Shown here piece after piece: positions 1-64,000 of a stretch of DNA of 64,000 nucleotides. The notes under the pieces are model-generated. The model saw only the letters and a list, made by a program, of their open reading frames with translations. It did not search any database and was not told where the DNA came from. Numbering within the stretch: the first letter of the stretch is position 1; each line of letters begins with the position of its first letter. This DNA comes from Candidatus Woykebacteria bacterium (GTDB lineage: Bacteria; Patescibacteriota; Microgenomatia; Woykebacterales; RBG-16-39-9b), in assembly GCA_040876265.1 (NCBI GenBank), contig JBBDPN010000002.1, forward strand, positions 3,954 through 67,953, read 5' to 3'. The translations under genes were made by a program, and so were the position numbers.

Positions 1-910
1 CCTTTCAGGCGAATCAACACAAATAGATACTCCCTCCGGTCTCTCTTCCACAGCCGATGTTGAGAAAAGTACTTCAGTTTACGACCCGAAAATAATTGGT
101 GTAGTATCCACCAATCCTTCTGGCGAAGTGCTAGGCGAAGCTGCCAAAGACTTTCTTAACAATCCGAAACCAATTGCGATCATTGGACGGGTGCCGGTGA
201 AAGTTTCTGCTGAGAATGGAGATATTGCTCCAGGAGATCCGCTGACCTCCTCCAGCACGCCTGGAGTAGCCATGAAGGCTACGCAGAGCGGCCCTATTGT
301 AGGTAAGGCGTTGGAATCCTTCGACGGGGCTCAGGACGACATAGGTCGGATAATGGTGTTTGTGAGTGTGGGATGGTTCGTAGCTCCTCTGGATTCTGGA
401 TCTGGTATGGAGGATCTAGGCAGTATGAGCAGCCTGCATATCGAGGGCCTAACATCCAACACCATCAATACTCAACTACTGTTCGTCGGTGATAGGCAGC
501 TATCCATGGGCCCAGCCGGCGAGCTGGTGGTGGACGGCGACGTGAACGTGCTGGGCGACGTCACTATCGAAGGTGATTTAAACATAGATGGAGCTGTGCT
601 TGCTAAGTCATTAAGAACTAAAAGTATAGAGATTGATATACCCGCACCGGATCCAACAACTGGCAAATCCGCCGCAACTATTGGTGACGCTACGATTGTC
701 GCTGGACAGACTGAAATAGTAGTCAAGACCACCGCTGTGAAACCTGATAGCAAGATTTTCGTCACTGCCACCAGTACAACTAGCGGCCAGATCCCCTACG
801 TAGTTGAAAAACTAGCCGGTGAAAGCTTCAAGGTGAGGATCGACTCCCCAATCGGAACAGCTATTAAGTTCGATTGGTGGATAATCCAAGTGGCTAGTAG
901 TGGCAACTGA
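1..910 (+). CDS. 3' part of a large secreted beta-helix-like surface protein (5' end outside window). Paralog of the 11378..14119 gene.
   Basis: The frame is open from nt 2 with no stop until 910. The last ~250 aa align with the C-terminus of the 11183..14119 ORF (YD..IGVVST..GRVPVKVS.ENG.I.PGD.LTSSSTPGV.MKAT). Both end in an AIKF(D/T)W(W/F)I(I/L) motif. Confidence 0.6.
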   Translation, partial: LSGESTQIDTPSGLSSTADVEKSTSVYDPKIIGVVSTNPSGEVLGEAAKDFLNNPKPIAIIGRVPVKVSAENGDIAPGDPLTSSSTPGVAMKATQSGPIVGKALESFDGAQDDIGRIMVFVSVGWFVAPLDSGSGMEDLGSMSSLHIEGLTSNTINTQLLFVGDRQLSMGPAGELVVDGDVNVLGDVTIEGDLNIDGAVLAKSLRTKSIEIDIPAPDPTTGKSAATIGDATIVAGQTEIVVKTTAVKPDSKIFVTATSTTSGQIPYVVEKLAGESFKVRIDSPIGTAIKFDWWIIQVASSGN

Positions 911-1259
911 CGTATCGTCAACTAAAGAGTTTTTCTTTAAAATGAGGTCGTTATGGAAAAAATGCTACAGCACCTTTGTACCTACTTTGGGACTAGCTGA
1001 TTATGGAGATGGTATTGAGGAGGCGGTTAAAAGAGAAATACCAGTTGATGATCCCAGCAAAGAACTGGTAACTGAGCTCCAAGTTTAATTTTCTTGATGT
1101 CCAAGCCCCCAGTAGTTAGACCGAATGAACTCTTGCGTGCTGCCTCCATCTCCGTCCATCCAAAACCAACCCCACCTGGAACTCTTCGTGCAATTCTCAA
1201 ACAAACCGAGATTTCTGCCGAAAAGCTCAAAAAGCTTCTACCGGAGTCGTCAAGCCCAT

Positions 1260-1283
1260 GACAAGGCCTGGCCCTGTCAAGGG
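1260..1283. repeat. REP-like palindromic element (REP1, half copy) GACAAGGCCTGGCCCTGTCAAGGG just 3' of RAYT gene 1
   Basis: Same 24-mer recurs at 1997-2020. Core CCCTGTCAAGGG also at 5581-5592 and 36847-36856. Confidence 0.7.
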
Positions 1284-1291
1284 TTGATAGG

Positions 1292-1981
1292 TCAGTCTTT
1301 TTCGATAAGTAGGTGTCCGAGTATTTCCTCGGGCTCCACGTCGTAGGTTTCTACAAAATCTTTATAATTGGAATATTTATTTAGATTTAAGTTACCAAGT
1401 TTGGCAGGTTCAAAAAGTGACAAGATGGGCTGTGTATTTATCCAACTAGCTTTCCTCTCCCCTATATAAATAGGGTAGCTGGAGTAAGGGTACTCTGCCA
1501 GAAAGCCTTTGGTCAAACTAGGATTTTGGTGTATATAGCGCGATAGATGCAGTAGGTAATTGTCGTTGTCAACGAGCGTGGCCCTATACGGCCCTTGGAA
1601 TAAATGACCGACCCGATTATAGCGCCTATTAAAATACATAGAGTAAGTTGTCGATAACCGCAGTAGTAACTTTTTCATTCCTTCTTTCCCCTTTTGTCGA
1701 ACCATTAAGTGAAAATGATTAGGCATCAGGCAGTAACAGAACAGATCGATTTCTCCGCTTAGTGTGGATATAGGTCTGACACGATTGGGGACAAATCCAG
1801 TGAGATCTGTCAGTGGGTGCTTTTCTGGATTGGCGTTTGGCTCCAGATAAAACTTTAACAGGTGTAGAAACACTCGATAATCTTGATCGTCTAGAAAGAT
1901 CCTTCTCTTTTCTACCCCCCGATTATAAACATGATAATGACCATTTTCTACGTATTGCTTGATCCTATTCTTTGCGGGCAT
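1292..1981 (-). CDS. REP-associated tyrosine transposase (RAYT, IS200/IS605 TnpA-like Y1 HUH transposase)
   Basis: HUH motif LMPNHFHLM, RVGHLFQGPY and catalytic-Tyr block YIHQNP match the RAYT/IS200 TnpA layout. Start taken at the internal Met (MPAKNR) because the upstream 23 codons are encoded by the REP palindrome. Confidence 0.75.
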   Translation of the reverse strand: MPAKNRIKQYVENGHYHVYNRGVEKRRIFLDDQDYRVFLHLLKFYLEPNANPEKHPLTDLTGFVPNRVRPISTLSGEIDLFCYCLMPNHFHLMVRQKGKEGMKKLLLRLSTTYSMYFNRRYNRVGHLFQGPYRATLVDNDNYLLHLSRYIHQNPSLTKGFLAEYPYSSYPIYIGERKASWINTQPILSLFEPAKLGNLNLNKYSNYKDFVETYDVEPEEILGHLLIEKD

Positions 1982-1996
1982 AATCCCATTATCTTT

Positions 1997-2047
1997 GACA
2001 AGGCCTGGCCCTGTCAAGGGCCTTGGATGACAGGGCCAGGCCTTGTC
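1997..2047. repeat. REP1 full copy: 19-bp stem palindrome GACAAGGCCTGGCCCTGTC..GACAGGGCCAGGCCTTGTC
   Basis: Perfect 19-nt inverted repeat read directly. Sits immediately 5' of RAYT gene 1 and forms a direct repeat with 1260-1283. Confidence 0.8.
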
Positions 2048-2116
2048 CATTGGGGGGTTGACAGGGTATATTTTGGAGGGTTAGTGTTTAATTGTAAGGA
2101 TTAATTTGAGCGCATA

Positions 2117-4402
2117 ATGAAGGAAAATATTTCAATACTCTCTTTTAAGACGGTGCAAGTGGGACTTGTAATTCTCGCTTTTTTGATCCCGCTTTTTTTC
2201 CTACCAACCACTAGCGAATTTTACAATTTCAATAAAACCACCTTACTTACCATCGGAGCTTTCTTCCTATTTTTTGTCTGGTCAATAAGGATGGTTGCGG
2301 AACAACGAGTAAAGATGACCCGCACCGCATTAGATATACCTCTACTTATCTTTTTAGGGGTATACATAATTGCAACAGTTTTTTCCGTCGACCCAGTCGT
2401 TTCTTTTTTGGGCTGGCACCCAGTATTTTTTGGCTCGCTCCCTAGTGTAGCCGCACTTGTGATAATTTACTTTTTGGCTACAACTCATCTCGACTCTAGT
2501 TACAGAAAAGTAATTGTTTTAGCGATTTGTACCTCTGCTTCTATATTAGCGGCGCTTCTTATCGCCTATTACTTCGGACACCCGCTGGTAGGTACGGATT
2601 GGGCTCAATTGAGATCTTGGACACCGGCTGGAGATTTAAATAAATTAGTTGCCTTTTTGGGTATAACTATTCCCCTCACATTTTCGCTTTCCTTCTTATT
2701 AAAGGTAGAGGTGGGTAGGTACTTGGCTTTTGCATTGGCAGCTTTGCAGATCATCGCTTTCGCGTTGATTAACAGCTTGTTCGGCTATGTAATCCTGGCG
2801 ATAGCTGCCCTGGTGATTTTGATCTTCCTACCCAGACTATCTCTTTCTGTTGAAGAGAAGGTGATTTTTGGCGCCCTCGGTGCACTACTGGCAGCTATCA
2901 TTTTGATGGTTAATATCCAAGGTCTTGGCGATTCGATACTCAAACCTTTGATAGCCGGCGAAAACACTTCTGTAAATATAACCAAACCGATAAGGCTGCC
3001 TATCACTTCTTCTTGGCAAACCGGCGCCCGGGCGATTTCAGACCGACCGGTGTTTGGCACTGGACCTTCTACTTTTGGTCTGATATTCCCCACCTACAAA
3101 CCACTCTCTCTCAACAGAGTGAACGAAAATAATCTTTGGAATATCCGCTTTGATGAATCCGGCAGCGGTGTACTGGACATTTTGGCCACCACTGGAGTGG
3201 TTGGGGCTTTGGCATTTATCCTAGTCATAGTAGTGCTGGTTCGCAGCGTGATCAAATTTTCGGCTCGGGGTGAGGCAACCCGCGGCAGAACCGAATTTGT
3301 CTTTCTACAGGGAGCAATGGTGGCAGCCCTGGCAAGCCTCATATTTTTTAATCTATCCATACTAAATAGCCTGGCTCTTATTTTTCTGATCGCTATATTC
3401 TTCTCTACTCTCAGGGACTGGGGCTCGAACTTGGCTAGTGAAGTAAGCGTGGAGCTGATAGCGCTACGTAGTGGCGCGATACGCCAAATCGAAGGTGAAA
3501 GTAAATCGCCCAATTCTCTTGCTTGGGTATTCTTTATCCCCGCTTTGATACTATTTGCCGGTATCATCTTTTACTCCTGGAGTAGCTATCTGGCCGAAAT
3601 AAATTACCAAAAGGCAATTTTAAATTCTCAGGCAAACAAGGGCAGCGAGACTAGGGAGGCCCTGGTGGCCGCGATCAACGCCAACCCATACCGAGACACA
3701 TACCACCGCGCCCTTTTGGTTACCGATCTTGCTTTGGCCAGATCTTTGAACCAACAGGGGCAGCTGAATGAAGAGCAACAAACCACCCTTTTGGCGCTGG
3801 TACGCGAAGCAATAGATCAGGGAAGAATAATCACCGGCTACGAAGGCCGCGGCTTGGGACAGTTCCAAGTCAAGAGAGTCCCAGGGACATCGTCGGTAAA
3901 TGTCGCCAACTGGGAAAGTATCGCGACTGTTTACGCCAACATAGGTGGGGAGCTGCGTTCTGACGCCAGTGCCCACGCGATAAATACCTACACTCAAGCT
4001 ATAAACCTAGACCCCACCAACCCCAGGCTCTACGAGGCTCTGGGTAATGTTTACTTCAATGTCGGTGACGTGGATAACGCGATAAAAAATTATGAGATAG
4101 CCGTGGCCGCAAAAGGCGATTATGCCTCTGGCCACTACAATCTTGCCCAAGCGGTAAGGAGAAAGGGTGACAACCCAGCCAGAGTAGTGAATGAACTCCG
4201 AGCCACACTGCAACTGCTACGGGCAAATGAAACCGCCAATGAAGATCAGATCAAACAAGTTGAGGACGAATTAAAAGAAGCGGAGGCAGAACTAGCCAAG
4301 ACTCAACAGAGCCAACAGCAACAACAGCAAAGGCAAGAGCTGCAGTTGCAACAAGAACAATCTACCTCTAGTGCCTTACCTTCCTCCAACCCCGGCCAAT
4401 AG
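2117..4402 (+). CDS. Polytopic membrane protein, O-antigen ligase/Wzy_C-like, with C-terminal TPR repeats and a Gln-rich tail
   Basis: More than 10 predicted TM helices. A GARAISDRPVFGTGPSTFG block is typical of the O-antigen ligase family. The C-terminus has TPR-like repeats (NPRLYEALGNVYFNVGDVDNAIKNYEIA) followed by a QQQQQQRQELQLQQEQ tail. Confidence 0.5.
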   Translation: MKENISILSFKTVQVGLVILAFLIPLFFLPTTSEFYNFNKTTLLTIGAFFLFFVWSIRMVAEQRVKMTRTALDIPLLIFLGVYIIATVFSVDPVVSFLGWHPVFFGSLPSVAALVIIYFLATTHLDSSYRKVIVLAICTSASILAALLIAYYFGHPLVGTDWAQLRSWTPAGDLNKLVAFLGITIPLTFSLSFLLKVEVGRYLAFALAALQIIAFALINSLFGYVILAIAALVILIFLPRLSLSVEEKVIFGALGALLAAIILMVNIQGLGDSILKPLIAGENTSVNITKPIRLPITSSWQTGARAISDRPVFGTGPSTFGLIFPTYKPLSLNRVNENNLWNIRFDESGSGVLDILATTGVVGALAFILVIVVLVRSVIKFSARGEATRGRTEFVFLQGAMVAALASLIFFNLSILNSLALIFLIAIFFSTLRDWGSNLASEVSVELIALRSGAIRQIEGESKSPNSLAWVFFIPALILFAGIIFYSWSSYLAEINYQKAILNSQANKGSETREALVAAINANPYRDTYHRALLVTDLALARSLNQQGQLNEEQQTTLLALVREAIDQGRIITGYEGRGLGQFQVKRVPGTSSVNVANWESIATVYANIGGELRSDASAHAINTYTQAINLDPTNPRLYEALGNVYFNVGDVDNAIKNYEIAVAAKGDYASGHYNLAQAVRRKGDNPARVVNELRATLQLLRANETANEDQIKQVEDELKEAEAELAKTQQSQQQQQQRQELQLQQEQSTSSALPSSNPGQ

Positions 4403-4496
4403 TCAGTTTTCAAAATATATTTGAAGTTAAGTTCATTATTTGCTAAAATCCCCTTGCTCTCTTACATCTTATATCTTAAGTCTTAGATCTAAATAG

Positions 4497-4572
4497 GGGC
4501 CTGTGGCGCAATTGGTAGCGCGCCTCCATGGCATGGAGGAGGTTAGGGGTTCAAGTCCCCTCAGGTCCACCA
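4497..4572 (+). tRNA. tRNA-Ala (anticodon GGC)
   Basis: Cloverleaf read by eye. Acceptor GGGCCTG/CAGGTCC carries the G3:U70 Ala identity pair. Anticodon loop is AUGGCAU. CCA is encoded. Confidence 0.85.
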
Positions 4573-4573
4573 A

Positions 4574-4649
4574 GGGCCGTTAGCTCAGTGATCAGAGCGC
4601 TGCCTTCGCATGGCAGAGGTCGTGGGTTTAAATCCCACACGGTCCACCA
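4574..4649 (+). tRNA. tRNA-Ala (anticodon CGC)
   Basis: Acceptor GGGCCGT/ACGGTCC with G3:U70. Anticodon loop is UUCGCAU. Encoded CCA. One nucleotide after the previous tRNA. Confidence 0.85.
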
Positions 4650-4831
4650 TTCGACGCGCTGCGCTTGCTCTCTTCGAGTCTGAGCCTGAGGTCTCCTCCC
4701 TCAGAGTCGAAGACATGGCAAGCCAGCAAGGAGAATGTCCTGAGCGTAGTCGAAGGACAAATTTCATAAATCTAAGATTTAAATTTTAAGATATCTTAAA
4801 TCTAAAGTCTGAGATCTGACATCTATAATTA

Positions 4832-5554
4832 ATGAAAATAACCAAATACCCACAATCTAATTTCTTAATCGAAGACCAAAAGAAAAGAATTTTAATAGAC
4901 CCAGGTTACCTAACGTTTGAGAACTATCCGGAAGATGATTTTGGAGATCTGGAAGCCGTCCTAATCACTCATCAACACAAGGATCATCTAGACATCGAAC
5001 GGGTTAAGAATCTAGTAGGAAGCGAGATCCCACTATACACTAATAATGACGTTGCTTCTCTATTTGAATCTTCCAATATCGAAATAGCCAAGGTAAAGCA
5101 AGGTGAAGAATTCGAGGTAGCTGGTTTCAAAATTGAGCCAATTAACATTCCTCATTGTAAGCTACTTTACTGCAGGAAAGAAGGAAAAACTTTAGCTGCC
5201 ACCGATATAGTTCCCGGCAAAAAAGTTTGCAAGTCGCATCCGGACTTGGTGCCGGAAGAGATAGCTGGACCACCCAACACTGGTTTTGTGGTGAACAACA
5301 TTTTCTTTCATCCTGGAGATGGGATAGAAATTGATGGGTTAAAAGTTGCCAACGCAGCGATCCCCATTACCGGCCCTACAATCAACTATGATCGAGCTTG
5401 GAAATTCGCGGAATCTCTTGAAGCAAAAAGAGTAATCCCAATGCACTACTCCAACCCTCGCTTCCCTGCCGATCCTAATGAATTTATTAAGCATAAACTA
5501 GCAGGAGTAGAGGTAATAGTATTAAAAGACGGTGCCCCCACCAAAATTTCCTGA
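4832..5554 (+). CDS. MBL-fold metallo-hydrolase
   Basis: Metallo-beta-lactamase zinc motif ITHQHKDHLD (HxHxDH) in the N-terminal third. Confidence 0.65.
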   Translation: MKITKYPQSNFLIEDQKKRILIDPGYLTFENYPEDDFGDLEAVLITHQHKDHLDIERVKNLVGSEIPLYTNNDVASLFESSNIEIAKVKQGEEFEVAGFKIEPINIPHCKLLYCRKEGKTLAATDIVPGKKVCKSHPDLVPEEIAGPPNTGFVVNNIFFHPGDGIEIDGLKVANAAIPITGPTINYDRAWKFAESLEAKRVIPMHYSNPRFPADPNEFIKHKLAGVEVIVLKDGAPTKIS

Positions 5555-5577
5555 CCCACCAACCCAAGAAAGGGACG

Positions 5578-5591
5578 GACCCTGTCAAGGG

Positions 5592-5593
<2 letters not shown>
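5578..5593. terminator. Palindrome GACCCTGTCAAGGGTC between convergent genes; solo REP1-core copy, likely bidirectional terminator hairpin
   Basis: Perfect 6-bp stem with 4-nt loop. Shares the CCCTGTCAAGGG core with the RAYT-flanking REP1. Overlaps the obg stop codon. Confidence 0.5.
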
Positions 5594-6644
<1,051 letters not shown>

Positions 6645-6747
6645 TCATTCAAGTAATTTGGGTACTCTCAAATGCTGCCCGCCCTCCACAGTGTTACGGC
6701 GGACGGGCGACCACTGTCGTGGGCTACAAGTATTATTAAGTGGTAAA

Positions 6748-7461
6748 ATGGAAATAATGTTGAGAACCCTGCCAGCAATTTTAATTATTGGTTTTCTGGC
6801 CCTTATAGCTTACAACTTAGATCTTGCCTCAAAAGCGCTAGCGTTTAGCAGCAGTTCCACCAATTTTAATCTGGAGGCAGAATTTGGGATTTTTGGCGGT
6901 AGTAAATCTTCCGCTAGTTATACTCTAACCGACACTGGCGGAGGCTTTGCAGTTGGTTTTGGCAGCAGTACAAATTACGGTACTGGTAGTGGCTTTCAAT
7001 ACAATTACCAAGTGGCCGAAATACCAGAAATAATTTTCGCTATCTCCACCACCACAGTAAATCTAGGAACATTAAGTACTGCTTCGGTTTCCACCTCTTC
7101 ACACACGATCACTGTCACGGCCAACAGCAGCGGTTACAACGCCACTGTTGTAGAAGATGGCAATCTGCGCAGCGGCGGCAACGACGTAAATGATGTTTCT
7201 GGTGGCACGGTGGATGCTGGCAGTGAGGAATACGGCCTGGCCACTAGTAAATCTGGTCAAAATATCACTCAGGATACCTCTTGCGGCCCAGATCCAGACA
7301 ATGCCAGCGCTATCACTGGTTCACCCCAAACCGTCGCCAGTGCCGCTACCTCGGTGACCGGCGATTCAACAACCCTCTGCTACGCTGCTTCAATTTCCGG
7401 CACCACCCCCACCGGTTCTTACACTCACGTTTTAACTTACATAGCAACAGGTACGTTTTAA
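6748..7461 (+). CDS. Secreted Thr/Ser-rich surface protein with WxL-like C-terminal domain (paralog of 7613..8680)
   Basis: Start taken at ATG 6748 (MEIMLRTLPAILIIGFLALIA signal peptide, AxA site). The last ~100 aa are homologous to the next gene. It ends in SISGTTPTGSYTHVLTYIATGTF, like the distal Y...LTWxL motif of WxL domains. Confidence 0.5.
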   Translation: MEIMLRTLPAILIIGFLALIAYNLDLASKALAFSSSSTNFNLEAEFGIFGGSKSSASYTLTDTGGGFAVGFGSSTNYGTGSGFQYNYQVAEIPEIIFAISTTTVNLGTLSTASVSTSSHTITVTANSSGYNATVVEDGNLRSGGNDVNDVSGGTVDAGSEEYGLATSKSGQNITQDTSCGPDPDNASAITGSPQTVASAATSVTGDSTTLCYAASISGTTPTGSYTHVLTYIATGTF

Positions 7462-7612
7462 CTTTAGTCCACTTGACCCACACAAACATCCCACCCCCTA
7501 AATCACACCCCCGAGGAGTGATGCTAGGCCTGTGAAGATGTCAACTCCCGGTTGTGGATAGTTTTGCGGTGCTTGACAGCTTGTTTTCCGTTATGTCAAA
7601 ATTAAACAGAGA

Positions 7613-8680
7613 ATGCTACTACGTCTAATCATCTTTATTTCCGTCCTGACCTTGGCCATTTCGCCTATCTATTTCCAACAGCAGGTGCAGGCTGCTCCTC
7701 ACACCACAGTATCGGACACACTGAGCCGTTTGCAAACCTCTACAGCGGCCAACCACACCATTCAGTTTGATCTCGCCTCGGCTTGGAACGCCAGTGAAAC
7801 TGTTGTTATAGATTTTGTGGACGGTGACGGCTTTGATACCAGCGGTTTTGCCAATAGTGAGGCTGAGGACTACGACATCACCTGGGAAGGAAGTGAAAAG
7901 ACGATAGTTGCCAACGGAGGCTGTGCTGCTGACTCCATTGAAATTACTACGGTAAACACCTCCACCGACACTTTCACCTTTACTCTTTGCGCTGGTTCAA
8001 CTGCTTCCGCAGCGAATGACACTATCGTTATTGAAATCGGTACCCACGCTTCTGCCGGTGGCGGTGGTAATGATCAGATCACCAACGCCACCAGTACCGG
8101 TAGCAAGACGGTTACTATCACCGGGCCCACATCTGGAGACAGCGCCACCTTTGCTGTCGCTATGATGAGTAGCGATCAGGTAACTGTTTCAGCTACAGTA
8201 GATCCAACCATCACTTCTTCACTCAGTGCTTCGACTTGTAGTTTGGGCACCCTGGGTAGCGGTGCTATTAATTTCTGCTCCTACACCAACACTGTTTCGA
8301 CCAATGCTAGCAGCGGATATGTGTCCACTATTTTAGAGGATGGCAACCTCTGTTCCCCATCGGTGGCTAGTTGTACCAACGATATAGATGATGCCGATGG
8401 TGATGTGGATCAAGGAACCGAAGAATACGGAGTCAGTAGCAACGATACCACCGGTACTCAAGACATTGTGGATAGCACTGGTTGTGACGACTCTGGTACA
8501 GCTGAAAATGCTAGCGCCATTACGGGTACCGCTCAGGTTTATGCTGACAGCGGTGATGGGGATGCTGGTCCGGTATCTAGTGCGGTAACTACGGTGTGTC
8601 ACTCTGCTTCAATAGCTGGAACTACTCCAGCCGGAAGCTATGAACACACCGTAACCCACATCACTACTGGCACTTTCTGA
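7613..8680 (+). CDS. Secreted Thr/Ser-rich surface protein with WxL-like C-terminal domain
   Basis: Has a signal peptide. The C-terminus (SIAGTTPAGSYEHTVTHITTGTF) is homologous to the 6748 protein, with a shared DGNL...EEYG...NASAITG block. Confidence 0.55.
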   Translation: MLLRLIIFISVLTLAISPIYFQQQVQAAPHTTVSDTLSRLQTSTAANHTIQFDLASAWNASETVVIDFVDGDGFDTSGFANSEAEDYDITWEGSEKTIVANGGCAADSIEITTVNTSTDTFTFTLCAGSTASAANDTIVIEIGTHASAGGGGNDQITNATSTGSKTVTITGPTSGDSATFAVAMMSSDQVTVSATVDPTITSSLSASTCSLGTLGSGAINFCSYTNTVSTNASSGYVSTILEDGNLCSPSVASCTNDIDDADGDVDQGTEEYGVSSNDTTGTQDIVDSTGCDDSGTAENASAITGTAQVYADSGDGDAGPVSSAVTTVCHSASIAGTTPAGSYEHTVTHITTGTF

Positions 8681-8760
8681 TAGTTAGATGTAAGATGTTG
8701 GATCTAGGGTGTAAGATTTTTTTATCTTAAATCCTAAATCTTAGATCTTAAATCCAAACT

Positions 8761-9789
8761 ATGACTGCTCAACTGTCCTACAAAAAAATAATTACCATCA
8801 TCGCTGCTACAGCGTTTCTCCTCTCAACCTTTTTTGCAACCGTCGCGGCCCAGGAAGACACAACCGAGAACGGTACCACTGCCGGCATCGGTATCCAAGT
8901 CTCCGCACCGATCTACAACTTTCAAATTGATCCAGGAGATAGCGGTCAAGAAATAATTAAAGTACGCAACGTGGGTGATAAAGCAGAGACCTTTTACCCG
9001 GAGGTTTTTGATTTTCGTGCCTCCGGCGAAACTGGTACACCGGCCTTTATCCTAGACTCCCAAGCCGAGACTTATACCTACTCACTGGCTGCCTGGATAA
9101 CTATTTCCAAGCAGCCCATTACTCTGAAACCCAACGAGTCCACCGCTCTAAACTTTACTATAAACGTACCCAAAAACGCTGAGCCGGGTGGCCGCTACGC
9201 CGGCGTACTTTTTGGCACAGCGCCTCCGACAGCTGGCGCCAACCAAGTAGCCATTTCCAACAAAGTCGGTTCTCTCGTTCTTGTTCGAGTCTCTGGAGAT
9301 GCCAAAGAAGAAGCTAGTGTCGAAGAATTTTCCACTCCCAAGAATTTTTATCGTGAAGGTCCGGTGGATTTTGTAGCTAGAATTAAAAATACCGGCAATG
9401 TCCACGTGATACCCAAAGGAAATATTGATATTAAAGACACCTTTGGTCGCAAGGTCGCCAGCTTACCGGTAAATGAAAAAAATGGCAACGTGCTACCAGA
9501 AAGCATCCGCCGCTTTGACAAAGACAGCAGCAATCTCATCTGGGAACCGGGCGGGTTCACTGTTGGCCGCTACACCGCTACTTTGGCTCTGACATACGGC
9601 GATCCAGCCAAAAATCTGACCGCCCAGGTCACTTTTTGGGTCGTACCTTGGGTACAGCTACTGATAATTGCTCTGGCAGTAATCATCGTAATACTACTGC
9701 TCATCTTCCTGGTAAAACGCTACAACAAATGGGTTGTGGAGCAGGCTGAAAAGAACCAAACCAAAGAAACTCCTCCTGCCGGCACCTAA
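8761..9789 (+). CDS. Cell-surface protein with signal peptide, Ig-like region and C-terminal TM anchor (DUF916/DUF3324-like, CscA-like architecture)
   Basis: N-terminal signal peptide. C-terminal hydrophobic helix LLIIALAVIIVILLLIFLV followed by KRYNKW. This architecture is typical of the TM-anchored member of WxL clusters. Confidence 0.45.
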   Translation: MTAQLSYKKIITIIAATAFLLSTFFATVAAQEDTTENGTTAGIGIQVSAPIYNFQIDPGDSGQEIIKVRNVGDKAETFYPEVFDFRASGETGTPAFILDSQAETYTYSLAAWITISKQPITLKPNESTALNFTINVPKNAEPGGRYAGVLFGTAPPTAGANQVAISNKVGSLVLVRVSGDAKEEASVEEFSTPKNFYREGPVDFVARIKNTGNVHVIPKGNIDIKDTFGRKVASLPVNEKNGNVLPESIRRFDKDSSNLIWEPGGFTVGRYTATLALTYGDPAKNLTAQVTFWVVPWVQLLIIALAVIIVILLLIFLVKRYNKWVVEQAEKNQTKETPPAGT

Positions 9790-9794
9790 AGCCG

Positions 9795-10478
9795 ATGAGC
9801 TATAAAAACTTATTATTGCTGCTGCTAATAGGCCTCCCTATTCTTTTTCCTCCCATCGTCTCAGCTCAAGATGTTGATGTTGGTGCTACGGTGGACAGAG
9901 AACCTCCCACCATCAATATCACCTCCCCTCTGGATGGCTCCACTGTTTCCGAAATTGTAAATGTAACCACGAGTGTGGGCGACGATGCTGGGATTGATAA
10001 AGTAGAGTTTTATGTTGACGGGTTTTTGAAACTGACGGACAGCTCTGCCCCTTACTCTTTTTCTTGGGATAGTGGTACGGTTGGCAACGGCAGCCACATC
10101 ATCCGGGCGCGGGTTTACGATATTGTGGGCAAAACTGCCCAAGATTCCATTACAGTTACTGTTAACAACAGTACAACACCTGCTTCTCCGCCACCTGCGA
10201 TCGAAACTCCGACTGACGATGGCGGAGAAACTCCAGAAGTCCCAGCCACACAACTACGAAGAGTCACGCTGATCCAAGATCCACTTGGTTACCTGGAGCA
10301 AGAAACCGAGAAGGGGCTACTTTTTGGCCTGGACAAAGACGCCCTACTAGGATTTATTGTCGCAATACAACTTGCCATCATCCTACTTCTCCTTTACCTA
10401 CTTAAACACCTCCGTTCTCGACGCAGTAAGGCCAGAGGATCCTCCTCATCAGAGCCAAACTCTTCACTCAACAAATAG
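9795..10478 (+). CDS. Surface protein: signal peptide, bacterial Ig-like domain, Pro-rich linker, C-terminal TM anchor with basic tail
   Basis: Starts 6 nt after the previous stop. Ig-like block INITSPLDGSTVSEIVNVT...VEFYVDG. C-terminus IVAIQLAIILLLLYLL followed by KHLRSRRSKAR. Confidence 0.5.
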   Translation: MSYKNLLLLLLIGLPILFPPIVSAQDVDVGATVDREPPTINITSPLDGSTVSEIVNVTTSVGDDAGIDKVEFYVDGFLKLTDSSAPYSFSWDSGTVGNGSHIIRARVYDIVGKTAQDSITVTVNNSTTPASPPPAIETPTDDGGETPEVPATQLRRVTLIQDPLGYLEQETEKGLLFGLDKDALLGFIVAIQLAIILLLLYLLKHLRSRRSKARGSSSSEPNSSLNK

Positions 10479-10848
10479 TGAAATCGCAACTCAACCTTTT
10501 CTCTTAGCCGCCTTACGAGCAGCACCTCAACTTACCGGCCTTGGAATAGTCAGCGTCAAAAATTGAGGTTTTCGAGCCGACTTAAAAAGGAATTTTTCAC
10601 GTCCGATCCGCCAACTGGCGGAGAGTTTGAAAAATTAGGTGAGAAAACCGATATTTTAGCTGGAGGTTCCCGGCCGGCAGTTTTGGCTCCACCTTTGCTG
10701 TCAAAGGTGGAAAAAGAAATCTTTCCACGAATTTGACAAGCAAGCAGACTACAGGTTAAAATTAAGGGTATAAATAGGTATAATTATACCCTGCTAAGGG
10801 TACAATACGCAGGGTGTAATCCTGCGGATTATACCTTAGGACCTACCC

Positions 10849-11260
10849 ATGGAGCTGCCCAACTCTAGCTTCTCTGTAAGCGAGATCATCTCGCAGTACA
10901 GAGAGTACTTAAAATCTCATAACTACTCTACCCCCACGGTCAAAAACTATTTATCTGACCTGCGTCATCTTTTTGTTTGGCTCTCAGAACATCACGGTGA
11001 ATTTCGCTTCTTTCATATAAACGAAGCAAGTCTGCGCACTTACCGTTCTTACCTAAAAGAAAAATTTCGTGCCAGACCCTCCATCGGCGCGCGACGTCTC
11101 TCTTCCCTGCGCAAATTCCTCACTTGGGCAGCTGGGAAAAACTTCATTACACCACAGCTTTACCAGTCAGTAACGCCGGTACTTGAGGCTCTCGAGCGCG
11201 AGCCAGCTACCCCAATTACTCTGGTCCCAGGCAGCGGCATTGCTGGGCAAGCCAAAAAGG
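10849..11260 (+). pseudogene. Tyrosine recombinase/integrase N-terminal SAM-like (core-binding) domain only; catalytic domain absent
   Basis: The first ~110 aa align with the XerC/XerD N-terminal domain (TVKNYLSDLRHLFVWL ... RRLSSLRKFLTWA). After the C9 tract at 11263 the frame reads low-complexity junk to a stop at 11454. Confidence 0.5.
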
Positions 11261-11377
11261 AACCCCCCCCCTGTCCCGGACAAAATACATCAAAAAATAA
11301 TACACCATATCAAACACACTCGACCAGGCTGGTACCATCGCTACCACCAGCGGGATTGGGCCAGCACTTTGCACACC

Positions 11378-14119
11378 GTGATAATGATCCTCTTTGTGAT
11401 CGCCGTTGGATCTTTGATCCTCTACACCGAAGTGATCAAACCGCAGCTGGATAGTACTCGAGATCAATTTGCCGAAGATCTGGGCGACGTGCTAGCCGCC
11501 GCTTCCCCACCGCGGATACTTTCTTTTCAAGGTAGGCTGACAGACAGCTCTGGAGATCCGGTCACCAGTGCTACCGACGTGGTTTTCAAAATCTATGACG
11601 CGCGAACTGGCGGTACTCTGCTTTGGACATCAAAAACTTGGTCCGTAACTCCGGATTCCAATGGCATTTTCTCGGTTTGTCTTGGCGGCCAAGACACTAC
11701 TGATGACTGTCTGCTCAATGGTGTCGCTGACACCGCTATCCCCTCTACTCTATTTTCCGAAAACGCAGCTTTGTATCTTGGTGTCACCGCCGGAAGCGAC
11801 AGTGAAATGACGCCTCGCCAAAGAATCGCTTCTGTTTCTTACGCCTTAAATTCAGATACTTTGGACGGCTTCCACGGCTCCCAGTCCCCTGGTGCGAACC
11901 AAGTACCGGTGCTTGACGGCAGTGGGAACCTGGCCTTCGCCGGAGCCGCGACCATAAGTACTGGTAGTTCTGGCGCCTTAACCTTGGACTCTGCTTCTGG
12001 AACAGTTGGTCTCGGGTCTGGTGATTTGTTTTTAACAACCGGTCAGACTTCTACTTTTACTTCCAGTACCTCACTTATCACCGCGGACAATGTCTTTGTG
12101 ATTGGTGCCTCAACTGGTACTTTTGTTCAGATGGACGCTCAATCACTTCCCATCCACACGGGTGATATAACAGGTGCGGGCAAATTAATCGGCGTGCGAT
12201 CTTTGTTTGATGATATTGCTGGCAACACCAGCAGAAGGACCCTTGCATCAGTACGTAATTTTGAATCTAGTCTTACCACTATCAGCTATGCCCAGGCGGG
12301 AATCACCATAACTAACTATGCGGGTCTTTGGATAATTGACCCGGAAATGGATGGAGGTGCAAACGACACTATAATCACCAATCCTTACGGTATCTATATT
12401 GAAGATTTCAGCACTAGCGAGGGTGGAACATTTACCAACACGCCCCGCGCAATTTATCAAGCTGGTACAGATGATTACAATATCCTCGCTGGCCAGACCC
12501 GAATCGGTGGCACCAGCGACCCAGCCTCTGGCATCGAGTTGGATGTGACTGGTGACGCAAACGTATCCGGCAGTTATTACCAAGGTGGCACCCAAGGTAT
12601 TACTGCCAATTGCGGTGCCAGCGAATTCCTCCAAGACCCAACTGTCTCCGGCGGTATTGTGACTGCAGGAACCTGTGCCTCAGCTGGAGGTAGTGGCGAG
12701 AGTTTCTTTTCGTTTCTCACCAGCACCAAGACCGGCGCTGGTTATCAGTTTTCGGCGACCGGCCAGGTAAATTCAAACTCGACCGATTTTACGCCAAATA
12801 ACACCGATGGCTCGGTCCAGGCAAATTTTGCCGGCTATGTCTTTGTCACCGCCACCGTCAATTTCGAGTCATATGATGACTCCACCACAGTCACCGCAGT
12901 TGAGGTAAATGGATCCGTGGTAGCTCAAGACAGACTAAGTTACAGCAACGACGAAACAGACATAATTAATTACATCAGCCAGACTGTCACCTGGGCTGGG
13001 GCAGTGGCCGATGGCGATGATATCAGCGTGGATATTCCGACCTTGTCTGGTGCGACCGTCAACAATGATGGAACGGCGGGCGAACAAGCCGGTACACTAG
13101 TAGTCCAGAAGATAAGAACCGGGGCCGATGTAGCCGAGATGTATCCAACGGCTGATCCTACACTTAATGCAGGAGATGTGGTTAGTATAGACCCCTCTCT
13201 TCGCGGCGGAGTAAAAAAATCGGATAAACAATACGATTCACAAGTACTTGGGGTTGTCTCAACTCTTCCCAGTCTAGTGATCGGATCTCCGATTGGGACA
13301 GGTAGTGGGCCTCATCACACGGCAGTTGCTTTGACCGGTCGAGTCCCAGTGAAAGTTTCGGGTGAGAATGGGCCGATTGAGCCCGGAGACTTGCTCACTT
13401 CTTCGTCCACACCAGGTGTGGGAATGAAAGCAACCCGTGCAGGGTACGTAATCGGTCGGGCTCTCACCAGCCTCAGCTGTCCGGGCGTTAACACCTCGGA
13501 GGTGGATAGAACGGTCTCGCCAGATGGTGGCAACCCCTGCCAAGGCACGGTCGTAGTTTTCGTAGGTACCCACTACGCCAACCCCGCTCAACTGGATGAG
13601 TCTGGAGATCTATCCTCAACCTTCGATTGGGATCTGGAAAATGAAGAGAACTTGAAAGCGCTGGCGAAATTGCGAGTGGACAAAGATAACAATATAGTTA
13701 CTTCTATATCAGATGGTAGCAGGTTTATCTGGGAAAACTCTCTCGGTGAGGCAGTCGCTTGGGTAAACAGCGCTGGCGAAGCTTTTTTCCAGAAAGTAAC
13801 CGCCACTGTGGCTGATTTTGGCAAGCTGGTCTTCGGTGAGGCCGTGGTGAAAAAAGAAGCCAAAACGGCCGGGGAAGCCTCCTTCCAGACCAACGAAACC
13901 GAAGTACTGATCAGATCAGACAAAGTGACAGAAGATTCCTTGATAAATCTAACCCCAACTACCAAAACTGGTGGCGTCTCACTCTATGTCAAAGAGAAAA
14001 AGCCTGGTGAAGGCTTCGTAGTAGCTTTAGAGAGGAACTCCGGCGATCTCCCCGACCAAGCTACCGCTTCGGCAACGCAAGCAATCAAATTTACCTGGTT
14101 CATCCTCAACCAAGAATAA
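11378..14119 (+). CDS. Large (~910 aa) membrane-anchored, Gly/Thr/Ser-rich beta-helix-like surface protein with conserved C-terminal domain ending in FTWFIL
   Basis: Long ORF open from 11183. The likely start is GTG 11378 or ATG 11384, just before TM helix MILFVIAVGSLILY. The C-terminal 250 aa are paralogous to the 1..910 gene. Confidence 0.6.
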   Translation: MIMILFVIAVGSLILYTEVIKPQLDSTRDQFAEDLGDVLAAASPPRILSFQGRLTDSSGDPVTSATDVVFKIYDARTGGTLLWTSKTWSVTPDSNGIFSVCLGGQDTTDDCLLNGVADTAIPSTLFSENAALYLGVTAGSDSEMTPRQRIASVSYALNSDTLDGFHGSQSPGANQVPVLDGSGNLAFAGAATISTGSSGALTLDSASGTVGLGSGDLFLTTGQTSTFTSSTSLITADNVFVIGASTGTFVQMDAQSLPIHTGDITGAGKLIGVRSLFDDIAGNTSRRTLASVRNFESSLTTISYAQAGITITNYAGLWIIDPEMDGGANDTIITNPYGIYIEDFSTSEGGTFTNTPRAIYQAGTDDYNILAGQTRIGGTSDPASGIELDVTGDANVSGSYYQGGTQGITANCGASEFLQDPTVSGGIVTAGTCASAGGSGESFFSFLTSTKTGAGYQFSATGQVNSNSTDFTPNNTDGSVQANFAGYVFVTATVNFESYDDSTTVTAVEVNGSVVAQDRLSYSNDETDIINYISQTVTWAGAVADGDDISVDIPTLSGATVNNDGTAGEQAGTLVVQKIRTGADVAEMYPTADPTLNAGDVVSIDPSLRGGVKKSDKQYDSQVLGVVSTLPSLVIGSPIGTGSGPHHTAVALTGRVPVKVSGENGPIEPGDLLTSSSTPGVGMKATRAGYVIGRALTSLSCPGVNTSEVDRTVSPDGGNPCQGTVVVFVGTHYANPAQLDESGDLSSTFDWDLENEENLKALAKLRVDKDNNIVTSISDGSRFIWENSLGEAVAWVNSAGEAFFQKVTATVADFGKLVFGEAVVKKEAKTAGEASFQTNETEVLIRSDKVTEDSLINLTPTTKTGGVSLYVKEKKPGEGFVVALERNSGDLPDQATASATQAIKFTWFILNQE

Positions 14120-14126
14120 CAAACCT

Positions 14127-14146
14127 ACACACCAGGGGTGTCAATA
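14127..14146. repeat. REP2 palindromic element ACACACCAGGGGTGTCAATA, 3' of RAYT gene 2
   Basis: Contains hairpin ACACC-AGG-GGTGT. An identical copy lies at 14818-14837 on the other side of the RAYT gene. Confidence 0.75.
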
Positions 14147-14150
14147 TAGA

Positions 14151-14801
14151 TTAATCAAGGGTTTGATGTTTGGCAAGCTCCAAGGTTCTACCATAATCTG
14201 CTTGGTCCAAGACGAAAGATCTGTATTTATTTTTAGAAGCTCCTGGAAATAAATCCAGGGTCAATTCGGTATTCACTACACCCAAAGAATTTTTTCCTAT
14301 ATACTCCAGATACGACGACCACTCGTAGGTTGACAAATCATTAGTAAGTCCCCCTACAAGTGGGTTCAAATGAATATATCTCGAAACGTGAAGCAGTAGC
14401 TCGTCAGATTCGATTTTCACTGCTTTAAACGGCCCTTGGAACAGGTGCCCGACTCTCTTGTGTTTTGTGTTGAAATATTTTGTATAACTATTTGACAACC
14501 TGCCAATAAAAGTAGATATTCCATTTTCGGTGTTTTGCCGAAGGAGCATGTGAAAATGGTTTGGCATCAAGCAGTAAACGTAGATTTCAACCAGATTTTG
14601 AGCCGGTGTTTCGTGATCTTTTATCATTTTATGGGATTTAAAAGAAAATCTAGTTGGAACATTGGTTTTTAGATAATAAATCAAAGTATTATAAAAACGA
14701 CGATAGTCTCTTCTATCGTAAAAAATATTTCTTTTTTCTACACCCCTATTGAAAACGTGATAAATACCCCCATCTCCCAATGCTTCTTTACGATATGGCA
14801 T
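14151..14801 (-). CDS. REP-associated tyrosine transposase (RAYT) copy 2
   Basis: IYHVFNRG, YCLMPNHFHMLL (HUH), RVGHLFQGPF and YIHLNP blocks. Paralog of 1292..1981 at about 50% identity by eye. Confidence 0.75.
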   Translation of the reverse strand: MPYRKEALGDGGIYHVFNRGVEKRNIFYDRRDYRRFYNTLIYYLKTNVPTRFSFKSHKMIKDHETPAQNLVEIYVYCLMPNHFHMLLRQNTENGISTFIGRLSNSYTKYFNTKHKRVGHLFQGPFKAVKIESDELLLHVSRYIHLNPLVGGLTNDLSTYEWSSYLEYIGKNSLGVVNTELTLDLFPGASKNKYRSFVLDQADYGRTLELAKHQTLD

Positions 14802-14817
14802 ACCTATAATTTAAACT

Positions 14818-14837
14818 CACACACCAGGGGTGTCAAT
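14818..14837. repeat. REP2 palindromic element, 5' of RAYT gene 2
   Basis: CACACACCAGGGGTGTCAATA, a direct repeat of 14127-14146. Confidence 0.75.
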
Positions 14838-14904
14838 ACAACATTTTGATCAGACTCAAAACAAGGATGGTCTCCAAAAAGATAACTCTGGGGAAAACTA
14901 GCCC

Positions 14905-16122
14905 TTAAGGCAAGACTGAAAGAGGATTTACGTTGCGGTTACCACGTCTTACCTCCAAATGTAGGTGTGGTCCAGTACAAAAGCCAGTACAACCCACATT
15001 TCCTATTTGTTGCCCCTTTACAACTGCTTGTCCTGCCTTAGCTTTTATTGAAGATAAATGGGCGTAGAGAGTTGTGTAACCATTAGGGTGTGCAATCACC
15101 AAATCATTGCCAAAACCCAAATTACTCCACCCCGCCTCCACTACTGTTCCAGCCATAGCCGCACTCACCACAGCTCCATAAGGAGCACCAATATCAATTG
15201 CCGGGTGCCACCAAGAAGGTGCTTGGTTAAGTGTACCTTTTACAGGCCAGGCGAAAAGACCACTACCACCAGCGTAGTAAATTGGGTAATTCCTTGGTCC
15301 GCTCGGTGCTGTAGGAAGAGGTGTGGGTGGAGGCATCTTGCCTCCAGGTACTATCAAAGACTCGCCAACTCGCAGCTTCAAGGTGTCGTCAATATAATTA
15401 AATGGGTAGTTGGCAATAGTCTGCGCGTTAGCCTTGTACTTTTTTGCGACCGAGTAAATAGTATCGCTCTTTTTTACTTTGTGTATTACACCAGTAACCG
15501 GAGGGACCGCCAAGGTATCCCCTGGCTTTACGGTGTCAACATCGTCCAAATTGTTTGCCCATTTTATAGAATCAACACTAATACTGTAGGCAGAGGCTAC
15601 TTTTGATAAGGTGTCGCCTTTTTCTACCTTATATTTTACTATTTCGGATCGTGGCCGATCGCTTGGGATGAGAGTCACCGGGGTATTTTCTGCGGAAAGT
15701 ACCTGATCTCGTGAAAAATCTTCCGCCGCTACACCGGCTCTAAACAAACTTCCAACCACCAAAGCCACCGAAGCCAAAACTAGTAACCCAACGTGCGTAC
15801 TAGGACGAAAAAGAAGACCTCGCCTCCACATCAACACACTCACAAGAGCATCTTTTATCTGCTCCAGAAAATAAACAAAGGCGACGGCTCGCCTCTGGGT
15901 AAACATAATGTAGTGTAGGGAAAAAGTAAGATAATCCCAGGAAATTTTTAGGCTTGAGACTGAAACAAGCTTCAGCAGCGTCCAAATGAATTTGGCTACC
16001 CCAAGTGGCCACGAAAACCAATTAGGACGCGTGTAAAAATTATCCTGAACAAAATCTAATTCGTATGGATAAGTTGTAGTTGGGTAAGATAAACTACCTT
16101 CCGGATCTTGTTGATTTGTCAT
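14905..16122 (-). CDS. Membrane-anchored peptidoglycan hydrolase: 2 LysM domains + M23 metallopeptidase
   Basis: Two LysM repeats (GDTLSKVASAYSISVDSIKWAN; SDTIYSVAKKYKANAQTIANY). C-terminal M23 signature HPAIDIGAP...GYTTLYAHLS...GPHLHLEV. Confidence 0.85.
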   Translation of the reverse strand: MTNQQDPEGSLSYPTTTYPYELDFVQDNFYTRPNWFSWPLGVAKFIWTLLKLVSVSSLKISWDYLTFSLHYIMFTQRRAVAFVYFLEQIKDALVSVLMWRRGLLFRPSTHVGLLVLASVALVVGSLFRAGVAAEDFSRDQVLSAENTPVTLIPSDRPRSEIVKYKVEKGDTLSKVASAYSISVDSIKWANNLDDVDTVKPGDTLAVPPVTGVIHKVKKSDTIYSVAKKYKANAQTIANYPFNYIDDTLKLRVGESLIVPGGKMPPPTPLPTAPSGPRNYPIYYAGGSGLFAWPVKGTLNQAPSWWHPAIDIGAPYGAVVSAAMAGTVVEAGWSNLGFGNDLVIAHPNGYTTLYAHLSSIKAKAGQAVVKGQQIGNVGCTGFCTGPHLHLEVRRGNRNVNPLSVLP

Positions 16123-16287
16123 TTGGCATATTCCCGTCCTGAGCGGAAATGCTTACGTTTTGCAACCACTTCCCGCTCTTCTGGGAGCCCTCCTTAACCT
16201 CGTCTAAACGGGGTCAGCCTGCCTGGCAAAGGAGTCTATAAAAACTATAAAAGCTTAAGTGAACCTCCACTTAAGCTCGACCCCAAA

Positions 16288-16321
16288 ATTATATCACCAC
16301 CGTTGCTAGAGTGTCAAAACC
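16288..16321 (-). promoter_or_regulatory. Consensus sigma70-type promoter (TTGACA-18nt-TATAAT) ~160 nt upstream of the LysM/M23 gene
   Basis: Minus-strand sequence TTGACActctagcaacggtggtgaTATAAT read directly. Followed by a ~160-nt leader containing a 9-bp stem hairpin GCTTAAGTG/CACTTAAGC. Confidence 0.5.
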
Positions 16322-16383
16322 AGGGTACCAAAATTTAGTTGATAGTTAAAGGAAAAAGGGTCGTAAAAAACTTACAAGAGGAA

Positions 16384-17646
16384 TTAACCCACTTCTTTGT
16401 GTAAACTATCCAAAAATTCCTCATTAGTGGCTGTTTTGGATAGTCTTTCCATGAAAAGCTCGGTGCGCTCCATCTCGTTTAGAGTCTCTAGCATCCTTCG
16501 TAATCTCCAAATTTTCTGAAGCGATTTGTCCGCAATTAACAGCTCTTCGTTCCTAGTCCCACTCTTGGATACATCAATAGATGGGAATATTCGTCTCTCC
16601 GACAAACCTCTATCAAGATGAAGTTCCATGTTTCCAGTTCCTTTAAACTCTTCGTAAATCAGATCGTCCATGCGACTGCCTGTTTCGACCAATGCAGTCG
16701 CGATAATAGTCAGCGAGCCGCCATTTTCCAGGTTTCTAGCCGCTCCGAAAAACTTTTTCGGTGGGAAGAGGGCGACCGGGTCAAAACCACCCGAAAGGGT
16801 CCGTCCCGACGGAGGCAGAGCCAGATTGTAGGCGCGGCCCAGACGGGTCATAGAATCAAGAATAATAAATACGTCTCTTCCAGTTTCCACCAAACGCTTT
16901 GCGCGCTCCAGGGAAAGTTCGGCAACTCTAGTTTGGTGTTCTGGCGGATCATCAAAGTTTGAAGACATTACTTCACCTTTTATACTTCGGCTAATATCGG
17001 TAACTTCCTCCGGTCGCTCACCTATAAGTACTGCCATCAGATGAGTTTTTGGGGAATTGGTGGCCACACCGTTGGCAATATCTTTCAAAATTGTCGTTTT
17101 TCCCGCTTTTGGAGGGGAAACTATCATACCTCTTTGACCAAATCCGATCGGTGCAAGAACATCTATAACCCGGGTTGATAGAGGTGTTTTGCCGGTTTCG
17201 AGTTTGACTTGTTTGTCTGGATAAACAGGGGTTAGACTTTCAAATCGAGGCCTTCGAGAGGTTTTTTCCACATCTACGCCATTGAGTTTCAATACTTTGA
17301 GCATTCCGTAGTAGCGCTCGGTGTCTTTTGGTGGTCGCACCTCTCCTTCAACCTCGTCACCAGGGCGAATATCAAAACGTCTTATTTGTGACTGGGAAAT
17401 GTAAATATCCCCCGGACCGGGTGTAAGGCCGTTTGCCCTCAGGAAACCATAACCTTCGCTCATGAGTTCGAGCACGCCCTTTTTTACCTCGGAAGAAGTC
17501 GGTTCGGAGTAACTAGGCCGTTCGGATACTTCGGGGGTAACCAAACCAATTTCCCCAGTACCTTTTTCTAAATCTGCGGTTTGGGTTTGCTTAGTATCCT
17601 CGGAAACGGTTTTTGCAGTTTCTTTGTTTGTTTTTACTTTTGGCAT
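16384..17646 (-). CDS. rho: Transcription termination factor Rho
   Basis: RNA-binding OB region (GVLELMSEGYGFLR), Walker A PPKAGKT, the ERPEEV block and LDSMTRLGRAYN. Confidence 0.9.
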   Translation of the reverse strand: MPKVKTNKETAKTVSEDTKQTQTADLEKGTGEIGLVTPEVSERPSYSEPTSSEVKKGVLELMSEGYGFLRANGLTPGPGDIYISQSQIRRFDIRPGDEVEGEVRPPKDTERYYGMLKVLKLNGVDVEKTSRRPRFESLTPVYPDKQVKLETGKTPLSTRVIDVLAPIGFGQRGMIVSPPKAGKTTILKDIANGVATNSPKTHLMAVLIGERPEEVTDISRSIKGEVMSSNFDDPPEHQTRVAELSLERAKRLVETGRDVFIILDSMTRLGRAYNLALPPSGRTLSGGFDPVALFPPKKFFGAARNLENGGSLTIIATALVETGSRMDDLIYEEFKGTGNMELHLDRGLSERRIFPSIDVSKSGTRNEELLIADKSLQKIWRLRRMLETLNEMERTELFMERLSKTATNEEFLDSLHKEVG

Positions 17647-17874
17647 GATGATTAAAAAATGAGTTTAATTTGGGACTTAATAATATTTAATTAGTCTCTT
17701 TCTAATTTGGGAAACATGGATGTTCCGTAGAGAAGTCAAACTTCCGGTAGGAATATCAGCCTAAGTTTTAGCACACAAAATTGTCTTTGTCAATAAGCTC
17801 AAACTTAGTCTAGGACACGCGGGGAAGCAATTTGCCGCCAGCGCAAGACGCTTCGGCGTCTTCTTTTTGAAGCT

Positions 17875-19047
17875 TTAGGCCTTTCTTCGAAACTTCTTTA
17901 GAGCCAAACCAGCTGGCACGCTACCAAAAAGTAGCAGCATAGCTAGTCCCGGACCAGTATCCGGCAGTACGCTCACTGGAACTTCTTTTTCCTCAAGTAC
18001 TTCTGGCTTGATCACTTTAACTTTGAAGGTAACAAATCTTTCAAATTCAAAGCAACCTTTGATAGTTTTTAGGGAAACTCCACTAGAAAACAGTTTGCTT
18101 TGACCGTTTACATCAGCTACCAGCTGCCCTTCGCTTTTATCAGCGTGGACAAAAGTTCTAGTAGTACCAGGGATGTATTCAAGTCTAGCAAAGTATGGAG
18201 TCGTCACTGTCGCAGTATCAGAGATCGTGTCAAAATTGTCTCCCGAAACAAGAGCTTTGTTGACAAATTTTTCTGCTTCTGCAGTAGGAAGAACGTCTTT
18301 CACTACTACGTCTTTGGCTTCGCTACCAACCACGCTGTTGTGCACCCAAATTCTGTATTCCAGTATGTCACCATCACTAGTAGTTACACTATCATTTACG
18401 AAACCGCTGTTGGTGGTGATGTTTCTCACTTCTTTCTTCATCTCCATATTTGGATCTGGCTTTGGAGTCTGAACGCTCTCATTTACAATATCAGCGTAAA
18501 ATACGTACCAATGTTTGTACTGCACATCGCCACCACGGATCTTGTTAATCTTCAGACCTTGTGGTGTGATAAGCGGAGAGAGTCCGTTTACATCTGGAAT
18601 TGCGGTGCCAACGCTATCGTTGTAACCGTAAACCCGGGTGCTACCGATACGATAGATAAGTTTCTTACCAGAAGGCAATTTAATATTTGCATCAGAAAAC
18701 GAAAGTGGTGTGTGGCTAGTCTTTAGTAAAGCCCTATTTTTTACGTTGCCTGTTTGATCAAAAGGAAACTCATCTCTCAAAAGACCATCTGTGTAGGTGG
18801 TATTTGTCGGATTGTAAACGTAAATACGAAATATTACAGGCTTACCAGTATCAGTAATATTAAGATCCTGAGTAAAGGACCCGCTGCCCTCTTGTTTAGC
18901 TTGTTTTATGAAATCAATCTGGTTGGTGGCGTCAGCGTTGCTGAGAAAAGGAACGGTGACAGAGCCGAGCAAAAACGCTAGACCAAAAGTAAATATTGAA
19001 AGTGATTTTAGAACTGTTCTGTTTTTCATTACTGCGTATAATAACAT
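17875..19047 (-). CDS. LPXTG-type cell-wall-anchored surface protein
   Basis: N-terminal signal peptide. C-terminal LPDTG, then a hydrophobic segment, then KKFRRKA: a sortase sorting signal. Confidence 0.6.
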   Translation of the reverse strand: MLLYAVMKNRTVLKSLSIFTFGLAFLLGSVTVPFLSNADATNQIDFIKQAKQEGSGSFTQDLNITDTGKPVIFRIYVYNPTNTTYTDGLLRDEFPFDQTGNVKNRALLKTSHTPLSFSDANIKLPSGKKLIYRIGSTRVYGYNDSVGTAIPDVNGLSPLITPQGLKINKIRGGDVQYKHWYVFYADIVNESVQTPKPDPNMEMKKEVRNITTNSGFVNDSVTTSDGDILEYRIWVHNSVVGSEAKDVVVKDVLPTAEAEKFVNKALVSGDNFDTISDTATVTTPYFARLEYIPGTTRTFVHADKSEGQLVADVNGQSKLFSSGVSLKTIKGCFEFERFVTFKVKVIKPEVLEEKEVPVSVLPDTGPGLAMLLLFGSVPAGLALKKFRRKA

Positions 19048-19199
19048 AGACTATAGGGCTTGTCAATACCCTAATTACTCTATCCCTTTCCGCAAGCTGC
19101 AATATCAATTACAGTCTATGAAAAGGGAGGGAGTACACCAACACGCAGATGCGCGGATGTACTCCCTTATCTCCCTCTCCTTTATTTCTTCCTCTCTAT

Positions 19200-21239
19200 C
19201 TAAGCCGGGCCGCCGTAGCCGTCATCAGGGTCGGTGTCCGGAGGAGCCTGCGGTATCGGTGTCTCCGTCGGCAGGGGGTCCGTACCCGGGATGTCCTCAC
19301 CAGGCGGTACTGACCCTTCGGCGAAGTCCAGCACCTCGTCGTAGCAGATGGTTTCCGATCCGTCCAGTATGTACACCCCCAGATCGTTCTCTTCGTTGAG
19401 AGGTATCATGAACTGGACGGCCTCACCACTACCGATGAAGTCGCCGTTTAGCCACCATTCGATCTGGTGATCGAAGTTGGGTAGCCGGTCCCACTGGATA
19501 GACGCCTGCATCCGGGCGTGGGTCTGCGTGTTGTCGACCCGATGCGGACCGAGGATCGTCACTTCGCACTTTTTCGGCGTCGGTGTTGGAGACGGTTTTG
19601 GTGTCGCCGTTGGGCTGGGCTTGGGAGTCGGCGTCGGCTCTGGACCAGGCGGCTTCACCGTCCGGTTCTTCCAGACCCCGGCGTCCTTGAACTTCTCGCC
19701 ACGTTTGATGGTGAGAGTCTTCTCGCCGCTGGCCGGGTCGATCGGCTGCCACTTATCGCTAGGGGCTATCTCCCGGATCTTCACCGTCACCTGCTCGGCG
19801 TCGGTGTTGGGACCCGTAAAGATGTCCACGTCCTCGAACCGGAATTCGCCGGTTTCAGGATCGGTCTTGACCTTCAGGGTAGGCAGCCCGGGCACGGAAA
19901 GCTCGAAGGTGAAGACCTCGTTGGGAACGCGGTGCTTCTCACCGTGGACCCAGACCTTCTTGCCGACGATAGTTACCGGCGGCGGAGGCGGCGTCACCTT
20001 CCGGTTACCAAACTCCACGGGGGCTACGTCGCCGTCCTTCACCTCCACGGTCTGGGTGGTCGCCGTTGTCGCCTCCCAACCGTCGGGGATGTTGATCTCC
20101 TTCACCGTGTAGGTGCCCGGCGGCAGCGCGTCCGACACGAACAGGCCGTTGACGTCAGTGGTTACGGTCTTATCGAAGTCGGGGCCCTTGATGTGGAAGG
20201 TGAAGGTGACGTCTGCGGAAGGCGGGCCTTCACCCTTCTCCGGCTTACCGTCGCCGTCCTTGTCCTCCCATTTGATGATCTTGAGCCGGCCTTCCTTGGG
20301 GGTGGGGATGGTCAGGTTCACGCAATCGTCAAGCAGCGTGAACTTGTTGTCCTTACCCTTGACGCTGATCACCTTGGCGTCTGTTGGCGAGCCTGAGTAG
20401 TCGACGGTTCGGGCCTCGACGCTGTTGCAATCGTCGGAGCGCAGCAGCACGTTGGTCTTGACGATCTCTGTGAAGTGAGGGATCTCCTCGATGTTGGTGA
20501 TGTCCGAGGCCTGCACATCGATGCCCTGGCAGCGCAGCCCGGAGGCCGCTTGCTCTTTGAGAGCATCGGTTTCCGAGGCGCTGGGTGCCGACGCGGTTGC
20601 CCCGGCAAACCCCTCATCGATCACGTAGGAGGCTTCACTCGCCGGTAAGGGTGCTGGCTGATCAAGCGTAGCCGGGTAGATGTCTACCTGCTGCCGACCT
20701 TCCGCTAGGAGGTTTGGTGTGTCCTGATCCCAGTACCCAAACGCGAAGGTCTGGAGCTCCACCACCTCGGCGTCAGCCACCTCGATTCGGTAGTAACCGG
20801 AGTCGTCGGTGGTCAGCACTTCGAGCTGACTGGAGCCGATTGGCGCGTCGCTACTCCTGGCCCGAACCGCCTGCAGCGCTGAGAGGTCTGTGACCGCCGC
20901 AACGCTGGGCTGGAAGTCCGGGTGGCGGTATCGAAGCACCTGCACGTGGGCGTTCGGTAACGCCTCGCCTGAGTGGCGATCACGCACGTAGCCCTCGAGT
21001 GAGGTAGTGCCGTCCGCAGATGGCCCCAGGTCAGTGACCTGGTAACCTGGCTCCTGGGAGTACTCCTGACTCACCATGGTGCCGTTGCGGAGATGGTCTC
21101 CACCTCCGGACAAGAGGACGAACGCGAGCATCACCGCCGCCCCTACGGCTACTCCTGCCGGGGCGACCGAGTACACGCGCCTCTTCTGGAAAACGATCAC
21201 AGCGAGGAACGCTGCGATCACCAATATGAAAACCCACAT
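19200..21239 (-). CDS. N-terminally TM-anchored protein with Cna-B/prealbumin-like repeats and a Pro/Thr-rich PTPKPSPT linker; GC-rich (about 60%) single-gene island
   Basis: PGTYTVKEINIPDGWE matches the Cna B GxYxLxE..P.GY motif. Low-complexity PEPTPTPKPSPTATPKPSPTPTP linker. GC content rises sharply exactly at the ORF borders. Confidence 0.5.
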   Translation of the reverse strand: MWVFILVIAAFLAVIVFQKRRVYSVAPAGVAVGAAVMLAFVLLSGGGDHLRNGTMVSQEYSQEPGYQVTDLGPSADGTTSLEGYVRDRHSGEALPNAHVQVLRYRHPDFQPSVAAVTDLSALQAVRARSSDAPIGSSQLEVLTTDDSGYYRIEVADAEVVELQTFAFGYWDQDTPNLLAEGRQQVDIYPATLDQPAPLPASEASYVIDEGFAGATASAPSASETDALKEQAASGLRCQGIDVQASDITNIEEIPHFTEIVKTNVLLRSDDCNSVEARTVDYSGSPTDAKVISVKGKDNKFTLLDDCVNLTIPTPKEGRLKIIKWEDKDGDGKPEKGEGPPSADVTFTFHIKGPDFDKTVTTDVNGLFVSDALPPGTYTVKEINIPDGWEATTATTQTVEVKDGDVAPVEFGNRKVTPPPPPVTIVGKKVWVHGEKHRVPNEVFTFELSVPGLPTLKVKTDPETGEFRFEDVDIFTGPNTDAEQVTVKIREIAPSDKWQPIDPASGEKTLTIKRGEKFKDAGVWKNRTVKPPGPEPTPTPKPSPTATPKPSPTPTPKKCEVTILGPHRVDNTQTHARMQASIQWDRLPNFDHQIEWWLNGDFIGSGEAVQFMIPLNEENDLGVYILDGSETICYDEVLDFAEGSVPPGEDIPGTDPLPTETPIPQAPPDTDPDDGYGGPA

Positions 21240-22381
21240 GTGCGGGTCCTCCTTTCTTGAACTATCGACTGCCGATTTTGATTGCCTTAGGATTTATTAA
21301 GGTGCGAAGCAAAAATGAACCTACCTCGGGCTTACGCCCATGGTACCCTCTTTTGCTTACAAAATAAAAACTGCCTGGCAGACAGCCTTTATCTCTACTT
21401 ATTAAAGTTAGCGAATTGTACAATCAATTTGTGGAAATGTCAACTATAGGGTTCTCATACCTTATGCCTTGCTCCGCAAGCCAGGTATTGCGAACCCTGC
21501 GTTCAAGCATAGTCTAACGGCTATTTGCTTGAACTAAGGTTGGTTTATACTATCGGGAATTTTAATGACTCCAGGATGTTTTTTTGTGGTAAAAAAAGAG
21601 AGTTGAGTATAAAAAAAAATAAAAACCGTGAACCTTATTCCTCAGCGCCCAGTATGAGTGTTACCCCAAACCAGACGCCGGGGAACAATTTCCACGGCCC
21701 CGCCAGCTGGCGGATTGAACCTAGTTGAACAACTTATTTATTCAAAAATGGCTTATTTTTGTAAATATCGTTGCTATACTTTGTTATAGTGCTACCCTTA
21801 CAAAATCTTCTTGATCGACTTCAGGGTTGACTTTTCTCTCGCTTAACTGTTTAATAGAAATTAATCAGTACACCTGCTGTCCAGATGTACTTTCAGAAAC
21901 ACTGCCATCGGTGTCAAAGTCCTTCCGACCATGGCGGTGTTTCGTTTTATAAGCCTTTCAGATAATTCCTCCCCTACTCCGCATGACGCTTCGCAGGGGG
22001 TCGTCACAGTCCCCTGCCCAAAGACTGTGACCAAGGACCTACCATTACCCCTTTTGGGGGAACAAGGCAGAAGGCCTTGCTTTATCAAGTACCAGTTTCT
22101 CACAAATTCTTTTTTTTGTCAAGTTTTTTAGTCCCATAGAAAATTTACCCACGAAAAACGTGGGTCCTATAGTGGATTTAGGTTCAGAAATGGCCGCTTG
22201 AAGGCTTGCGGGAAATAAATCTCCCCCGGGTTTACTCCCGTGGTATCTTCTTTTGCTCGCAAAATAAATTTCTCGCGACGGGAAAACACACCTTTCGTGA
22301 ATTATTTATCAGTTAAGAAGGTGGCTTAGGTACTGGAGGTTTAGTTGGTTTGTTTGGGCAGCACGAATATATGCCTAATCA

Positions 22382-23320
22382 CTACGCTTCTTGTCTTTCC
22401 TCAGCTTGACCAAACTGAGTAAATATCATCCGACCGGCGGACGTTTGCAGCACTCGAAGGACTTTTGTAGAAACGCTCTTGCCTAGGTACGCTGCGCCAT
22501 TTTCAACCACAATCATTGTGCCATCGGGTAAATACCCCACGCCCTGGGACTTCTCTTTCCCAACCTGAATTACCTTTACGTCTAGTGGTTCCCCGGGAAG
22601 CAAGGTAGTTTTCAGAGCGTTGACCAATTCGTTGATGTTAAGGATCTTGATGCCAGAAACCGTAGCTACTTTATTTAGATTAAAATCTGTGGTCATCACC
22701 TTCGCCTTCATAGATTTGGCCAGGTTCAACAGCTTTTCATCAATGTTTTTTCCTTTTACATCATCGTTATCATAAATTTGAGTTTTTACCTGCTTAGATT
22801 TTTTTAGATTTTCCAATATATCCAGACCCCTACGTCCTTTTCCTCTCCTCAAAGCATTGGAGGCATCGGCAATATGTTGAAGCTCAGAAAGGATAAATCT
22901 AGGCACGACCAGCGTACCGTGGAGGAAACCACTCTCAGCCATGTCAGCTACCCTACCGTCAATGAGGGCGCTGGTGTCAACTAAAATAGGATTTAGATAA
23001 CCATTTTCTCCTCTTTTCTTCGGTTGCCTCCTGCTAATCCGATTGCGCAGATCTCGCATTCCGTCAAGGTTTGGTAAGTGCAGCTGTGATATGATCTCGT
23101 TGGCCACCCTTTTGGCAAAAATACTACTCCAATAACCGATCCACCGACTAACAATCGGTACAATAAAAATACCTGCCGCGCCAGCTGCCAGAGCAAGTAT
23201 TAGATTTACACTCATCGCAGTTTGACTATTTTCTATTGTTAGAAGATTATTGGTCAAAAAGAAGCCTATTCCTCCAAAGGCAATACCAAGGACAATACGT
23301 GAAATAAATTGAATATTCAT
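22382..23320 (-). CDS. YacL-like membrane protein with PIN and TRAM domains
   Basis: Two N-terminal TM helices, PIN motif ILVDTSALIDGR and a C-terminal TRAM-like beta domain. Lies directly downstream of radA, as in Bacillus radA-yacL. Confidence 0.65.
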   Translation of the reverse strand: MNIQFISRIVLGIAFGGIGFFLTNNLLTIENSQTAMSVNLILALAAGAAGIFIVPIVSRWIGYWSSIFAKRVANEIISQLHLPNLDGMRDLRNRISRRQPKKRGENGYLNPILVDTSALIDGRVADMAESGFLHGTLVVPRFILSELQHIADASNALRRGKGRRGLDILENLKKSKQVKTQIYDNDDVKGKNIDEKLLNLAKSMKAKVMTTDFNLNKVATVSGIKILNINELVNALKTTLLPGEPLDVKVIQVGKEKSQGVGYLPDGTMIVVENGAAYLGKSVSTKVLRVLQTSAGRMIFTQFGQAEERQEA

Positions 23321-23404
23321 TTCTAGTGGGTTCCTTTCTGAAAGCCAAGCGGGATAAATATGGGGATAATTCCTTTTTGAACGAATTAACCGCTTACTCT
23401 CTTA

Positions 23405-24712
23405 TTAACTTTTTAGAACGAGAGCAGCTTTTACTGCTTCTCGCAAGGTTCTTACTTTTTTACCGGTTATAAAATTTTTAAACCCAAGTTTTCTTGCTTC
23501 TCGCAGCCTCTTTTCTTCAAAAGGAGCGTTTCTTATCTCTCCGAGAAGCCCTACCTCACCAATAGCAACAGTAGTATTAGATATTACCCTATCTAGGGCG
23601 CTACTTGCAATAGCCAAGCAAATAGCCAAATCTATTCCTGGTTCTCTTACCTGAAGTCCGCCGGCTAAATTCACAAAGACATCCTGATTACCAAGTGGAA
23701 TTGCCGCTCTTTTACTCAAAGTAGCTACTAGAAGTTGCAAACGGTTTGGATCTATACCCGAGGATCTCCGCACCGGCAGTCCAAAGCTAGTTGGGTTGGT
23801 AAGAGCTTGTACTTCAGTTAAAATGGGTCGGGAGCCTTCCATCACCGGTACCACAATTGATCCGGGTGCTTTCACCCTAGTGGATAAAAATTCTTTGGAC
23901 GGGTTTTTTACCTCGTGCATCCCCCCCTCGTCCATCTCAAAAACACCTATCTCATCGACCGGCCCAAATCTATTTTTTGTGGCTGAAAGAATCCGAAATA
24001 CCCTCCCGGTGTCACCCTGTAAGTAGAGAACTGTATCTACTAGATGCTCGAGAACTTTTGGCCCGGCGATCGAGCCCTCCTTTGTCACGTGCCCAACCAG
24101 AAATACCGCAATGTTTTTGGATTTTGCTAGCCTCTGCAATCTGTAAGCTGTTTCTCTCACCTGGCCAATACTTCCCGCCGCCGTTGATAAATCGTTTGTA
24201 ACGACGGTTTGGATGGAATCAACAACTACAATTTGATAATCGCCCTCGTTTGCAGCCGCAAGTATTTGGTCGATATCTGTTTCGGTAAAGATGAAGAGGT
24301 CGTTGGCTTTTTTTCCGAGCCGGTCAAAACGCAACCTAACTTGCTGGGCGCTTTCTTCGCCTGATATATAAAGACTTTTAAAAAAGGAGGCTATCTGTAG
24401 CAGGAGGGTTGATTTGCCTATACCCGGATCCCCAGCCAAAAGGACCAGACTTCCAGGTACGATACCACCACCAAGCACCCTATCTAGCTCAGCTACTTTA
24501 GTTTCAATACGTTTTAGGGGTTTCTGAGCAGCCTCGGACAATCTTAGGGGTTTCGTAGTAAGTTGGACACTACCACCTCCAGCAACGCCTTTGGACGCAA
24601 CAACTGTTTCAACCAAACTATTCCATGCGTTGCAATTTGGACATTTCCCTAAATACTGGGGGGATTGATAGTCACATTGTTGACAAATATAAGTAGTCGT
24701 CGCTTTGGCCAT
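23405..24712 (-). CDS. radA: DNA repair protein RadA/Sms
   Basis: N-terminal Zn finger CQQCDYQSPQYLGKCPNCNAW. RecA-like Walker A GDPGIGKST. C-terminal Lon-protease-like domain. Confidence 0.9.
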   Translation of the reverse strand: MAKATTTYICQQCDYQSPQYLGKCPNCNAWNSLVETVVASKGVAGGGSVQLTTKPLRLSEAAQKPLKRIETKVAELDRVLGGGIVPGSLVLLAGDPGIGKSTLLLQIASFFKSLYISGEESAQQVRLRFDRLGKKANDLFIFTETDIDQILAAANEGDYQIVVVDSIQTVVTNDLSTAAGSIGQVRETAYRLQRLAKSKNIAVFLVGHVTKEGSIAGPKVLEHLVDTVLYLQGDTGRVFRILSATKNRFGPVDEIGVFEMDEGGMHEVKNPSKEFLSTRVKAPGSIVVPVMEGSRPILTEVQALTNPTSFGLPVRRSSGIDPNRLQLLVATLSKRAAIPLGNQDVFVNLAGGLQVREPGIDLAICLAIASSALDRVISNTTVAIGEVGLLGEIRNAPFEEKRLREARKLGFKNFITGKKVRTLREAVKAALVLKS

Positions 24713-24810
24713 TGCCCAACCATTCTAGTAAACAGTGCTTGATTTGACAAGCTTTAAGCCTAGATTTATAATTCAGCCCGCTCAAAGAGATCGGTTAAAC
24801 GAAAGGAGCA

Positions 24811-25380
24811 TTGGAATTGCCCGAAGAAAGGACCGGCGAAGCGTTCGAGGACGAAGAGCAACTGACAGTCATCGGCCTCCAGCTTCAAGTTGGCGAAAAA
24901 GCACCTCCTTTCCAGCTTACTCTCTCGCACAGCCCCCTCAAAGAAGTAACGCCGGTGTTGTCGTCGTACTTCAGAGGCAGGGTTGTTCTGCTAAGTTTCG
25001 TAAACGCACTCAGTACGTCTGTCTGCCGAGACCAAACACGGTTCTTAGAAGACCATACCCAAGCCCTCCCTTTGCGGGAAAGCGGCGCAATCATTATTAC
25101 CGTGAGCATGGAACCGTCAATTTACCTGGCTGGTTGGAGAGACGGCGCAGCTCTTTCGTTGCAACAACTACTTTCTGCAGAGCACAACCCAAAGCTCCTA
25201 GAAGCTTACGGTGTTAGCATCAAGGAGTGGCCAAACATGCCGCAGCGCGCTGTCTTTGTAATCGGCGGTGATGGTAACCTTGTCTTAGTTCGATACATCG
25301 CTGATCAAGGAAGCCAAGAAGAGGCTGACTCCGCAGTAATGGACGCTGTCGAGGCGGTCAACAAGCTGCTAAAAGCGTGA
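24811..25380 (+). CDS. tpx: Thiol peroxidase (Tpx-type peroxiredoxin)
   Basis: Redoxin fold with LSTSVC motif, matching the Tpx peroxidatic-Cys block SLDTPVC. GC is elevated relative to the neighbours. Confidence 0.6.
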   Translation: MELPEERTGEAFEDEEQLTVIGLQLQVGEKAPPFQLTLSHSPLKEVTPVLSSYFRGRVVLLSFVNALSTSVCRDQTRFLEDHTQALPLRESGAIIITVSMEPSIYLAGWRDGAALSLQQLLSAEHNPKLLEAYGVSIKEWPNMPQRAVFVIGGDGNLVLVRYIADQGSQEEADSAVMDAVEAVNKLLKA

Positions 25381-25440
25381 CTCTAGGAGAAATTGCGGCG
25401 CTTGTGTTTATGCTCTGCATCTGCACCAGCGCCGTACGTC

Positions 25441-27876
25441 TTACTTGACAGTAATTTGGCCTTTTTCTATGGTTACTTGTACACTGTCGCCTTTTTTGGG
25501 ACGAGTGGAGAGAATAGACTCCGATAGCGGGTCTTCAATGGTTTCTGTTATAACCCTTTGCAACTCCCTTGCACCAAACTCTTCTGAGAAACCTTTTTCG
25601 ACGAGGAAATCATAAACCTTCTTATCTACCACAAGCTTCATACCGTGTTCTTCTTTTAATCTCTTGGCAGCTTCTTTCACTAGTATCTTGGCTATCTGTT
25701 TTACGTTTTTGGTAGAAAGTGGTCGGAAAACTACAACCGAATCTAGACGATTGAGAAATTCGATCTTAAACACACGTCGGAGCTCCTCGTTTAACTTTTG
25801 GGAAATATCACGGAAACGCTCTTTCTCAGCTGCTTTTGCTGAAGAACTCGTAAACCCAACATTTCCCTCCTTCCTTATCAGGTGACTACCAACATTACTG
25901 GTCATGATAATAAGGGTATTACGGAAATTTACGTTCCTACCTTTACCATCTACCAAGTGCCCGTCGTCTAGTACTTGGAGCAAAATATTGAAAACCTCAG
26001 GGTGGGCTTTTTCTATTTCATCAAACAAAACCACGCTGTATGGTTTCCGCCGCAGTTTCTCAGTAAGCTCTCCACCTTCTTCATACCCAACGTAGCCGGG
26101 TGGAGCACCGATGAGTCGAGCTACTGTGTGGTGTTCGGAAAATTCGCTCATGTCCAGCCGGATAAAATTCTCTGGGGTGTTAAACAAAATTTCTGCTAGC
26201 CTCTGAGCGACCAGTGTCTTTCCCACCCCGCTGGTACCTAGAAAAATAAAACTGCCCGCCGGTCTGGTTGGACTACGTAGTCCAACTCTGTTTCTTCGCA
26301 GCACCCCAGCTACTTGTCTGAGCACATGATTTTGGCCAACAACCCTTGTAGCCAATTGTTTCTCAAGATCCAGAAGCCTCTGGGCTTCAGTTGTGGTGAG
26401 TTCTTCAATGGGAATTCCAGTAATTGTTGACACCACTTCGGTTATGTCTTTTTCCTCAACTACTTTTGAATAAATTTTAGAGCTGCGGTTAAGAATTTTC
26501 TGAAGTCGGTCGCTGTAGTTTTTTTCCTTTTCGCGGACATTGTCGGCTTCAAACCAAATCTCATTTTTGACAAGCTGGTCCTTTTCTGTCTTTAATTTTT
26601 CCAACTTATCGCTTATCTTGGCGGCGGTCTTACTCAAATCACCGGAGGTTACCGTTTTTTTACTCGAGGCCTCATCCAAAATATCTATCGCCGAGTCTGG
26701 CAAGTGGCGATCCACAAGATAGCGCTGAGCCAGTTTCACGGCCGCTTCAATAGCGTTTCTCCTTATCCTTACCCCGTGGTAGGACTCATATTTGTGTTTC
26801 AGACCTTCAAGTATGGAAACTGTAGTTTTGGCATCTGGTTCTTCCACATATATTGGCTGAAATCGCCTCTCAAGAGCGGCGTCCTCTTCGATATATTCAG
26901 CGTACTCTTCAGCTGTAGTAGCCCCGATACAACGCAGCTCGCCGCGAGCCAGCGTCGGTTTAAGAATATTAGCTGCATCCAGGGCTCCACCGGCTCCACC
27001 AGCTCCAACTATTGTTTGGATTTCGTCTATGAAAAGGATGACGTTGCCGCCTTCCTTAATTTCATCAATGATACCCAATAGTCGCTCTTCAAAGTCGCCT
27101 CTAAACCTAGTCCCGGCCACCAAAGCATTAATATCCAAACTAATCAAACGGGTGTCAAAAAACTTTTGAGGCACCTCTTTTTGGACGATTCTTTGAGCCA
27201 GGCCTTCGACTATTGCTGTTTTGCCAACGCCGGCGTTCCCCAGAAGTACCGGGTTGTTTTTTATCCGCCGAGAAAGCACTTGAAGTACGCGGGTGATTTC
27301 CGGCTCTCTCATCAAAACTGGGTCCAGCTCCTTCTTTCTGGCTGAATTCGTCAAATCTCTACCGTAAGTATTTAGGAGAGGGGTGGTAGGCTCTTTCACG
27401 ATCGTTGGTTGGGGTTGAATAGGAGTATAATTTTCTACTCTACCTTTGAGGCTATCGTAAGTAATGCCCCAGCTTCTTAGTATGTGGCAGGCTAAGCCAG
27501 AGGGAGTTTTGGCAAGACCACAAAGCAAATGTTCTGTACCTACGTAAGCACTGCCCCAGAGATAAGCTTGGAGCGCAGCAGTGGCAATAGCCTCTTGAGC
27601 ACTTTCTGTAAAACCTTCGTCTTTCCCATCGCTCCTTCTCTTTTCAGCAGATTCTTGCGAATCGGTCGAGGAAAGGACTGACTCCTTTATTTTTTCACCA
27701 TCTACTTGAAATGAGGCTAATACTTTGTAAGCAACAGAAGATCCATCCGCCAAAATACCCAGCAGTATGTGCTCGGTATCGACCAGCTCGGTTCCCAACG
27801 ATTTAGCTTCCTTGGCTGCTTTGCCCAGGACCTTTTTTGCTCTTTCAGTGAATTTTTCAGTGACCTTTTTTGACAT
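25441..27876 (-). CDS. clpC: ATP-dependent Clp protease ATP-binding subunit ClpC (class III AAA+)
   Basis: Clp N-domain repeats. Two AAA modules with GNAGVGKT and GTSGVGKT Walker A. Short middle domain. Length 811 aa. Confidence 0.85.
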   Translation of the reverse strand: MSKKVTEKFTERAKKVLGKAAKEAKSLGTELVDTEHILLGILADGSSVAYKVLASFQVDGEKIKESVLSSTDSQESAEKRRSDGKDEGFTESAQEAIATAALQAYLWGSAYVGTEHLLCGLAKTPSGLACHILRSWGITYDSLKGRVENYTPIQPQPTIVKEPTTPLLNTYGRDLTNSARKKELDPVLMREPEITRVLQVLSRRIKNNPVLLGNAGVGKTAIVEGLAQRIVQKEVPQKFFDTRLISLDINALVAGTRFRGDFEERLLGIIDEIKEGGNVILFIDEIQTIVGAGGAGGALDAANILKPTLARGELRCIGATTAEEYAEYIEEDAALERRFQPIYVEEPDAKTTVSILEGLKHKYESYHGVRIRRNAIEAAVKLAQRYLVDRHLPDSAIDILDEASSKKTVTSGDLSKTAAKISDKLEKLKTEKDQLVKNEIWFEADNVREKEKNYSDRLQKILNRSSKIYSKVVEEKDITEVVSTITGIPIEELTTTEAQRLLDLEKQLATRVVGQNHVLRQVAGVLRRNRVGLRSPTRPAGSFIFLGTSGVGKTLVAQRLAEILFNTPENFIRLDMSEFSEHHTVARLIGAPPGYVGYEEGGELTEKLRRKPYSVVLFDEIEKAHPEVFNILLQVLDDGHLVDGKGRNVNFRNTLIIMTSNVGSHLIRKEGNVGFTSSSAKAAEKERFRDISQKLNEELRRVFKIEFLNRLDSVVVFRPLSTKNVKQIAKILVKEAAKRLKEEHGMKLVVDKKVYDFLVEKGFSEEFGARELQRVITETIEDPLSESILSTRPKKGDSVQVTIEKGQITVK

Positions 27877-29026
27877 CCTTGGTGCGTTTATCTTTATTTA
27901 CGGCTTTGGCTTTCGCTGGCTTGGACTTTGTATTATCCGGCTCTTTTTCCTCTTGCGCAAGTCTCAAGGCAACCCTTTTTTGGTCGCTGTTAAAAAGATC
28001 TACTTGTATCTTTACTTTATCACCGCCTTTAAATTCTACTCTGTAAGGGATTTTCGAGCTATGGATTAACCCTTCGATGCCTTCTTCCAGTTCAACAAAC
28101 ACACCGTAGCTACTTGTTCTAGAAACCGGGCGCTCAAATATTTCACCAACTTTGTATTTCTTTTCTGCCTCTTTCCAAGGATCTTTCTCCAGCTGCTTTA
28201 TGGACAGGTTGATCCTACCACTACCTGCATCAATGGAAATAAGCTTTGCTTGGAGCTTTTGTCCCAATTTAAAATTTTCGGCCAGCCCTGTAACTTTCTT
28301 CCAGGAAATTTCACTTATGTGGACAAGACCGTCCGGCCCGGAGGGTGTTGAAACGAGCAACCCAAAAGGCAAGATCTTCGCCACTACTACGTCTAAAACA
28401 TCACCCACCTTAAAGGGAAGTTCCATTTTGGGAAAGATCTCAGCGGTTGTATCTTTTTCGGAAAAAACTAGTTTGTTCTGACGAGCGTTTATCTGCAACA
28501 CTTTCACTGTGATAGGCTTACCTACAGCTTGTTTCGGCTCGGTAACTAAATGCGAAGACGGCACAAAACCTCTAGTGCCTTTGTAATCAACGATTAAGCC
28601 ACCCCTATTGTTGGTTACTCCTTTTACATCTACAGTTTCTCCTTTGTCATAAAGCTGTTGCAGGTTCTCCCAAGCCTTTTCCTTGATTGCTTTTTTTACG
28701 GTAAGAATTACAGTGCCGCTATCACCTTCTGATTGCGCTACTATAGTTTTTACTTTTTTACCAACCTCCGGCTTTTCTCCCACCTCTTCAAGCTCCCTGC
28801 GGGGGATAATACCTTCAGCTTTTACGCCAATATCTATAAGCACTGACTCTGGGAGTATGGAAACAACTGTGCCTTCTACAGTCTCGCCTCTGGAAAGAAT
28901 TCTGGGTTCAAATCCTTTACCAACAAGAAGCTGGGCCATTTTCGACCCCGATGTATCGGGGGAAAAAACACGTCCTCGTATTTTTGATTGTGGGTTGGTT
29001 TCTTCATTAACATTTTTCTTGGTCAT
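27857..29026 (-). CDS. rpsA: 30S ribosomal protein S1 (four S1 domains)
   Basis: Four S1/OB repeats (GETVEGTV.., GETVDVKGV.., VGDVLDVVV.., VGEIFERPV..). Start placed at MTKKNV because the longer ORF start overlaps the upstream tandem repeat, so the start is uncertain. Confidence 0.75.
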   Translation of the reverse strand: MTKKNVNEETNPQSKIRGRVFSPDTSGSKMAQLLVGKGFEPRILSRGETVEGTVVSILPESVLIDIGVKAEGIIPRRELEEVGEKPEVGKKVKTIVAQSEGDSGTVILTVKKAIKEKAWENLQQLYDKGETVDVKGVTNNRGGLIVDYKGTRGFVPSSHLVTEPKQAVGKPITVKVLQINARQNKLVFSEKDTTAEIFPKMELPFKVGDVLDVVVAKILPFGLLVSTPSGPDGLVHISEISWKKVTGLAENFKLGQKLQAKLISIDAGSGRINLSIKQLEKDPWKEAEKKYKVGEIFERPVSRTSSYGVFVELEEGIEGLIHSSKIPYRVEFKGGDKVKIQVDLFNSDQKRVALRLAQEEKEPDNTKSKPAKAKAVNKDKRTKDVKKGH

Positions 29027-29079
29027 GTATTGTTTAAGTAAACCTACCTTTCCATAAGAATAAGAAGTAGAAACATTAT

Positions 29080-29165
29080 ATCTCACCAGAGAAACAATCG
29101 CGAGATGTAATCTTGCGATTATATCTCGCCAGAGAAAAAAGCGCGAGATGTAATCTTGCGATTAT
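29080..29165. repeat. Two perfect-length tandem 43-nt repeats (ATCTCRCCAGAGAAAMAAKCGCGAGATGTAATCTTGCGATTAT) in the rpsA leader, downstream of 5S
   Basis: Units at 29080-29122 and 29123-29165 differ at 4 positions. Each unit contains an imperfect hairpin (AATCGCGAG...CTTGCGATT). Confidence 0.7.
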
Positions 29166-29422
29166 AACCAGGCGAGCAATAGATTTCAAATGAACAACCC
29201 AGCGTTGCTGTTGGGCTAATCATAAAAATGAGACGTGACCTTAGCCCACGACCTGGCTGACTTCAGGCAGGAGTGGTCGCAGACCATGTTACATATAAAT
29301 AGGCCGTGAATCTTAAATAGTGGAATGCTATCTGACAACGATCAAGATAGCAATGCAACTATCGCAGGTCATGGCCAACAAATGAAAAGCCCCGATTTTA
29401 ATCGGGGCTTAACATATTAATA

Positions 29423-29532
29423 CGGCCATGACCTACTTTCCCAGGCCCTGCGGACCAAGTATCATCGGCGCTGCCAGTTTTTACGACCGAGTTCGGGATG
29501 GGATCGGGTAGAGCCCTGGCGCTCCAACGGCC
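29423..29532 (-). rRNA. rrf: 5S rRNA
   Basis: The minus strand reads ...CCCGAACUCGGUCGUAAAAACUGGCAGCGCCGAUGAUACUUGG...GGGAAAGUAGGUCAUGGCCG, matching 5S conserved blocks. Ends are approximate. Confidence 0.7.
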
Positions 29533-29777
29533 TTGAGTTAGTCGTCAGTTGTAAGTTGTAAGCAACTTAACAACTAACCCAAAACCGTTTTTCTTACAAC
29601 TTAGAAATTAAATCTTATAACTAAGTCCTGCACCCTGAAAACTGGATAGAAGTATTTTGGATCTGATGTGATCTTAGAGAACGGAGCACTATTGAAACAA
29701 AGATTTCAATAGTAGCGTAGTTCTCGCAGATCGCAACTGATCCTAAGGATCTTTTACGATCTGTTAGTACGGCTTAG

Positions 29778-32660
<2,883 letters not shown>

Positions 32661-32856
32661 CAGATAACAGTTACCAAGACGTTAACTGCTATCTGACCTT
32701 CTATCCAGTTTTTAAGGTACCATCTTAGATCAAAGATATAAGATGTTAGATGTAAGATATCTTAAAGTCTGACATCTTAAATCTGACATCCATACCTTGG
32801 CTTGCCATGAGCAAGACTTCGACGTTGAGCTCAGTCGAACCGCGCAGAGCGTCGAA

Positions 32857-32933
32857 TGGTGGACCTGGCCGGATTCGAACCGGCGACCTCTGCCTTGCAA
32901 AGGCAGCGCTCTAACCAACTGAGCCACAGGCCC
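32857..32933 (-). tRNA. tRNA-Ala (anticodon UGC) in the 16S-23S spacer
   Basis: Reverse complement GGGCCTGTGGCTCAGTTGGTTAGAGCGCTGCCTTTGCAAGGCAGAGGTCGCCGGTTCGAATCCGGCCAGGTCCACCA. G3:U70 present. Anticodon loop is UUUGCAA. Confidence 0.85.
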
Positions 32934-33241
32934 GCGCAAGCACAAGGCGCTATTCTAGCAATATTAAATTTTGGTGTCTAGAGGGAACTTTAGGTTGGAG
33001 GTGAATTACCTACGCTTCTACGAAGTGAGTAAGAAACAAATATAAGTTTTGCGTAAATCACTTGCCTAAAATCCCTCCTGTGAATGATCCTTCGACGCTG
33101 CTCAGGATCACCCCGAGCTTGCCGAAGGGTGAGAATAATTCACTCATCAACCGCAATATAGCACCAATTTGGGCTTCCGTCAAGGTAGAGACAGACCAGT
33201 TAGCACTCTTGAAAAGTGCTTTGCTAATTTTTAGCCCACGC

Positions 33242-33300
33242 TAGTGGTCGCAGCACGCAAGAGTATCTAAATAATGAGTTTCTAACGAAATTATTTAGTT
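33242..33300 (-). promoter_or_regulatory. Hairpin (CTAAATAAT..ATTATTTAG) followed by box TAYTCTTGCG..GCGACCACTA, spacer copy; boxB/boxA-like antitermination candidate
   Basis: The same two-part element recurs at 37357-37435 upstream of 16S. It lies upstream of tRNA-Ala/23S in the sense orientation. Confidence 0.4.
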
Positions 33301-33380
33301 ACGGAGCGGGTTTAGCAACAGCGCAGCACGCGGAGTAGCTGGCTTTGAGCGCTAGCGAAACGGCATAAGCTACGAGCGGG

Positions 33381-33734
33381 CTATCTGTGGCTTTCGTTGA
33401 GGATCTTCCAGTTCCAGTTTCTTTTTTTGTTGGAGCCGATTTTCTTGATGATGGCTTTTTCGAGGTCAATTTTCAATGATCCAGAAAGATGTAGTAATCG
33501 TTGGAGTACGTCGCCAAGCTCTTCTTCAAAACCACCTTTGCCTTTAATTTTTTTGTGGCGATAAGCCTCATAAGCTTCGGAGATTTCGCTGTGAAGCAAG
33601 GCTATCTTTTCCGGCACGCTTATATCTTTCCGACTTGTGCCAAAACCTTTTTCCCGGGCTTGTTCCATAACGAGTTCCGTTAATTGTTTCAGGGTAAGAT
33701 TTTTCACGAAGGTATTATATACCCGTAAATCCAA
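33381..33734 (-). CDS. MazG-like nucleoside triphosphate pyrophosphohydrolase domain protein, encoded inside the rRNA spacer
   Basis: KIALLHSEISEAYEAYR ... EELGDVLQRLLHL matches the MazG/NTP-PPase helix pair with the EExxE/ExxD metal ligands. Same strand as the rRNAs. Confidence 0.55.
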   Translation of the reverse strand: MDLRVYNTFVKNLTLKQLTELVMEQAREKGFGTSRKDISVPEKIALLHSEISEAYEAYRHKKIKGKGGFEEELGDVLQRLLHLSGSLKIDLEKAIIKKIGSNKKRNWNWKILNESHR

Positions 33735-34009
33735 TCGCGAACTTGGTCTGGATCATAAAAACTTCCATTAAGAATAAAATAATGTGTCTTGGGAAATTCA
33801 AGAATAGTGTCATTAATTAATTCAAGCTCGTTTTCTATCGAACCAAAAAAAGATTCGCAGGGTCTTACCCTGTGAGTAAAATGATACCGCCCAAGAGAGT
33901 GTATTTTGATAGTCATATGATTCTCCATGTGAGAAATTTTGGTACCCATAACTATATTATACAAATCTTATCTGACCCATTGAGTTCATCAAAAAAAAAG
34001 GGGGGGGGA

Positions 34010-34384
34010 TTAAAACAAGGTTTCGGGTTTGACCCTGTGTTTAATCAAGCATTCATTGTAAAAAGCGTTTATTTCATCTGGTGTTTTCAACCCACCTTTT
34101 AACTGGATGTAGCTATAATAATCTGTAATGCCACCAACGTTAGGTATCAATTCCGGCTCGTAAATAGCTGCATTCAAGGGTCTGTTGTCAGCAATTTTCG
34201 CTTTTTTTCTAAATTCGCTTATACAGATTTGCCTTACCTCCACTGGTCTCCATTCAAACCAATAGAAACTACCAATCAAAAATAATGTTATTGAGGCTAA
34301 AGATACTGATAAAAAGATGGTCTTAGATTTGTTCATAAATATTTTTGAAAATATGGTGGGCGCGGATGGGATAAACCGCTCCAT
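34010..34384 (-). CDS. Small membrane-anchored hypothetical protein inside the rRNA spacer
   Basis: 124-aa ORF with one N-terminal TM helix (TIFLSVSLASITLFLIGSFYWF). On the same strand as the rRNAs. No recognisable family. Confidence 0.3.
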   Translation of the reverse strand: MERFIPSAPTIFSKIFMNKSKTIFLSVSLASITLFLIGSFYWFEWRPVEVRQICISEFRKKAKIADNRPLNAAIYEPELIPNVGGITDYYSYIQLKGGLKTPDEINAFYNECLIKHRVKPETLF

Positions 34385-34501
34385 AATTCGAAACTTTCAG
34401 TTTCTTAAGTATTCCCGCGTTTTGCGACCACGCTAAGCGTGGGCTACGAACCTGGGACCCCTACATTAGACGCAACTAAAGCTGCTATCTTTTGCGATTC
34501 A

Positions 34502-34577
34502 TGGTGCGCGCGCATGGATTCGAACCATGGACCCCTACATTATCAGTGTAGTGCTCTAACCACTGAGCTACGCGCGC
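34502..34577 (-). tRNA. tRNA-Ile (anticodon GAU) in the 16S-23S spacer
   Basis: Reverse complement GCGCGCGTAGCTCAGTGGTTAGAGCACTACACTGATAATGTAGGGGTCCATGGTTCGAATCCATGCGCGCGCACCA. Anticodon loop is CUGAUAA. Confidence 0.85.
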
Positions 34578-34827
34578 AAAAGTGCACCGCTTCGCGTTTC
34601 GCTTTTTCTTACGCAAAAGTCATAGTTGTGCTCTAACCACTGAGCTATCCGCCCAGATTTTCAAAATACAGATCAACGCTCGTACCACTGACCTGCCTGC
34701 CGGCAGGCAGGGCTACGCGCCCAAATCGAGTTCAAATTCTAGCATAAACGCAAAAACCCCGCAACGTACGGGGTTTTCCAATTAATGTAATCCTTCGATC
34801 ATCTCAGGATTTTGCTTCGCTCAACAA

Positions 34828-34852
34828 CTCAACATGTAGCAAGAACGAACGT
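34828..34852 (-). promoter_or_regulatory. 3' half of the 16S processing stem (pairs with 36640-36662)
   Basis: CAACATGTAGCAAGAAC here is the exact reverse complement of GTTCTTGCTACATGTTG at 36644-36660. This is the classic long-range stem bracketing 16S for RNase III. Confidence 0.6.
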
Positions 34853-34996
34853 CCTTCCACCAAAGTGGTGGGTGACTTAGTCTTGCCGTGAGAGCAAGAC
34901 CATAGAGCCATAAATATCGTAGCTCTGATTGCTCCTTTTGTCTCCCATACTTGGCAACCCTCCGATTTAATCGGAGTTTACCTAAATATAAAAAGA

Positions 34997-36490
<1,494 letters not shown>

Positions 36491-36864
36491 AAGATCGCTC
36501 CGTACTTCCCCACTCTTTGTAAAGGGCGGGTTCGGTACTCTCGCGTTCTGCGCTCTGCAAAGCAGAGCTTAGAAAAGTTGATCAGTTGTTCAGAATTGAC
36601 GTTCTTTTCCTACTTACATTGTCCTTGCGGCAACTGTAAGAAGGGTTCTTGCTACATGTTGAATTGTCCTCCGATTTGATCGGAGAGCAATTTGTTAAAT
36701 TGTCAAAGTGCTTGATTGGTATGTTCTCCAACGAAAAAGAGCTGGCACAAACCGAGCTCTTGCAAAGGGTCCAAATGTGCACTCAAAAATAAGTTTACAT
36801 ACCAATTCTCATTTCCGAACTCATTTTAGTTTAAAAATTATACTCTGTCAAGGGACAGCGGGTA

Positions 36865-37281
36865 TTATTTCGCCAGGTATTTCTTCTTTATCATCTTGGC
36901 CTCGTATTCGATCGATTGCTGGGGAATATTTCGCCGATATTGGTCCAAAAAGAAAGCTACCCAACCGGCGGAAATAAGGACAAAAACCAGCTCAAACGCC
37001 CGCACTCCCAAAAAATCAATTCCCTGCCACCTAAATAAACTAAATATTGCTCCCAGGCTGCCAAGAATCAGTAGCCCAACCGCTAAAGGGCGGAAGATTT
37101 TGTTTTTTGGTGGGTAGTGGCCAACCACAATTCGGTTGTAAACGAGGAACGCTATACCAAGCACGACTATTACAAAGAAGATACCCAGAAGCAATATAAG
37201 TTCGGAGATGGAACCCACACCGGGATTACGTAACCAAAATGCAAATTGTAAAAATGGTATATCTTTGATAGTGTTTAACAT
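36865..37281 (-). CDS. Small polytopic membrane protein (3-4 TM) in the rRNA operon leader
   Basis: 138-aa ORF, strongly hydrophobic throughout. Lies between the upstream hairpin/box element (37357-37435) and 16S. Confidence 0.4.
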   Translation of the reverse strand: MLNTIKDIPFLQFAFWLRNPGVGSISELILLLGIFFVIVVLGIAFLVYNRIVVGHYPPKNKIFRPLAVGLLILGSLGAIFSLFRWQGIDFLGVRAFELVFVLISAGWVAFFLDQYRRNIPQQSIEYEAKMIKKKYLAK

Positions 37282-37356
37282 ATATTGTAGTGGTTAGGTT
37301 ATATATAACCTAAATATATCTTTCTAATGTATTAGATAACTTTCCTTAGCCATTGT

Positions 37357-37435
37357 TAGTGGTCGCGGAGCGCAAGAATACCTAAATCATCGAATTCAAC
37401 CCCGATAAAATCGGGGCCAACGAGATTATTTAGGT
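37357..37435 (-). promoter_or_regulatory. Hairpin + box element, leader copy (hairpin loop carries CCCCGATAAAATCGGGG)
   Basis: TAGTGGTCGCGGAGCGCAAGAATACCTAAATCAT...GAGATTATTTAGGTA matches the copy at 33242-33300. Confidence 0.4.
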
Positions 37436-38613
37436 ATGACGCGATCTATAGTCGCTCCACCAATAACTCTATCACCTTGGTAAAAAACTGCCGCTTGTCC
37501 CGGGGTGATCGCCCTTTCGGTCTGTTCTAACGCCACTTCTACTTCACCACTAGCCCCTTTGTGCAACTGCGCTGGAACATTTTGGGCACGGTAGCGCATC
37601 TTTACCTCTACTTTAACTGGATATTTAGGCTCCTGTCCTTGTACCCAACTAAGATCGGTTGCAGCGAATTTATCCTTGAAAAGCGCTAGGTGTCCAAAAG
37701 GCGCTACGATCAATTTATTAGTCTTTGTATCCTTACCTGCCACGTAAAAAGGTACGGAGGCAGATACACCTAGACCCTCACGCTGACCAATAGTGTAGAA
37801 GGCTAGCCCTATGTGTTTGCCTAGCACTTCTCCCTCGATACTGACAATATCACCGTGCTTTTTATTTATTTGTTGCAGTAAAAATTCTCTTATCCGTGCG
37901 GGGCCGACAAAACAAATCCCAGTACTGTCGGGTTTGCTAGCCGTGGGGAGATTAAACTTTTTGGCCAGTTGCCTGACCTTCTTCTTTGTAAGATCCCCCA
38001 GCGGAAAAATCGTTTGGGAAAGTTGTGCCTGGCCCAATAGGTAAAGGAAATAGGATTGATCCTTTGCACGATCAAATCCTGCGAGCAGTTGGTACTGCTC
38101 TAAGGATTGATCCTTGTCTTTATCGATTCCAGTCGCCAGTGACCCGTTGCCAGAATTCTGATCCCTAGTCTCTGGTGTCTGGTATCTGACGCGTGCATAG
38201 TGTCCAGTCGCTATGTAGTCAAACCCCAGCTCCAAGGCTTTTTCTAGAAACAGGCCAAATTTAATTTCCTTGTTACACATTACGTCCGGATTGGGGGTAC
38301 GACCAGCTTCGTATTCCTTATAAAAATAGTCTATAACCGTGTCGCGGTACTTCCTTTCAAAATCAAAGACGTGAAATGGGATTTCTAGCGTTGCTGCTAC
38401 TTTAGCAGCGTCTGCTTGATCCACTTCGGCGCTGCAATATGGTCCTTCGCTCCAGCAGCGCATGTACGCTCCCTCCACAGCGTAACCAGCCTTTTTCAGC
38501 AATGCAGCCGCCACAGAGCTATCCACCCCACCGCTCAAAGCTACAAGGACACGCTTCTTACTTGTGTCTTTGTGTTTATATGAAGTTCTGATTTGCCCAT
38601 TCAGTCTTGTCAT
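37426..38613 (-). CDS. mnmA: tRNA-specific 2-thiouridylase MnmA
   Basis: PP-loop VLVALSGGVDSSVAA. Conserved catalytic Cys region. Length 395 aa. Confidence 0.9.
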   Translation of the reverse strand: MTRLNGQIRTSYKHKDTSKKRVLVALSGGVDSSVAAALLKKAGYAVEGAYMRCWSEGPYCSAEVDQADAAKVAATLEIPFHVFDFERKYRDTVIDYFYKEYEAGRTPNPDVMCNKEIKFGLFLEKALELGFDYIATGHYARVRYQTPETRDQNSGNGSLATGIDKDKDQSLEQYQLLAGFDRAKDQSYFLYLLGQAQLSQTIFPLGDLTKKKVRQLAKKFNLPTASKPDSTGICFVGPARIREFLLQQINKKHGDIVSIEGEVLGKHIGLAFYTIGQREGLGVSASVPFYVAGKDTKTNKLIVAPFGHLALFKDKFAATDLSWVQGQEPKYPVKVEVKMRYRAQNVPAQLHKGASGEVEVALEQTERAITPGQAAVFYQGDRVIGGATIDRVIPK

Positions 38614-38710
38614 AAGTGACTAGTTTCTAGAGACTAGAGACCAGAAACTGATCAAGTTTAACAAAAATTAGGCCTAGAATCTAGTTGCCAGAGACTAGAG
38701 ACCAGATACT

Positions 38711-39091
38711 ATGCTAAAATATTTGACCATGAAAGAGAATAAGGGCTACAGAAATTTAAAAGCTTGGCAAAGAGCAAGTGAACTCGCGCACAAAATTTAC
38801 GATGTCACGGATAAATTCCCGCGATCAGAACTTTTTGCTCTAACCTCGCAAATGAGGCGGGCATCAGTATCAGTTCCTGCGAATATTGCAGAAGGTTACA
38901 GTAGGAAAAGTATCAAAGAAAAAAGACATTTTTATACTATTTCACTTTCTTCCTTAACAGAACTTGAATTCTACATTGATTTTACCTTCGAGAGGAAATA
39001 TTACAACCAATCCACTTACGCTAGCCTTACGGATTTGCAAACCGAAACCGCTAAGATATTAACCGGTCTGATAAATTCTTTCAGACGCTAA
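38711..39091 (+). CDS. Four-helix-bundle protein of the 23S rRNA intervening-sequence / DGR Avd family
   Basis: RASVSVPANIAEGYSRKS...FYTISLSSLTELEFYI matches the family core (S.P.NIAEG..R....F..ia.GSl.El..). Length 126 aa. Flanked by short direct and inverted AGAGACCAG repeats. Confidence 0.75.
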   Translation: MLKYLTMKENKGYRNLKAWQRASELAHKIYDVTDKFPRSELFALTSQMRRASVSVPANIAEGYSRKSIKEKRHFYTISLSSLTELEFYIDFTFERKYYNQSTYASLTDLQTETAKILTGLINSFRR

Positions 39092-39135
39092 TTGCTGGTC
39101 CCTGGAAGCTGGTCTCTAATTGCTAGCCCTTCGGG

Positions 39136-41439
39136 CTACGGCGCAACTTCACGGTAGATCACGTTTGTATCACCGGCAATATCCTGGAAAAGCCACAAGT
39201 ATTTGGGTTCGTAATTAACGACCTCAGCAGCCTGGTTAAGATTATCAGAGTCTAGATCTCTTTCAAATTTTAATGTCCCACCGCCAAACCCACCTACCAC
39301 CGCACCGTTTATCACCAACTGCTCCTCATTCCCGCCAGTACCATTAGAATCAAAATCGCCGTCAAAGATAAAGAAACCGTCCACCTCATCTACATCCGCG
39401 TCAATAATCAAATTGCCATTCACAATAAATATTATCCCCGTACCCGCTGCAATTTCCATGTTTTCCCGTATATTCATATCTCCTTTTACAAATACTACTG
39501 CTGGCAAACCATCATACCCCACCGTATTCCAAGAGGCGGCATTTATTGTCAAACTACCGCCTGAGAATTCGACAATCCTGCAATTAGCCGTGACTTTAGG
39601 TTTGATGTCTGTAGGTGCCACACCGCTAAATGATCCGCAGACATCGTATTTTGCTCTGAGGACGTCATAGATAGAGCCGCTGACTGGTTCCAAACCGCCG
39701 TAATCGTTTATCTTCCACTTTGCCACAAAGTTACCGTCAATTAGTGTGCTATCTTGTTGAATGACCAAATACTCTGCGTTAAACTCTCCTGCTCCAGCCG
39801 ATGGACTATCAAGATTTCTGGCGATCGGCCCTATTGGCCCGATAGAACCTACGTCTCCCTCCGTAGTCTTCAGCCACGGCTTCGCCGGGTTTTCTATAAC
39901 AATACTACCTTCTGGAATAGGAACGTTAGACTGGCCAAACATTAAGATAGCGCATGGTGTTAACTCAATGTTTGGCGTTATTACTCCATCACCATTCGAA
40001 TCACAATCTACATCCAGATCCCAGGTAGAAGCTATTCGAGCGTCATCAACCGGAAAGGTGTTTCCACTTTCCGTGATACATTTGCCAAAAGTTTCGTTTG
40101 TGCCGGTCGCCTCACAAAATACAGTTTTACTTGCTTGGTGGATTTGGGCTTTAAATGAGATACAAACGTTAATATCTGAACCAATTTCACTTACAGTAAT
40201 CAGAAATCCTTTATTACCGACCAAGGATTTTTTTGTATTCGGCCACGGACTTTTAGACGGGTCCAAACAGTTATAAACTTGAATATCAGCTGCAGAAGTA
40301 GCGACTATCTTTTCGAAAACATTGGGATTTACCGTATCTAATACCTGATATGAAGCAGTAGACTTTATTTCATTTGCTATCTCTTGGTAAATTTGGTTCA
40401 GCTTTGTCGGATCATCCCCAAAGTAATAGTGGTCTGGGTTATCAAGATCATTTATTGACGAGCTATTGCTGGTGTTCCAAACCATTATACAATTATCGGC
40501 TGGGTCGGGCCTTTGCTGGTCTGTTCTACAAGCAATATCCTTCAGGATCATCTCGCCGCTTGTTTGGCTGCCAGGGATATTAGGAATATCCGGACAACCA
40601 ACACAATCACTATTTATATTTTTTGTGTCATTGATTTCGTTACTTATACCAACCGTAAATATCACAATCCCATTGTCTATCGCTGTTTGTAGGATATTGT
40701 TTTGGTACGGACTGGGAGGTTCGTTTTGTACCCCATCGGAAGCTAGTACAATGTATTTATTTACGTTATCGCGAGAAGTGCTTGGAGTTGGGCTGCTGGG
40801 GGGAGGCAAAGGTGGTGGGTTTACTAAGTTTAACAATTCTTTATTAGCCAGGTCTAAACCTGAACCTATAGGTGTGTTGGTTTCAGTAACCATAGAATCA
40901 ATGGTGTTTTTTATAGCTGTCTTATTTGCTACCGTCATATTAGTTATAGGAAAGTTAAGTCTTGCACAAACACTGGCAACAAAACAGTTACCCCCAATGG
41001 TGCCTTTTAATTCTGAAAATGTAACCAGCCCGGTGTAATCTCCAGGATCAGTTAGCCCTCCATCCTCTTTCGTGTTGTCCACAAAAAGTTTCAATGCATT
41101 TTTTGCTGCAACCAGCCTAGTAGCACCAGCTGGAGGAGGGAAGGGGCTATTCATACTACCAGATTGGTCCATCACCAACATCGTATCTGCCGGGTCTCTT
41201 AACTCCTCGTTACAGCCAGGCAGTTTGATAGTTATTTCCACTATATCTCCGGGCTCTATGTCTTGCCCTATCGGTATAGATCCGACATCTTTCGTGAGCG
41301 TTGGTGAGCAACCGCCACTACCGCCTTGGGCAGACGTCCCGGTACTGTTTGTTAGGAAAAAAATTACAAGAGAGGCAAAAATAAATAATATCGTTAGCAG
41401 AAAAATTCTTAGTGTCAGCAATTTCTTTAAATTACCCAT
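39136..41439 (-). CDS. Large secreted protein with N-terminal signal peptide, von Willebrand factor A domain and C-terminal beta-helix-like region
   Basis: Signal/TM MGNLKKLLTLRIFLLTILFIFASLVIF. vWA MIDAS motif LVMDQSGSM. Thr/Gly/Asn-rich repeats downstream. Confidence 0.5.
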   Translation of the reverse strand: MGNLKKLLTLRIFLLTILFIFASLVIFFLTNSTGTSAQGGSGGCSPTLTKDVGSIPIGQDIEPGDIVEITIKLPGCNEELRDPADTMLVMDQSGSMNSPFPPPAGATRLVAAKNALKLFVDNTKEDGGLTDPGDYTGLVTFSELKGTIGGNCFVASVCARLNFPITNMTVANKTAIKNTIDSMVTETNTPIGSGLDLANKELLNLVNPPPLPPPSSPTPSTSRDNVNKYIVLASDGVQNEPPSPYQNNILQTAIDNGIVIFTVGISNEINDTKNINSDCVGCPDIPNIPGSQTSGEMILKDIACRTDQQRPDPADNCIMVWNTSNSSSINDLDNPDHYYFGDDPTKLNQIYQEIANEIKSTASYQVLDTVNPNVFEKIVATSAADIQVYNCLDPSKSPWPNTKKSLVGNKGFLITVSEIGSDINVCISFKAQIHQASKTVFCEATGTNETFGKCITESGNTFPVDDARIASTWDLDVDCDSNGDGVITPNIELTPCAILMFGQSNVPIPEGSIVIENPAKPWLKTTEGDVGSIGPIGPIARNLDSPSAGAGEFNAEYLVIQQDSTLIDGNFVAKWKINDYGGLEPVSGSIYDVLRAKYDVCGSFSGVAPTDIKPKVTANCRIVEFSGGSLTINAASWNTVGYDGLPAVVFVKGDMNIRENMEIAAGTGIIFIVNGNLIIDADVDEVDGFFIFDGDFDSNGTGGNEEQLVINGAVVGGFGGGTLKFERDLDSDNLNQAAEVVNYEPKYLWLFQDIAGDTNVIYREVAP

Positions 41440-41442
41440 AAA

Positions 41443-42189
41443 CTAATCCCACTCTCCTTCTTCAGTGGTCAAGCCAGAGTTCTTTAAGCCTTCAAAGCCG
41501 TCTTTTACCACGTAGATCTTGCCTTGATTTTTGTAATTCACTCTACCAGATTGCCCATTCTGCCAAATATCATCTGCAGCTCCTTTTGCTAAATCGTACC
41601 CATGCTGGCCTGAATAAACTACCACCACCACGTCCTCAATCGGATAAAATTCATCCTCTGCTCTGTTTGCCGGTAGACTCCCGGAACCTCTAAGGTGTTC
41701 CTTGGCGTAATCGTCACGGCTGCGGACATCCAGCAAATATATTTTTGCCGTTGGCCATACTGCCAAACCACCTTCCTGGAGTTCCTTGATTTTTGCGCCT
41801 TGCTCCAGCCTCAGCTGCCAAGCGCTTACCACTCGTACTGGCCGAAAGAAAAAATCATAAGCGAAATACCCCACCACGAGAGCTGCTATGATCACTACTA
41901 TCCCAACAGCCAATGCTTTTGGTGATTTTATCTTGAATGATTTGAGGCTCAGGTTAAATGTAAATGTTGGAAGTGCAGGTTTCTTCTGATTAGAAGCGGC
42001 GGGCTTGGCCTCGGTTGTTTTTTCTGATTTTTCCTCCGGAGCCTTTATCGTCGGCAGCCCAAGTGATTTAAAGTACTTGAGAAGGGCTGGGAGGGTAAAG
42101 GCAAGTGCGATGACCACCGCCAGAGCAGCTACGATAATTAATACTGTCGGATCATTTTGTAAATTCTCTAAAAAGCTTTCCACTTGCAC
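41443..42189 (-). CDS. Membrane protein with C-terminal rhodanese-like domain
   Basis: N-terminal TM helix plus a Lys/Pro-rich linker. C-terminal ~100 aa rhodanese fold (YLLDVRSRDDYAKEHLRGSGSLP). A 4-nt gap separates it from the vWA gene. Confidence 0.45.
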   Translation of the reverse strand: MQVESFLENLQNDPTVLIIVAALAVVIALAFTLPALLKYFKSLGLPTIKAPEEKSEKTTEAKPAASNQKKPALPTFTFNLSLKSFKIKSPKALAVGIVVIIAALVVGYFAYDFFFRPVRVVSAWQLRLEQGAKIKELQEGGLAVWPTAKIYLLDVRSRDDYAKEHLRGSGSLPANRAEDEFYPIEDVVVVVYSGQHGYDLAKGAADDIWQNGQSGRVNYKNQGKIYVVKDGFEGLKNSGLTTEEGEWD

Positions 42190-42434
42190 TCTTTCGTTGC
42201 AAACCTAAAGAGCGCTCCCCGAAGCCTCGTGCGAAGGGGAGGCAGGCAACCAGCGGCAATAAATACTAATAACCGCTTTAAGTTCAATTATATTCGTGGC
42301 CACTCATCTGTGTCAACTCGTTCAGATAAAATCCGAATGTCAAAGCACAGCATCGTGCTAATTTGAAATTTTCAATTTACAATTTTCAGTGAATTTTCAA
42401 TGTTTTAAAATTTAAATTTGAATGAAAATTAAGA

Positions 42435-42474
42435 AATAAAAATTGAAATTTCTAGCCATCTTGATGGCTAGAAT
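42435..42474 (-). terminator. Rho-independent terminator (11-bp stem TTCTAGCCATC/GATGGCTAGAA followed by a U-run on the minus strand)
   Basis: Hairpin read directly. Overlaps the stop of the 42468..43052 gene. Followed on the minus strand by AUUUCAAUUUUUAUUU. Confidence 0.6.
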
Positions 42475-43052
42475 GTGGCTAATCCGAAGAAACTAAAGAT
42501 GAAATAGATAATGGTGATGGTCAAGAAAGTGCCGATGGTAATTTCGGTAATATCGTGCGCCTTTAGGTAAAACCGTGACCAAGCCACCAGAGGTAAAAGT
42601 AGGACCAAATAAAAGAGCTCCACCGATACAGCTAGTATCGCAGTGATCACCATTACCGTAACAAGCTCCATGTGAACTGAAATTTTGAAAGTAGAAGCTA
42701 AAAGTAAGTTAACCACGCCCAAAGCGAGAAATACCAACCCTAGAGCTACTATCAACCGCGGTGCCTCGAAGTAAAAAGCCGCTAGAGAAGCTACCGATGC
42801 CAGTAAAACCCAAGCGATATACGCGTTTCTTCTCTCTGCTCCCTTTGGTGACCAAAGTGAGGAAACCTTTCCTTTTTTATATTGGTAGTAAAGTACTGCG
42901 GCCGGCAGTGCCGCCACGAAAAAGGTAACTATCGCCAAAAGTACTTTTGCTGAAACTGAAATTTGCTGAACGGAAATGGCCAAGATAGCGGTAACAAAAG
43001 CAGTAAAAACCGGATTGAATATCTTTGTTACCGCAGCGGCAAAGAGGTGCAT
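42468..43052 (-). CDS. Polytopic membrane protein (about 6 TM), unknown function
   Basis: 194 aa, hydrophobic throughout. Preceded by repeat copy A. Confidence 0.45.
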   Translation of the reverse strand: MHLFAAAVTKIFNPVFTAFVTAILAISVQQISVSAKVLLAIVTFFVAALPAAVLYYQYKKGKVSSLWSPKGAERRNAYIAWVLLASVASLAAFYFEAPRLIVALGLVFLALGVVNLLLASTFKISVHMELVTVMVITAILAVSVELFYLVLLLPLVAWSRFYLKAHDITEITIGTFLTITIIYFIFSFFGLATF

Positions 43053-43072
43053 GACCCAATTTTATCATATCC

Positions 43073-43252
43073 GCCTTACGAGCACAGCCGTCTTGGACTG
43101 GCAAAAATGCGAAGAGGAAACGGAAACTGAACCTGAGCTTGTCGAAGGTGAATTTCCGAGGAAGTCCCGAGTATGTTTGCCTCAGTTCAAAGGCTAGCGC
43201 AGTCGGCGGCCGCTTTGGTGCCACCTTTGCGGCCAAAGGTGGCAAAGAAAAT
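43073..43252. repeat. ~180-nt repeat element, copy A (conserved 55-nt block + variable middle + CCACCTTTGCGGCCAAAGGTGG hairpin)
   Basis: Near-identical 55-mer GAGGAAACGGAAACTGAACCTGAGCTTGTCGAAGGTGAATTTCCGAGGAAGTCCC and terminal hairpin are shared with 46093-46270. Confidence 0.7.
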
Positions 43253-43262
43253 TACTCTTAGA

Positions 43263-43541
43263 TTAATATCTGACTTCAAAGCCGCGAAACTCGCTGGTTG
43301 CTTTTTCCCAGCTGGTTTCGACCCTTTCTACTTTTGCAAAAGATGGTCCTTGTTTCACCCACTGGACCAACTGCGCGAGTTTCTCTTTTTCTCCCTCGGC
43401 CACTATTTGCACGCTACCATCGGAAGCATTCATCACCCAGCCGCGCAGGTCTAGATCTTGGGCTGTTTCAACCGTCCGAAAACGAAAACCCACCCCATGC
43501 ACGTCTCCTATTACTTTGATCGAGATTCGCATTTGATCCAT
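43263..43541 (-). CDS. acyP: Acylphosphatase
   Basis: VIGDVHGVGFRF (VxGxVQGVxFR motif). Length 92 aa. Confidence 0.8.
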   Translation of the reverse strand: MDQMRISIKVIGDVHGVGFRFRTVETAQDLDLRGWVMNASDGSVQIVAEGEKEKLAQLVQWVKQGPSFAKVERVETSWEKATSEFRGFEVRY

Positions 43542-44170
43542 TTTGTGTAGATTATAGCAGTGGAAGGGTAGATAACATTAGAAAAACAGAAGGGTCCCGG
43601 CACGCTGGCTGCGTGTTGGTCCGAGACCCTGACGTTTTAACCAAATTGGTTTTTATTTTTTCGGTGCCAAAGGGTCCTTACGGACTCGCTCTGGCGTAGA
43701 CCATGTACATCCCTCCTCTCAGGGCTCAGCAGCCTTTCGCTTCGACCTCTCCTACCTAGATGGTTACTAGACTCGGAGCGCTGCTGGCAAGTGATTGGCC
43801 CTTCCGTGACCTGTGGTCAGGGAAGGTGGCGGATCCCGATCGCTCAGAACCGGCTGGTTGACTTGTCGTGACACCGGTTAGACGGGCTTCGGGATCTGGC
43901 GTCGGCGCCGTCGATCAGGTGTCGATGTTGCCGGCGCGGGAGATGTCCGGGCCCACGTCGTCGTTGAGGCCGGCGTCGAAGCCCTTGAGCTTTATGCAAG
44001 TCTCGCCGCAGCTGGCGATCGGCGGGCTGTTCGAGTAGAGCATTTCTGCACCTACCTTTCTTCCTTGGCTGAAACAGCATGTGAGCAAAAGATTTTGCCC
44101 AGACCACTTCAGCAAAAAATCCGATGGGAGTATTTTAGCAAACTAGCAAGGCCCAGTCAATCCCATAATA

Positions 44171-44551
44171 CTAGAGGTTGATGGTGTGAGTGAGTTCTGT
44201 CACGAGCGGTAAGTACCATTTATTGCCTTTTATAGCCTTATACGCACCGTAAACAAGAACTGCGTAGATGACCACCGCTAAAAACATTTTTAGATAACCT
44301 GGCAGAAGAAGTAAAAGTACTATGGCGATCAGTAAAATTACCAAAGCCTGGCGGGCGTGAAAAGAGACAAATTCACTGTTGTTTTTTCGCAGTACCAAAA
44401 CAGCTGCGGAAATAAAGGGGACGTATGAGGCACACGCCACCCACGTTTCCTCCCCAGAGTAAGTTCGGACTAGAGTTTCGCTCTGGCCATGGGCGGCAAA
44501 CTGGTTCTTCAAATAATTCCTTACACTGTTGAAAGAATCTTCAAATAGCAT
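44171..44551 (-). CDS. Small membrane protein, DUF4870-like (FHARQ motif), paralog of 46273..46650
   Basis: FVSFHARQALVILL plus two TM helices. The paralog has FAQFHAKQGVVLFA. Confidence 0.45.
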   Translation of the reverse strand: MLFEDSFNSVRNYLKNQFAAHGQSETLVRTYSGEETWVACASYVPFISAAVLVLRKNNSEFVSFHARQALVILLIAIVLLLLLPGYLKMFLAVVIYAVLVYGAYKAIKGNKWYLPLVTELTHTINL

Positions 44552-44584
44552 AATTCCTCTTCTTATATTAGAATTATATTCTTT

Positions 44585-46057
44585 TTAATCGAAAAACCCA
44601 ACTTGACCTTCGGCTTGTTTGACGATCTGTTTTGGTTTTTCACTGCTAGGGATACCAGCTTCCGAAGGCCAAATTTTTACTACGCCAAACACTCCATCGT
44701 ACCCTGGCTCTATCACAATATCACCCTCCCTCACCTTCCTCACTCCCTCGACTATTCTGTGGACAGAAGCCTGTTTTTCCAAATCAGAGAGAGGCGCTTT
44801 CATCAAGATATTCATCTCAGAATCAAAATAGTTTACTAACTTCTTGTATTCCTCAATGACTTTTGGCGAAGTCACCGGCGAGCCAACAGCCTCGGATATT
44901 ATTTCTATCAAAGGCACGAGGTTTTTATATTTTGGCCGGTTTCCTGGAGTAAAACCCTCTGGTCTATTTTTATCCGCCAGCTGCTCAACCCGGTGCATTA
45001 CGCCGATGGTTAACCGCCGTCTGCATTTTGGACAAATCATTCCTGCCTTAGCAGTCTCGGACGGCGAGTGACGAACGTTGCAGTTTCTGTGCCCAGTGAA
45101 ATGATATTTACCTTCTTCCGGAAAAAATTCAAGAGTAAATGCTACTTTTGACTCCCTGCTCTTTTGCGAGTGGGCTTGATCCAATTTGTAGATCGCTTCG
45201 CGCTCTGCGACCACTTCGTGGGCTAAGGTCTCCACAGGAAGTCCGCGTTTACCACGCTCGGATAAAGCATTTTGCGATTCATCGCGGAACCTTTTTGGAG
45301 ACGAATTAGATTGTTGATCGCCGAGCACAGCCGACTGACTTTTCAACGCTGCCAGCAACCCATCGTAGCTAAAATCGCTGTCAAAAACGGTCAGCTCTCG
45401 GCTCATCTTTGGTGCGCTGTGAGCATCGGAAAAGGAAACTATTGATCGGCCATCAAGCTCTGGTATTCGCCAATTCATCGCCGGATCGCTAGACAATCCC
45501 GTTTCAATAGCGTAAATATATTTGGCTAGGTCTCCAAAAGCTTCATCAATGCTGTCAAAACCAGAGTTAGAACCGTACAAACTAAACCACGGCGTCCAAG
45601 CGTGGGCCGGGATAAAAATAGTCTTTTCGTTTACTTGCAATGCCATTTCGAGAAGTTGCTTTGCACTTAACCCAACGATTGGCCGCCCATCTGCTTTTAA
45701 GTTTCCAATTTTGCCAAGAGCTTCATTAAATTTTTCTACGCCACTTTTTTCCGAAAAATAAAGCAAACAGTGGATCCGCCTTACCTTTCCCCCTTGGGAA
45801 TAGATGCAGGAAATCTCAGTACCCAAAACGTAATGAGCGCCGCCGTATTCATAAAAACCGGAAGATTCGGATTCTTTTAATTTCTTCTTGGTTTCTTCCC
45901 ACCAAACCGGATGAGTAAAATCTGCACTGGAAAGAAGGCTAATGCCTTTGTATTTGGCCCATTCTGAAAGTGTATCGAAGTTTAAATTGCGGCTGGTGGC
46001 ACGAGCGTAAGCGGAATGAAGGTGTAAGTCGGCGACGAATTTAGCCATCATCGCCAT
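44585..46057 (-). CDS. Endonuclease Q-like (PHP-type metal site + C-terminal zinc finger) nuclease
   Basis: N-terminus ADLHLHSAYARA...GISLLSSADFTHPVWW matches EndoQ DLHIHS...GTGD..HP.W. C-terminal CPKCRRRL Zn finger. Confidence 0.5.
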   Translation of the reverse strand: MAMMAKFVADLHLHSAYARATSRNLNFDTLSEWAKYKGISLLSSADFTHPVWWEETKKKLKESESSGFYEYGGAHYVLGTEISCIYSQGGKVRRIHCLLYFSEKSGVEKFNEALGKIGNLKADGRPIVGLSAKQLLEMALQVNEKTIFIPAHAWTPWFSLYGSNSGFDSIDEAFGDLAKYIYAIETGLSSDPAMNWRIPELDGRSIVSFSDAHSAPKMSRELTVFDSDFSYDGLLAALKSQSAVLGDQQSNSSPKRFRDESQNALSERGKRGLPVETLAHEVVAEREAIYKLDQAHSQKSRESKVAFTLEFFPEEGKYHFTGHRNCNVRHSPSETAKAGMICPKCRRRLTIGVMHRVEQLADKNRPEGFTPGNRPKYKNLVPLIEIISEAVGSPVTSPKVIEEYKKLVNYFDSEMNILMKAPLSDLEKQASVHRIVEGVRKVREGDIVIEPGYDGVFGVVKIWPSEAGIPSSEKPKQIVKQAEGQVGFFD

Positions 46058-46092
46058 ATTCTAGCATAAAGTCCGTGGTGGATAAATTCAAA

Positions 46093-46270
46093 TCGCTGTG
46101 CGAGCACGGCGTTTTTGAACTTGCTGAAAAGCAGAGAGGAAACTGGAACTGAACCTGAGCTTGTCGAAGGTGAATTCCAGAGGAAGTCCCAAAGCTTTTC
46201 AGCTTAGTCCAACAGTCAGCACAGCCCAGCGACAGTTTTGGTTCCACCTTTGCTGCCAAAGGTGGAAACA
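46093..46270. repeat. ~180-nt repeat element, copy B
   Basis: GAGGAAACTGGAACTGAACCTGAGCTTGTCGAAGGTGAATTCCAGAGGAAGTCCC ... TTTTGGTTCCACCTTTGCTGCCAAAGGTGGAAA. Immediately 5' (minus sense) of the EndoQ-like gene. Confidence 0.7.
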
Positions 46271-46272
46271 AC

Positions 46273-46650
46273 TTAGAGATTGATTTTACTCGCAATATCT
46301 CCAATTACAGGAAGGTTGTACCTTTCACCTCCGTGAGCTTTAATGAAACCCATTATAGAGGCGACCAAGAAAACCAGACTAACCAACCACCAAACAAAGA
46401 ACAGGAAACCAAGTATCATGAACAGCGCGTACAAAATTATTTCGCCAGCAAATAGGACCACGCCTTGCTTGGCGTGAAACTGAGCAAATTCGCTGTCTTT
46501 CTTCGCGAAAAGGACAACTACTGAAATAACTCCGATGTAACTAAGTGCTGCTATCATGTTGTCATCACCGCCGCTTTTTGCAGCTGGTGTTGGTTGTTGT
46601 GAGGCTGGTTGTTGTGGAGACTGAGTAGTTTCTTCTTGCAGAAAAATCAC
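46273..46650 (-). CDS. Small membrane protein, DUF4870-like, paralog of 44171..44551
   Basis: FHAKQ motif plus two TM helices. Gln/Pro-rich N-terminus. Confidence 0.45.
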   Translation of the reverse strand: MIFLQEETTQSPQQPASQQPTPAAKSGGDDNMIAALSYIGVISVVVLFAKKDSEFAQFHAKQGVVLFAGEIILYALFMILGFLFFVWWLVSLVFLVASIMGFIKAHGGERYNLPVIGDIASKINL

Positions 46651-46793
46651 CTCCTTTTTAGGACTAATTTAATTAAATCACACGCTCGCTCACCTGTCAA
46701 AATTCATCTTGACTTATTTCTATAGGGTGCTATTATTGAGGCCAAAATCTGCACTTGAACAAGTGAATAAACCTAGCAGAAGGAGATGAAATC

Positions 46794-48071
46794 ATGCCGA
46801 TGTCAAATGACTTCAAAGAACGTCTGAACCAAATCCTTCCACAGATCGTAAAGCACTACGGAACTCCTTTCCACGTCTATGATGAGGTTGGGATAACCGA
46901 AAATGCTCAAGATCTATACAGCCAGTTCAGCGAAGGAAGCGGCTTCCGCAACTACTTTGCGGTCAAGGCCCTACCAAATCCAAGGATTATCAGTTTACTG
47001 TTGTCCTTGGAAATGGGGTTCGATTGCAGCTCCATACCAGAGCTCGTGATAGCTCGGTCCGTAGGTGCAAAACCTGACCAGATCATATTCACTTCGAACA
47101 ATACTGATGCCCCAGAGTACGAAGCGGCTCTGGCCGATGGCGGTTGCATACTCAATCTAGACGATCTCACGTTCGTCGAAAAGGTACCTGAACCCTTCCC
47201 AGAGCAAATCTGTTTTCGGTTCAACCCAGGAAAAAAGCGTTCCGGAAGTCGGTTTATCGGCGACCCCTCCGACGCCAAGTATGGGCTTCGTGAAGATCAA
47301 CTTATCACGGCGTACAGATTGGCGCGAGACCGAGGTGCCAAACGATTCGGTCTCCACACCATGATAATCAGCAACGAACTCGACTACAAGTTCATGCTCA
47401 CAACCGTGCATATGCTCCTCGAAATCATTGAGGACTTGGAACGGAAGACTGGCATAATTTTTGAGTTCATCAACATTGGGGGTGGCATAGGAATCCCATA
47501 CAAACCAGATGACCATGGTTTTCATATCACCTCCCTTGGTCATTACACTCAGTTGATTTTGAAGGAGTTTCTGACAAAGAACGGATACGCCCCAACGCTC
47601 TACTCCGAATGTGGACGTTACGTCACTGGCCCTCATGGAGTCCTCGTCACTACTTGCATCAACCGAATGATCAAGCACAAGGAATACGTAGGGGTGGATG
47701 CAAGTATGTCAGCTCTCATGAGACCTGGAATGTATGGCGCCTACCACCATATCAACATCGTTGACCCGAACGGTCAGGAAAAAGACGGGGTTACCGAAGT
47801 CGTAGACGTCGTTGGCTCTCTGTGTGAGAACAACGACAAGTTTGCTGTTGATCGAGAACTTCCAAAAGTCGTGGGAGGTGACTTTGTCATCATCCACGAC
47901 ACTGGTGCTCATGGACACGCGATGGGGTTCAACTACAACGGTCGCCTGCGACCAAAGGAGCTGTTGCTCCGCTCCGACGGAAAAGTGGAGCTTATCCGCC
48001 GAGCCGAAACTCACGAGGACTATACCGCAACCCTGCGGTTTGAACCGGACGTTTTGGACCTAACAGCATAA
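46794..48071 (+). CDS. lysA: Diaminopimelate decarboxylase (PLP-dependent Orn/DAP/Arg decarboxylase fold)
   Basis: YAVKALPNP (PLP-Lys block), a glycine-rich loop GGGIGIPY, and C-terminal CENNDK / EYGA-type blocks. Length 425 aa. GC about 55%. Confidence 0.7.
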   Translation: MPMSNDFKERLNQILPQIVKHYGTPFHVYDEVGITENAQDLYSQFSEGSGFRNYFAVKALPNPRIISLLLSLEMGFDCSSIPELVIARSVGAKPDQIIFTSNNTDAPEYEAALADGGCILNLDDLTFVEKVPEPFPEQICFRFNPGKKRSGSRFIGDPSDAKYGLREDQLITAYRLARDRGAKRFGLHTMIISNELDYKFMLTTVHMLLEIIEDLERKTGIIFEFINIGGGIGIPYKPDDHGFHITSLGHYTQLILKEFLTKNGYAPTLYSECGRYVTGPHGVLVTTCINRMIKHKEYVGVDASMSALMRPGMYGAYHHINIVDPNGQEKDGVTEVVDVVGSLCENNDKFAVDRELPKVVGGDFVIIHDTGAHGHAMGFNYNGRLRPKELLLRSDGKVELIRRAETHEDYTATLRFEPDVLDLTA

Positions 48072-48083
48072 GGAGGTGCTGAA

Positions 48084-49271
48084 ATGGAAATCCAGGTAGC
48101 CCAACGGGTCAAAAATCTTCCCGAGAGTTACGTCTTCGGGAAGATTGCTAAGGCGAAAGCGGCGGCCAGAGAAGCCGGCAGAAGGGTCTACGATTTCGGC
48201 ATCGGTGATCCGGACTGGGGTGCTCCAATAGAGATGGTCGAGGACATCATAACGGCTCTCCGCGACCCAACCACCCACGATTATCCGGATACCGAAGGGC
48301 TCCGAGTCTACCGAGAGGCTTGGGCAGGTCTCTACAGACAGGTTTGGGGTGTCCTTCTGGATCCGGAGACTGAGGTACACGCCTTAATCGGCGGTAAAGA
48401 AGGTATCGGCCACGTGCCCCTAGCCTTCGTAAACCCCGGCGACATCGTGATTTGCCCCGACCCTGCCTACCCTGTCTACGATGAGGGCACCATCATCGCC
48501 GGCGGCGAACCCTACTACCTACCCCTGCTCGAGGAGAACGGATTTCTTCCGGACTTCGAGTCAGTTCCGCAAGATATCGCTGCGCGGGCGAAGATATTCT
48601 GGATCAACTCTCCCAACAACCCCACTGGGTCTAAAGCCAACCTGAAATACTTCACTCGCCTAGCCAAGTGGGGAAAGCAGACTGAGACGATGGTTTTTTC
48701 AGACGCCACCTACTCCCACATAGGTTCGGAGCGGCCATCGCCCAGCTTCCTCCAGGCTCCTGGGTCTATGGAGGTAGGTGTGGAGTTTCACTCCATTTCC
48801 AAGACTTTCAGCTTCACTGGCGCCAGGTGTGCTGCGGTAGTGGGCAACAGCGACATCATCAAGGGACTCCACCGGATCAAGGCCAGCCTGGACTCCGGCG
48901 TCCCAGACTTCATCCAAGAGGCTGTGGCAACACACCTCCTGAGCTGCGAGGAGTACACCGACCGCATAAACAACGAGTATTCTCGGCTCCGCGTGGCACT
49001 ACAGCAAGAACTCGCGAACTTGGGCTTCGCTCCCTACAAGTCTGAGGCCACCTTCTACGTCTGGGCGAAGAACCCTACCGGCTTCGAGGATTCTGAGGCG
49101 TTTGCCTACGACCTCATTGAGAAAACCGGTGTGGTCTGCGTCCCCGGCAAAGGCCTTGGACGCCAGAATGGAGAAGGTTACACCCGCTGGTCGGTGGCTC
49201 GCGCCACAATGGGTGACATTAGAAACGCGACAGTGCTAGTCGGCAACTACCTCACCACGAAGAAAGCATAG
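48084..49271 (+). CDS. Class I/II aminotransferase, LL-diaminopimelate aminotransferase (DapL)-like
   Basis: FGIGDPD near the N-terminus. Aminotransferase-I Lys block SISKTFSFTGARCA. FWINSPNNPTG. Adjacent to lysA. The DapL assignment is an inference from family and context. Confidence 0.55.
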   Translation: MEIQVAQRVKNLPESYVFGKIAKAKAAAREAGRRVYDFGIGDPDWGAPIEMVEDIITALRDPTTHDYPDTEGLRVYREAWAGLYRQVWGVLLDPETEVHALIGGKEGIGHVPLAFVNPGDIVICPDPAYPVYDEGTIIAGGEPYYLPLLEENGFLPDFESVPQDIAARAKIFWINSPNNPTGSKANLKYFTRLAKWGKQTETMVFSDATYSHIGSERPSPSFLQAPGSMEVGVEFHSISKTFSFTGARCAAVVGNSDIIKGLHRIKASLDSGVPDFIQEAVATHLLSCEEYTDRINNEYSRLRVALQQELANLGFAPYKSEATFYVWAKNPTGFEDSEAFAYDLIEKTGVVCVPGKGLGRQNGEGYTRWSVARATMGDIRNATVLVGNYLTTKKA

Positions 49272-49349
49272 GAAGATCCGGAAGGACGAGGAGATCTATG
49301 GCCCGCTTGAACCAAGCATCAGCTTGGTGATGGCGGGCCTCATCTTTTC

Positions 49350-51107
49350 TTATCGAACCTTAACTTTACGTTGCTGATTAAACATCTTGATCAACTCAAT
49401 AACTGTAGTCGCATCTTCCGCACGTTTATCGGCGCCGCGGAAGGAAACCAGACGAGGAAAACGTAGTGCGTACCCTGGCTCATCGCCTACTTTACCAGCG
49501 GTGTGAACAGGGCTGCGAGTGATCTCATCAGCAAAAATTTCTAGTACTTCCTTTGGTTCCACCCAATAGCTGGGGTTTATCAAAGAATTAACTCGCGCTG
49601 GCTTGTGATCCACTTTTATTTTTTGGGCGAGATCATTAACTTTTCGAAACTCTTCATCAGTAAGCCCTGTACCAATACGACTAACCGTCACGAAACTATC
49701 ACTTTCTGTATCATATATACCCACAAGGAGCCCACCGACTCCAAACTGCGTCCTTTTTCCAGTACCCGTGTATATGCCCAACAAAACGGCGTCGATAGTG
49801 TCAGAGAGCTCTCCGGCTGCTACACGCTTGAATTTCACCCAGTGAAAGCCTCTATTGCCGGCTTTGTACGGTGCATCCAGCTTTTTCACCATTACACCCT
49901 CCAGGCCAGCCGCAATTTGTTCTTCAAACATCTTTTTCAGCTCCTGCGCCGAATGCAAAATCTCCTCTCGGGCTACGAGGATTTGGCCTTGCGAGGAAAC
50001 AACCCGGGAAAGTTTTTGCCTCCTCTCCTTGTACGGTTGGCCTGTGATATCCTTACCGTTTAAGTAAAGCAAATCAAAAGTAAAAAGTTTCAGAGGCAAT
50101 TTGGTGGCAAACTCCTCTACCCCATATTTCCTGCGTCTTTTTGTGGTTTCTTGAAAAGGAAGGAACTCATCCGTAAGAGGGTTGTACGCAATCGCCTCCC
50201 CTTCAAAAATAGCAGAATCCGCCCGCACTTCTTTCTTCACTGCTTCGATGAGATCCGGAAACATGTGGCTCATGTCCTCCAAGTTCCTCGAAAAGATTTT
50301 AACCTCGTTTTTTATTTTGTGGACTTGATTGCGAAACCCGTCGTATTTTGGTTCAGCGGCAAAGCGGTCTCCCATCCTTTTGACCATCGCTTCTGCGCTA
50401 GGGAGCCTTTCTGCCAGAGCGGGACGGACCGGCTTCCCAACTTGCAACTGAATTTTTTCAACTGCGGTTAAACCTTTTTGCCAGTAAGTTTTCGCAACGA
50501 ATCCCAGATCACTTGTTTTATTATAAGCTTCTTCCAGCGCTTTTCTATGGGACTTATCACCCGTTTTGGCCACGGAAAGGGCGTCTAAGACGGTCGGATC
50601 GCCAATTCCAAGCCGAAGCTTGGACAGGGTAATCTTCACCAGATGTTTGGCGCTCTTGGCGTCCAATTTTTTTAATAAAAGTGCCAGTATATTTATTTTC
50701 GTCTCAACGCTCCCCTCACCTGCCGTTGTAGCAATATCATGCAAACCAGCGTGGACATCATTAATTGTGAGGCTAGAATCTTTTTTGCTACCGTTAAGTT
50801 CTTCGGCGGCAAGACCCATATCGCCTTTTTGGGATAGAAGTTTCTGTACTTTCTCTCTGGGAACATCGTAGGCCTGGGCAAGCGCTTGATCTACCAATTT
50901 ATCGGCCATTCCTATTTCGGTGGGATCAAAAAACGGAACCACTCGGCCTTGGAGAAGATAACAAACCTTGTCTATCTCGCCAGCGGAGATATTTTTGAAA
51001 AGATCAGCGAGGATATTGGTCAGCTCAATCCGGCTAGAGGTAGCCTCAAGCTTCTCTAAATACTGTGCGAACTCAGAGAATTTCATGGTGAAGGGATTAT
51101 ACCGCAA
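49350..51107 (-). CDS. ATP-dependent DNA ligase
   Basis: Adenylation motif I EPKYDGFR (KxDGxR). An OB domain follows. Length 585 aa. Confidence 0.8.
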   Translation of the reverse strand: MRYNPFTMKFSEFAQYLEKLEATSSRIELTNILADLFKNISAGEIDKVCYLLQGRVVPFFDPTEIGMADKLVDQALAQAYDVPREKVQKLLSQKGDMGLAAEELNGSKKDSSLTINDVHAGLHDIATTAGEGSVETKINILALLLKKLDAKSAKHLVKITLSKLRLGIGDPTVLDALSVAKTGDKSHRKALEEAYNKTSDLGFVAKTYWQKGLTAVEKIQLQVGKPVRPALAERLPSAEAMVKRMGDRFAAEPKYDGFRNQVHKIKNEVKIFSRNLEDMSHMFPDLIEAVKKEVRADSAIFEGEAIAYNPLTDEFLPFQETTKRRRKYGVEEFATKLPLKLFTFDLLYLNGKDITGQPYKERRQKLSRVVSSQGQILVAREEILHSAQELKKMFEEQIAAGLEGVMVKKLDAPYKAGNRGFHWVKFKRVAAGELSDTIDAVLLGIYTGTGKRTQFGVGGLLVGIYDTESDSFVTVSRIGTGLTDEEFRKVNDLAQKIKVDHKPARVNSLINPSYWVEPKEVLEIFADEITRSPVHTAGKVGDEPGYALRFPRLVSFRGADKRAEDATTVIELIKMFNQQRKVKVR

Positions 51108-51184
51108 AAAAGTGGTTGTAAAAAGGAGAAGCGCTGATGTTCCCGCGAAACATCAGCGCCATGGACATCCCTCGACCCGTTCCT

Positions 51185-52351
51185 TTAGTTGATCGCCCGT
51201 ACCATAGTCACTCCATCTATACGTCGGAGTGCCCGTAGTACGAATTGATCGACCGGCTCATCCAGGTCAAGGATGTTGTATGCTACATTTCCACGGTGTC
51301 TGTTCTCCATGTTATCGATATTGACACCCGCCCGACCCACGGTTGTTGTGATCTGGGCAATCATCTCGGGCACGTTAACGTTGGCCACCACCAACCGAAA
51401 CTCTGTGGATCGCGGCAGAGAAATTTCCGGGAAGTTGACGCTGTTGTGGATATTCCCATCTTCCAAGAAATCGCGAACCTGCTGCGCGATCATTCGGGCG
51501 CAGTTTTCTTCGGATTCCTGTGTCAACGCTCCTACATGGGGTAGAGAGCTTACCCGTGGGTGGCCTTTGACTTTACTCGTCGGAAAGTCCGTTACGTAAG
51601 CCCGAACTTTTCCTGAGTCTAAAGCTGAGATTAGAGCAGCTTCATCCACGATTCCTTCTCTGGAGAAATTGAGGACTATCACCCCATCCCTCATCTTCTC
51701 AAGCCGAGACGTATCGATCATGTTCTGAGTAGTGGCAGAGAGCGGAACATGAAAAGTGATGAAGTCAGCTCGACTCAAAACCTCGTCTAGAGAATGGGCC
51801 GGTTGGACTTGGGGCGAAAGTTTCCAAGCACCCTCAACCGTAATATCTGGGTCGAAGCCAAGAACACGCATACCCAAAAATAGGGCCCCGTTGGCAACCT
51901 CTCCCCCCACAGCTCCTAAACCAACAACGCCTAATGTCTTTCCGGCAATTTCGATGCCACGGAATTGACCTTTTCCTACCTCCAGCACTTTCTTTATATC
52001 CTCATCAGTACCTTGAAGGTTCCGAACGAACTCAAAGGCTGGAGCAATATTACGAGCTGCCGCTGTGAGGCAGGACAGGACGACCTCTTTCACGGCGTTG
52101 GCATTGGCGCCTGGAGTGTTGAAAACCACGACGCCGCTCCTTGAAAGCTCCTCGACCGGAATGTTGTCTACCCCGACACCAGCTCTTCCCACCGCTTTCA
52201 ACGAGATTGGAAATTTCTGTCCATGAAGAATAGCGGAACGAACCAGTATTGCGTCTGAATTTTCCATCTTGGAAACCATCAAGTACAGCTCTGATGGGAA
52301 CTGGCCAAGACCAGCAGATGAGATAGCATCCAACACCTGAACCCTAAACAA
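51185..52351 (-). CDS. serA: D-3-phosphoglycerate dehydrogenase-like 2-hydroxyacid dehydrogenase with C-terminal ACT domain
   Basis: NAD-binding GVVGLGAVGGEVA. Catalytic R/H region. C-terminal ACT-like ~70 aa. Confidence 0.65.
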   Translation of the reverse strand: MFRVQVLDAISSAGLGQFPSELYLMVSKMENSDAILVRSAILHGQKFPISLKAVGRAGVGVDNIPVEELSRSGVVVFNTPGANANAVKEVVLSCLTAAARNIAPAFEFVRNLQGTDEDIKKVLEVGKGQFRGIEIAGKTLGVVGLGAVGGEVANGALFLGMRVLGFDPDITVEGAWKLSPQVQPAHSLDEVLSRADFITFHVPLSATTQNMIDTSRLEKMRDGVIVLNFSREGIVDEAALISALDSGKVRAYVTDFPTSKVKGHPRVSSLPHVGALTQESEENCARMIAQQVRDFLEDGNIHNSVNFPEISLPRSTEFRLVVANVNVPEMIAQITTTVGRAGVNIDNMENRHRGNVAYNILDLDEPVDQFVLRALRRIDGVTMVRAIN

Positions 52352-52447
52352 TTCTTGCTCCCTCCAGTCTACTCGGACCTAAACCTCTTCTGTTCCAGGT
52401 TTATTTGATAAATAAATTATACCGAAGGGGAAAGATTTTTCAACTAG

Positions 52448-53410
52448 TTAGATAGATTTCCAGATATCTTCTAGGGCGGCTTTGGGAGGCTTGTTTTGAA
52501 AGATAGTTTCGTAGACGTTTTGGAAAAGTGGCACATCAATTTTGAATCTTTTAGCTAGGGCGTAGGCAGATTCGGCTGTCCCCACACCTTCAATGGCTGT
52601 TTTCGTAGCCAGAGCTTCTTTCACATCTGTACCGCTGCCAAGTTTGTAGCCAAAAGTGAAATTACGTGATTGATCACTTGTTGCGGTCAGGAAAAGATCG
52701 CCCAGACCGGCAACAGTATAAAAAGTTTCAGCTTTTGCACCCATTTTATTACCCAACTTTGCAATTTCTCTCAACCCTTCAGTAAAAACGGCAGCAGTGA
52801 AATCACGCCCTAACTGCGCTCCAGCAGCCATTCCGGCCAAAATTGCCAAGACATTTTTCAGTGCTCCTCCTAGTTCCAGACCAACTACATCGCCGGTAAC
52901 CTCTACTTTGAAATTCTCTGTCTCAATAATTTTTTTGATTTTTTCTGCCGCTTCCTTGTCACTACTGGCCACCAGTATCTTGGTATCCAACCCCTTGCCC
53001 ACTTCTTTGGCGAAAGATGGGCCGGAAATTGCTGACACTTTGTAATCTCCAGTTACCACTTCCTCCACTATTTCATTGGCTAATTTGTGTGTGTCTTTCT
53101 CAATACCTTTTGAAGCACAGACGAAGATTTTGCCGCTAATTTTTTTGGGGAGAAGACTACGGAGTGAGAAAAATGGAGGCGCCAGGAAAACTATATCAGA
53201 ATAGTCGTACGCCTCTTGGAGGTTGTTGGTGGCGACTATTTCGGGCGGAAGCTCGATATCTGGCAAGTATGATAGGTTTTGATGCAGTTTATTTATCTCC
53301 TCCACTACCTTCTTTTCGTACGCCCAAATCTTCACGTGGTTCCCAGCTCTATTTAGTTGTACTGCCAGGGCTGTCCCAAAAGCCCCAGCTCCAATCACCG
53401 CTACTTTCAT
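52448..53410 (-). CDS. gpsA: NAD(P)H-dependent glycerol-3-phosphate dehydrogenase
   Basis: MKVAVIGAGAFGTALA Rossmann N-terminus. Length 320 aa. Overall GpsA blocks present. Confidence 0.85.
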   Translation of the reverse strand: MKVAVIGAGAFGTALAVQLNRAGNHVKIWAYEKKVVEEINKLHQNLSYLPDIELPPEIVATNNLQEAYDYSDIVFLAPPFFSLRSLLPKKISGKIFVCASKGIEKDTHKLANEIVEEVVTGDYKVSAISGPSFAKEVGKGLDTKILVASSDKEAAEKIKKIIETENFKVEVTGDVVGLELGGALKNVLAILAGMAAGAQLGRDFTAAVFTEGLREIAKLGNKMGAKAETFYTVAGLGDLFLTATSDQSRNFTFGYKLGSGTDVKEALATKTAIEGVGTAESAYALAKRFKIDVPLFQNVYETIFQNKPPKAALEDIWKSI

Positions 53411-54459
53411 TGTTTCAACAAATACACTGCTGACTTGGTGCTACCCCGCTTCCTGACCAACCCCTTGCGCATAAGGTATCTCAAATCACGCAAGATAGTA
53501 TCATCGCTTACCATTGGCAGTAAATAACTCCATTCTTTATTAGAAACCTGCCCGTATTCCTGCATATATTCTACCAACTGCAACTGCCGCTCGTTCAGCG
53601 GTATCTGGCCTAGTCTCCCTTTCATTTTTATATCGACAGAAAGTTTTTGCACCTTTTCCTTCACTCTTTGCAGTTCTATTGCCAAGCCAGCCGTAAAATA
53701 TTCTATCCAGGCTGTTAAATCTCTTTCCGGAATACTTTTTGATTGATTGCTGGTTTTTTGCAAAACCAAGTAGTAGCTTCTGCTGTCTCGGTCAAAATAT
53801 TCCTCGATTGAAAAAAGCTTTTTGATATCATAGTCATCTTTAAAAAGGACAAGAGTAGACAAGATCCGGGCGGTCCTACCGTTACCATCCACAAAGGGGT
53901 GGATGGCCGTAATAACGTAGTGGGTGATGGCGGCTTTTATCACCGGATGGATCTCACCGGGTTCTACTCGATCCACCCAAAACAAAAAATCGCGGACCAG
54001 AGGTGAGATCTGTTTTGGTGGTGGTGGCGTGTATGAGGTCTCGCCTGTTTTCGAGTTTGTCACCCGGACTTGAACAGAACGGTACCTACCAGAGCTTTCT
54101 GTTTTCAAAATTTTCCTAGTGGTGACCTGGTGAATTTCTAAAAGGATTTTCTCGGTTATTGCTTCGTCTTTGTGGCTATCAATGTATTTTAAAACTTCGC
54201 GATAGTTCAAAACTTCCTGTACGTCCCGATCCCGAGCGGAAACACTCTGCCCTGCCAATACTTTTTCCACTTCTTTTTGCTCCAGAGCGTTACCCTCAAT
54301 GTGAGTACCGTGGTGGACAGTGCGGATAACTGCTTCATTGCGAAATTTTGCTTCATAGGCCGGTATTAGGGGTGAATTTTCTATAGTTGCTTTTGCCGCT
54401 TCAATCTTTCCGATATTAGTCAATATCTTGTTGGTTATTTTGTACGCAGGAGTAAACAC
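53407..54459 (-). CDS. Fic family protein (AMPylator-type) with C-terminal wHTH
   Basis: Canonical Fic motif HPFVDGNGRTAR. Stop overlaps the gpsA start (ATGA). Confidence 0.8.
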   Translation of the reverse strand: MFTPAYKITNKILTNIGKIEAAKATIENSPLIPAYEAKFRNEAVIRTVHHGTHIEGNALEQKEVEKVLAGQSVSARDRDVQEVLNYREVLKYIDSHKDEAITEKILLEIHQVTTRKILKTESSGRYRSVQVRVTNSKTGETSYTPPPPKQISPLVRDFLFWVDRVEPGEIHPVIKAAITHYVITAIHPFVDGNGRTARILSTLVLFKDDYDIKKLFSIEEYFDRDSRSYYLVLQKTSNQSKSIPERDLTAWIEYFTAGLAIELQRVKEKVQKLSVDIKMKGRLGQIPLNERQLQLVEYMQEYGQVSNKEWSYLLPMVSDDTILRDLRYLMRKGLVRKRGSTKSAVYLLKQ

Positions 54460-54762
54460 AACTTACAACTTAACATTTATTACGTACAACTTCAATACCC
54501 GCACATTTACCGCAGATTGTCAATGGATCTGCAAAGAAAGTGGCCACTCCCAGAGCGCGGATCCGGCGAACCGCCCGACTTGCTCCAAGAGTGGCCTACA
54601 ATCGATCGTCAGGTACTAATGTCAGGGTTGGTTAAGACCCGGAAATGCCCGCGCTACCACCTATCGCGCCACCACAGCTCAGGTATAGAACCGTAAGCAG
54701 CGCGATGATCAGTAGCGCAATGCCAATGATGCGGTCGAGTCTGGTGAGTTTCATTTCACACC

Positions 54763-55344
54763 TCACCAGTAGCCCCAGGCCCGACAGTAGCCACTTCCGT
54801 AACCGTCCACCCCGATGGTTGGCTTGTACTGTTCCACAGTGAACCAAGCCACCTTCAAAGTGAACGTGCCGGAAGCCCAGCTGCGTTTTGACCAGAGACT
54901 CTTGAGCCAGTAGCTTCCGTTGGTAAAGTCGCTACCGCTCCAACCCCACTTCGTGGAACTGGTAACGACAGGTGCGTACCAGCTCACGATCCTACTCCCG
55001 TTGTAGGTGAAGGTCTGGCGGAGTTTGTAGGAAATGACCTTCTGCCCGTAGATGTTCTTCAGATAGAACTCCACGGTGCACGTCTTGGAGTAGGTGCTAG
55101 CCGACGTCGCAGCGGTTGCGGTTACTGCCTCGGGTAACTGACTCTCCGCAGCGGCAACCTCGCTGGCGACTATCTCTGCCTGGCCGATGAGCCTACCGTT
55201 CCTTGCGAAAACCGGCTCGCTCTTCAGCAGCCGAGACGAGGAAGCAATCGGCGTTGCTGGCTCCTGCTCATCTGCAAAGGCTGGCTGAAGGCCGGCCAAA
55301 GCTAGAGCTGCCAGTGTGATGACGATCCCTAGGGTACGTTTCAT
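54763..55344 (-). CDS. Secreted hypothetical protein (signal peptide), GC-rich
   Basis: MKRTLGIVITLAALALAGLQPAFA signal peptide. Strong SD AAGGAGG 6 nt upstream. No family recognised. Confidence 0.45.
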   Translation of the reverse strand: MKRTLGIVITLAALALAGLQPAFADEQEPATPIASSSRLLKSEPVFARNGRLIGQAEIVASEVAAAESQLPEAVTATAATSASTYSKTCTVEFYLKNIYGQKVISYKLRQTFTYNGSRIVSWYAPVVTSSTKWGWSGSDFTNGSYWLKSLWSKRSWASGTFTLKVAWFTVEQYKPTIGVDGYGSGYCRAWGYW

Positions 55345-55535
55345 TTGGTTCCTCCTTAACCTTTAAGGTTGGAAGTCCCAAAACCGTACCCTTTGGACTC
55401 TCGCTATTTAATTGTAAAAACCTCCTCTTCCTCCTGACGACCGAAGTCGTCCCTCTTCCTCCCAAATGGAGGCTCATTTTCGCATATTTCTATCTTTTTG
55501 TCAATTACTCTGGGATAAATAATTTACTCATGAAA

Positions 55536-55575
55536 AAAGCCGATCGATTTGCACCAATCGGCTCTTCTCTCTCGT
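55536..55575 (-). terminator. Rho-independent terminator after the 55586..57073 gene
   Basis: Minus strand reads AGCCGATTGGTGCAAATCGATCGGCTTTTTTTCA: stem AGCCGAT/ATCGGCT followed by U7. Confidence 0.6.
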
Positions 55576-55585
55576 TTTCTTCCGG

Positions 55586-57073
55586 TCACTGCACAGTTGG
55601 GTTTTGCTCTGTGAACAGTCCGTCTGGGTTTAGTCGGTATAGCCAAGCAATTAGGCTGTAACCAAGCTCCTCCCAGTATTGGAAGCCGCCGGCATTGAGG
55701 CACTGCTCTTCGGTTAGATCCCACACTGGTAGGAGGTTACCGTCGATGCAGAAACCTTGACGGGTAGTCCAGACGTCGCCAGAACCTACGAAACCCTCGG
55801 GCGCTGGTGCTCCAGTCCACATCGGGCCGAAGTAGAGGGCACCAGACAGCAGACCATTGGAATCGTACAAGAGACCCTCCGGCTGGTTGGGATCGAACGT
55901 GTCATCCGTCCAGAGGCTCTCGTTCAGGAAGATGGCCCCGTAGCCTGAGATCGGCTGAGTAATCTGTTGATACCCGGCTGATTCAGCTGTGTCCAGCGTT
56001 CGGTACTGTTCAGTCGCTTCAATAGCATCTACGGCTTGGGTTTCAACCTTGGTGGTGCAGGTGGTCAGGATGACACCCCCACCAAAAGCCGCTGTGACGT
56101 CCCCGATGTTCAACGAGAGGTTGGCATCCATGTCCGAGCGCGCCTGGTACAAGGGGTTCTGGTGGCTGATCAGCAGCTTGCCGTGACCAAAGAGCTGCAC
56201 GACGTCCCCTATACTGGCGCTCCCGTTCTTGTCCGGATCTGGCGGCCAGGCATCGTGAGAACTGTTGTCGCGACAGTTGTCCAGTGGATCCGTGCCCATG
56301 TAGTTCTCGGCTGTGTCTGGGCGACCGTCGCCATCGTCATCGTTGTCGCAGGCGTTGCCGGCGCCGTCGATGTCGCGGTCCTGCTGTAGTGGGTTGGGGT
56401 TCGTCATGCAGTTATCCACCGCGTCTTCAATCCCATCACCGTCATAGTCCGGACCTATCGAAGCTGCATTAAACCCTCCGTTTACAGGGCAGCTGCGATC
56501 GTAATTAAGGCAGACTCCGTAAATATCCCCTCCAGGCCAGCTAGCGCAGGGTGGGTTCGACACGTAGTCGTTGATCCTACCCATCACGGTGGAAGCACCG
56601 TAGTAGGGATCGACGTAGCAGTTGTCGGTGATGTGCTTCTTCAGGCCAAGGACCTGACCAAGCCCCTTCAGAGCAGCCGCCATTTTCCAGCCGGACCAGT
56701 ACGTGTCCAGGTTGTTCCAAGATTGATCGAACCTCACGAACGCTCGGTTGATATAGCCATCGGACGGACTAATGTTGAGCTGAGTGCAGGCATAGTGAGG
56801 AGCTGGACAGATGCCCCAAGTCATGCTGACTGTACCACACCCTCCGATTACTTTCCCGAAAGGTTGGTACCCTATGACTGCCTCATAGACGGCGTTCCAA
56901 GTACCGACTGCGCTGTCCCATTCCGAGGGCTGGGGATTACCACCACAGGAGGTGTCGTATGAGACGACCGAGTCTATCCCAGGCTGTAGCTGTATAAGCT
57001 CGTCGCCGCTCGGGTCACAAGCCACCAGAAACAACGCGGCGGCAGCAATGAAGACCAAAATGACCGTCTTCAT
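55586..57073 (-). CDS. Secreted lipoprotein-like protein with thrombospondin type-3-like Ca-binding Asp-rich repeats
   Basis: Signal/lipobox MKTVILVFIAAAALFLVAC. DGDGIEDAVDNC...DIDGAGNACDNDDDGDGRPD repeats. GC-rich. Confidence 0.5.
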   Translation of the reverse strand: MKTVILVFIAAAALFLVACDPSGDELIQLQPGIDSVVSYDTSCGGNPQPSEWDSAVGTWNAVYEAVIGYQPFGKVIGGCGTVSMTWGICPAPHYACTQLNISPSDGYINRAFVRFDQSWNNLDTYWSGWKMAAALKGLGQVLGLKKHITDNCYVDPYYGASTVMGRINDYVSNPPCASWPGGDIYGVCLNYDRSCPVNGGFNAASIGPDYDGDGIEDAVDNCMTNPNPLQQDRDIDGAGNACDNDDDGDGRPDTAENYMGTDPLDNCRDNSSHDAWPPDPDKNGSASIGDVVQLFGHGKLLISHQNPLYQARSDMDANLSLNIGDVTAAFGGGVILTTCTTKVETQAVDAIEATEQYRTLDTAESAGYQQITQPISGYGAIFLNESLWTDDTFDPNQPEGLLYDSNGLLSGALYFGPMWTGAPAPEGFVGSGDVWTTRQGFCIDGNLLPVWDLTEEQCLNAGGFQYWEELGYSLIAWLYRLNPDGLFTEQNPTVQ

Positions 57074-57801
57074 TGCTCACCCCTCACCGTCAGGCTCTCG
57101 AGGAATGTCTGGAAGGCTGCTCCATCATCGGGATGGACCTCTCCAGGTCGTCCGCCGTCCTTTTGTCCTTGCTCTACAGTGTAGCTACCATCTTCGGATG
57201 CTCTTACCTCCATCCAGGAACGGCAGTTCTCCACCCTTAAGAAGCCCAGGGTGGCATCAGTGATGGTATTGATACCAGTCCCGGGATCAGGCACCCGATA
57301 CTTGAAGTAGCCACCCTCTTGGCCCCACCACATTTCAGGTTGCTGCCCGAAGTCGTTGTACGGCCAGGGCGCTTTGGCGGGGTCGAGCGGCTCCTGCCTC
57401 TTCGTAGCCAGTATCTCAGCAATCTGTGCGTTGGCTGCAGCGGCGGCAACCTCCCGCTGATCCTGCACCAGATTACCCTGACCGTCCAGAACTACTCGCG
57501 ACTTTAGCTTTTCTGACCCCTCCGCACCTTGGACGGTTTTTTCGATATCAATTTCCATTTGCGGTGTTGGACCCGACGGGTGGAGGAAGAATAGACCTAC
57601 TCTGCTATACCCGCCACTTTCTGTCTGGGTGGGCGAAGCTTCGAGTACGGTGTCGCAGATCCGGTACTCGATTAGGTCTGCCTCCACCGGCTGGGTATGT
57701 ACGTGTGTGCTGCTGTCCCAAGGCTGCCACACGAACAACACCGCCAAGACGGCTATTAGGGCTGCGACGACTATAACGGCCCTAAGAATTCTCGCTCCCA
57801 T
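57070..57801 (-). CDS. N-terminally TM-anchored hypothetical protein, translationally coupled to 55586..57073
   Basis: ATGA overlap with the downstream gene. N-terminal TM AVIVVAALIAVLAVLFV. GC-rich. Confidence 0.4.
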   Translation of the reverse strand: MGARILRAVIVVAALIAVLAVLFVWQPWDSSTHVHTQPVEADLIEYRICDTVLEASPTQTESGGYSRVGLFFLHPSGPTPQMEIDIEKTVQGAEGSEKLKSRVVLDGQGNLVQDQREVAAAAANAQIAEILATKRQEPLDPAKAPWPYNDFGQQPEMWWGQEGGYFKYRVPDPGTGINTITDATLGFLRVENCRSWMEVRASEDGSYTVEQGQKDGGRPGEVHPDDGAAFQTFLESLTVRGEQ

Positions 57802-58020
57802 GCTGTTCCTCCTTTTCCTCCTTAGGAAATATCCGCTTGTTAATTTGCCAATCCTCTATAGCACTTTTGGCCTATAAAGTCAAGCAAGCAGCGACGAACA
57901 AACGTTGTTTTTTAATTTACCCAAATCCTGTAGTATCTTCGGATTTAATTGTCTAGGCGAGCTGTTTAAATATGATATGAATAGAGGCCGAGAGTTATTT
58001 ACTCGCGGCCTCTACCTGGG

Positions 58021-58569
58021 TCAGGGTTGGGTGATACTTCCTTCAGCTGTTATGGAACAGACCTGGCTACCTTGGTGCCAGATGAATCCTCTACCCACGT
58101 ACTGCTCTAGTCTCGAGCCAAAAACGCGCAAGGGATCAACATCGTAGGTCAGCAACCAGTCTGGCCAGTCTCTGTGCCAATACCTGGCTTCGAAATCGAA
58201 TAAGAGGTCTGGTCTTGATGCAGTAGCCAAATCAACAAACTCACGGACCTTTTCCGCGGTTTGTCTCAAGATACGCCTGGGCATCCGTAGGCTCACTACT
58301 CCCGACCAAAGAACCTCATCGTGTCGAGTCAAGAATTCATGGATCTTCTGCGACCTCCAAGTCCCACTATCTACTAGCCGCAAGGCGGTGTAGCGGAATG
58401 GGGCACTTGGGTGTTGCAGAAGCCTAAATGGTAGGAACGATCCATTACCGACAAGTAGTTCACCCCTTTGGGGCCAGGTTTTCTGTCTCCCCTCAACGAT
58501 CTTCTCTCTTACCACGTGAAGCAGCGGACTCTTCACTTCATCTCCTCCTAACTTCTTAGATTTCTCCAC
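58021..58569 (-). CDS. Hypothetical protein (182 aa), downstream partner of the wHTH ORF
   Basis: Overlaps the upstream ORF by 22 nt. No recognisable motif. Confidence 0.35.
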   Translation of the reverse strand: MEKSKKLGGDEVKSPLLHVVREKIVEGRQKTWPQRGELLVGNGSFLPFRLLQHPSAPFRYTALRLVDSGTWRSQKIHEFLTRHDEVLWSGVVSLRMPRRILRQTAEKVREFVDLATASRPDLLFDFEARYWHRDWPDWLLTYDVDPLRVFGSRLEQYVGRGFIWHQGSQVCSITAEGSITQP

Positions 58570-58805
58570 TCGTCGATTCTTTCGAACAAACCGTTTGCTT
58601 TCCCTTGACTTAGTATCGAACTTACCCGTGTCCTCACAAGTTGAACGGTTGAGTGAGCCAACCTAGGGTCCTTTGGTCGCAGCAAGTCAAAGTACTTCAG
58701 ACAAATGTAGTTGGCTATCTGGCGTTGCGATGCACCTCCGCCCAATGCCTTGATTGCTTCCGAAACGTGAATGTGCTCGATGGGTACGCTAGCTCTTCTA
58801 GCCAT
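58548..58805 (-). CDS. Small winged-helix (HARE-HTH-like) DNA-binding protein
   Basis: EAIKALGGGASQRQIANYICLKYF...STVQLVRTRVSSIL resembles an N-terminal wHTH. Confidence 0.35.
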   Translation of the reverse strand: MARRASVPIEHIHVSEAIKALGGGASQRQIANYICLKYFDLLRPKDPRLAHSTVQLVRTRVSSILSQGKANGLFERIDEWRNLRS

Positions 58806-58968
58806 CTAACCTCCCTCCTAAAACTTGCAAAAATTTTACCACCCTAGTCAAATTAGCAGAAGGGGGTTGAAAGTGCTAACTAGTTATGTTATAAGTTCTA
58901 TTGGAGTTTTAAGTTCTAAGTTATAAGATTTTCTACACTACTTAGATATTATAATTTACATCTAAACT

Positions 58969-61128
58969 ATGGATGGAATTCCTGAACAAACAATTGGTCC
59001 ACAAGTAGCCAAAAACCCCTTGGAGGCCTACGGCCGTGATCTTACTTCCCTAGCTAAGAACGGAAAATTGGATCCGGTTATTGGTCGTGATGGTGAGATC
59101 CGTCGGGTGATGCAAATCCTTTCCAGAAGGACGAAAAATAATCCCGTTTTGGTAGGTGAAGCTGGCGTGGGTAAAACCGCCATCGTGGAAGGTCTTGCCC
59201 AAAGAATGGTGGCCGGTGACGTGCCAGACACTTTGAAAAACAAAGAACTGGTGCAACTGGATATGGCGGCTATTGTCGCCGGAGCCGCGTTCCGCGGTGA
59301 ATTTGAAGAAAGGCTAAAGGCGGTTCTCAAAGCTGTAACTGAAGGCGACGGTAAATATATTTTATTTATCGACGAGCTGCACACCGTGGTTGGTACCGGC
59401 AAAGCTGAAGGTGCCGTAGATGCCGCCAATATCCTCAAGCCTTCTCTTGCTCGCGGCGAACTACATATGATCGGCGCTACGACAAATAAAGAGTACCGCG
59501 AGTACATAGAGCGCGACCCGGCCTTTGAACGCAGATTCCAACCGGTTTACGTGGAGCAGCCTAGTGTCGAAGACACTGTCGCTATATTGCGTGGTTTAAA
59601 GGAGCGCTACGAGGTCCACCACGGAGTAAGGATCACCGACGCAGCGATCATTGCCGCGGCAGGGCTTTCCGCTCGTTATATTTCTGGTCGTTTTCTGCCA
59701 GACAAAGCAGTTGACCTCATCGACGAAGCCACATCTTCTCTAAAAATGGAAGTAGAATCTATGCCGGTAGAACTCGACAGCCTTAAGAGAAACGTTTTGC
59801 AACTAGAAATTGAGCAACAAGCCTTAAAAAAGGAAAAGGACTCATCCAGTCGGGAACGTCTACAAAATCTCGAGAAAGAGTTAAAGAGCAAAAAGCAAAA
59901 ATTTGATGATCTTGAGGCACAATGGAAAAAAGAAAAAGACGCTATCGGTAAGCTACAATCTATCAGTTCTGAACTCGAAAAAAACAAAATCGCTCTTGAA
60001 ACAGCTGAAAGAGACGCAGATTTAAACCGGGCAGCGGAGATCAAATTTGGTAAAATTCCACAGCTTAAAGAAAAAATTAAAGAGGCAAATAAAGCTCTTC
60101 AGCAAGTAACAGATGGCAGTCCTGCCCTACTGCGAGAAGAAGTAACGGCGGAAGATATTGCCAAAGTTGTCTCCCTTTGGACAGGTATTCCTGTTGCCCG
60201 GCTACTAGAAGGAGAAGCAGCAAAACTCTCCAAAATGGAAGAGGAACTTCACGCTCGTATGGTGGATCAAGACGAGGCGATCAAATCGGTTGCCAACGCT
60301 ATCCGCCGCCACCGGGCTGGAGTAAGTGAAGAAAGCAAACCAATCGGTAGTTTTATTTTCTTTGGACCAACTGGTGTCGGTAAAACAGAATTGGCCAGAT
60401 CTTTAGCTGATTTTCTATTTAATGACGAGCACGCTATGGTGCGCATCGATATGAGTGAGTATATGGAACAGCACACTGTGGCCAGACTCATCGGTGCGCC
60501 GCCAGGATACATTGGTTTTGAGGAAGGTGGGCAGCTGACAGAAGCGGTGCGGAGAAAACCCTACAGCGTGATACTTTTTGATGAACTAGAAAAAGCCCAT
60601 CGAGACGTTTTCAATCTCCTACTTCAAGTGCTAGAACCTGGAAGATTGACTGATGGACGTGGTAGAACCGTAGATTTTCGAAACAGTGTAATTATTATGA
60701 CCAGTAATTTAGGAAGCGAGATAATTCAAAAATATGAAGGGAAAACCCCGGGGGTAATGAAAGAAGAGCTTATAGGGCTGGTGAGGAAATCTTTTCGACC
60801 AGAATTCCTCAACCGAGTGGATGAAATTGTCGTGTTTAATCCTCTTGGCGAGAAGGAAATAAGACAAATTACTGGTTTACAATTAAACAAAGTTATAAGC
60901 CGTTTCAAGGAAAAAGGGATCACTCTCAAAATTTCTGACGAGGTGGCATTAAAAATAGCCAAAGAAGGCTTTGATCCTGTTTGGGGTGCCCGCCCATTAA
61001 AGCGAGTCGTACAAAACCAGCTTCTGGACGAACTTTCAATGCAGATTGTGGAAGGTGGAATCAAGGGCGGCGATACGGTGACCGTCGCCCTTGATAATGG
61101 CAGGATCGTGTTTAGCAGATCCGGCTAA
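58969..61128 (+). CDS. clpB: ClpB-type disaggregase lacking the N-terminal domain
   Basis: Two AAA modules ([16 protein letters not shown]) separated by a long coiled-coil M-domain ([20 protein letters not shown]...). Starts directly at the NBD1 linker. Length 719 aa. Confidence 0.85.
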
Positions 61129-61227
61129 TCTGCTTGTATTGGGCCTCTGCCTCCTTCAGCTTTCTCCTTTAGCTAAACATCTCCCCGATTTCTACTAGCT
61201 GGCTTGCGTAGGGTCCTTCTTTGAGCT

Positions 61228-61380
61228 GCTCCTTAACGAGTCTTTCAAACGCCACGGACAGCGTGCAATCCCACATCACGGGTTTTTTCTACGTGGTCCG
61301 TGTTGGGCCGGGGTCGGGTAAGCCAAAAGAAGAGACAAACGCCAACCACAATGCCGACGAGTAACCACCAGTTTGGCTTC
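61228..61380 (-). CDS. Candidate small hydrophobic peptide (~50 aa), paralog of 61882..62039
   Basis: Translated by hand: MKPNWWLLVGIVVGVCLFFWLTRPRP.. with SD AAAGGAG 8 nt upstream. Not in the ORF track because of its size. Confidence 0.3.
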
Positions 61381-61403
61381 ATCACCCGCTCCTTTCTAGA
61401 TAG

Positions 61404-61604
61404 TCATCTCTTTAATCTACGCAACCGGCTGGCATACGGCTCTTCTTGTAGCTGATCCGTGACAATAATCTCAAATGCCTCAGACAGCGTACGATCCCAC
61501 ATTACGGCGATGTAATGCAGCTGCGCCACCAGCGTCCTAGGCAAGGAGACCGTCATCCTGGCTCTGTCTTCTTTACCCTTCACGCCGCCGCTCGGAGAAT
61601 CCAA
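61404..61604 (-). CDS. Ribbon-helix-helix (CopG/antitoxin-like) DNA-binding protein
   Basis: MTVSLPRTLVAQLHYIAVMWDRTLSEAFEIIV fits an RHH beta-strand plus two helices. A truncated second copy lies at about 61133-61243. Confidence 0.45.
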   Translation of the reverse strand: MDSPSGGVKGKEDRARMTVSLPRTLVAQLHYIAVMWDRTLSEAFEIIVTDQLQEEPYASRLRRLKR

Positions 61605-61933
61605 ACAGGTTCTTCGCCCTTCTTGTAGGCCTTCTTGATCACCACCTTGTGAACAGGCTGGCCGCGACGACGAAGTCTGTAGATAAGCCGGTGGTAATCC
61701 TTACCCCAACCAACTACTTTATTTTCGTAAACCGCTACGAAGCAGTTTGGATACCTACCCTGGAGATCTTCGTAATGGGCGGAAAAGTACCCCAGATCAG
61801 CTTGGAGTTGCCTCATCTGCTCAACGAGATCTTGTGGAGTCAGACCAACTCTTTGAAAGTAGGCCTCTAAATCCGCAGCCTTCATCGTCCACTCCTTTCT
61901 CGATTTTCTCCTAAATATTTCGAACTCTGCCAC
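61580..61933 (-). CDS. Hypothetical protein (117 aa) overlapping the RHH gene start
   Basis: ORF with a 25-nt overlap onto the RHH gene. No family recognised. Confidence 0.35.
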   Translation of the reverse strand: MAEFEIFRRKSRKEWTMKAADLEAYFQRVGLTPQDLVEQMRQLQADLGYFSAHYEDLQGRYPNCFVAVYENKVVGWGKDYHRLIYRLRRRGQPVHKVVIKKAYKKGEEPVWILRAAA

Positions 61934-62039
61934 GGCCGTGCGATCCAGAAGAAGAGATAAACACCAACTATAATGCCAATCAACAGGACGTGATTTGTCT
62001 TCCGTTCATCTCCTTCGACAGCCGTACCTTTAGTTGGCA
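61882..62039 (-). CDS. Candidate small hydrophobic peptide (~52 aa)
   Basis: Hand translation MPTKGTAVEGDERKTNHVLLIGIIVGVYLFFWIARPWQ... Its hydrophobic core is shared with the 61228..61380 peptide. Overlaps both neighbouring genes. Confidence 0.25.
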
Positions 62040-62392
62040 TGAACTAGAACTCCCTCGGGATGATAGATATCACCTCTAGAGAGCGGGGGTCCGGAGAAAG
62101 GATCCTCGCCCTCCTCGACTTGATCTTCTGGTACAAATTCGAACCCAAACTCACCCGAACCCTCTACCAGTACTAGATGTTTGCTTGGCCTTGGGCTCCA
62201 GAACGCTGCCCATAAGTCCAGGTAGAAGCGGATTCTCTCGTGCCTCAGCCGCGCGTCCTCCTGGATGAGCAATATCGGCAGCCCGATCGCTATATCAAAA
62301 AGGGTCGGCATGATTATCACCACCTTTTGCATCGACCGACCAAACTCTCCTCCGTTTGATTCAAAAGTAGCACTATGGGGTGAGGTTGTCAA
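62030..62392 (-). CDS. Hypothetical protein
   Basis: 120-aa ORF in the GC-rich small-gene cluster. Confidence 0.3.
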   Translation of the reverse strand: MTTSPHSATFESNGGEFGRSMQKVVIIMPTLFDIAIGLPILLIQEDARLRHERIRFYLDLWAAFWSPRPSKHLVLVEGSGEFGFEFVPEDQVEEGEDPFSGPPLSRGDIYHPEGVLVHAN

Positions 62393-62960
62393 TTAGATTC
62401 CTTGAAAAAGAAGATGCCGGCTCACTGGTGGTGAAACCGGCACTCGTGATCTCTTGGGGACGTTGGGTCAGATCTCTACGTCTGGGCCCACTTCCTCCGA
62501 ATCGAAGGCGAGAAAGACGAAGGTAGCAATCGGAAGAGCGGCCGCCAGCATAATGGCTGCCTTCTCGATCCGACTAAGTCTCTCCTGCTTTTTCTCCATC
62601 TTGATCTCCTCCTTAGACTTCCAAGGTAAGCGGCAGAAACATGTGCTGCTGTGGGTCGACGTGTGTGTCGGTTAGTTCGTCCAGCTTCCTCCCTAGGAAT
62701 CGCCGGCGAGTGTTAAATACCCTTGGTGCTTGTGCCAAAAGGTGGCGAGGATCGGGACTGAGCATCTGCCCAAGGCCTGGAGCTTGCGCTCTTAATCTAA
62801 TGGCTTGGCGATGCCCGTTCTCCCGTATGCCCTCCAAACGCTCCACCTTGACACGAAGCTGTTTCGTCAATGTGCGCCTCCTTCTTCCGACTTTTTTGAA
62901 ATTATATACCTACCAAGCAACCATTTCAACATGAAAAACCGCCCCTGTTCCGGAATCAGA

Positions 62961-63275
62961 TCAGCGGCGGTGATACCTCTTTACCCACTCTTCTTTCCTG
63001 TGTCTCTCAATGGCTTTAGCGGTATCCTTTGGATCCTCTGGTCCAATTGGATCACGGCTGATACCCTCGTTACTAGGTCGTACTTCCTGCTGTAGTGGGC
63101 CATCGTTGAACTGCTCGACCAGCTCGCCTTCCAATCCGACGTTCCGGTTACAAAGCGCTAGGATAGCCTTCCCTATGTATGCGCTCATCAACGCCGGGAC
63201 TACCACCAGCAGAACTATTATTATCACGCGTGCATAAAAGGCTGAATCAGAGTCTCCAAACAGCCAGTCGATCAT
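62961..63275 (-). CDS. Small membrane protein (1 TM) with basic C-terminus
   Basis: ARVIIIVLLVVVPALMSAYIG TM helix. Overlaps the next gene by 4 nt. Confidence 0.35.
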   Translation of the reverse strand: MIDWLFGDSDSAFYARVIIIVLLVVVPALMSAYIGKAILALCNRNVGLEGELVEQFNDGPLQQEVRPSNEGISRDPIGPEDPKDTAKAIERHRKEEWVKRYHRR

Positions 63276-63475
63276 GCCTCTTCATCCTCCGGTTGCTTAT
63301 CCGCGTACGGGATCTTACTCGCTGCCTCGTCCGTACCAACTTTTATCCAAGACCAAAGTATGGACACGATTGCAACAGCGGTGATTATAGACAGCAAGGC
63401 GACTACTACCCAACCCCAAATTGCATCTGGATCGGACGCGGAGGCTAGGAACACTTGATCAACCATTATGTTCAT
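63272..63475 (-). CDS. Small membrane protein (1 TM)
   Basis: WGWVVVALLSIITAVAIVSILWSWI TM helix. Acidic C-terminus. Confidence 0.35.
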   Translation of the reverse strand: MNIMVDQVFLASASDPDAIWGWVVVALLSIITAVAIVSILWSWIKVGTDEAASKIPYADKQPEDEEA

Positions 63476-63490
63476 TACTCAACCCTCCGA

Positions 63491-63763
63491 TCACTGCTCT
63501 TCTGGGTCCTTGAAAGATTCCCTGATCAAATCGGCGATCCCAAGCTCCTCAATGTGTTGCCCCAAAATATCAAGGAGCCTGCTTTCATCTACTGTGGCGT
63601 ATCCAAGTGACTTTTGCAGCAAGGTTTGTCCGATTTCGCGAATTTCTTCCGATGTGAATTCGCTAATTAGGATCTCGAGCTGCTTAGGCTCATCGTCGGT
63701 TCGAAGTAGACGCCAAAGCCTTTCAGCATAGTCTGGGTGCCCGAGTATAGTTGCCTCAATCAT
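63491..63763 (-). CDS. Small acidic hypothetical protein
   Basis: 90-aa ORF. First gene of the compact minus-strand cluster. Confidence 0.35.
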   Translation of the reverse strand: MIEATILGHPDYAERLWRLLRTDDEPKQLEILISEFTSEEIREIGQTLLQKSLGYATVDESRLLDILGQHIEELGIADLIRESFKDPEEQ

Positions 63764-63838
63764 TTCTCCTCAATCCTCCTTCCCAAAAGTGGAAAGATAT
63801 TACATTACAATTGGGCAAATTACAAGATGATACAGAAG

Positions 63839-64000
63839 TTATTTAGAGGCGGCTTCGACGAGGTTCATCATGAGTCCGGCCACTATCATCGGGCCTACCC
63901 CACCGGGAACAGGACTGATAGCAGCGGCTACATTTTTAACATTTTCGTAGTCAACATCACCAACTAATTTTTTTGTATTTGGCACTCTATTTGTACCGAC
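63839..64000 (-). CDS. folD: Methylenetetrahydrofolate dehydrogenase/cyclohydrolase FolD, 3' end only (5' end outside window)
   Basis: Reverse-strand translation ...[53 protein letters not shown] matches the FolD C-terminal [10 protein letters not shown] block. Confidence 0.7.

Follow-up and report, generated by a model that had tools for sequence, protein, structure and literature searches.

The 64,000-nt stretch of DNA analysed here (the window) comes from a Candidatus Woykebacteria bacterium. CPR (Patescibacteria) genomes measure about 1 Mb and are tightly packed. What occupies the gene-free stretch of ~1.1 kb (21240–22381) between yacL, which encodes a PIN/TRAM protein, and the gene for a 679-aa surface protein? 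The interval is bounded as follows:

22382: stop codon of the 312-aa PIN/TRAM gene (yacL)
21239, minus strand: ATG start codon of the 679-aa surface-protein gene

A conserved interval behind yacL

The original prediction described this region as free of ORFs over 1.1 kb, and we agree: the longest ORF within it encodes 80 aa and none is credible. Pfam gives no match for the 80-aa ORF, which has no counterpart of at least 50 aa on the RNA strand of L082, the single locus compared. We gathered syntenic relatives by exact-protein look-ups and one metagenome pattern scan. The YacL protein of the window is 100% identical to a protein from a Candidatus Woykebacteria metagenome-assembled genome, and a gap of ~1 kb without genes follows yacL in all eight gene-annotated relatives (YacL identity of 52–71%). 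Zero genes are called in the gaps of L082, L084, L086, L087, L089, L091 and L093, which measure 0.9–1.3 kb; alternative assemblies of two gap loci (L083/L085 and L090) have short ORFs called there, of 61–95 aa and Pfam-negative. The S1–clpC–radA–yacL side is syntenic across loci L082–L093, and the five loci that extend far enough downstream share a 500–680-aa protein, a CLIPPER/SpaA protein, rho and LysM/M23. We also searched genome contigs with a profile built from the YacL alignment; the matches listed were almost all from distant Bacillota and Nitrospira and served as the negative set for our covariance models.

Read on the minus strand, the window from 22185 to 21621 is 72–80% identical to its relatives and includes a 46-nt core at 95–100%. 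Because blocks of 46 nt remain 95–100% identical while YacL drifts to 52%, the RNA encoded here would be under very strong selection. The comparison with syntenic relatives, which the original prediction had proposed, thus finds no protein gene in the gap and finds sequence and structure conserved, and the accompanying idea that so long a noncoding stretch might be an ncRNA gene gains strong support. We consider it highly probable that the DNA separating yacL from the surface-protein gene serves as a conserved ncRNA locus in Candidatus Woykebacteria and is neither junk nor a dead gene. It appears to hold an RNA gene of ~470 nt that is strongly conserved, folded, apparently undescribed and confined to one CPR lineage.

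Promoter, domains and predicted ends of the putative RNA

The elements of this putative gene, in the direction of its reading, are:

22123–22212, minus strand: conserved block 5′ of the RNA promoter, with TTCCCGCAAGC, GAACCT and two direct CTATRGGA boxes (alignments)
22094–22122, minus strand: sigma-70-type ncRNA promoter with an extended −10 (pattern in 28 loci)
21865–22088, minus strand: RNA1 domain, the multi-hairpin 5′ part (fold, RNAalifold, covariation)
21702–21864, minus strand: linker with two conserved single-strand motifs (alignments)
21611–21701, minus strand: RNA2 domain, a long hairpin forming the 3′ part (33 distinct sequences, model R1)
21496–21539, minus strand: spacer hairpin GUUCAAGCA...GUUA...UGCUUGAAC (inverted repeat)

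The promoter consists of a −35 element TTGACA (22122–22117), a 17-nt spacer ending in TGA and a −10 element GAAACT (22099–22094). Across 28 loci the pattern TTGACA-N14-TGN-NANNNT keeps its spacing while the spacer sequence varies, and six of the seven loci without it end less than 350 nt upstream. Transcription would start at about 22088–22085. In the block that precedes the promoter, the CTATRGGA boxes flank a hairpin, ACCCACGTTTTTCGTGGGT (22147–22165, with CCCACGAAAAACGTGGG at 22149–22165), that looks like the yacL terminator in the present genome.

RNA1 opens with two variable hairpins and GGUAGGUCC (22043–22035), followed by helix Ha with the loop ..GGGCAGGGG (22032–22003), a variable CCCC...GGGG hairpin (22000–21971) that leads into AGGAAUUAU, helix Hb with its GNRA-type loop region (GGAA/GUGA/GUAA) and the near-invariant hairpin Hc, GUACAUCUGGACAGCAGGUGUAC. 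The linker carries the motifs AAAAGUCAACCCUGAA (about 21835–21820) and GCACUAUAACAAA (21792–21780), along with clade-specific sequence and, in the clade of the window, a hairpin CCGCCAGCUGGCGG (CCGCCAGCTGGCGG) at 21703–21716. RNA2 has a closing stem that co-varies freely, a core formed by CCCCGGCGUCUGG and CUGGGCGCUGAGG and a conserved 16-nt apical loop, UUGGGGUAACACUCAU, that is invariant in 20 of the 33 sequences. A U-run (21625–21611) follows the hairpin, and closing stem and U-run are both present in most of the 33 sequences; together they form a predicted intrinsic terminator. The invariant core of the RNA2 module thus comprises three strands, five near-invariant G·U pairs and the 16-nt loop, and extra helices are accommodated at two fixed sites.

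Conserved secondary structure is evident in both domains. RNA1 has a fold z-score of −4.6, and RNAalifold applied to 24 sequences finds compensatory changes in its helices. The RNA1 helices are paired in 97.6% of cells, with 8 pairs double-changed versus 2.5 in shuffles, and RNA2 pairing over 33 distinct sequences reaches 93.6% versus 79.3% in shuffles (0 of 500 as high), with 163 versus 59 double-change cells, although shared ancestry among the sequences, with its two main clades, inflates these shuffle-based figures. Slid controls, which retain the relatedness, are at most 44% paired for RNA1 and at most 45% for RNA2. Compensatory changes therefore exceed both kinds of control, but numerous positions among the best conserved are invariant and so uninformative on structure. 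An all-against-all covariation scan of a 925-column alignment, in which the two-clade phylogenetic signal was dominant, added no credible long-range pair to the local helices.

The covariance models also bear on the strand. Model R1 scores 87.7 bits at 21622–21701 on the minus strand versus 23.9 bits antisense, and model R2 scores 111.9 bits at 21863–21952, minus, with no antisense match in the window at E ≤ 1; the near-invariant G·U pairs of RNA2 likewise indicate the minus strand. The sequence patterns are those of a sigma-70-driven sRNA gene, namely a conserved, properly spaced promoter upstream and a co-varying closing stem with a U-run downstream. We propose that the promoter drives a single primary transcript, from ~22088 to ~21615, that would run to the RNA2 hairpin; some molecules might terminate or be processed earlier, after the near-invariant hairpin Hc. 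Transcription, the ends of the RNA and its existence as one molecule or two are read here from promoter and terminator patterns.

RNA1 and RNA2 occur once each per locus, together and always after yacL, and they are linked in essentially all of the 30 metagenome loci long enough to show both. Among the loci available, they were found only in this lineage, the comparison set being 29 yacL loci from outside Woykebacteria together with a single exact-pattern scan of metagenomes. In about a third of the loci (13 of 39), two to three RNA2-like core motifs lie in tandem, perhaps as many as four units. Model R1 misses these expanded units because of their large insertions, so the unit count rests on motif matching.

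Two further observations concern the same segment. In the distant clade, the RNA begins with 8–9 nt (AGAGUGUUA) that complement the RNA2 loop; the clade of the window has no such match, and polymorphism in the loop is uncompensated in this complementarity. The spacer hairpin downstream of RNA2 has a similar counterpart in L103 and weaker likenesses in L084 and L113 (by eye).

The downstream leader and the 56-nt repeat

The remainder of the interval comprises the yacL 3′ region, the leader of the surface-protein gene and a direct repeat with one copy in each:

22271–22285, minus strand: small hairpin UUCCCGUCGCGAGAA, then a T-rich run, ~100 nt past the yacL stop (read from sequence)
22213–22268, minus strand: repeat copy 2, a strain-specific insertion relative to L084 and L121
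22227–22240: GC hairpin CGGGTTTACTCCCG of repeat copy 2
21415–21443, minus strand: surface-protein gene promoter TTGACA-17-TACAAT, preceded by CCTATAG (11 of 12 consensus positions)
21361–21386, minus strand: conserved leader hairpin GCUGUCUGCCAGGCAG and U-run opening the 5′ UTR (alignment)
21313–21368, minus strand: repeat copy 1, a ~55-nt insertion in an otherwise conserved 5′ leader, seen as a clean gap against L084 and L082
21328–21339: GC hairpin GGGCTTACGCCC of repeat copy 1
21240–21312, minus strand: remaining 5′ leader, GCACCUUAAUAA..CCUAAGGCAA (sequence, alignment)
21254–21246, minus strand: Shine-Dalgarno sequence AAAGGAGGA before the ATG at 21239

The promoter of the surface-protein gene is conserved in relatives. 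Its leader hairpin differs in stem sequence between loci while complementarity is kept (by eye), and hairpin plus U-run may be terminator- or attenuator-like. The GC-rich gene that follows is 47–51% identical to the syntenic gene of relatives, and all six orthologues measured are equally GC-rich (0.56–0.59 versus a background of 0.44–0.47). The gene, a Cna-B gene presumed in the original prediction to have been horizontally acquired, is thus not a recent acquisition, being orthologous and GC-rich in all six relatives measured.

The feature that first drew attention to this region was a duplicated 30-nt motif. The duplication is real and lies ~900 nt apart as described, but the repeat is longer, a 56-nt direct repeat with 80% identity (21313–21368 and 22213–22268, offset by exactly 900 nt). 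The 30/31-nt core named originally corresponds to 21338–21368 and 22238–22268, so that its first coordinates were ~5 nt off and its second ones right; the hairpins reported with it are all present, including both GC hairpins and the TTTTG-N4-CAAAA stem-loops. Searched with a 27-nt degenerate core and up to 3 mismatches, the 64 kb contain only these two sites (0.00 expected from 100 shuffles), and the hairpin half of the repeat likewise has only two sites. Copy 1 is predicted to fold into a single long, imperfect palindromic structure whose GC stem is capped by GUAA (−25 kcal/mol, z −4.0).

Each copy is an independent insertion of ~50–55 nt into otherwise conserved sequence, adjoining a hairpin and T-run. 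Copy 2 has a 41-nt core (22221–22261) between 8-nt direct repeats, ATTTATTT (22213–22220 and 22262–22269), and L084 and L121, which lack it, have an uninterrupted junction between the hairpin UUCCCGUCGCGAGAA and CCCGCAAG. Copy 1 sits directly after the leader hairpin, and its flanking repeat is approximate only. The repeat is missing from all 39 related loci (37-nt core, up to 9 substitutions, no indels), and all 39 retain the conserved modules of the RNA. The predicted start of the RNA is reached ~125 nt downstream of copy 2; copy 1 lies ~250 nt past the RNA terminator, beyond another promoter and within the 5′ leader of the next gene.

These positions bear on what the repeat is. That the copies bound a single decayed mobile element, or mark where an ncRNA ends or is processed, as their direct orientation 900 nt apart around a noncoding segment might suggest and as the original prediction ventured in speaking of att-like scars or ncRNA ends, is extremely unlikely. 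The intervening segment is precisely the part that is conserved and syntenic in relatives devoid of the repeat, and we found no ORF remnants in it; each copy has its own insertion junction, copy 2 with its own 8-nt flanking duplication; and the span from promoter to terminator excludes both. Because the copies are separate, clean insertions and relatives without them keep the RNA, they are neither RNA ends nor att scars. Rather more plausible, if still doubtful, is that two transcripts recruited the repeat as a functional RNA element, instead of its being a selfish or neutral insertion; an example would be a protein-binding or processing site shared by the yacL 3′ UTR and the surface-protein 5′ UTR. 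The copies point the same way, each lying where minus-strand transcription is likely, and despite 20% divergence neither has lost the GUAA-capped GC stem or the UUUUG/CAAAA stem; a U-to-C change makes one GC-stem pair stronger (read from sequence). A C-G to A·A change in the same stem is, however, non-compensatory, and with a copy number of just two, covariation statistics are impossible. The absence of the repeat from every relative makes it dispensable for the conserved functions of either transcript.

We favour a short palindromic insertion, probably REP- or MITE-like and unrelated to the RNA, that landed twice in this strain. One landing would have been in the yacL 3′ region and the other in the surface-protein 5′ leader, each just after a hairpin and T-run. 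Mobility is suggested by the insertion junctions; with two copies seen in 64 kb, a local duplication could give the same result. Like REP/BIME sequences and hairpin MITEs, the repeat is intergenic, forms a ~50-nt imperfect palindrome beside terminator hairpins and T-runs, has a short flanking direct repeat and varies in presence among close relatives. It differs from them in having only two copies across the 64 kb and no clear terminal inverted repeats or GTAG-type tetranucleotide. An IS200-like Y1 transposase gene (PF01797) lies at 14151–14801, 6.5 kb from the repeat, but it is not flanked by copies, and no further copy occurs near it or elsewhere in the 64-kb window.

Rival readings and possible roles of the RNA

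The original prediction had also proposed an Rfam scan for tmRNA, RNase P, 6S and SRP RNA; none of these families was matched. We compared the window region, the L091 gap and L105 with the 4,227 covariance models of Rfam 15, at the gathering score and then at E ≤ 10. The region has no match at the gathering score, and E ≤ 10 yields only unrelated, mutually inconsistent weak matches. For RNase P, RF00010 and RF00011 have no match at E ≤ 10 in the three sequences. The strands of the RNase P P4 pseudoknot are CR-I (GAGGAAAGUCC) and CR-V (consensus ACAGAA..CGGCUUA); searching 24 sequences with these consensus motifs, we found no CR-V at up to 2 mismatches and no CR-I at up to 1, with four scattered, chance-like CR-I matches at 2. 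ARAGORN reports no tmRNA for the window region or for any of nine related loci, the tmRNA T-arm motif is absent from the 24 sequences except for one chance-like match with 2 mismatches, and the tag-like frame is inconsistent among sequences. The SRP domain IV motif comprises a GNRA tetraloop and the symmetric-loop strands GGAA-GGAAGCAGC. Helix Hb has a GNRA-type loop but lacks the SRP AGCA strand, the SRP motif GGAAGGAAGCAGC occurs in 0 of 24 sequences at up to 2 mismatches, and RF00169 and RF01854 are unmatched at E ≤ 10 in the same three sequences. 6S RNA forms one long, irregular hairpin, ~180 nt in length and opened by a large bubble at its centre. We rejected it as a candidate, RNA1 being multi-hairpin, RNA2 being an 80–95-nt hairpin without a central bubble and RF00013 giving no match at E ≤ 10. 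Hammerhead, twister and hairpin ribozymes, T-box, Y RNA, retron, TIGR array and type III antitoxin are unsupported by features (compared with their consensus sequences) or by Rfam.

Three other accounts of the conserved blocks have to be weighed against a free-standing, previously undescribed RNA. We regard a pseudogenised protein gene or a small protein, such as a product of the linker frame ending ...GCA CUA UAA, as very improbable. Roughly half of the loci have an open frame of 16–28 codons with an Ala/Val-Leu-stop end, and by eye a few substitutions appear synonymous; yet in 12 of the 29 sequences scored the frame is cut to 3–11 codons, a break for which we rejected it both as a small ORF and as a tmRNA tag, and its start codon is mostly missing. 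The spacing between blocks takes all residues modulo 3, the blocks themselves carry compensatory base-pair changes and the 80-aa ORF has neither a Pfam match nor a counterpart in L082. The blocks might instead be cis-regulatory, a long leader or attenuator for the surface-protein operon: the same gene lies downstream in the five loci that extend that far, a terminator-like hairpin closes RNA2 and the leader of the gene itself opens with a conserved hairpin and U-run. This account is unlikely given the separate, strong and conserved promoter (CCTATAG-TTGACA-17-TACAAT) between RNA2 and the gene, the distance of ~100 to >600 nt from RNA2 to that promoter, filled with unrelated sequence or repeated units, and the lack of an evident alternative antiterminator pairing.

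Slightly less likely again is an RNase P, SRP, 6S or tmRNA so strongly diverged that the models of Rfam miss it. To our knowledge, no housekeeping RNA multiplies a module in tandem, as the 3′ module does in relatives of the window. The length of ~470 nt, the near-invariant blocks and the single copy per locus would suit a housekeeping RNA, as would short resemblances by eye to consensus motifs (GGUAGG(C) as L15, GGGCAGGG, GGGGAGGAA and AAACACCGCC). These motifs are ordered unlike those of RNase P, and we rejected a mapping by hand onto that RNA, in which the motif order was wrong, P4 was missing and hallmarks were absent. RNase P, SRP, 6S and tmRNA remain unmatched at E ≤ 10 in three divergent homologues, the CR-I, CR-V, SRP and T-arm motifs are missing bar chance-like matches, ARAGORN is negative and we found no long-range P4-like pairing. 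Precedent for an escape from detection exists: Lui, Nielsen and Arkin (2021, PMC8172020) report missing or extended helices in CPR RNase P RNAs, and 10 of 35 circular CPR genomes in which no RNase P RNA was detectable before the bit-score cut-off was brought down to 5. The Woykebacteria RNA shares with those diverged RNAs a CPR host, housekeeping-like conservation, invisibility to Rfam at curated thresholds and variable peripheral helices, but it differs in lacking the P4 strands CR-I and CR-V, in being negative at E ≤ 10 and in having a 3′ domain that is duplicated in relatives.

The reading we prefer, and consider probable, is an undescribed class of large structured ncRNA found only in Candidatus Woykebacteria, ~470 nt long from promoter to terminator, its 5′ domain built of several hairpins and its 3′ hairpin module repeated in tandem in some species. 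OLE, ROOL, GOLLD and raiA motif RNAs resemble it in being intergenic, several hundred nucleotides long and lineage-restricted, with covariation-backed helices, near-invariant loops or junction strands and variable helices at fixed sites; they too were discovered by comparative genomics next to genes that give no functional clue. The Woykebacteria RNA nonetheless matches none of these Rfam families in sequence or structure, is hosted by a CPR bacterium with a genome of ~0.9 Mb and has two domains, of which the 3′ one multiplies in tandem. ROOL, GOLLD and HEARO RNAs are associated with phages or mobile elements, whereas this RNA is strictly syntenic on the chromosome. In having a conserved-loop hairpin module followed by a U-run, single in some genomes and present in two to three (perhaps four) head-to-tail units elsewhere, it recalls LhrC1-5 of Listeria, the Qrr sRNAs and sponges of the CsrB/RsmZ type, and it likewise has GGA-containing loop motifs (GGAAGGA, CUGGACAG and GGGGAGGAA). 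Its invariant stretches, however, far exceed what a seed or GGA motif needs, its extra units carry large inserted helices, and we found no target complementarity and no promoter visible between units.

Our best guess for its function is a trans-acting, protein-binding RNA. A stably folded RNA could act in trans, its invariant loops and G·U-rich helix being bound by a protein or another nucleic acid, either as a ribonucleoprotein scaffold or as a titrating RNA; the tandem multiplication of RNA2 in relatives would be compatible with a role in dosage or titration. Comparison with the rRNA, tRNA and other sequence of the window gave no complementarity, or mimicry of the RNA2 loop, beyond chance, and no partner protein, ligand or target emerged.

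Few structured ncRNAs of comparable size are known to us, and neither Rfam 15 nor the literature we found describes one specific to CPR bacteria. OLE, ROOL, GOLLD and raiA RNAs were former orphans whose study led to new biology. The locus described here is well defined, its promoter, predicted ends, helices and invariant loops having been mapped from sequence. The eye-catching direct repeat, a strain-specific small insertion, shows how miniature insertion elements may look in a CPR genome. For the RNA beside it, the pattern of an invariant core, extra helices at fixed sites and tandem modules suggests the core of a lineage-specific ribonucleoprotein, or perhaps even a catalytic RNA, in organisms with small genomes and scant space for dispensable DNA.

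Gene order and the noncoding gap downstream of yacL

Downstream of the rRNA operon in the window, the minus strand carries S1, clpC, radA, yacL, an intergenic gap, a 679-aa surface protein, a 390-aa protein, rho, a LysM/M23 peptidase and an IS200-like Y1 transposase. The gap (21240–22381) is flanked by two minus-strand genes, with the start codon of the 679-aa gene at 21239 and the stop codon of the 312-aa yacL gene at 22382. The YacL protein has PIN and TRAM domains and is 100% identical to a Candidatus Woykebacteria MAG protein; its nearest other relatives (52–72% identity) are from Woykebacteria or Patescibacteria. The surface protein has SpaA, SdrD_B and CarboxypepD_reg domains.

Using exact-protein look-up of YacL homologues, we obtained syntenic loci (L082–L093) that keep the S1–clpC–radA–yacL side; the downstream genes are also seen in all five loci reaching far enough. 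The stretch after yacL measures 0.9–1.3 kb in each locus, exceeding 2.1 kb up to the contig end in L082. It is without any called gene in L082, L084, L086, L087, L089, L091 and L093, and other assemblies of two loci (L083/L085 and L090) call short ORFs of 61–95 aa in it, without Pfam hits. In this comparison with syntenic relatives, which the original prediction had proposed, the gap is both kept and conserved, window 22185→21621 aligning to all of these loci at 72–80% identity (BLASTN). A 46-nt core, CCCCGGCGTCTGGTTTGGGGTAACACTCATACTGGGCGCTGAGG, is 95–100% identical even where YacL identity is just 52–56%. Thirty further loci came from a metagenome scan with 22 nt of this core, and one more from a genome scan.

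The region had been described as ORF-free, and it indeed holds nothing longer than 80 aa. That 80-aa ORF lacks a Pfam match as well as an equivalent in L082, and a reading frame in the linker between the two RNA domains described below was rejected, being broken in 12 of 29 sequences scored. Distances between conserved blocks vary among loci by lengths of all three residues modulo 3. A protein gene that had been pseudogenised was the alternative raised at the outset; we find no conserved coding frame in the gap of the relatives.

Several other features of the window and its relatives were observed. The 16S–23S spacer is 2.3 kb long, and its two tRNA genes enclose 32934–34504, where three ORFs of 86–124 aa lie; one (33381–33734) matches the MazG domain weakly, at 22.8 bits where the cut-off is 22. 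CPR rRNA spacers have been reported to contain protein genes (Lui et al. 2021, PMC8172020). A LAGLIDADG homing-endonuclease ORF (L082 850–1353) adjoins or lies inside the 23S rRNA region of the relative RBG_16_43_9, and the window 23S gene (29743–32655) is uninterrupted. The Y1 transposase gene (PF01797; window 14151–14801, L087 15006–15380) lies at one and the same end of the shared gene block in both, suggesting a domesticated or RAYT-like copy instead of a still active insertion sequence; the 56-nt element treated below is absent from its flanks.

Promoter and structured domains of the candidate RNA

The elements of the candidate RNA locus are as follows, in 5′ to 3′ order.

22122–22117, minus strand: promoter −35 hexamer TTGACA, identified from sequence and conserved in 28 loci
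22099–22094, minus strand: promoter −10 hexamer GAAACT, after a 17-nt spacer ending TG-N
~22088–21865, minus strand: RNA1, the 5′ multi-hairpin domain, with two variable hairpins at its start
Within RNA1, minus strand: block GGUAGG(U/C)CC
Within RNA1, minus strand: helix Ha, with conserved loop GGGCAGGG
Within RNA1, minus strand: CCCC...GGGG hairpin, its apical part varying in length and sequence with complementarity kept (by eye)
Within RNA1, minus strand: block AGGAAUUAU, between the CCCC...GGGG hairpin and Hb
Within RNA1, minus strand: helix Hb, with a loop region containing GGAA, GUGA or GUAA
Within RNA1, minus strand: near-invariant hairpin Hc, GUACAUCUGGACAGCAGGUGUAC
Between RNA1 and RNA2, minus strand: linker with two conserved single-strand motifs, AAAGUCAAGUCUGAA and GCACUAUAACAAA
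21701–21611, minus strand: RNA2, a long hairpin followed by a U-run

The promoter hexamers and their 17-nt spacing are constant in 28 loci and the spacer sequence is variable, which, judged from sequence, is the pattern of a functional promoter. In the window, the fold of the RNA1 stretch has a z-score of −4.6. RNAalifold recovered Ha, Hb, Hc and the RNA2 hairpin from 24 full-length sequences, with 13 pairs changed on both sides. In Ha, Hb and Hc together, 97.6% of cells are paired (≤44% in slid controls), and double changes occur in 8 pairs versus 2.5 in shuffles (0 of 500 as high). For RNA2, 33 distinct sequences were aligned on the core without gaps; in this alignment the closing stem is built from eight or more unrelated sequences without loss of register. 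Here 93.6% of cells are paired versus 79.3% in shuffles (slid controls ≤45%) and 163 cells are double-changed versus 59; no shuffle reached the observed values.

The RNA is assigned to the minus strand because of five near-invariant G·U pairs in RNA2 (31–33 of the 33 sequences) and the covariance-model scores: 87.7 bits sense versus 23.9 antisense for R1, the RNA2 model, and 111.9 bits sense for R2, the RNA1 model, with no antisense match in the window at E ≤ 1. Each model has one match per Woykebacteria locus and none in 29 yacL loci of other lineages.

The Rfam scan suggested by the original prediction places the region in no described family: Rfam 15 gave no match at gathering score, and at E ≤ 10 three divergent homologues returned nothing but inconsistent noise. 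ARAGORN gave no match, and the literature searched contains no description of such an RNA. The consensus CR-I, CR-V, SRP domain IV and tmRNA T-arm motifs are absent in all 24 RNAs except for a few chance-like two-mismatch matches. We searched for these defining motifs directly because CPR RNase P RNAs can escape Rfam thresholds (Lui et al. 2021, PMC8172020).

In 13 of 39 loci, motif matching detects one or two extra RNA2-like units after RNA2, and by eye there may be a fourth in L105 and L112. The units share three core strands (GGCGUCUGG, UUUGGGGUAACACUC and UAUACUGGRCGCUGAGG) and have a multi-branched fold through additional helices inserted at two constant positions. L082, L084 and L122 also contain repeats of a second hairpin unit, AAUGAGCACGCGAnAGUAC...GUAUACGnAGCGUGCUAUUUUU, whose internal loop is of AGUA/GGA type. 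The window has a single minimal RNA2 unit, without the expanded array or the second hairpin unit. Expanded arrays or the second unit occupy L082 9320–9640, L084 9660–9900, L105 540–900 and L112 7440–7800, and are also seen in L113, L110 and L122.

Smaller elements accompany the locus. Two CTATRG(GA) boxes lie upstream of the promoter (22123–22212; ACTATAGGAC and TCTATGGGAC, ~35 nt apart), and a third at 21444–21450 abuts the −35 hexamer from which the next gene is read (CCTATAG-TTGACA); the box is kept in relatives and might serve as a common transcription-factor site. The spacer from the RNA2 terminator to that downstream promoter has a hairpin at 21496–21539 (GUUCAAGCA..GUUA..UGCUUGAAC) that is seen again in L103 and, with less similarity, in L084 and L113. 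In the more distant clade (L002, L089, L091, L093, L101 and L104), the putative RNA 5′ end (first ~12 nt), UAGAGUGUUAA, is complementary over 8–9 nt to the RNA2 apical loop UAACACUC(U); the window clade is without such a 5′ sequence, and the A/U polymorphism of the loop is uncompensated.

A duplicated 56-nt element and the surface-protein gene

The duplicated motif originally reported as 30 nt is real and longer: 56 nt, 80% identical, at 21313–21368 (copy 1) and 22213–22268 (copy 2), exactly 900 nt apart. Its second pair of coordinates had been right and its first ~5 nt off; the small GC hairpins, TTTTG-N4-CAAAA stems and two named hairpins are all present. A degenerate search (≤3 mismatches) found just these two copies in 64 kb, with zero expected in shuffles, and the element (37-nt core, ≤9 substitutions, no indels) is in no other locus except the same-organism contig L001.

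The downstream gene's leader is conserved in L084 and L082 (promoter, hairpin and U-run, GCACCTTAATAA), and alignment with these loci shows an extra ~55 nt in the window, at copy 1, exactly between the U-run and GCACC. At the copy 2 site, L121 reads ...CCCGTAACGAGAAAATAATTCCCGCAAGC and the window ...CCCGTCGCGAGAA-ATTTATTT-[41 nt]-ATTTATTT-CCCGCAAGC, with an 8-nt flanking duplication. From these junctions, both copies therefore lie just after a hairpin and T-rich run. Copy 1 forms one long imperfect palindrome (−25 kcal/mol, z = −4.0). The element is, in our reading, probably a short insertion of REP or MITE type that this strain carries in two copies. The conserved RNA, with its promoter and terminator lying between these two copies, bears no relation to it. 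The proposal that the repeats are att scars or RNA ends fails on both counts, the element being absent in relatives and the RNA's own boundaries falling between the copies.

The neighbouring GC-rich surface-protein gene (G+C of 0.62 versus 0.48 in the window) had been presumed to be horizontally acquired. Orthologues are in place and equally GC-rich: the gene is 47–51% identical to the same-position gene of L086 and L084, and six orthologues have G+C of 0.56–0.59 versus 0.44–0.47 for their loci. High G+C characterises the gene family as a whole and is no sign of recent transfer. In every genome examined (window 19200–21239; L084, L086, L087, L089, L091 and L093), the gene lies 10–14 percentage points above its surroundings.

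Its 5′ UTR contains a terminator-like hairpin and U-run (21361–21386), ~20–45 nt past the putative start site. An equivalent hairpin, with a different stem sequence and complementarity kept, is found in L002, L084, L089, L095, L096, L098, L100, L108, L109 and L121, which points to a conserved attenuator ahead of the gene or to a leader transcript that is very short.

A probable lineage-restricted RNA gene and its possible working

Established for the locus are a conserved promoter, a conserved noncoding segment of several helices, a U-run after a co-varying terminal hairpin, single copy and fixed synteny; among the loci available the RNA is restricted to this lineage. We are confident that the locus holds a real ncRNA gene, conserved and structured. 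Since the RNA matches no described family, we would assign it to a new one, of the general kind already known as structured ncRNAs confined to single lineages, and unusual in its modular 3′ domain. This ncRNA-gene part of the original prediction stands; the repeats as its ends, the att scars and the recent gene acquisition do not.

How the RNA works is a much more tentative matter, and we regard the following account as rather doubtful because no target, ligand or partner was found. The locus would yield one primary transcript of ~470 nt; processing or partial termination after Hc may occur, the Hc U-tract being weak. The RNA probably acts in trans. Its conserved 16-nt loop (invariant in 20 of 33 sequences), G·U-rich helix, GNRA-type and GGA-containing loops, and helices inserted at fixed sites are as would be expected of a protein-recognised RNA or a compact catalytic core, and the multiplied RNA2 module is compatible with a dosage or titration role.

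Follow-up and report, generated by a model that had tools for sequence, protein, structure and literature searches.

A MazG-like pyrophosphohydrolase gene between tRNA-Ile and tRNA-Ala in the 16S-23S rRNA gap of Candidatus Woykebacteria and its relatives

Protein-coding genes in the rRNA clusters of CPR bacteria have been published before (PMC8172020, 2021; PMC7143001). 'Ca. Chazhemtobacterium aquaticus' Ch65 provides a precedent with two genes located between trnI and trnA (Kadnikov et al. 2020, PMC7143001), and homing endonucleases are the named example where the arrangement is mentioned in passing (PMC8172020, PMC7143001). These cases come from the same phylum-level group as the locus described here; they were reported without a named MazG gene, conservation across lineages, internal promoters and terminators or nested tRNA-Ile copies. 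The rRNA genes of a genome are termed "unlinked" when more than 1500 bp separate 16S from 23S, and Patescibacteria are among the clades in which this state is frequent (Brewer et al., bioRxiv 10.1101/705046). Papers on Woykebacteria do not discuss the rRNA operon. The original prediction for this DNA held protein genes in an rRNA spacer to be rare, which is overstated for CPR bacteria (PMC8172020, PMC7143001). Our locus is a further case of an arrangement known in this group, with some new detail.

A more distant likeness is the rrs-rrlA region of Borrelia burgdorferi, in which kilobases lie between 16S and 23S-5S, with tRNA-Ala and an oppositely oriented tRNA-Ile in between. Housekeeping ORFs are also found inside that region. 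The inverted tRNA-Ile is shared by Borrelia and two relatives of our locus, L001 and L098. Borrelia, however, belongs to another phylum, has other ORFs and another tRNA order and has 23S-5S duplicated in tandem. There is no sign that the two arrangements share a common origin.

The locus lies within a 64,000-nt stretch of DNA (the window) from a Candidatus Woykebacteria MAG. Unless stated otherwise, all features below are on the minus strand. The gene order is 16S (34996-36492; full-length Rfam match, 1444.7 bits), intact tRNA-Ile(GAT) (34502-34577; ARAGORN/Rfam), a small membrane-anchored protein gene (TM ORF), a C9T9 homopolymer pair, ORF2, a MazG-like gene, tRNA-Ala(TGC) (32857-32933; Rfam and ARAGORN), 23S (29743-32655; Rfam) and 5S (29420-29535; Rfam), with a predicted terminator hairpin after 5S (29387-29410). 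With the RNA genes placed by Rfam and ARAGORN, the 16S-23S gap spans 32656-34995, or 2340 nt, and holds three ORFs on the rRNA sense strand. The original prediction of protein genes inside a spacer of about 2.3 kb is thus borne out, and Rfam, ARAGORN and the ORF calls agree with the gene order and strand that it gave. Even at a permissive threshold, Rfam added no other known RNA to those of the spacer. At 2340 nt the gap exceeds the 1500-bp limit that defines unlinked rRNA genes. In most of the unlinked cases of Brewer et al. the distance is above 6 kb and the genes are dispersed over the genome, whereas here the rRNA genes remain neighbors that share one strand and follow the canonical order, and both spacer tRNAs are kept.

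Chimeric assembly of rRNA regions is notorious in MAGs, and the junction from 16S to tRNA-Ile in the window is known from a single assembly. An artefact could mean either that the 16S and 23S halves were misjoined or that the ORF segment came from another genome. We consider this extremely unlikely. An independent Logan contig (SRR27977662) that starts inside tRNA-Ile, covers the ORFs and tRNA-Ala and reaches 264 nt into 23S matches the window at 100% identity. The stretch from 16S through the terminator-like hairpin to the TGCTAGAAT box is collinear with L112, and 16S, MazG and 23S share one contig in related sequences from several independent assemblies. Synteny with L006 also continues in the genes downstream of 5S. 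Misassembly had been named in advance as the outcome that would undo the prediction; the Logan contig and the contiguous related contigs support the contiguity of 16S and 23S.

The MazG-like (DCTPP1/YpjD-type) NTP pyrophosphohydrolase gene was first outlined as an ORF of 117 aa at 33381-33734. The gene itself is real, while its start had to be moved to a GTG at 33707, which gives 33381-33707 and a 108-aa protein identical to NCBI MEX0621949.1. A search against MazG profiles had been proposed as a check, and the protein passed it: the Pfam PF03819 score is marginal (22.8 bits against a cut-off of 22), and both the match to the PHROG 3301 pyrophosphatase family (E=2e-18) and the predicted fold agree with it. 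A profile search of the PDB matched YpjD (E=3e-5). The superfamily motif, taken as ExxE-(12-28)-ExxD, is intact with a spacing of 18 residues, and 30 homologues all keep its metal-binding residues E41, E44, E63 and D66. An AlphaFold2 model (pLDDT 93.1) has five helices, four of them long. With Foldseek, the top 50 PDB matches of this model are all all-alpha NTP-pyrophosphatases, DCTPP1 first, with TM-scores of 0.67-0.73. The gene is under purifying selection, with dN/dS of about 0.04-0.13; synonymous sites are saturated, and pN is 0.06-0.19. Judged by its sequence and modeled structure, it is a genuine enzyme gene, and its product has the all-alpha NTP-pyrophosphatase fold and most resembles DCTPP1 and YpjD. 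The single-domain helical bundle and the ExxE...ExxD motif are common to it, to DCTPP1/RS21-C6 and to Bacillus YpjD/MazG, but the identity to these proteins is only 24-29%.

Around one homologue lies a row of dTTP-pathway genes (thyA, dcd/dUTPase, dCMP-deaminase, MazG and tmk), and the commonest same-strand neighbors of the homologues are NUDIX, dUTPase, Tmk, YfbR-like, dNK and SHMT. The fold and these neighbors suggest that the enzyme probably sanitizes the pyrimidine dNTP pool or diverts it, in an organism that subsists on salvaged nucleotides. Our earlier idea of NTP-pool sanitation for rRNA synthesis became less plausible given a DCTPP1-like fold and neighbors from dNTP pathways.

In 8/8 related lineages sampled (16S about 91% identical), the MazG-like gene lies between tRNA-Ile and tRNA-Ala; the order tRNA-Ile, MazG, tRNA-Ala between 16S and 23S was seen in L001-3/L098, L112, L090, L004/5, L006-10, L099 and L115. 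These relatives are 91% identical to the window in 16S and 83-90% in 23S, and the clade (ITS clade) is defined from only eight lineages, mostly represented by short metagenome contigs. Comparison with related rRNA operons had been suggested as a check, and it places MazG at the same tRNA-Ile/tRNA-Ala site throughout. Since the gene occupies the same interval in eight lineages and is under strong purifying selection, it is not a recent passenger. Of the two origins originally offered for the spacer genes, a lineage-specific feature is the one that holds for MazG. The gene appears to have been fixed at this site since before the sampled lineages diverged, while the other ORFs come and go. Among about 90 more distant CPR/DPANN homologue loci examined, MazG was not found in the tRNA-Ile/tRNA-Ala interval. 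We had also considered that MazG might sit in rRNA clusters across CPR generally, and rejected this because only L010 among 79 GTDB loci has the arrangement. MazG lies downstream of an unlinked 16S in L018 and L051, and a homologue that is 71% identical (L092) is located outside any rRNA cluster.

Such a conserved site in an rRNA cluster could be adaptive, with expression coupled to stable-RNA synthesis so that nucleotide pools are sanitized in step with rRNA and tRNA transcription. Genes of the wider MazG family are found just downstream of tRNA genes in 10/89 cases, compared to 24/1002 for their neighbors (p=2e-4, a fivefold enrichment), and in L006 the slot from 16S to tRNA-Ile is occupied by a gene for NUDIX, a second nucleotide-cleaning enzyme. 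On the other hand, the fold and gene neighbors suggest dNTP rather than NTP substrates, and stable-RNA genes are not near most homologues. Several of the tRNA-adjacent copies also have their own -10 box, with a terminator between tRNA and MazG. We therefore regard adaptive coupling as improbable. No paper linking MazG with the rRNA operon was found in the literature, and known all-alpha NTP pyrophosphohydrolases are not reported to be encoded within rRNA gene clusters.

The ORFs next to tRNA-Ile behave differently. The TM ORF was originally drawn at 34010-34384; its predicted product is a transmembrane protein as claimed, and its start is more likely the ATG at 34336 (34010-34336, 108 aa, MEX0621950.1) than that of the 124-aa version, which falls inside a tRNA remnant. 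A TM helix lies at the N terminus of the protein, which also shows a G.FYWF.WRP motif and two conserved Cys, and the codon score of the gene (0.10) is within the coding range. For both the TM ORF and ORF2, a word-index search for homologues returned only the query itself. We withdrew the view of the TM ORF as an orphan after a full HMMER scan gave 51 distant, weak homologues, which make up a small uncharacterized protein family. The TM ORF is absent from the spacers of all relatives compared. Directly past its stop codon lies the C9T9 pair (33991-34008), located between the TM ORF and ORF2 as originally noted and absent from the relatives compared. ORF2 (33704-33949) would encode 81 aa from an ATG, or 86 aa from a TTG at 33964. 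It is predicted by Logan only (81 aa) and is not part of the NCBI annotation, its codon score (-0.01) is under every true-frame control window, and its 3' end overlaps the conserved MazG -10 box. ORF2 is doubtful as a gene. A lack of homologues for the ORFs had been listed as grounds for abandoning the prediction: MazG and the TM ORF have homologues, and ORF2 has none in the word-index search.

In relatives, the slot next to tRNA-Ile holds unrelated ORFs in place of the TM ORF and ORF2, and no shared ancestry was found among the cargo ORFs of different lineages. When the 706-nt insertion was compared by blastn and tblastx with all loci and the window, only tRNA-end remnants were recovered. L005 and L099 have a clean tRNA-Ile and no extra ORFs, with MazG present. 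Thus the TM ORF, ORF2 and the other cargo ORFs are polymorphic for presence among relatives, while MazG is always there. The TM ORF and ORF2 represent an insertion specific to this lineage, in a slot that varies.

Several conserved elements divide the cluster. Upstream of 16S lies a predicted promoter, TTGACA-17-TAAAAT (36823-36851; 11/12 consensus matches). The 16S leader strand CAACATGTAGCAAGAAC (36645-36661), conserved in L098, forms a perfect 17-bp duplex with the trailer strand GTTCTTGCTACATGTTG (34830-34846), of which the GCTACAT.TTG core is kept in seven lineages. After this processing helix comes an intrinsic-terminator-like hairpin, AAAACCCCG-loop-CGGGGTTTTT (34752-34777; -16.4 kcal/mol, z = -2.9), with a GC-rich stem and U-tract conserved in seven lineages and variable loops. 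An extended -10-like box, TGCTAGAAT (34736-34744), precedes the tRNA-Ile module, with TGCTA(G/A)AAT at the equivalent position in L112 and L090. A putative MazG promoter consists of a TATAAT box (33714-33719) 6 nt upstream of the GTG start and a weak -35 region; every lineage of the ITS clade has TATAAT at a distance of 6-7 nt upstream of the MazG start codon. Given this distance, the MazG mRNA is probably leaderless. A literature search on leaderless mRNAs and Patescibacteria found nothing relevant. Between MazG and tRNA-Ala are two further consensus matches. P1 (TTGACG-17-TATATT with TG; 33155-33183) keeps CTTGAC ... TGnTATATT invariant in nine sequences from eight lineages. For P2 (TAGACA-17-TAGAAT with TG; 32952-32980), CCCTCTAGACA is invariant in nine sequences and the -10 box is kept in 8/9. 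The 23S has its own 5' helix strand, AAAACTGGATAGAAG (32698-32712), which pairs with 29638-29652 and is conserved in relatives, so the processing helices are local to each rRNA gene. From this conservation, we infer that the boxes act as promoters and the hairpin as a terminator.

With moderate confidence, we read the gap as a row of small, separately promoted modules rather than a plain transcribed spacer, with MazG fixed and the other ORFs variable. The 16S unit would close with its own processing helix and the conserved terminator hairpin. The tRNA-Ile module, littered with tRNA-Ile half-copies, would be transcribed from its own -10 box and followed by the variable slot, which in the window contains the small membrane-protein gene and the doubtful ORF2. 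The resident MazG-like gene would come next, with the TATAAT box giving rise to a probably leaderless mRNA, and two tandem sigma-70-type promoter-like elements would then drive tRNA-Ala-23S-5S. No terminator was found in the sequence between MazG and tRNA-Ala, and because none precedes the tRNA-Ala-23S promoters, MazG transcripts probably run on into tRNA-Ala, where RNase P cleavage would define their 3' end.

The same cluster could also be a classical rrn operon, with one pre-rRNA from the 16S promoter to the 5S terminator and the ORFs as co-transcribed passengers, their mRNA freed when RNase P and RNase Z excise tRNA-Ile and tRNA-Ala. As in a canonical operon, 16S, spacer tRNAs, 23S and 5S are ordered on one strand with a processing helix per rRNA; tRNAs flank the coding block, and the lack of a terminator between MazG and tRNA-Ala suits this model as well. 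Boxes resembling boxA (GCACTTTGA) are present in the 16S leader and upstream of 23S, and rRNA antitermination complexes might pass the hairpin and allow some co-transcription from the 16S promoter. Ordinary rrn operons also have internal promoters. However, the spacer is not the short, tRNA-only one of such operons (at most 1500 nt, following Brewer et al.), with 2340 nt and at least two protein genes. Directly after the 16S processing helix, seven lineages share a GC-rich hairpin and U-tract with variable loops, a near-consensus promoter is invariant before tRNA-Ala-23S, and in every lineage the spacing between TATAAT and the MazG start fits a leaderless mRNA. In L001 and L098, tRNA-Ile is outside the 16S-23S transcript because it is encoded on the opposite strand. 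We find a single operon unlikely. The co-transcription of the ORFs that was originally proposed is doubtful, given the terminator-like hairpin after 16S and the promoter-like elements before tRNA-Ile, MazG and tRNA-Ala-23S.

Repeat and tRNA comparison defined the tRNA-Ile module (34343-34722), in which the intact tRNA is nested inside half-copies. The partial tRNA-Ile copies predicted to flank the real tRNA are present as four fragments, corresponding to tRNA positions 1-11 (34712-34722), 1-35 (34620-34654), 36-62 (34442-34468) and 61-76 (34354-34369), and the module has inverted repeats at 34655-34668 and 34343-34356. These fragments are nested halves of the tRNA, divided at anticodon position 35/36, and the same division recurs in related lineages. 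Integrative elements that target tRNA genes reportedly use att sites in the anticodon loop, as Williams is said to have described in 2002. The likeness to them lies in 3'-half copies that extend from the anticodon loop into the 3' flank, and in L115, where tRNA-Ile and 3'-half copies bracket an inserted ORF as in an att site. Unlike such elements, the module also has 5' halves that exactly complement the 3' halves (1-35, 36-76) around an intact tRNA, and there is no integrase. A simple attP x attB integration does not fit because complementary 5' and 3' halves surround the intact inner tRNA.

A broader version of this idea is that all three ORFs, MazG among them, are what is left of a mobile element integrated at tRNA-Ile. 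It draws on the tRNA-Ile half-copies, the bracketed ORF of L115, the fivefold excess of MazG homologues downstream of tRNAs, the match of MazG to phage pyrophosphatase families and the lower GC of the TM/ORF2 segment. We consider it very unlikely, since MazG occupies the same site in all relatives, even in L005 and L099, and is under purifying selection. The 3' fragments in the window (34442-34468 and 34354-34369) lie upstream of the ORFs and not beyond them; they flank the tRNA, and bracketing of an ORF was seen only in L115. The spacer ORFs of the window and of its relatives yielded no integrase, transposase or recombinase domain. A 27-nt imperfect inverted repeat around the ORF block (34405-34431 and 33244-33270) was considered as a pair of transposon ends and is not convincing, because its motif GCGTGCTGCGACCAC occurs singly elsewhere in relatives. 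The original suggestion of passengers brought by an element at tRNA-Ile is therefore upheld in part: the variable-slot insertion of the TM ORF and ORF2 and the L115 bracketing agree with it, while MazG, the missing integrase and the lack of bracketing in the window do not.

In L112, L115, L001/L098 and L006, the same break point is found, and the tRNA-Ile alleles that make up the outer and inner copies differ. As a tentative and rather unlikely reading, the scattered tRNA halves could have been left by a very small tRNA-Ile cassette without an integrase, one that inserts again and again at the exact point between anticodon positions 35 and 36 of the resident gene. Such a unit may consist of TATTTTGAAAATCT, tRNA-Ile and AGATTTTCAAA, replace the function of the resident tRNA-Ile and sometimes bring cargo ORFs. 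The rRNA gap of this clade may then be a self-renewing landing pad, with three nested layers in the window. If followed up, the nested halves could reveal a new mode of tRNA-gene targeting and replacement.

The locus shows in detail what a CPR rRNA cluster of the "unlinked but adjacent" type can contain. Under the module reading, each rRNA gene has its own processing helix, and the gap between them would comprise, besides a terminator and separate promoters, one housekeeping gene that stays in place and a slot in which the genes vary. The example is relevant to the annotation of CPR genomes and to models of rRNA operon decay in reduced genomes. For users of 16S-ITS-23S amplicons, a 2.3-kb protein-coding "ITS" breaks the usual assumptions about length. 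The fixed DCTPP1-like pyrophosphatase gene is also a reminder that organisms living by salvage need to clean their nucleotide pools.

Rfam and ARAGORN placed the rRNA cluster of the window on the minus strand, with 16S at 34996-36492, tRNA-Ile (GAT) at 34502-34577, tRNA-Ala (TGC) at 32857-32933, 23S at 29743-32655 and 5S at 29420-29535. In the 2340 nt between 16S and 23S, three ORFs were originally predicted, and all were found on the same strand as the rRNA: the TM ORF (34010-34336), ORF2 (33704-33949) and the MazG-like gene (33381-33707). NCBI annotates the last as a 108-aa MazG-domain protein with a GTG start at 33707 (MEX0621949.1) and the TM ORF as a 108-aa hypothetical protein with an ATG at 34336 (MEX0621950.1). 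ORF2, the middle ORF, was called in a Logan assembly only. The arrangement is not an assembly artefact. One Logan contig (run SRR27977662) matches it from the tRNA-Ile interior, across every ORF and tRNA-Ala, to 264 nt inside 23S, relatives from other assemblies have 16S, MazG and 23S on single contigs, and gene order past 5S (S1-domain protein, ClpB) is collinear with that of a related locus, L006; all three speak against misassembly. The plus strand of the window also has two tRNA-Ala genes (anticodons GGC and CGC; 4497-4649) separated by 1 nt, making three tRNA-Ala isoacceptors with the spacer copy.

MazG homologues were compared across numbered loci from related lineages, GTDB species and metagenome contigs. 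All homologues with at least 72% identity to the window MazG, and a further one with 70%, are located in the 16S-23S gap with tRNA-Ile on one side and tRNA-Ala on the other. These are L001-L003 and L098 (82-83%, with tRNA-Ile inverted), L112 (82%), L090/L096 (77%), L004/L005 and L115 (74% each), L006-L010 (72%) and L099 (70%). Relatives are ~91% identical to the window in 16S (L098 and L112, over available regions of ~1-1.5 kb) and 83-90% in 23S. No rRNA-cluster location was found for the distant homologues (79 GTDB species loci, further metagenome loci, L092, L093, L116 and L117) except L018, with the order 16S, MazG, tRNA-Val, and L051, where 16S is followed by 3.2 kb and then tRNA-Ile, tRNA-Val and MazG. 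Since the close homologues are in the gap and the distant ones outside it, having MazG between the rRNA genes is a trait conserved within a single clade and does not extend to the CPR as a whole. Of the two explanations first proposed for the ORFs, a lineage-specific feature is right for MazG, which occupies the same interval in the rRNA clusters of related lineages.

Protein genes in rRNA clusters are a kind of arrangement already published for CPR bacteria. rRNA genes classed as 'unlinked', with over 1500 bp between them, are common in Patescibacteria (Brewer et al., bioRxiv 10.1101/705046), and 27 of 34 circularised CPR genomes were found to be unlinked (Lui et al.). MazG is not mentioned in either study or in the other CPR rRNA-cluster literature cited. 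What is new here is that MazG is fixed in the gap, that internal signals are conserved and that tRNA-Ile copies are nested.

An HMM search bore out the MazG identity of the ORF, which narrowly passed Pfam PF03819 (22.8 bits, cut-off 22) and matched PHROG 3301, a phage pyrophosphatase (E=2e-18). A profile search with the family matched B. subtilis YpjD (E=3e-5) and DCTPP1. Homologues numbered 90, most of them from CPR bacteria and DPANN archaea, and E41, E44, E63 and D66, the ExxE...ExxD metal-binding motif, were invariant in an alignment of 30. The AlphaFold2 model (pLDDT 93) is all-helical, and its best PDB matches were mouse and human dCTP pyrophosphatase, Bacillus MazG and YpjD (TM-scores 0.67-0.73). 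The MazG-like gene is a real gene, with coding-like codon usage. Comparison of the rRNA-cluster copies showed saturation at synonymous sites against a non-synonymous difference of 0.06-0.19; dN/dS, where computable, is 0.04-0.13. One homologue outside rRNA clusters is part of a thyA, dcd/dUTPase, dCMP-deaminase, MazG, tmk row, and the commonest same-strand neighbours of 78 homologues were NUDIX, dUTPase, thymidylate kinase, YfbR-like 5'-deoxynucleotidase, deoxynucleoside kinase and SHMT. From its profiles, motif, fold and homologue neighbours, we infer that the protein is a (d)NTP pyrophosphatase, predicted to act in pyrimidine dNTP salvage or house-cleaning.

Outside the clade (L011-L088 and L100-L110, MazG not in rRNA clusters), a tRNA gene on the same strand lies at most 300 nt upstream of 10 of 89 MazG homologues, compared with 24 of 1002 other ORFs from the same loci (odds ratio 5.2, p=2e-4, with 1-2 loci duplicated between collections). 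Several of these copies have a terminator after the tRNA and their own -10 box, and the MazG of L029 is within a tRNA-Thr/Tyr/Thr array. At L117 (381-4183) and L116 (105-3243), one homologue adjoins a reverse transcriptase and an HpaII-type restriction-modification pair, and the other is in the thyA row. NUDIX, the top same-strand neighbour of MazG elsewhere (5/111), is also found between 16S and tRNA-Ile in L006-L010 (L006 600-1007), suggesting that these two nucleotide-cleaning enzymes are repeatedly paired. L010 (DASVHF010000009.1) is labelled 'Candidatus Nanoarchaeia archaeon', and its 16S and 23S are bacterial, ~88-90% identical to the window; other records are labelled 'uncultured Gammaproteobacteria', and several (L010, L018, L035, L041 and others) appear mislabelled. 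The family is common to CPR bacteria and DPANN archaea at ~60-68% identity, suggesting horizontal exchange or binning errors.

The other gap ORFs vary. L001, L098, L099 and L112 have none; L006 has its NUDIX hydrolase and L004/L005 a 448-aa ORF between 16S and tRNA-Ile; between tRNA-Ile and MazG are 78-aa and 260-aa ORFs in L090, a 224-aa ORF in L115, and the TM ORF and ORF2 in the window. The non-MazG proteins of different lineages are mutually unrelated, and no integrase or phage-family match was found among them in the window or its relatives. The second explanation, passengers of an element integrated at tRNA-Ile, fits only these variable ORFs, and loosely.

A word-index search gave no homologues of the TM ORF, and HMMER run in full against 1.8 billion representatives matched 51 small proteins, which have in common an N-terminal anchor, the motif G.FYWF.WRP.EIRK.C and one more conserved Cys. 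The TM ORF and these homologues (P0094-P0143) form an unannotated family of ~70-110-aa membrane-anchored proteins, in which FYW...P is invariant and two cysteines are conserved. The codon score of the TM ORF is within the coding range, which makes a real gene probable. Whether ORF2 is a gene is doubtful: no homologues were found, it scores lower for codon usage than every true-frame control window, it lacks an NCBI annotation and its 3' end overlies the conserved promoter-like box of MazG. The predicted C9T9 tract was located at 33991-34008, directly 3' of the TM ORF stop codon; it has no counterpart in relatives' spacers and no hairpin ahead of it, and could be slippage-prone or serve as a U-tract.

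Local alignment against three tRNA-Ile alleles confirmed the partial fragments reported around the intact tRNA-Ile, as nested halves. On the minus strand, 5' to 3', these are positions 1 to ~34 of one allele (34722 to ~34669), the repeat TATTTTGAAAATCT (34655-34668), positions 1-35 of a second allele (34620-34654), a 41-nt leader, the intact tRNA-Ile (34502-34577), its 33-nt trailer, positions 36-62 (34442-34468), positions 61-76 (34354-34369) and the inverted partner of the repeat (34343-34356). L001/L098, L115, L112 and L006 also show this 35/36 break in the anticodon, with differing inner and outer alleles; L005 and L099 have one clean tRNA-Ile each. In the nested units (window 34343-34722; L112 1278-1474; L115 1150-1343 and 2151-2249; L001 368-626; L098 4333-4591; L006 1032-1330), an intact tRNA-Ile lies inside complementary halves of other alleles, always broken at 35/36. 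Inverted repeats of 12-14 nt (TATTTTGAAAATCT / AGATTTTCAAA), which would lengthen the acceptor stem, lie on both sides of the units. In L115, tRNA-Ile and 3'-half repeats bracket the 224-aa ORF, like classical integration at a tRNA, whereas in the window the fragments surround tRNA-Ile and not the ORFs. No recombinase gene was found near the units. The tRNA-Ile region is a recombination hot spot. A motif, ACTCT(T)GCGTGCTGCGACCAC-T..-GTGG, is present in the window inverted 3' of the tRNA-Ile fragments (34405-34431) and direct 3' of MazG (33244-33270), 3' of MazG in L001 (~1060-1100) and upstream of tRNA-Ile in L006 (~1095-1125). A GCGAAGC mini-hairpin motif recurs in linkers near tRNA-Ile.

All transcription signals in the 16S-23S region were inferred from conservation. 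The leader of 16S pairs with its trailer in a perfect 17-bp helix (36645-36661 with 34830-34846), and the 23S flanks form a 15-bp helix (32698-32712 with 29638-29652). About 50 nt 3' of the 16S trailer strand is a hairpin, AAAACCCCG-loop-CGGGGTTTTT (34752-34777, -16.4 kcal/mol), similar to the terminator 3' of 5S; seven lineages preserve its stem and U-tract but differ in loop sequence and length. Next is the box TGCTAGAAT (34736-34744), which L112 and L090 also have upstream of tRNA-Ile. In all lineages, TATAAT (CATAAT in L090) ends 6-7 nt before the MazG GTG/ATG start, a predicted leaderless mRNA geometry, and the sequence upstream of this box is unrelated between lineages. The MazG to tRNA-Ala stretch is poorly conserved apart from two promoter-like elements, CTTGAC-17-TGnTATATT (33155-33183), invariant in 9/9 sequences, and CCCTCTAGACA-17-TAGAAT (32952-32980), with the -35 part invariant in 9/9 and the -10 box present in 8/9. 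No terminator-like structure was found between MazG and these elements. Given the conserved terminator-like hairpin and the internal promoter-like elements, the co-transcribed spacer of the original prediction is probably wrong. The cluster would instead comprise four adjacent units, 16S, tRNA-Ile, MazG and tRNA-Ala-23S-5S, and MazG transcripts would run on into the last of these.

Follow-up and report, generated by a model that had tools for sequence, protein, structure and literature searches.

The closest described counterpart of the locus reported here is the intervening sequence (IVS) in the 23S rRNA gene of Coxiella, where three to four GACAGAT heptamers stand just before the ATG of an S23p gene and a 28-bp terminal stem is cleaved by RNase III (PMC4990558). 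The number of GACAGAT copies varies between strains, and the discussion in the same paper records that the nature of 23S IVSs and the role of their conserved open reading frame (ORF) have been unclear since 1990, suggestions that they are mobile elements having lacked evidence (PMC4990558).

Proteins with the same or a homologous four-helix-bundle (4HB) fold are found in other settings. In diversity-generating retroelements (DGRs) the protein Avd (PDB 4DWL, 8UB7) forms a pentameric barrel, all five protomers of which contact an RNA stem-loop (bioRxiv 10.1101/2023.10.23.563531). The stand-alone protein XCC0516 (PDB 2GSC), which belongs with BT_0352 (PDB 2RLD) to family TIGR02436, has been described as a homopentameric toroid (PMC4990558), and a 4-unit GGGAATC array overlaps its start codon (supplement, PMC4692102). 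The 2GSC entry itself was deposited with five chains.

The cyanobacterial STRR is an intergenic heptamer simple-sequence repeat (SSR). Intergenic heptamers near gene ends, typically in arrays of about 4 units, have been described as GGGAATC in Xanthomonas and as TAACTGA in Beggiatoaceae and cyanobacteria (PMC4692102; PMC4679880), and in 70-75 cases the Xanthomonas arrays make up convergent inverted pairs that could fold into stem-loops (PMC4692102). Unlike the cassette described below, most intergenic heptamer SSR arrays hold no ORF, and neither paper draws a link to PF05635, the family of the Coxiella ORF; the Beggiatoa repeat tables make no mention of S23p-type genes. In a literature search with older subscription papers outside its range, the single Coxiella IVS case was the only one in which a PF05635 gene was connected with a heptamer array.

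Here we describe a 4HB gene of this family which, in a 64-kb stretch of patescibacterial DNA (hereafter the window), lies between two protein-coding genes and is enclosed by heptamer arrays, and we weigh the reading that gene and arrays together form a small mobile cassette.

The cassette between the vWA and mnmA genes

The cassette is an insertion of about 510 bp (38620-39126) in the junction between a vWA gene and mnmA, which follow one another as co-directional host genes on the - strand (Table 1); the 16S rRNA gene is 2.2 kb away and the 23S rRNA gene 6 kb. As a preliminary description of this DNA had placed it, the 4HB ORF sits between these two genes and is convergent with the vWA gene, 44 nt away. 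The conserved C-terminus of the vWA protein, REVAP before the stop codon, ends 9 nt beyond the downstream array. Within the window, tblastn with the 4HB protein matched the gene itself only, and BLAST with the flanks found no further copy of the C[CT]AG arrays.

Table 1. Features of the cassette and its surroundings, in window coordinates
Feature	Position	Strand	Remarks
23S rRNA	29743-32655	-	rRNA operon
16S rRNA	34996-36492	-	rRNA operon
mnmA (tRNA 2-thiouridylase)	37426-38613	-	tRNA_Me_trans 256 bits; host gene, one side of junction
Upstream array 1, 4 units CTAGTTT CTAGAGA CTAGAGA CCAGAAA	38620-38647	+	5' arm of predicted terminal stem
Spacer between upstream arrays, 26 nt, CTGATCAAGTTTAACAAAAATTAGGC	38648-38673	+	
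Upstream array 2, 5 units CTAGAAT CTAGTTG CCAGAGA CTAGAGA CCAGATA	38674-38708	+	
4HB protein gene, stand-alone 'S23p / 23S-IVS protein' family	38729-39091	+	120 aa; PF05635, TIGR02436, PDB 2GSC
Downstream array, inverted, 5 units TTGCTGG TCCCTGG AAGCTGG TCTCTAA TTGCTAG	39092-39126	+	3' arm of predicted terminal stem
Short G+C hairpin TAGCCC TTC GGGCTA	39124-39138	.	read from sequence
vWA-domain surface protein gene, 767 aa	39136-41439	-	host gene, other side of junction

The repeats around the ORF are best described as tandem heptamer arrays with the unit C[CT]AGNNN, as against GGGAATC in Xanthomonas, and they are degenerate, with 4 of the 7 positions conserved. Array 1 starts at a distance of 7 nt from the start codon of mnmA, a gene on the opposite strand whose 5' leader is the reverse complement of array 1 and lies inside the cassette. 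Array 2 stops 2 nt short of an ATG at 38711 and 20 nt short of 38729, the conserved start. Upstream, the two direct repeats that had been reported as 29 nt long are real, but the second had been placed about 9 nt off; they are 30 nt long, 90% identical and 61 nt apart (38620-38649 and 38681-38710). An inverted partial copy reported downstream is likewise present (CTGGTCTCT, 39109-39117), 1 nt from the position first given. The motif AGAGACCAG occurs 3 times in the 64 kb, each time at the cassette locus, against 0.49 expected. In the spacer, the motif TAACAAAAATTAGG is found at the same position in a related locus (L002), and the spacer may be the cassette's own promoter region; a consensus scan of the region gave 2 promoter-like sites against 1.3 expected, which is not above chance, and no terminator. 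The G+C hairpin shares sequence with the final unit of the downstream array and with the vWA stop codon (CTA on the + strand, 39136-39138) and is not conserved in L002. Solo heptamer arrays are also present at other intergenic sites of the window, upstream of other genes and in the rRNA spacers, with units such as ATCTTAN and AATTTTC, so that arrays could be a general genomic feature that 4HB genes merely adjoin. Two arrays that flank the 23S gene (29535-29564 and 32726-32761) were considered as a complementary pair and set aside, having by eye no mutual complementarity.

Four inverted repeats (I3, I4, I7, I10) enclose the ORF, and in both the minimum-free-energy and the centroid fold array 1 and the downstream array form the outermost helix, with a z-score of -2.8 for the whole fold, which makes the whole cassette just moderately better folded than shuffles. 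The duplex energy with the downstream array is -30.8 kcal/mol for array 1 and -33.5 kcal/mol for array 2. For both strands, the in silico prediction is that the complementary arrays pair into a terminal stem of about 22-26 bp with the ORF in its loop. A comparison of duplex energies and numbers of G-U pairs between sense and antisense across 34 loci (17 each way) gave no asymmetry (p = 0.89), and hence no specific support for selection on the stem at the level of RNA over that of DNA.

The likeness to the Coxiella IVS is close. In both, terminal inverted repeats pair into a long stem around a single PF05635 ORF, tandem heptamers (here arrays of 4 and 5 units) stand immediately upstream of the start codon, and a Shine-Dalgarno sequence is poor or absent. 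The differences lie first in location, since the cassette is found between two protein-coding genes rather than in helix 9, 25 or 45 of the 23S rRNA, and the 23S gene of the window, 2913 nt long, matches the 2925-position Rfam model from end to end (1-2925) and therefore holds no ORF-sized insertion. Secondly, the cassette has two upstream arrays with a spacer between them, and cleavage of its stem is a prediction. The earlier suggestion of a relocated IVS cassette was accordingly apt as to architecture, an ORF in the loop of a heptamer stem, but no large 23S insertion speaks for relocation from the 23S gene. Across many phyla, and in phage contigs too, members of the family with such flanks are located between ordinary genes, and the intergenic form therefore looks like the usual state and not like a displaced IVS.

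The four-helix-bundle protein

An in-frame upstream ATG at 38711 would give an ORF of 126 aa (38711-39091, + strand), but the start at ATG 38729 (MKENKGY...) is favoured by homologues and by NCBI, which annotates this protein (P0002) with 120 aa. The assignment to the 4HB / 23S-IVS family, first made by inspection, was confirmed by profile searches: PF05635 matched with 118.4 bits (cutoff 33.8) over profile positions 1-106 of 106 and TIGR02436 with 112.8 bits (cutoff 24), next to 43.4 bits for bAvd (PF22296) and an E value of 1.2e-17 for PDB 2GSC. A search for further contigs of this genome gave, among the matches listed, distant relatives only, with 38-51% identity. The AlphaFold2 monomer model (pLDDT 95.6) has its main helices at residues 11-27, 32-57, 62-88 and 94-116, and Foldseek placed it at TM 0.94 and rmsd 0.9 to 2GSC, TM 0.81 to 2RLD and TM 0.78 to Avd (4DWL); sequence identity is 34% to 2GSC and 13% to 4DWL. 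The protein is a member of the PF05635/TIGR02436 family, its model fold being closest to the pentameric XCC0516, and its gene is a typical member of the 23S-IVS / four-helix-bundle family and well conserved. The ratio dN/dS, at 0.07-0.09 and about 0.07 against L002 and L013, indicates at the sequence level that the protein is under purifying selection, unlike the Coxiella ORF, which has been reported as decaying and untranslated.

By analogy with the five-chain 2GSC and with Avd, the protein would assemble into a homopentameric ring. The DGR Avd pentamer on its RNA stem-loop further suggests that the protein probably binds structured nucleic acid, and possibly the stem of its own repeats.

Arrays and junctions across the family

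The same layout, with 7- or 8-nt arrays upstream and their reverse complement downstream, recurs in the close homologues L001-L020, in 80 GTDB loci and in 15 viral loci, and thus around family members in many phyla and phage contigs. The sequence of the unit varies by lineage, yet it agrees between both ends of each locus: for 20 of 81 genes the upstream flank found its best partner in that gene's own downstream flank, where about 1 would be expected. Arrays of period 7 or 8 were present in the flanks of 34 of 82 genes and in 15 of 719 control segments, other periods being almost absent, and a period-7 array was found in 23 of the 75 intergenic gaps adjoining a 4HB gene; among the remaining gaps of these loci the count was 7 of 124, and in unrelated loci 3 of 221. 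Arrays have 3-5 units, and their median distance from the gene is 18 nt on the start-codon side and 5 nt on the stop-codon side. Strict array or stem thresholds were passed by only about 40% of family members, in one copy (L276, 1376-1732) the arrays are direct rather than inverted, and several loci hold 2-3 copies within 6 kb.

The state of the cassette varies among orthologous junctions: it can be there or missing, lie in the opposite orientation, or be reduced to a hairpin without an ORF. Between vWA and mnmA, the gene is antisense to its neighbours in the window, L002, L013 and L014, and in sense orientation in L001, where the protein is 75% identical; a 32%-identical paralogue occupies the junction in L103, a 23-bp ORF-less heptamer hairpin that in L102, and a solo 4-unit array that in L101. 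Elsewhere, L104 has no 4HB gene upstream of mnmA on a contig that ends before any vWA gene, L105 has an unrelated insert of 590 nt at the junction, and in L106 a rhodanese gene stands directly upstream of mnmA, with neither vWA nor 4HB. A second junction, in phages, lies between gp146 and the major tail protein gene; at 76 of 79 loci it is a gap of about 12 nt without arrays, and the other 3 carry an insert of 441-484 nt made up of an array, an antisense 4HB gene and an array, in two variants with different heptamers. No target-site duplication is evident between an occupied phage locus (L196) and empty ones (L199-L201), whose junctions are 6-7% diverged, so that a short duplication could be hidden. 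There is no transposase, recombinase or reverse transcriptase (RT) in or beside the cassette and no visible target-site duplication, and mobility is therefore read from the patterns of presence and absence only.

These patterns lead us to favour, as the probable explanation, a mobile cassette of small size that is no part of a DGR and whose ends would pair in transcripts into a stem, probably a substrate of RNase III. It resembles MITE/IS and REPIN-RAYT systems as a short unit bounded by inverted repeats in intergenic DNA, with ORF-less derivatives such as that in L102, but differs from them in having no transposase and no evident target-site duplication. Two RAYT-like Y1 transposase ORFs do occur in the window; they are below the NCBIfam cutoff and more than 20 kb from the cassette, and nothing links them to it.

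Competing explanations

The gene might instead be a resident, vertically inherited host gene whose arrays are cis-regulatory, as 5'-leader or translation-control repeats or as operators to which the 4HB protein binds, with arrays of this kind also regulating other genes in the genome. The strong purifying selection fits such a gene, as do its retention at the same junction in at least 4 related genomes, a 4HB identity that broadly tracks mnmA identity, upstream arrays that end near the start codon, the solo arrays before other genes and in rRNA spacers of the window, and the intergenic heptamer arrays of Beggiatoaceae and Xanthomonas that end just before start codons (PMC4679880; PMC4692102). 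Against this, the ORF is missing from the junction in L101 and L102, which are relatives as close as L001 or closer, L103 has a paralogue in its place, and orientation varies among relatives; the empty phage junctions show the insert arriving with both its arrays, and a 5'-leader element alone does not explain why the downstream arrays are reverse complements of the upstream ones. We consider a resident gene unlikely.

The flipped copy in L001 is what a DNA switch would also produce, if recombination between the inverted arrays inverted the segment and so altered expression of mnmA, vWA or the 4HB gene by phase variation. Inverted repeats do bracket the segment, and the mnmA leader lies within it. 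The polarity of the arrays in L001 would be identical under inversion in situ and under re-insertion and does not separate the two. The difference in orientation, however, is one between species and not within a population, both contigs of the same species have one orientation, no recombinase was found in the window, heptamer arrays would make poor specific recombination sites, and the phage loci record the insertion of a whole cassette; an invertible switch is accordingly very unlikely.

The preliminary description had also raised the possibility of a degraded or trans-acting DGR remnant, in which the 4HB protein would be an Avd and an RT encoded elsewhere would diversify the adjacent vWA protein. 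DGRs are common in Patescibacteria, the PF22296 and 4DWL matches attest a fold shared with Avd, and the contig, of which the RT scan covers 64 kb, is at least 302 kb long. In that scan no RVT-family Pfam match was found, in agreement with the first inspection, among 35 ORFs of the window, namely most of those of about 190 aa or more together with the 4HB ORF and a 138-aa ORF at 36865-37281, two ORFs of about 190 aa (42468-43052 and 54763-55344) lying outside it; nor does an RT adjoin the close homologues (L001-L020, L276, L277). A template copy of the vWA 3' end, which the DGR proposal called for, did not emerge, as self-BLAST of the window (word size 9, E <= 1e-3) gave no match involving 39136-39500 or the rest of the vWA gene, and thus no template/variable-repeat pair. 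The DGR-Avd equivalog NF033474 (NCBIfam) scored 30.4 bits against a cutoff of 80, and the protein resembles the stand-alone 2GSC and 2RLD far more than it does Avd. The supposed target has VWA domains alone (residues 86-271), with no lectin-type or Ig-type variable domain detected, its REVAP C-terminus is conserved in relatives, and it is 100% identical over 767 aa in a contig from an independent sample (L012). From the window and the homologous loci we therefore conclude that the 4HB gene is not a DGR component, and hold a distant RT acting on vWA to be highly improbable.

Repeats that arose by chance or as low-complexity sequence beside an ordinary orphan gene, and that have no functional connection with it, could account for short and degenerate arrays and for a AGAGACCAG count that is only modestly significant alone (2 of 100 shuffles reach 3). 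They are scarcely credible where homologues in other phyla and in unrelated gene contexts have the same architecture, enrichment is limited to periods 7 and 8, and each locus has ends that specifically complement one another.

On the favoured reading, that of a mobile cassette, a small element, selfish or domesticated, would insert between the stop codon of one gene and the start of the next. Transcripts that cross it would fold both arrays into a long double-stranded stem, and RNase III, by analogy with the Coxiella 23S IVS, would probably cut that stem, so that the insert would be insulated from its host operon or rRNA. With such a stem a cassette could also survive inside a 23S helix, so that ORF-bearing IVSs would be the rRNA-resident cases of the element.

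A wider reading, possible though doubtful, is that PF05635 4HB genes with inverted heptamer arrays are one widespread and unrecognised class of small mobile cassette in bacteria, Patescibacteria and phages, of which ORF-bearing 23S IVSs would be the rRNA copies. Non-autonomous derivatives would then be the ORF-less hairpins and arrays, among them the Xanthomonas GGGAATC pairs, the cyanobacterial and Beggiatoa heptamers, the L102 hairpin and the solo arrays of the window, and the pentameric ring would bind a stem of 3-5 units, at about one unit per protomer, driving or regulating propagation or processing.

For annotation, the locus is a caution that stand-alone Avd-like genes in Patescibacteria are not all DGR remnants. 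Together with its relatives, it shows that the IVS design, in which inverted heptamer arrays form a stem around a 4HB ORF, is often found outside rRNA and would act as a discrete insertion at gene junctions, those of phage structural operons included. Such cassettes would leave ORF-less heptamer hairpins behind, and in several bacterial groups the unexplained heptamer repeats between genes may have arisen in this way.

The four-helix-bundle gene and its repeats

The gene flanked by the repeats, in a stretch of Patescibacteria DNA, belongs to a very large, previously annotated family of four-helix-bundle (4HB) proteins, of which it is an ordinary representative. Its membership in PF05635/TIGR02436 (the S23p family), proposed in the preliminary description, is borne out by a match along the entire PF05635 profile and a TIGR02436 score of 112.8 bits (cutoff 24), while the Pfam match to bAvd (PF22296) is weaker at 43.4 bits. 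In an alignment of 32 homologues the conserved start falls at 38729 (MKENKGYRNL...), and 17 residues are invariant, the SQMRR...S...N..EG core among them; the NCBI entry for the identical protein, 'four helix bundle protein [Candidatus Woykebacteria bacterium]', is from a 302-kb contig, has 120 aa and begins at M7. The predicted structure (pLDDT 95.6) superposes on the stand-alone XCC0516 structure 2GSC (TM 0.94, 34% identity) and also on 2RLD, with a much poorer fit to 4DWL (TM 0.78, 13% identity), a structure of Avd, the accessory variability determinant of diversity-generating retroelements (DGRs). A dN/dS of about 0.07-0.09 indicates strong purifying selection, with dS close to saturation. 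Because mnmA and the vWA gene run in one direction on the opposite strand, the 4HB gene is antisense to both. The rRNA operon is on the - strand 2.2 kb away, and its 23S rRNA gene (2913 nt against a 2925-position model) has no insertion of ORF size.

The upstream direct-repeat pair (38620-38649 and 38681-38710, 90% identical) and its inverted copy downstream, both noticed in the preliminary description, are confirmed; aligned by their period, they resolve into tandem arrays of heptamers that share the core C[CT]AG. When 38610-39140 is folded as RNA (z -2.8), array 1 and the downstream array form the outermost helix, in the MFE and centroid structures alike, surrounding the entire 4HB ORF; the downstream array pairs with either upstream array (-30.8 and -33.5 kcal/mol). 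The repeats are not incidental.

Features of the window
Feature	Position	Strand	Remarks
Exact 25-nt repeat	1259-1283, 1996-2020		at flanks of ORF 1292-2050
Y1_Tnp-like ORF	1292-2050	-	partial Y1_Tnp / REP-associated tyrosine transposase similarity
54-nt palindrome	1997-2047		overlaps ORF 1292-2050
Y1_Tnp-like ORF	14151-14801	-	same partial similarity
Solo heptamer arrays	4458-4490, 8720-8758, 29535-29564, 32726-32761, 42358-42390, 58900-58932		tandem, intergenic
tRNA-Ala gene and flank	4574-4827, 32730-32933		inverse duplicates, heptamer-array region included
Dispersed intergenic repeats	46101-46268, 43079-43245, 10675-10720		168 nt, 77% identity; third site has only a 39-46-nt core
ClpB/ClpA-type AAA+ paralogue	25441-27876	-	
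ClpB/ClpA-type AAA+ paralogue	58969-61128	+	no Clp_N domain
rRNA-operon insert	32934-34501		unusual, 1.5 kb; separates tRNA-Ala(TGC) from tRNA-Ile(GAT)
ORF in insert	33381-33734	-	117 aa; weak MazG-like NTP pyrophosphohydrolase match
ORF in insert	34010-34384	-	124 aa; probable membrane segment
mnmA	37426-38613	-	neighbour of 4HB gene
Heptamer-periodic stretch	38161-38189		in mnmA coding region
Upstream array 1	38620-38647		4 units
Spacer	follows array 1		26 nt, separates the upstream arrays
Upstream array 2	38674-38708		5 units
4HB ORF	38711-39091	+	PF05635, entire profile, 118.4 bits
Downstream array	39092-39126		5 reverse-complement units
vWA-domain protein	39136-41439	-	767 aa; neighbour of 4HB gene

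Other features stand on their own. The heptamer-periodic stretch in mnmA (CTAGTCT CTGGTGT CTGGTAT) lies within a segment, …QTPETRDQNSGNGS…, that divides the Pfam HUP-domain match in two, and may be what is left, in frame, of an array. The Y1_Tnp-like ORFs score 38-40 bits in Pfam and 34-54 bits in NCBIfam (cutoff 80), and no link between them and the 4HB cassette was established. The AAA+ paralogues have 271 nt in common at 72% identity, and the window contains three tRNA-Ala genes (GGC, CGC and TGC).

Inverted heptamer arrays across the family

At all close-homologue loci examined, heptamers of NNNCCAG or CTAG type precede the 4HB gene and CTGGNNN heptamers follow it, and these flanks persist despite differing neighbours (mnmA/vWA, Wzy_C/SHMT, NYN/PGI and pilin genes). 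A broader sample, 80 loci (38-51% identity) drawn from GTDB genomes of many phyla, keeps the layout with other units, such as GGCAATA, GTGACAA, GAAATAG, GTAAGTA and GGGGCTA, and with 8-mers such as AGCCACGA; at every locus the downstream array repeats the upstream one in reverse complement. Strict period-7/8 arrays accompany 34 of 82 4HB genes and occur in 15 of 719 control segments taken 0.7-2 kb away; the only other period is a single case of period 10. Counted by intergenic gaps, a period-7 array occurs in 23 of the 75 adjoining a 4HB gene, 7 of the 124 others at these loci and 3 of 221 at unrelated loci. Arrays mostly have 3-5 units and lie at medians of 18 nt upstream of the start codon and 5 nt downstream of the stop codon. 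Flank duplexes reach z < -3 against shuffles in 43% of the 82 genes, and for 20 genes the best partner among 81 possible is their own downstream flank (about 1 expected). Nearly all of 15 viral-contig homologues have inverted arrays or strongly complementary flanks, and several genomes have two or three 4HB copies within a few kb. The repeats in the window are a local case of a cassette architecture of the type of 23S rRNA intervening sequences (IVS), one that seems general for the 4HB family.

One exception to the inverted-array rule is a Daviesbacteria copy (L276, 1376-1732, - strand) with direct TTAGGG-like heptamer arrays on both sides; a second copy 1.3 kb off, amid T4SS-pilin genes, keeps to the inverted pattern. 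At three loci with the Wzy_C-TPR/SHMT context (L004, L005 and L015), the upstream heptamers fall within the Wzy_C-TPR ORF, at its 3′ end; the 4HB start overlaps the stop of that ORF, and cassette sequence seems to have turned into the host gene's C-terminal coding sequence. A phage gp146 C-terminus is similarly altered at L196 (…VKA* to …VRL*).

Evidence for gain, loss and flipping at gene junctions

Relatives located via mnmA differ at the vWA|mnmA junction. The 4HB gene is antisense to its neighbours in the window, L002, L013 and L014, and sense, at 75% identity, in L001; the L103 gene is a paralogue (32% identical), and its units are of ATCC type. At L102 there is no ORF, and GGATNNN / NNNATCC heptamers make up a 23-bp hairpin (-35.5 kcal/mol, z -3.3); in L101 four AATTTTC units stand as a solo array. 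Upstream of mnmA, L104 is without the 4HB gene on a contig that stops short of any vWA, and L106 has a directly adjoining rhodanese, with vWA and 4HB genes both absent. L105 has an unrelated 590-nt insert without 4HB cassette, where a small membrane ORF and three tandem ~30-nt units (GATCGCTACGCGCTCTGCGCCGATGGCTAA) were seen (2630-2720).

In phage contigs, a junction where a 146-aa gene meets the major tail protein gene presents both states more cleanly. At 76 of 79 loci the gap is ~12 nt and holds a Shine-Dalgarno sequence alone, with no array, including loci whose tail proteins are 93-94% identical to that of an occupied locus, whereas the other three hold a 441-484-nt insert in which an array stands on each side of an antisense 4HB gene, and a new AGGAG comes next, ahead of the tail gene. 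Two versions of this insert exist, differing in their heptamers and encoding proteins 66% identical. The arrays therefore come with the gene, and are not pre-existing at the target; this junction shows no visible target-site duplication. The ~510-bp stretch in the window (38620-39126) is one instance of a discrete cassette: its heptamer ends are complementary, its 4HB gene is conserved, and it is gained, lost and flipped at gene junctions.

A possible mechanism, its rivals and known cases

Transcripts across the cassette, from either strand, would let the arrays fold into a stem of at least 20 bp, with tandem arms able to pair in several registers. By analogy with Coxiella, RNase III might cut this stem and separate the insert from the host message, which would make the insert tolerable even within 23S rRNA, as well as in operons and phage late regions. 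[quoted passage not shown] The cassette encodes no nuclease, transposase or reverse transcriptase (RT). A test for strand-specific, RNA-level stem conservation was neutral (17 loci each way), and a DNA-level role for the inverted arrays is possible.

The main rival, a resident regulatory gene with the arrays as leader or operator elements, is plausible because solo heptamer arrays occur at six other sites in the window, 7 being the sole tandem period detected across the 64 kb. Their units are ATCTTAN-like, GTTGTAA, AATTTTC and TAAGTTN; both spacers beside the 23S rRNA gene contain such arrays, and AATTTTC is also the unit at the empty junction of L101. However, this rival leaves unexplained both the reverse-complement downstream arrays and the empty junctions. 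The other proposed origin, a DGR remnant targeting the adjacent vWA gene, is unlikely and should be dropped: Pfam searches of 35 window ORFs (most of at least ~190 aa, plus two smaller) found no RT, none adjoins the close 4HB homologues at the loci examined, and the 4HB protein scores 30.4 bits against the NCBI DGR-Avd equivalog model (cutoff 80). Nor did sensitive self-BLAST find any part of the vWA gene, its 3′ end included, repeated within the window, as a template/variable repeat pair would need; the vWA protein has VWA domains only (Pfam), ends in a conserved ...REVAP*, and is 100% identical across 767 aa in L012, a contig of the same species from another sample. A more distant RT is conceivable, though no result hints at it. 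That the two orientations reflect an invertible switch is likewise unlikely.

The cassette reading has precedents. The Coxiella burnetii 23S IVS contains an S23p ORF with 3-4 tandem GACAGAT heptamers before its ATG, their number differing among strains, and its 28-bp terminal stem is cleaved by RNase III (PMC4990558); that ORF is reportedly decaying, unlike the window's strongly selected protein. Xanthomonas has ~186 GGGAATC arrays, 70 as convergent pairs (PMC4692102), and a 4-unit GGGAATC array overlaps the start codon of XCC0516, the crystallised homologue (supplement of PMC4692102), yet the Xanthomonas paper draws no connection between arrays and the 4HB family. No statement of a general association was found in the searchable literature; as far as we found, the architecture had been described for one rRNA-resident case only. 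More than through the single locus, the finding is of value because it makes a connection of 23S intervening sequences with S23p-type proteins and with the heptamer repeats of bacteria open to test.

Follow-up and report, generated by a model that had tools for sequence, protein, structure and literature searches.

A candidate family of modular, hairpin-forming intergenic repeats in Candidatus Woykebacteria

Two copies of a repeat of ~180 nt occur within a 64-kb stretch (hereafter the window) of a 302-kb contig of a Candidatus Woykebacteria bacterium, each next to the start of a minus-strand gene. The preliminary description, made from the letters of the window, offered two readings, a cis-regulatory RNA leader or a small non-autonomous element, and raises the question of what kind of element this is. 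Much is known about small palindromic repeats in Proteobacteria. Genomes of candidate-phyla-radiation bacteria are tiny and usually thought to hold little such DNA, and we know of almost no descriptions of small palindromic repeats in them.

Both copies (A and B; Table 1) were recovered by a repeat search of the window and by nhmmer, the latter with limits of 43068–43247 and 46091–46273. The intervals 43072–43202 and 46094–46224 are 75% identical, and an exact 25-mer (GAACCTGAGCTTGTCGAAGGTGAAT) occurs in the window only at 43129 and 46151, with zero occurrences expected from shuffles. It lies inside the near-identical 55-mer noticed earlier, in which A and B differ at four positions that form two compensatory base pairs (CGGAAA/TTTCCG versus CTGGAA/TTCCAG). 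Copy A is located between the stop codon of a minus-strand acylphosphatase gene (43263) and the start of a minus-strand gene for a 194-aa membrane protein (43052), and copy B between the stop of a minus-strand DUF4870 gene (46273) and the start of a minus-strand EndoQ-family gene (46057), so that the described adjacency to minus-strand gene starts holds for both. Each fills the exact gap from the stop codon to the promoter of the next gene. The EndoQ gene of the window also contains a different repeat (the GTGGTCGCAGAGCGC family) within an in-frame insertion of ~58 aa.

The copies had been described as having conserved ends and a variable core, with the 55-mer as one end. Folding and pair counts revealed another anatomy: the 55-mer is the tip of an imperfect hairpin of ~140 nt (the rod), and the supposed divergent middle is its 3′ arm, whose pairing partner, the 5′ arm, is just as divergent. 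A conserved apex is thus carried on variable, complementary arms. In A, B and the homologues from loci L044, L006 and L018, each strand forms a single long hairpin tipped by the 55-mer, with 41–50 Watson–Crick pairs per rod. RNAalifold on 5–6 homologues identified 10–11 pairs changed on both sides. Neither strand is consistently more stable when rods are compared by folding, and the mismatches (11 G:T versus 8 A:C) indicate no G-U excess on either strand. At the left base of rod B (46094–46111) an alternative small local hairpin is possible, which is conserved in the relatives L052 and L053.

With only two rod copies seen, 3 kb apart, A and B might be taken for a simple segmental duplication of local sequence that has neither structural nor functional significance. 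However, identity between the copies is no more than 75%, and compensatory changes have kept the hairpin in both, the genes flanking them are not duplicated, and homologues of the element occur in other genomes and metagenomes (L006, L018, L030 and L044). The homologues refute such a duplication, which we regard as next to inconceivable; the outcome that the preliminary description had named as fatal to its proposal, only these copies as recent duplications free of covariation, is contradicted by the homologues and compensatory changes alike. No further full copy was found in ~55 other loci, and the window itself holds two rods with their apex copies, three copies of a second hairpin and one diverged doublet.

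This second hairpin (hairpin 2), correctly described as a terminal hairpin shared by both copies, recurs at 10689–10710. Its pattern CCACCTTTG-N4-CAAAGGTGG starts at 10689, 43221 and 46244, three occurrences versus 0.03 expected. Hairpin 2 is 22–30 nt in length, with 9–11 bp, a 4-nt loop and a conserved 5′ linker (GGCCGC-TTTGG), and is always single, never a doublet. Four of 11 pairs change on both sides, and pairing is kept in 93.9% of cells versus 83% in shuffles and 36–59% with the partner slid. Covariation across related copies, which had been suggested as a check, is therefore present in rods and in hairpin 2.

Table 1. Positions in the window of the repeat copies and their modules.
Feature	Positions	Strand	Description	Basis
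Copy A	43068–43252	+	Rod, linker and hairpin 2	Repeat search, folding, nhmmer; Pfam on neighbours
Rod A	43071–43209		Imperfect hairpin of ~139 nt; closing stem CCGCC (43071–43075)/GGCGG (43205–43209); 45 Watson–Crick pairs between arms	Folding, pair counts
55-mer of A	43114–43168	+	Centre of rod A: GAGGAAAC-CGGAAA stem, UGA/GAA internal loop, apex hairpin, UUUCCG-AGGAAGUCCC	Sequence, alignment
Apex module of A	43127–43153	+	CTGA-ACCT-GAGCTTGTCGA-AGGT-GAAT; stem 43131–43134/43146–43149; loop UGAGC-UU-GUCGAA	Sequence, homologue searches
Linker and hairpin 2 of A	43208–43243		Linker GGCCGCTTTGGT; hairpin GCCACCTTTG-CGGC-CAAAGGTGGC; ends 19 nt before stop codon of upstream minus-strand gene	Sequence, folding, terminator scan
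Copy B	46091–46273	+	Rod, linker and hairpin 2	Repeat search, folding, nhmmer; Pfam on neighbours
Rod B	46092–46233		Imperfect hairpin of ~142 nt; ATCGCTG (46092–46098)/CAGCGAC (46227–46233)	Folding, pair counts
55-mer of B	46136–46190	+	Contains apex module (46149–46175)	Sequence
Hairpin 2 of B	46242–46267		TTCCACCTTTG-CTGC-CAAAGGTGGAA; ends 5 nt before DUF4870 stop codon	Sequence, orthologue alignment
Copy C (C-type)	10551–10716	+	Different body of ~120 nt, linker GGCCGGCAGTTTTGG common to A and B, hairpin 2 (10689–10710)	Sequence, nhmmer, alignment to L053
Diverged inverted apex doublet, 16S–23S spacer	33080–33143		GATCC-TTCGACGCTGCTCA-GGATC (33086–33109), then ACCC-CGAGCTTGCCGAA-GGGT (33110–33130); enclosed by GTGAAT/ATTCAC	Repeat search, sequence

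A third copy had been reported as hairpin-only at 10686–10716. The hairpin is there, but it belongs to a full related element of ~165 nt (copy C), whose positions 10551–10708 (158 nt) match an element of the relative L053 with 88.6% identity. The body of copy C contains a hairpin at 10590–10637 (GAATTTTTCA...CCGCC-AACT-GGCGG...TGAAAAATT), and its flanking genes are on the plus strand. The window and L053 carry this C-type element at loci that do not correspond.

Comparison with relatives revealed that modules are exchanged while their surroundings stay. The orthologous rod of L044 keeps GAGGAAACGGAAACTGA...GAATTTCCGAGGATGTCCC and hairpin 2, with CTCGGC-GCA-GCCGGGG in place of the apex hairpin. 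At the B site of the closest relative (L052/L053) the left small hairpin and hairpin 2 are kept, with a C-type body between them. Closely similar rods, aligned with scattered substitutions only, are located in the rpmE–prfA spacer of L006 and in the glyA–folD spacer of L018. Among the orthologous sites compared, the A-site rod is present only in the window and L044, and the B-site rod only in the window. Relative to its neighbours the element is antisense in window A, window B, L044, L030 and L053, and sense in L006, L018 and window C. Shared modules in different contexts (L006 versus L018; window C versus L053), presence and absence, both orientations and long palindromes all fit the small non-autonomous element of the preliminary description.

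The alternative, a 5′ leader or riboswitch of the minus-strand genes downstream of A and B (for the 194-aa membrane protein and for EndoQ), takes its appeal from the position of the element directly upstream of two gene starts, and copy A also precedes the orthologous 194-aa gene in L044. However, an extended −10 box, TGnTAnAAT (TGATAAAAT, TGCTAGAAT, TGTTAGAAT and similar), adjoins the ATG or lies ≤9 nt away, both in the window and in almost every orthologue inspected. The box falls between element and gene position in the window, L042, L044, L045 and L055; L047 has TAAAAT without the TG. With a −10 box beside the ATG, the downstream genes are apparently leaderless or nearly so, no room is left for a leader, and the element appears, as judged from sequence, to lie upstream of the promoter and outside any 5′ UTR. 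A constant association with one gene family was also lacking: different copies precede unrelated genes (membrane protein, EndoQ, prfA, folD and the integrase-N ORF) in both orientations, reversed in L006 and L018, and the same genes have no upstream element in L042, L043, L045–L049, L055 and L056, most orthologous intergenic regions being devoid of it. We consider the leader highly improbable. An Rfam 15 scan of the window and 35 related loci found no family at the gathering threshold, and the only overlaps with the element were snoRNA-like matches at chance level (E > 1). The earlier statement that the element matches nothing recognised is thus right for Rfam, and wrong in that its apex hairpin is widespread in bacteria.

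A role at the end of the upstream gene deserves more attention. The element might be transcribed as a 3′ trailer whose rod and hairpin 2 terminate or insulate transcription without a U tract, protect the transcript from 3′ exonucleases, or provide a processing site at which RNase III separates two neighbouring transcription units. Hairpin 2 stops 5–19 nt short of the upstream gene's stop codon at four sites (window A, window B, L053 and L030), the hairpin of copy B is orthologous to that of L053 with pairing maintained by compensatory changes in the stems, and the filling of the stop-to-promoter gap fits such a role. Long, near-perfect duplexes are typical RNase III substrates. Copy A is furthermore far better conserved against its L044 orthologue than neutral DNA is expected to be (proteins of the two genomes are 57–63% identical), which argues for selection in place and hence for a host function that a selfish repeat would not explain. 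On the other hand, a terminator scan identified no intrinsic terminator at hairpin 2, which on both strands has T-rich sequence before it, A-rich sequence after it and no U tract, although ordinary terminators occur nearby (42473–42450). The rods of L006 and L018 are oriented oppositely relative to transcription, no upstream stop codon is close to the elements of window C and L044, G-U pairs do not exceed A-C mismatches, and a generic hairpin function needs no sequence-specific 13-nt loop. We consider a gene-end RNA rather unlikely. In REP and ERIC sequences such a role coexists with an origin as repeat elements, and the two can coexist here as well.

The 13-nt loop belongs to the apex module, 27 nt in which a short stem containing G-A/A-G mismatches closes the loop UGAGC-UU-GUCGAA. 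The tip motif (stem, UGAGC-NN-GUCGAA, stem) is present, without annotation, in many bacterial phyla, often as inverted doublets, and its loop is near-invariant across phyla while the stems vary. Between UGAGC and GUCGAA lie 2–4 nt or a whole nested hairpin; in L019 and L035 the loop motif is present twice, with the module nested inside the other copy. A homologous three-way element of Paceibacterota carries the module on different hairpins (L005, L015, L027 and L036 versus L037), and such elements with the motif adjoin tRNAs. Inverted doublets, in which the loop adjoins its complement, were found in the window (33086–33130) and in L010, L011, L013, L014, L034, L038, L039 and L058; taxa with such doublets include Rhizobium, Chitinophagaceae, Sphingobium and Moraxella. 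We found neither an Rfam match nor literature on this motif. Tentatively, the apex hairpin may be an undescribed functional module across bacterial phyla, at which a factor of wide conservation docks or which a single-strand transposition system of very wide distribution recognises. The hairpin would have been grafted onto the tips of unrelated lineage-specific scaffolds, such as the rods of Woykebacteria and Curtissbacteria and the three-way elements of Paceibacterota near tRNAs, and would multiply as inverted doublets in Proteobacteria and Bacteroidota.

A further reading is an independent plus-strand small RNA gene, divergent from an AT-rich −10 region shared with the downstream minus-strand gene, in which rod and hairpin 2 form the RNA and the apex loop binds a conserved partner (protein or RNA). 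Plus-strand −10-like sequences (TATCAT, CATAAT and TAAATT) lie 4–6 nt before the rod in A, L044 and B, but they are weak and may be the reverse of the minus-strand −10 boxes. The apex motif is on the strand of the nearby tRNA or tmRNA in most tRNA-linked loci, and in singleton loci with co-directional neighbours it is sense in eight and antisense in about five. Its stem often has tandem G-A internal loops, and purine-rich loops of this type are typical of protein-binding RNA helices. Against this, the motif lies downstream of a canonical terminator in six loci (L019, L040, L005, L015, L027 and L036) and is consequently not co-transcribed with the tRNA or tmRNA there. The adjacency of loop and complement in doublets, the missing terminator after hairpin 2, the lack of a consistently more stable plus strand or a G-U bias and the absence of an Rfam match likewise make a small RNA gene unlikely.

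Similar to REP/BIME sequences and REPINs, the Woykebacteria elements include short extragenic imperfect palindromes (about 20–40 nt in REPs; the apex hairpin of 19–27 nt and hairpin 2 here, with all copies intergenic), often just past stop codons, and form mosaics in either orientation. Inverted doublets, the mark of REPINs, were found for the apex motif only. Different from REPs, they have no GTAG head. REPs number tens to hundreds per genome; the 64 kb of the window contain three copies of hairpin 2. Classical REPs have conserved stems and free loops and are species- or genus-specific, whereas the apex module has a conserved loop on varying stems and crosses phylum boundaries. The 100–170-bp imperfect palindromic repeats ERIC/IRU, YPAL and Correia/NEMIS are comparable in size (~130–180 nt here), with the whole element as one long imperfect hairpin, and in lying in both orientations between genes of one or different transcription units. 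ERIC and Correia elements differ in that they share no sequence similarity with the present elements, which have an additional separable second hairpin and an exchangeable tip, occur at low copy number in the available sequence and lack the terminal TA duplication of Correia. Rickettsia palindromic elements are also found in unusual places, including inside genes, as is the GTGGTCGCAGAGCGC family in EndoQ, but A, B and C are intergenic and unrelated to them in sequence. Structured RNA families of Rfam likewise combine a conserved hairpin with covariation, although none reaches threshold here. IS200/IS605-type stem-loops at the 3′ ends of Borrelia genes show compensatory changes and stand alone, detached from a transposase gene (Delihas 2009, reviewed in PMC3184786). 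The detached stem-loops of the present elements resemble them in position and in maintained pairing, but here we identified no IS whose end hairpins match.

The genome also resembles REP/REPIN–RAYT systems in encoding hairpin-flanked Y1 (IS200/RAYT-like) transposases. Two Y1_Tnp genes were identified in the window, at 14151–14801 (Pfam 39.8 bits, cut-off 23; NCBIfam REP_Tyr_transpos 54 bits, under the cut-off of 80) and at about 1403–1948. Different from RAYT genes flanked by matching inverted REPs, each has flanking hairpin repeats of its own (CACACCAGGGGTGTCAATA; TGACAAGGCCTGGCCCTGTCAAGGG), in direct orientation and unrelated to the modules of A, B and C. Like MITEs, the elements have terminal inverted repeats, because the rods are palindromic over their whole length; L006 and L018 both have the paired termini AATTTTT(T)CWTTGA/TCAATGAAAAA(A)TT. 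Inspection of the ends of A, B, L006, L018 and L044 revealed no direct repeat that would indicate a target-site duplication, and no parent IS with matching termini was identified among the fetched loci.

The hairpin structure with its compensatory changes, the modular build, the dispersal to different loci and the variable orientation lead us to regard A, B and the related C as one family of intergenic repeats in Candidatus Woykebacteria, mosaics similar to REP, BIME and ERIC. To this reading, taken together with the view that these are non-autonomous elements mobilised via single-stranded hairpin intermediates, we give about an even chance. Separable palindromic modules (a rod with drifting complementary arms, the apex module, and hairpin 2 with its linker) would have been spread, swapped and nested through such intermediates, which is the chemistry of IS200/RAYT-type Y1 HUH transposases, and the two Y1 transposases of the window are candidate machinery. 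Once in place, modules might be retained as stable hairpins at gene ends that are tolerated or useful, for instance in mRNA 3′-end protection or in insulation between transcription units. Low copy number in the sequence inspected and the lack of a visible target-site duplication count against this reading, as do the strong conservation of copy A and the near-invariant loop on variable stems. The enzyme is unproven because the Y1 genes are flanked by unrelated hairpins and none of the fetched loci has a Y1 gene close to the apex motif.

The module-by-module exchange at orthologous sites, with the tip or the body swapped and the flanks kept, provides a clean natural record of mosaic building. 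If the 13-nt loop is truly one motif from Patescibacteria to sphingomonads, Moraxella and Chitinophagaceae, it would need a common reader, which could be a factor of the host or a transposase clade of wide distribution, and the apex motif would explain a large class of spurious "hypothetical proteins" (with translations such as PELVEG, LSLSKG and FDKLR).

A repeat search of the window recovered both proposed copies of the element, at 43072–43202 (copy A) and 46094–46224 (copy B) with 75% identity, and a profile built from homologues set their limits at 43068–43247 and 46091–46273. The only two places in the window with the exact 25-mer GAACCTGAGCTTGTCGAAGGTGAAT are 43129 and 46151 (none would be expected by chance), and the terminal hairpin reported as shared, CCACCTTTG-N4-CAAAGGTGG, is indeed present at 10689, 43221, and 46244 (0.03 occurrences expected). 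The siting before minus-strand gene starts also holds, as each copy takes up the interval from a minus-strand stop codon to the start of the next gene on that strand. The EndoQ-family protein next to copy B is 100% identical to an annotated protein of a Candidatus Woykebacteria MAG. GC skew is negative in all 4-kb bins of the window except the first and the rRNA operon lies on the minus strand, so the minus strand is probably the leading strand; copies A and B and the related copy C (10551–10716) share an identical absolute orientation despite differing local gene direction.

Coordinates and strands of genes discussed in the text
Feature	Position	Strand	Remark
Y1 transposase 2	about 1403–1948	minus	paralogue of transposase 1
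Y1 transposase 1	14151–14801	minus	216 aa; Pfam Y1_Tnp 39.8 bits
23S rRNA	29743–32655	minus	
16S rRNA	34996–36492	minus	
Copy A neighbours	acylphosphatase gene stop 43263; 194-aa membrane protein gene start 43052	minus	
Copy B neighbours	DUF4870 gene stop 46273; EndoQ-family gene start 46057	minus	

The fold is the same for both strands of both copies: a long imperfect hairpin of ~140 nt (the rod), which bears the conserved 55-mer at its tip, is followed by a conserved linker (GGCCGC-TTTGG) and a separate hairpin of 9–11 bp (hairpin 2; linker sequence GGCCGCTTTGG). The 3′ arm of the rod is what had been taken for a divergent middle, and it pairs with equally divergent sequence 5′ of the 55-mer. 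The arms form 41–50 Watson–Crick pairs per rod and differ between copies in a compensatory manner, for example CGGAAA/TTTCCG in A vs. CTGGAA/TTCCAG in B and GGCAAAAATGC/GTATGTTTGCC in A vs. GCTGAAAAGC/GCTTTTCAGC in B. The 27-nt tip module, CUGA-ACCU-GAGCUUGUCGA-AGGU-GAAU, comprises a 4-bp stem closing a loop of 11–13 nt and flanked by a UGA/GAA internal loop with potential for tandem sheared G-A pairs.

GTDB genomes and JGI metagenomes were each scanned once for exact matches to a 21–22-mer of the tip, which gave 18 and 19 loci, respectively (numbered with the prefix L), a lower bound for the size of the family. Full rod homologues were identified in L006/L021 and L018 (Curtissbacteria), L030, and L044, the last, reached by synteny, being the orthologous element that precedes this 194-aa gene in a relative; a profile search detected no additional full copy in the window or the other fetched loci. 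RNAalifold alignments of five to six homologues contain 10–11 pairs changed on both sides, and the alignment of hairpin 2 (six sequences) has double changes in four of 11 pairs, with 93.9% of its cells paired compared with 83% in shuffles and 36–59% when the partner was slid. Hairpin formation is thus under constraint. Rod mismatches gave no strand signal (11 G-U on plus vs. 8 on minus), and one rod pair is G:T in A, A:C in B, G-C in L044, and A-T in L006. Folding energies of the plus and minus strands likewise gave none, the more stable strand varying among copies. Such strand symmetry would be the pattern of palindromic DNA elements and unexpected for an RNA read from one strand. An independent sRNA gene is a possibility with little support, and we consider it improbable.

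The preliminary description had suggested a cis-regulatory RNA leader or a small non-autonomous element; the position upstream of gene starts would speak for a leader. Extended −10 boxes, TGATAAAAT and TGCTAGAAT, stand directly before the two downstream start codons, the former ending 6 nt before ATG and the latter abutting it. The arrangement in L044 is TGTTAGAAT-AAACCC-ATG, with TGTTAGAAT also before its EndoQ gene, and matching boxes precede the orthologous genes in L042 (TGTTAAAAT), L045 (TGGTAGAAT), and L055 (TGCTACAAT); L047 has TAAAAT, without TG, at the equivalent place. With the box between element and ATG, the downstream genes appear to have little or no leader, which would place the element upstream of the promoter. 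Orientation is also unfixed: the element is antisense to its neighbors at copies A and B and in L044, L030, and L053 and sense in L006 (rpmE/prfA spacer), L018 (glyA/folD spacer), and copy C. Both the boxes next to ATG and the unfixed orientation disfavor a leader, which we regard as very unlikely. TGnTAnAAT boxes adjoin the start codon or lie within 9 nt of it at 43053–43070 and 46058–46075 of the window and in L042, L044, L045, and L055, a pattern suggesting that leaderless mRNAs may be the rule in these Woykebacteria. The EndoQ protein start in NCBI is the second ATG (488 aa).

The modularity and dispersal of the element are the most informative result. In the L044 orthologue, GAGGAAACGGAAACTGA...GAATTTCCGAGGATGTCCC is conserved along with the outer blocks of the rod, the linker, and hairpin 2, but CTCGGC-GCA-GCCGGGG stands in place of the apex hairpin. 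The closest relative at the site of copy B, L052/L053 (EndoQ 70% identical), retains the left small hairpin CGCCGTACGAGCACGGCG and, beside the DUF4870 stop, hairpin 2 with compensatory stem changes relative to the window; between these flanks there is no rod, and the body is 88.6% identical to window 10551–10708. The third copy, previously described as hairpin-only, is thus a full related element (C-type) whose locus differs between the two genomes. The rods of L006 and L018 closely resemble one another, and the genes around them differ. Rods are absent from the A site in L043, L045–L049, and L055 and from the B site in L042–L045 and L056, loci whose proteins are about as divergent from those of the window as L044's (membrane protein 57%).

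The preliminary description recognized no match for the element, and Rfam indeed gave nothing relevant for the window or 35 related loci (gathering threshold) or for 42800–46500 (E ≤ 10); the apex motif, a stem-flanked UGAGC-NN-GUCGAA loop, is nonetheless widespread. Matches to its 21-mer (~0.3 expected by chance) come from MAGs labelled Patescibacteria, Peribacteria, Gammaproteobacteria, Chloroflexota, Planctomycetota, Rhizobium, Sulfurovum, and Chitinophagaceae, these labels being taken as given. Three coding matches (L016, L017, and L041) look fortuitous. Among non-coding matches, at least five of the six core-flanking positions are paired in 10 of 29 vs. 10.6% in a mismatched-flank control. 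A G+C-rich form of the motif, suggested by translations of spurious ORFs (CCGTTCGCCCTGAGCTTGTCGAAGGGCGAACGG), was confirmed in Sphingobium, where a megaplasmid can have as many as 22 occurrences, and also in Comamonas, Moraxella, Sinorhizobium, and others; it is annotated once as a "hypothetical protein" and otherwise not at all. Inverted doublets of the motif occur in carriers of this form and in the 16S–23S spacer of the window (33086–33130). The loop middle is free (UU, CU, AGC, UAA, or a whole nested copy, CUGAGC[GAACCUGAGCUUGUCGAAGGUGA]GUCGAA, in L019 and L035).

The motif was without match in E. coli genomes; most plasmid matches to the AT-rich form were fortuitous ones in coding sequence, and viral contigs gave one intergenic and one coding match. 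Literature searches with motif 12–13-mers or peptide translations returned primers and unrelated matches only, and the translated element found no candidate spurious ORF over homologous elements in the protein database. Compared by eye with consensus sequences, the apex fits none of hammerhead, twister, K-turn, SRP, RNase P P4, T-loop, or boxA. Integron attC sites were also rejected, the conserved part here being the tip rather than the ends and the neighbors being syntenic core genes.

In Paceibacterota, a homologous three-way element bears the apex module on different hairpins (L005, L015, L027, and L036 vs. L037). This repeat of ~130 nt (L005 440–560; Paceibacterota and metagenomes), GGnAAUCGAAAGSC ... 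CCGAGMCGGGGUCGCGA ... CGAUUnCC, follows tRNA genes and the terminators of these genes, with two copies in one MAG. A tRNA or tmRNA gene lies within ~150 nt of the motif in 11 of ~30 independent loci. Co-transcription is doubtful because the motif is beyond a canonical terminator in several of these; L040 has one just upstream of the motif. The link may stem instead from long permissive spacers or integration hot spots. Six metagenome contigs (L020, L023, L024, L029, L031, and L033) share a conserved non-coding stretch of >250 nt with the apex module midway and no Rfam match, possibly a larger structured RNA. L025 has, before a tRNA array (1230–1383), a second copy of the first 18 nt of tRNA-Thr, then a ~70-nt hairpin with the apex module, and then a degenerate remnant of the D stem and anticodon stem, as if a tRNA gene had been disrupted in the D loop.

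Two Y1 HUH transposases of the IS200/RAYT type, paralogues with 44% identity, are encoded in the window. Transposase 1 scores 54 bits against the NCBIfam REP-associated tyrosine transposase model, below the cut-off of 80, and is bracketed by the hairpin repeat CACACCAGGGGTGTCAATA at 14128 and 14820; around transposase 2, TGACAAGGCCTGGCCCTGTCAAGGG stands on both sides (1259 and 1996) and recurs in inverted orientation at 2028. Hairpin-based single-strand transposition therefore belongs to the repertoire of this genome. The two enzymes are only candidate machinery for elements A, B, and C: their flanking hairpins differ from those of the elements, and tblastn with the window transposase found no Y1 homologue in the fetched motif-bearing loci. 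Transposase 1 lies between direct copies of AAAC..ACACACCAGGGGTGTCAATA (14121–14146 and 14813–14838), each with hairpin ACACC-AGG-GGTGT, and 14121–14838 looks like a compact IS200-type unit. TGACAAGGCCTGGCCCTGTCAAGGG at 1996 and its inverted copy form a REPIN-like doublet, with a 76% copy at 5567–5591.

Other repeats were also observed. The EndoQ-family protein (gene 44585–46057, minus) has an in-frame insertion of ~58 aa (residues 244–300; 45157–45328) relative to 429-aa homologues, containing the repeat GTGGTCGCAGAGCGC at 45200–45214 and resembling the in-frame palindromic-element insertions of Rickettsia; further copies of GTGGTCGCAGAGCGC lie in the non-coding sequence of the window (33244, 34417, and 37359) and between genes in relatives (L044, L047, L052, and L056). 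The 16S–23S spacer is long, with ~1.6 kb between its two tRNA genes (32934–34504), where by eye there appear to be small minus-strand ORFs, one of which (~33400–33710) resembles a MazG-type pyrophosphohydrolase, and several repeat modules. The palindrome ACCCCGATTAAATCGGGG(C/T)T has five copies in and around the rRNA operon (32044, 32506, 34959, 36035, and 37399), some by coordinates inside the 23S and 16S genes. Just past the 5S rRNA gene (29075–29160) is a tandem pair of 43-nt units with 93% identity; a third, weaker copy is at 33832.

We give about an even chance to the reading that the elements are modular palindromic intergenic repeats of the REP/BIME/ERIC kind. That they also behave as gene-end RNA hairpins when transcribed is compatible with this reading, and we propose it tentatively as the less likely of the two. 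The strong conservation between copy A and its L044 orthologue argues against purely selfish repeats. The more interesting question is what reads a 13-nt loop that recurs across phyla.
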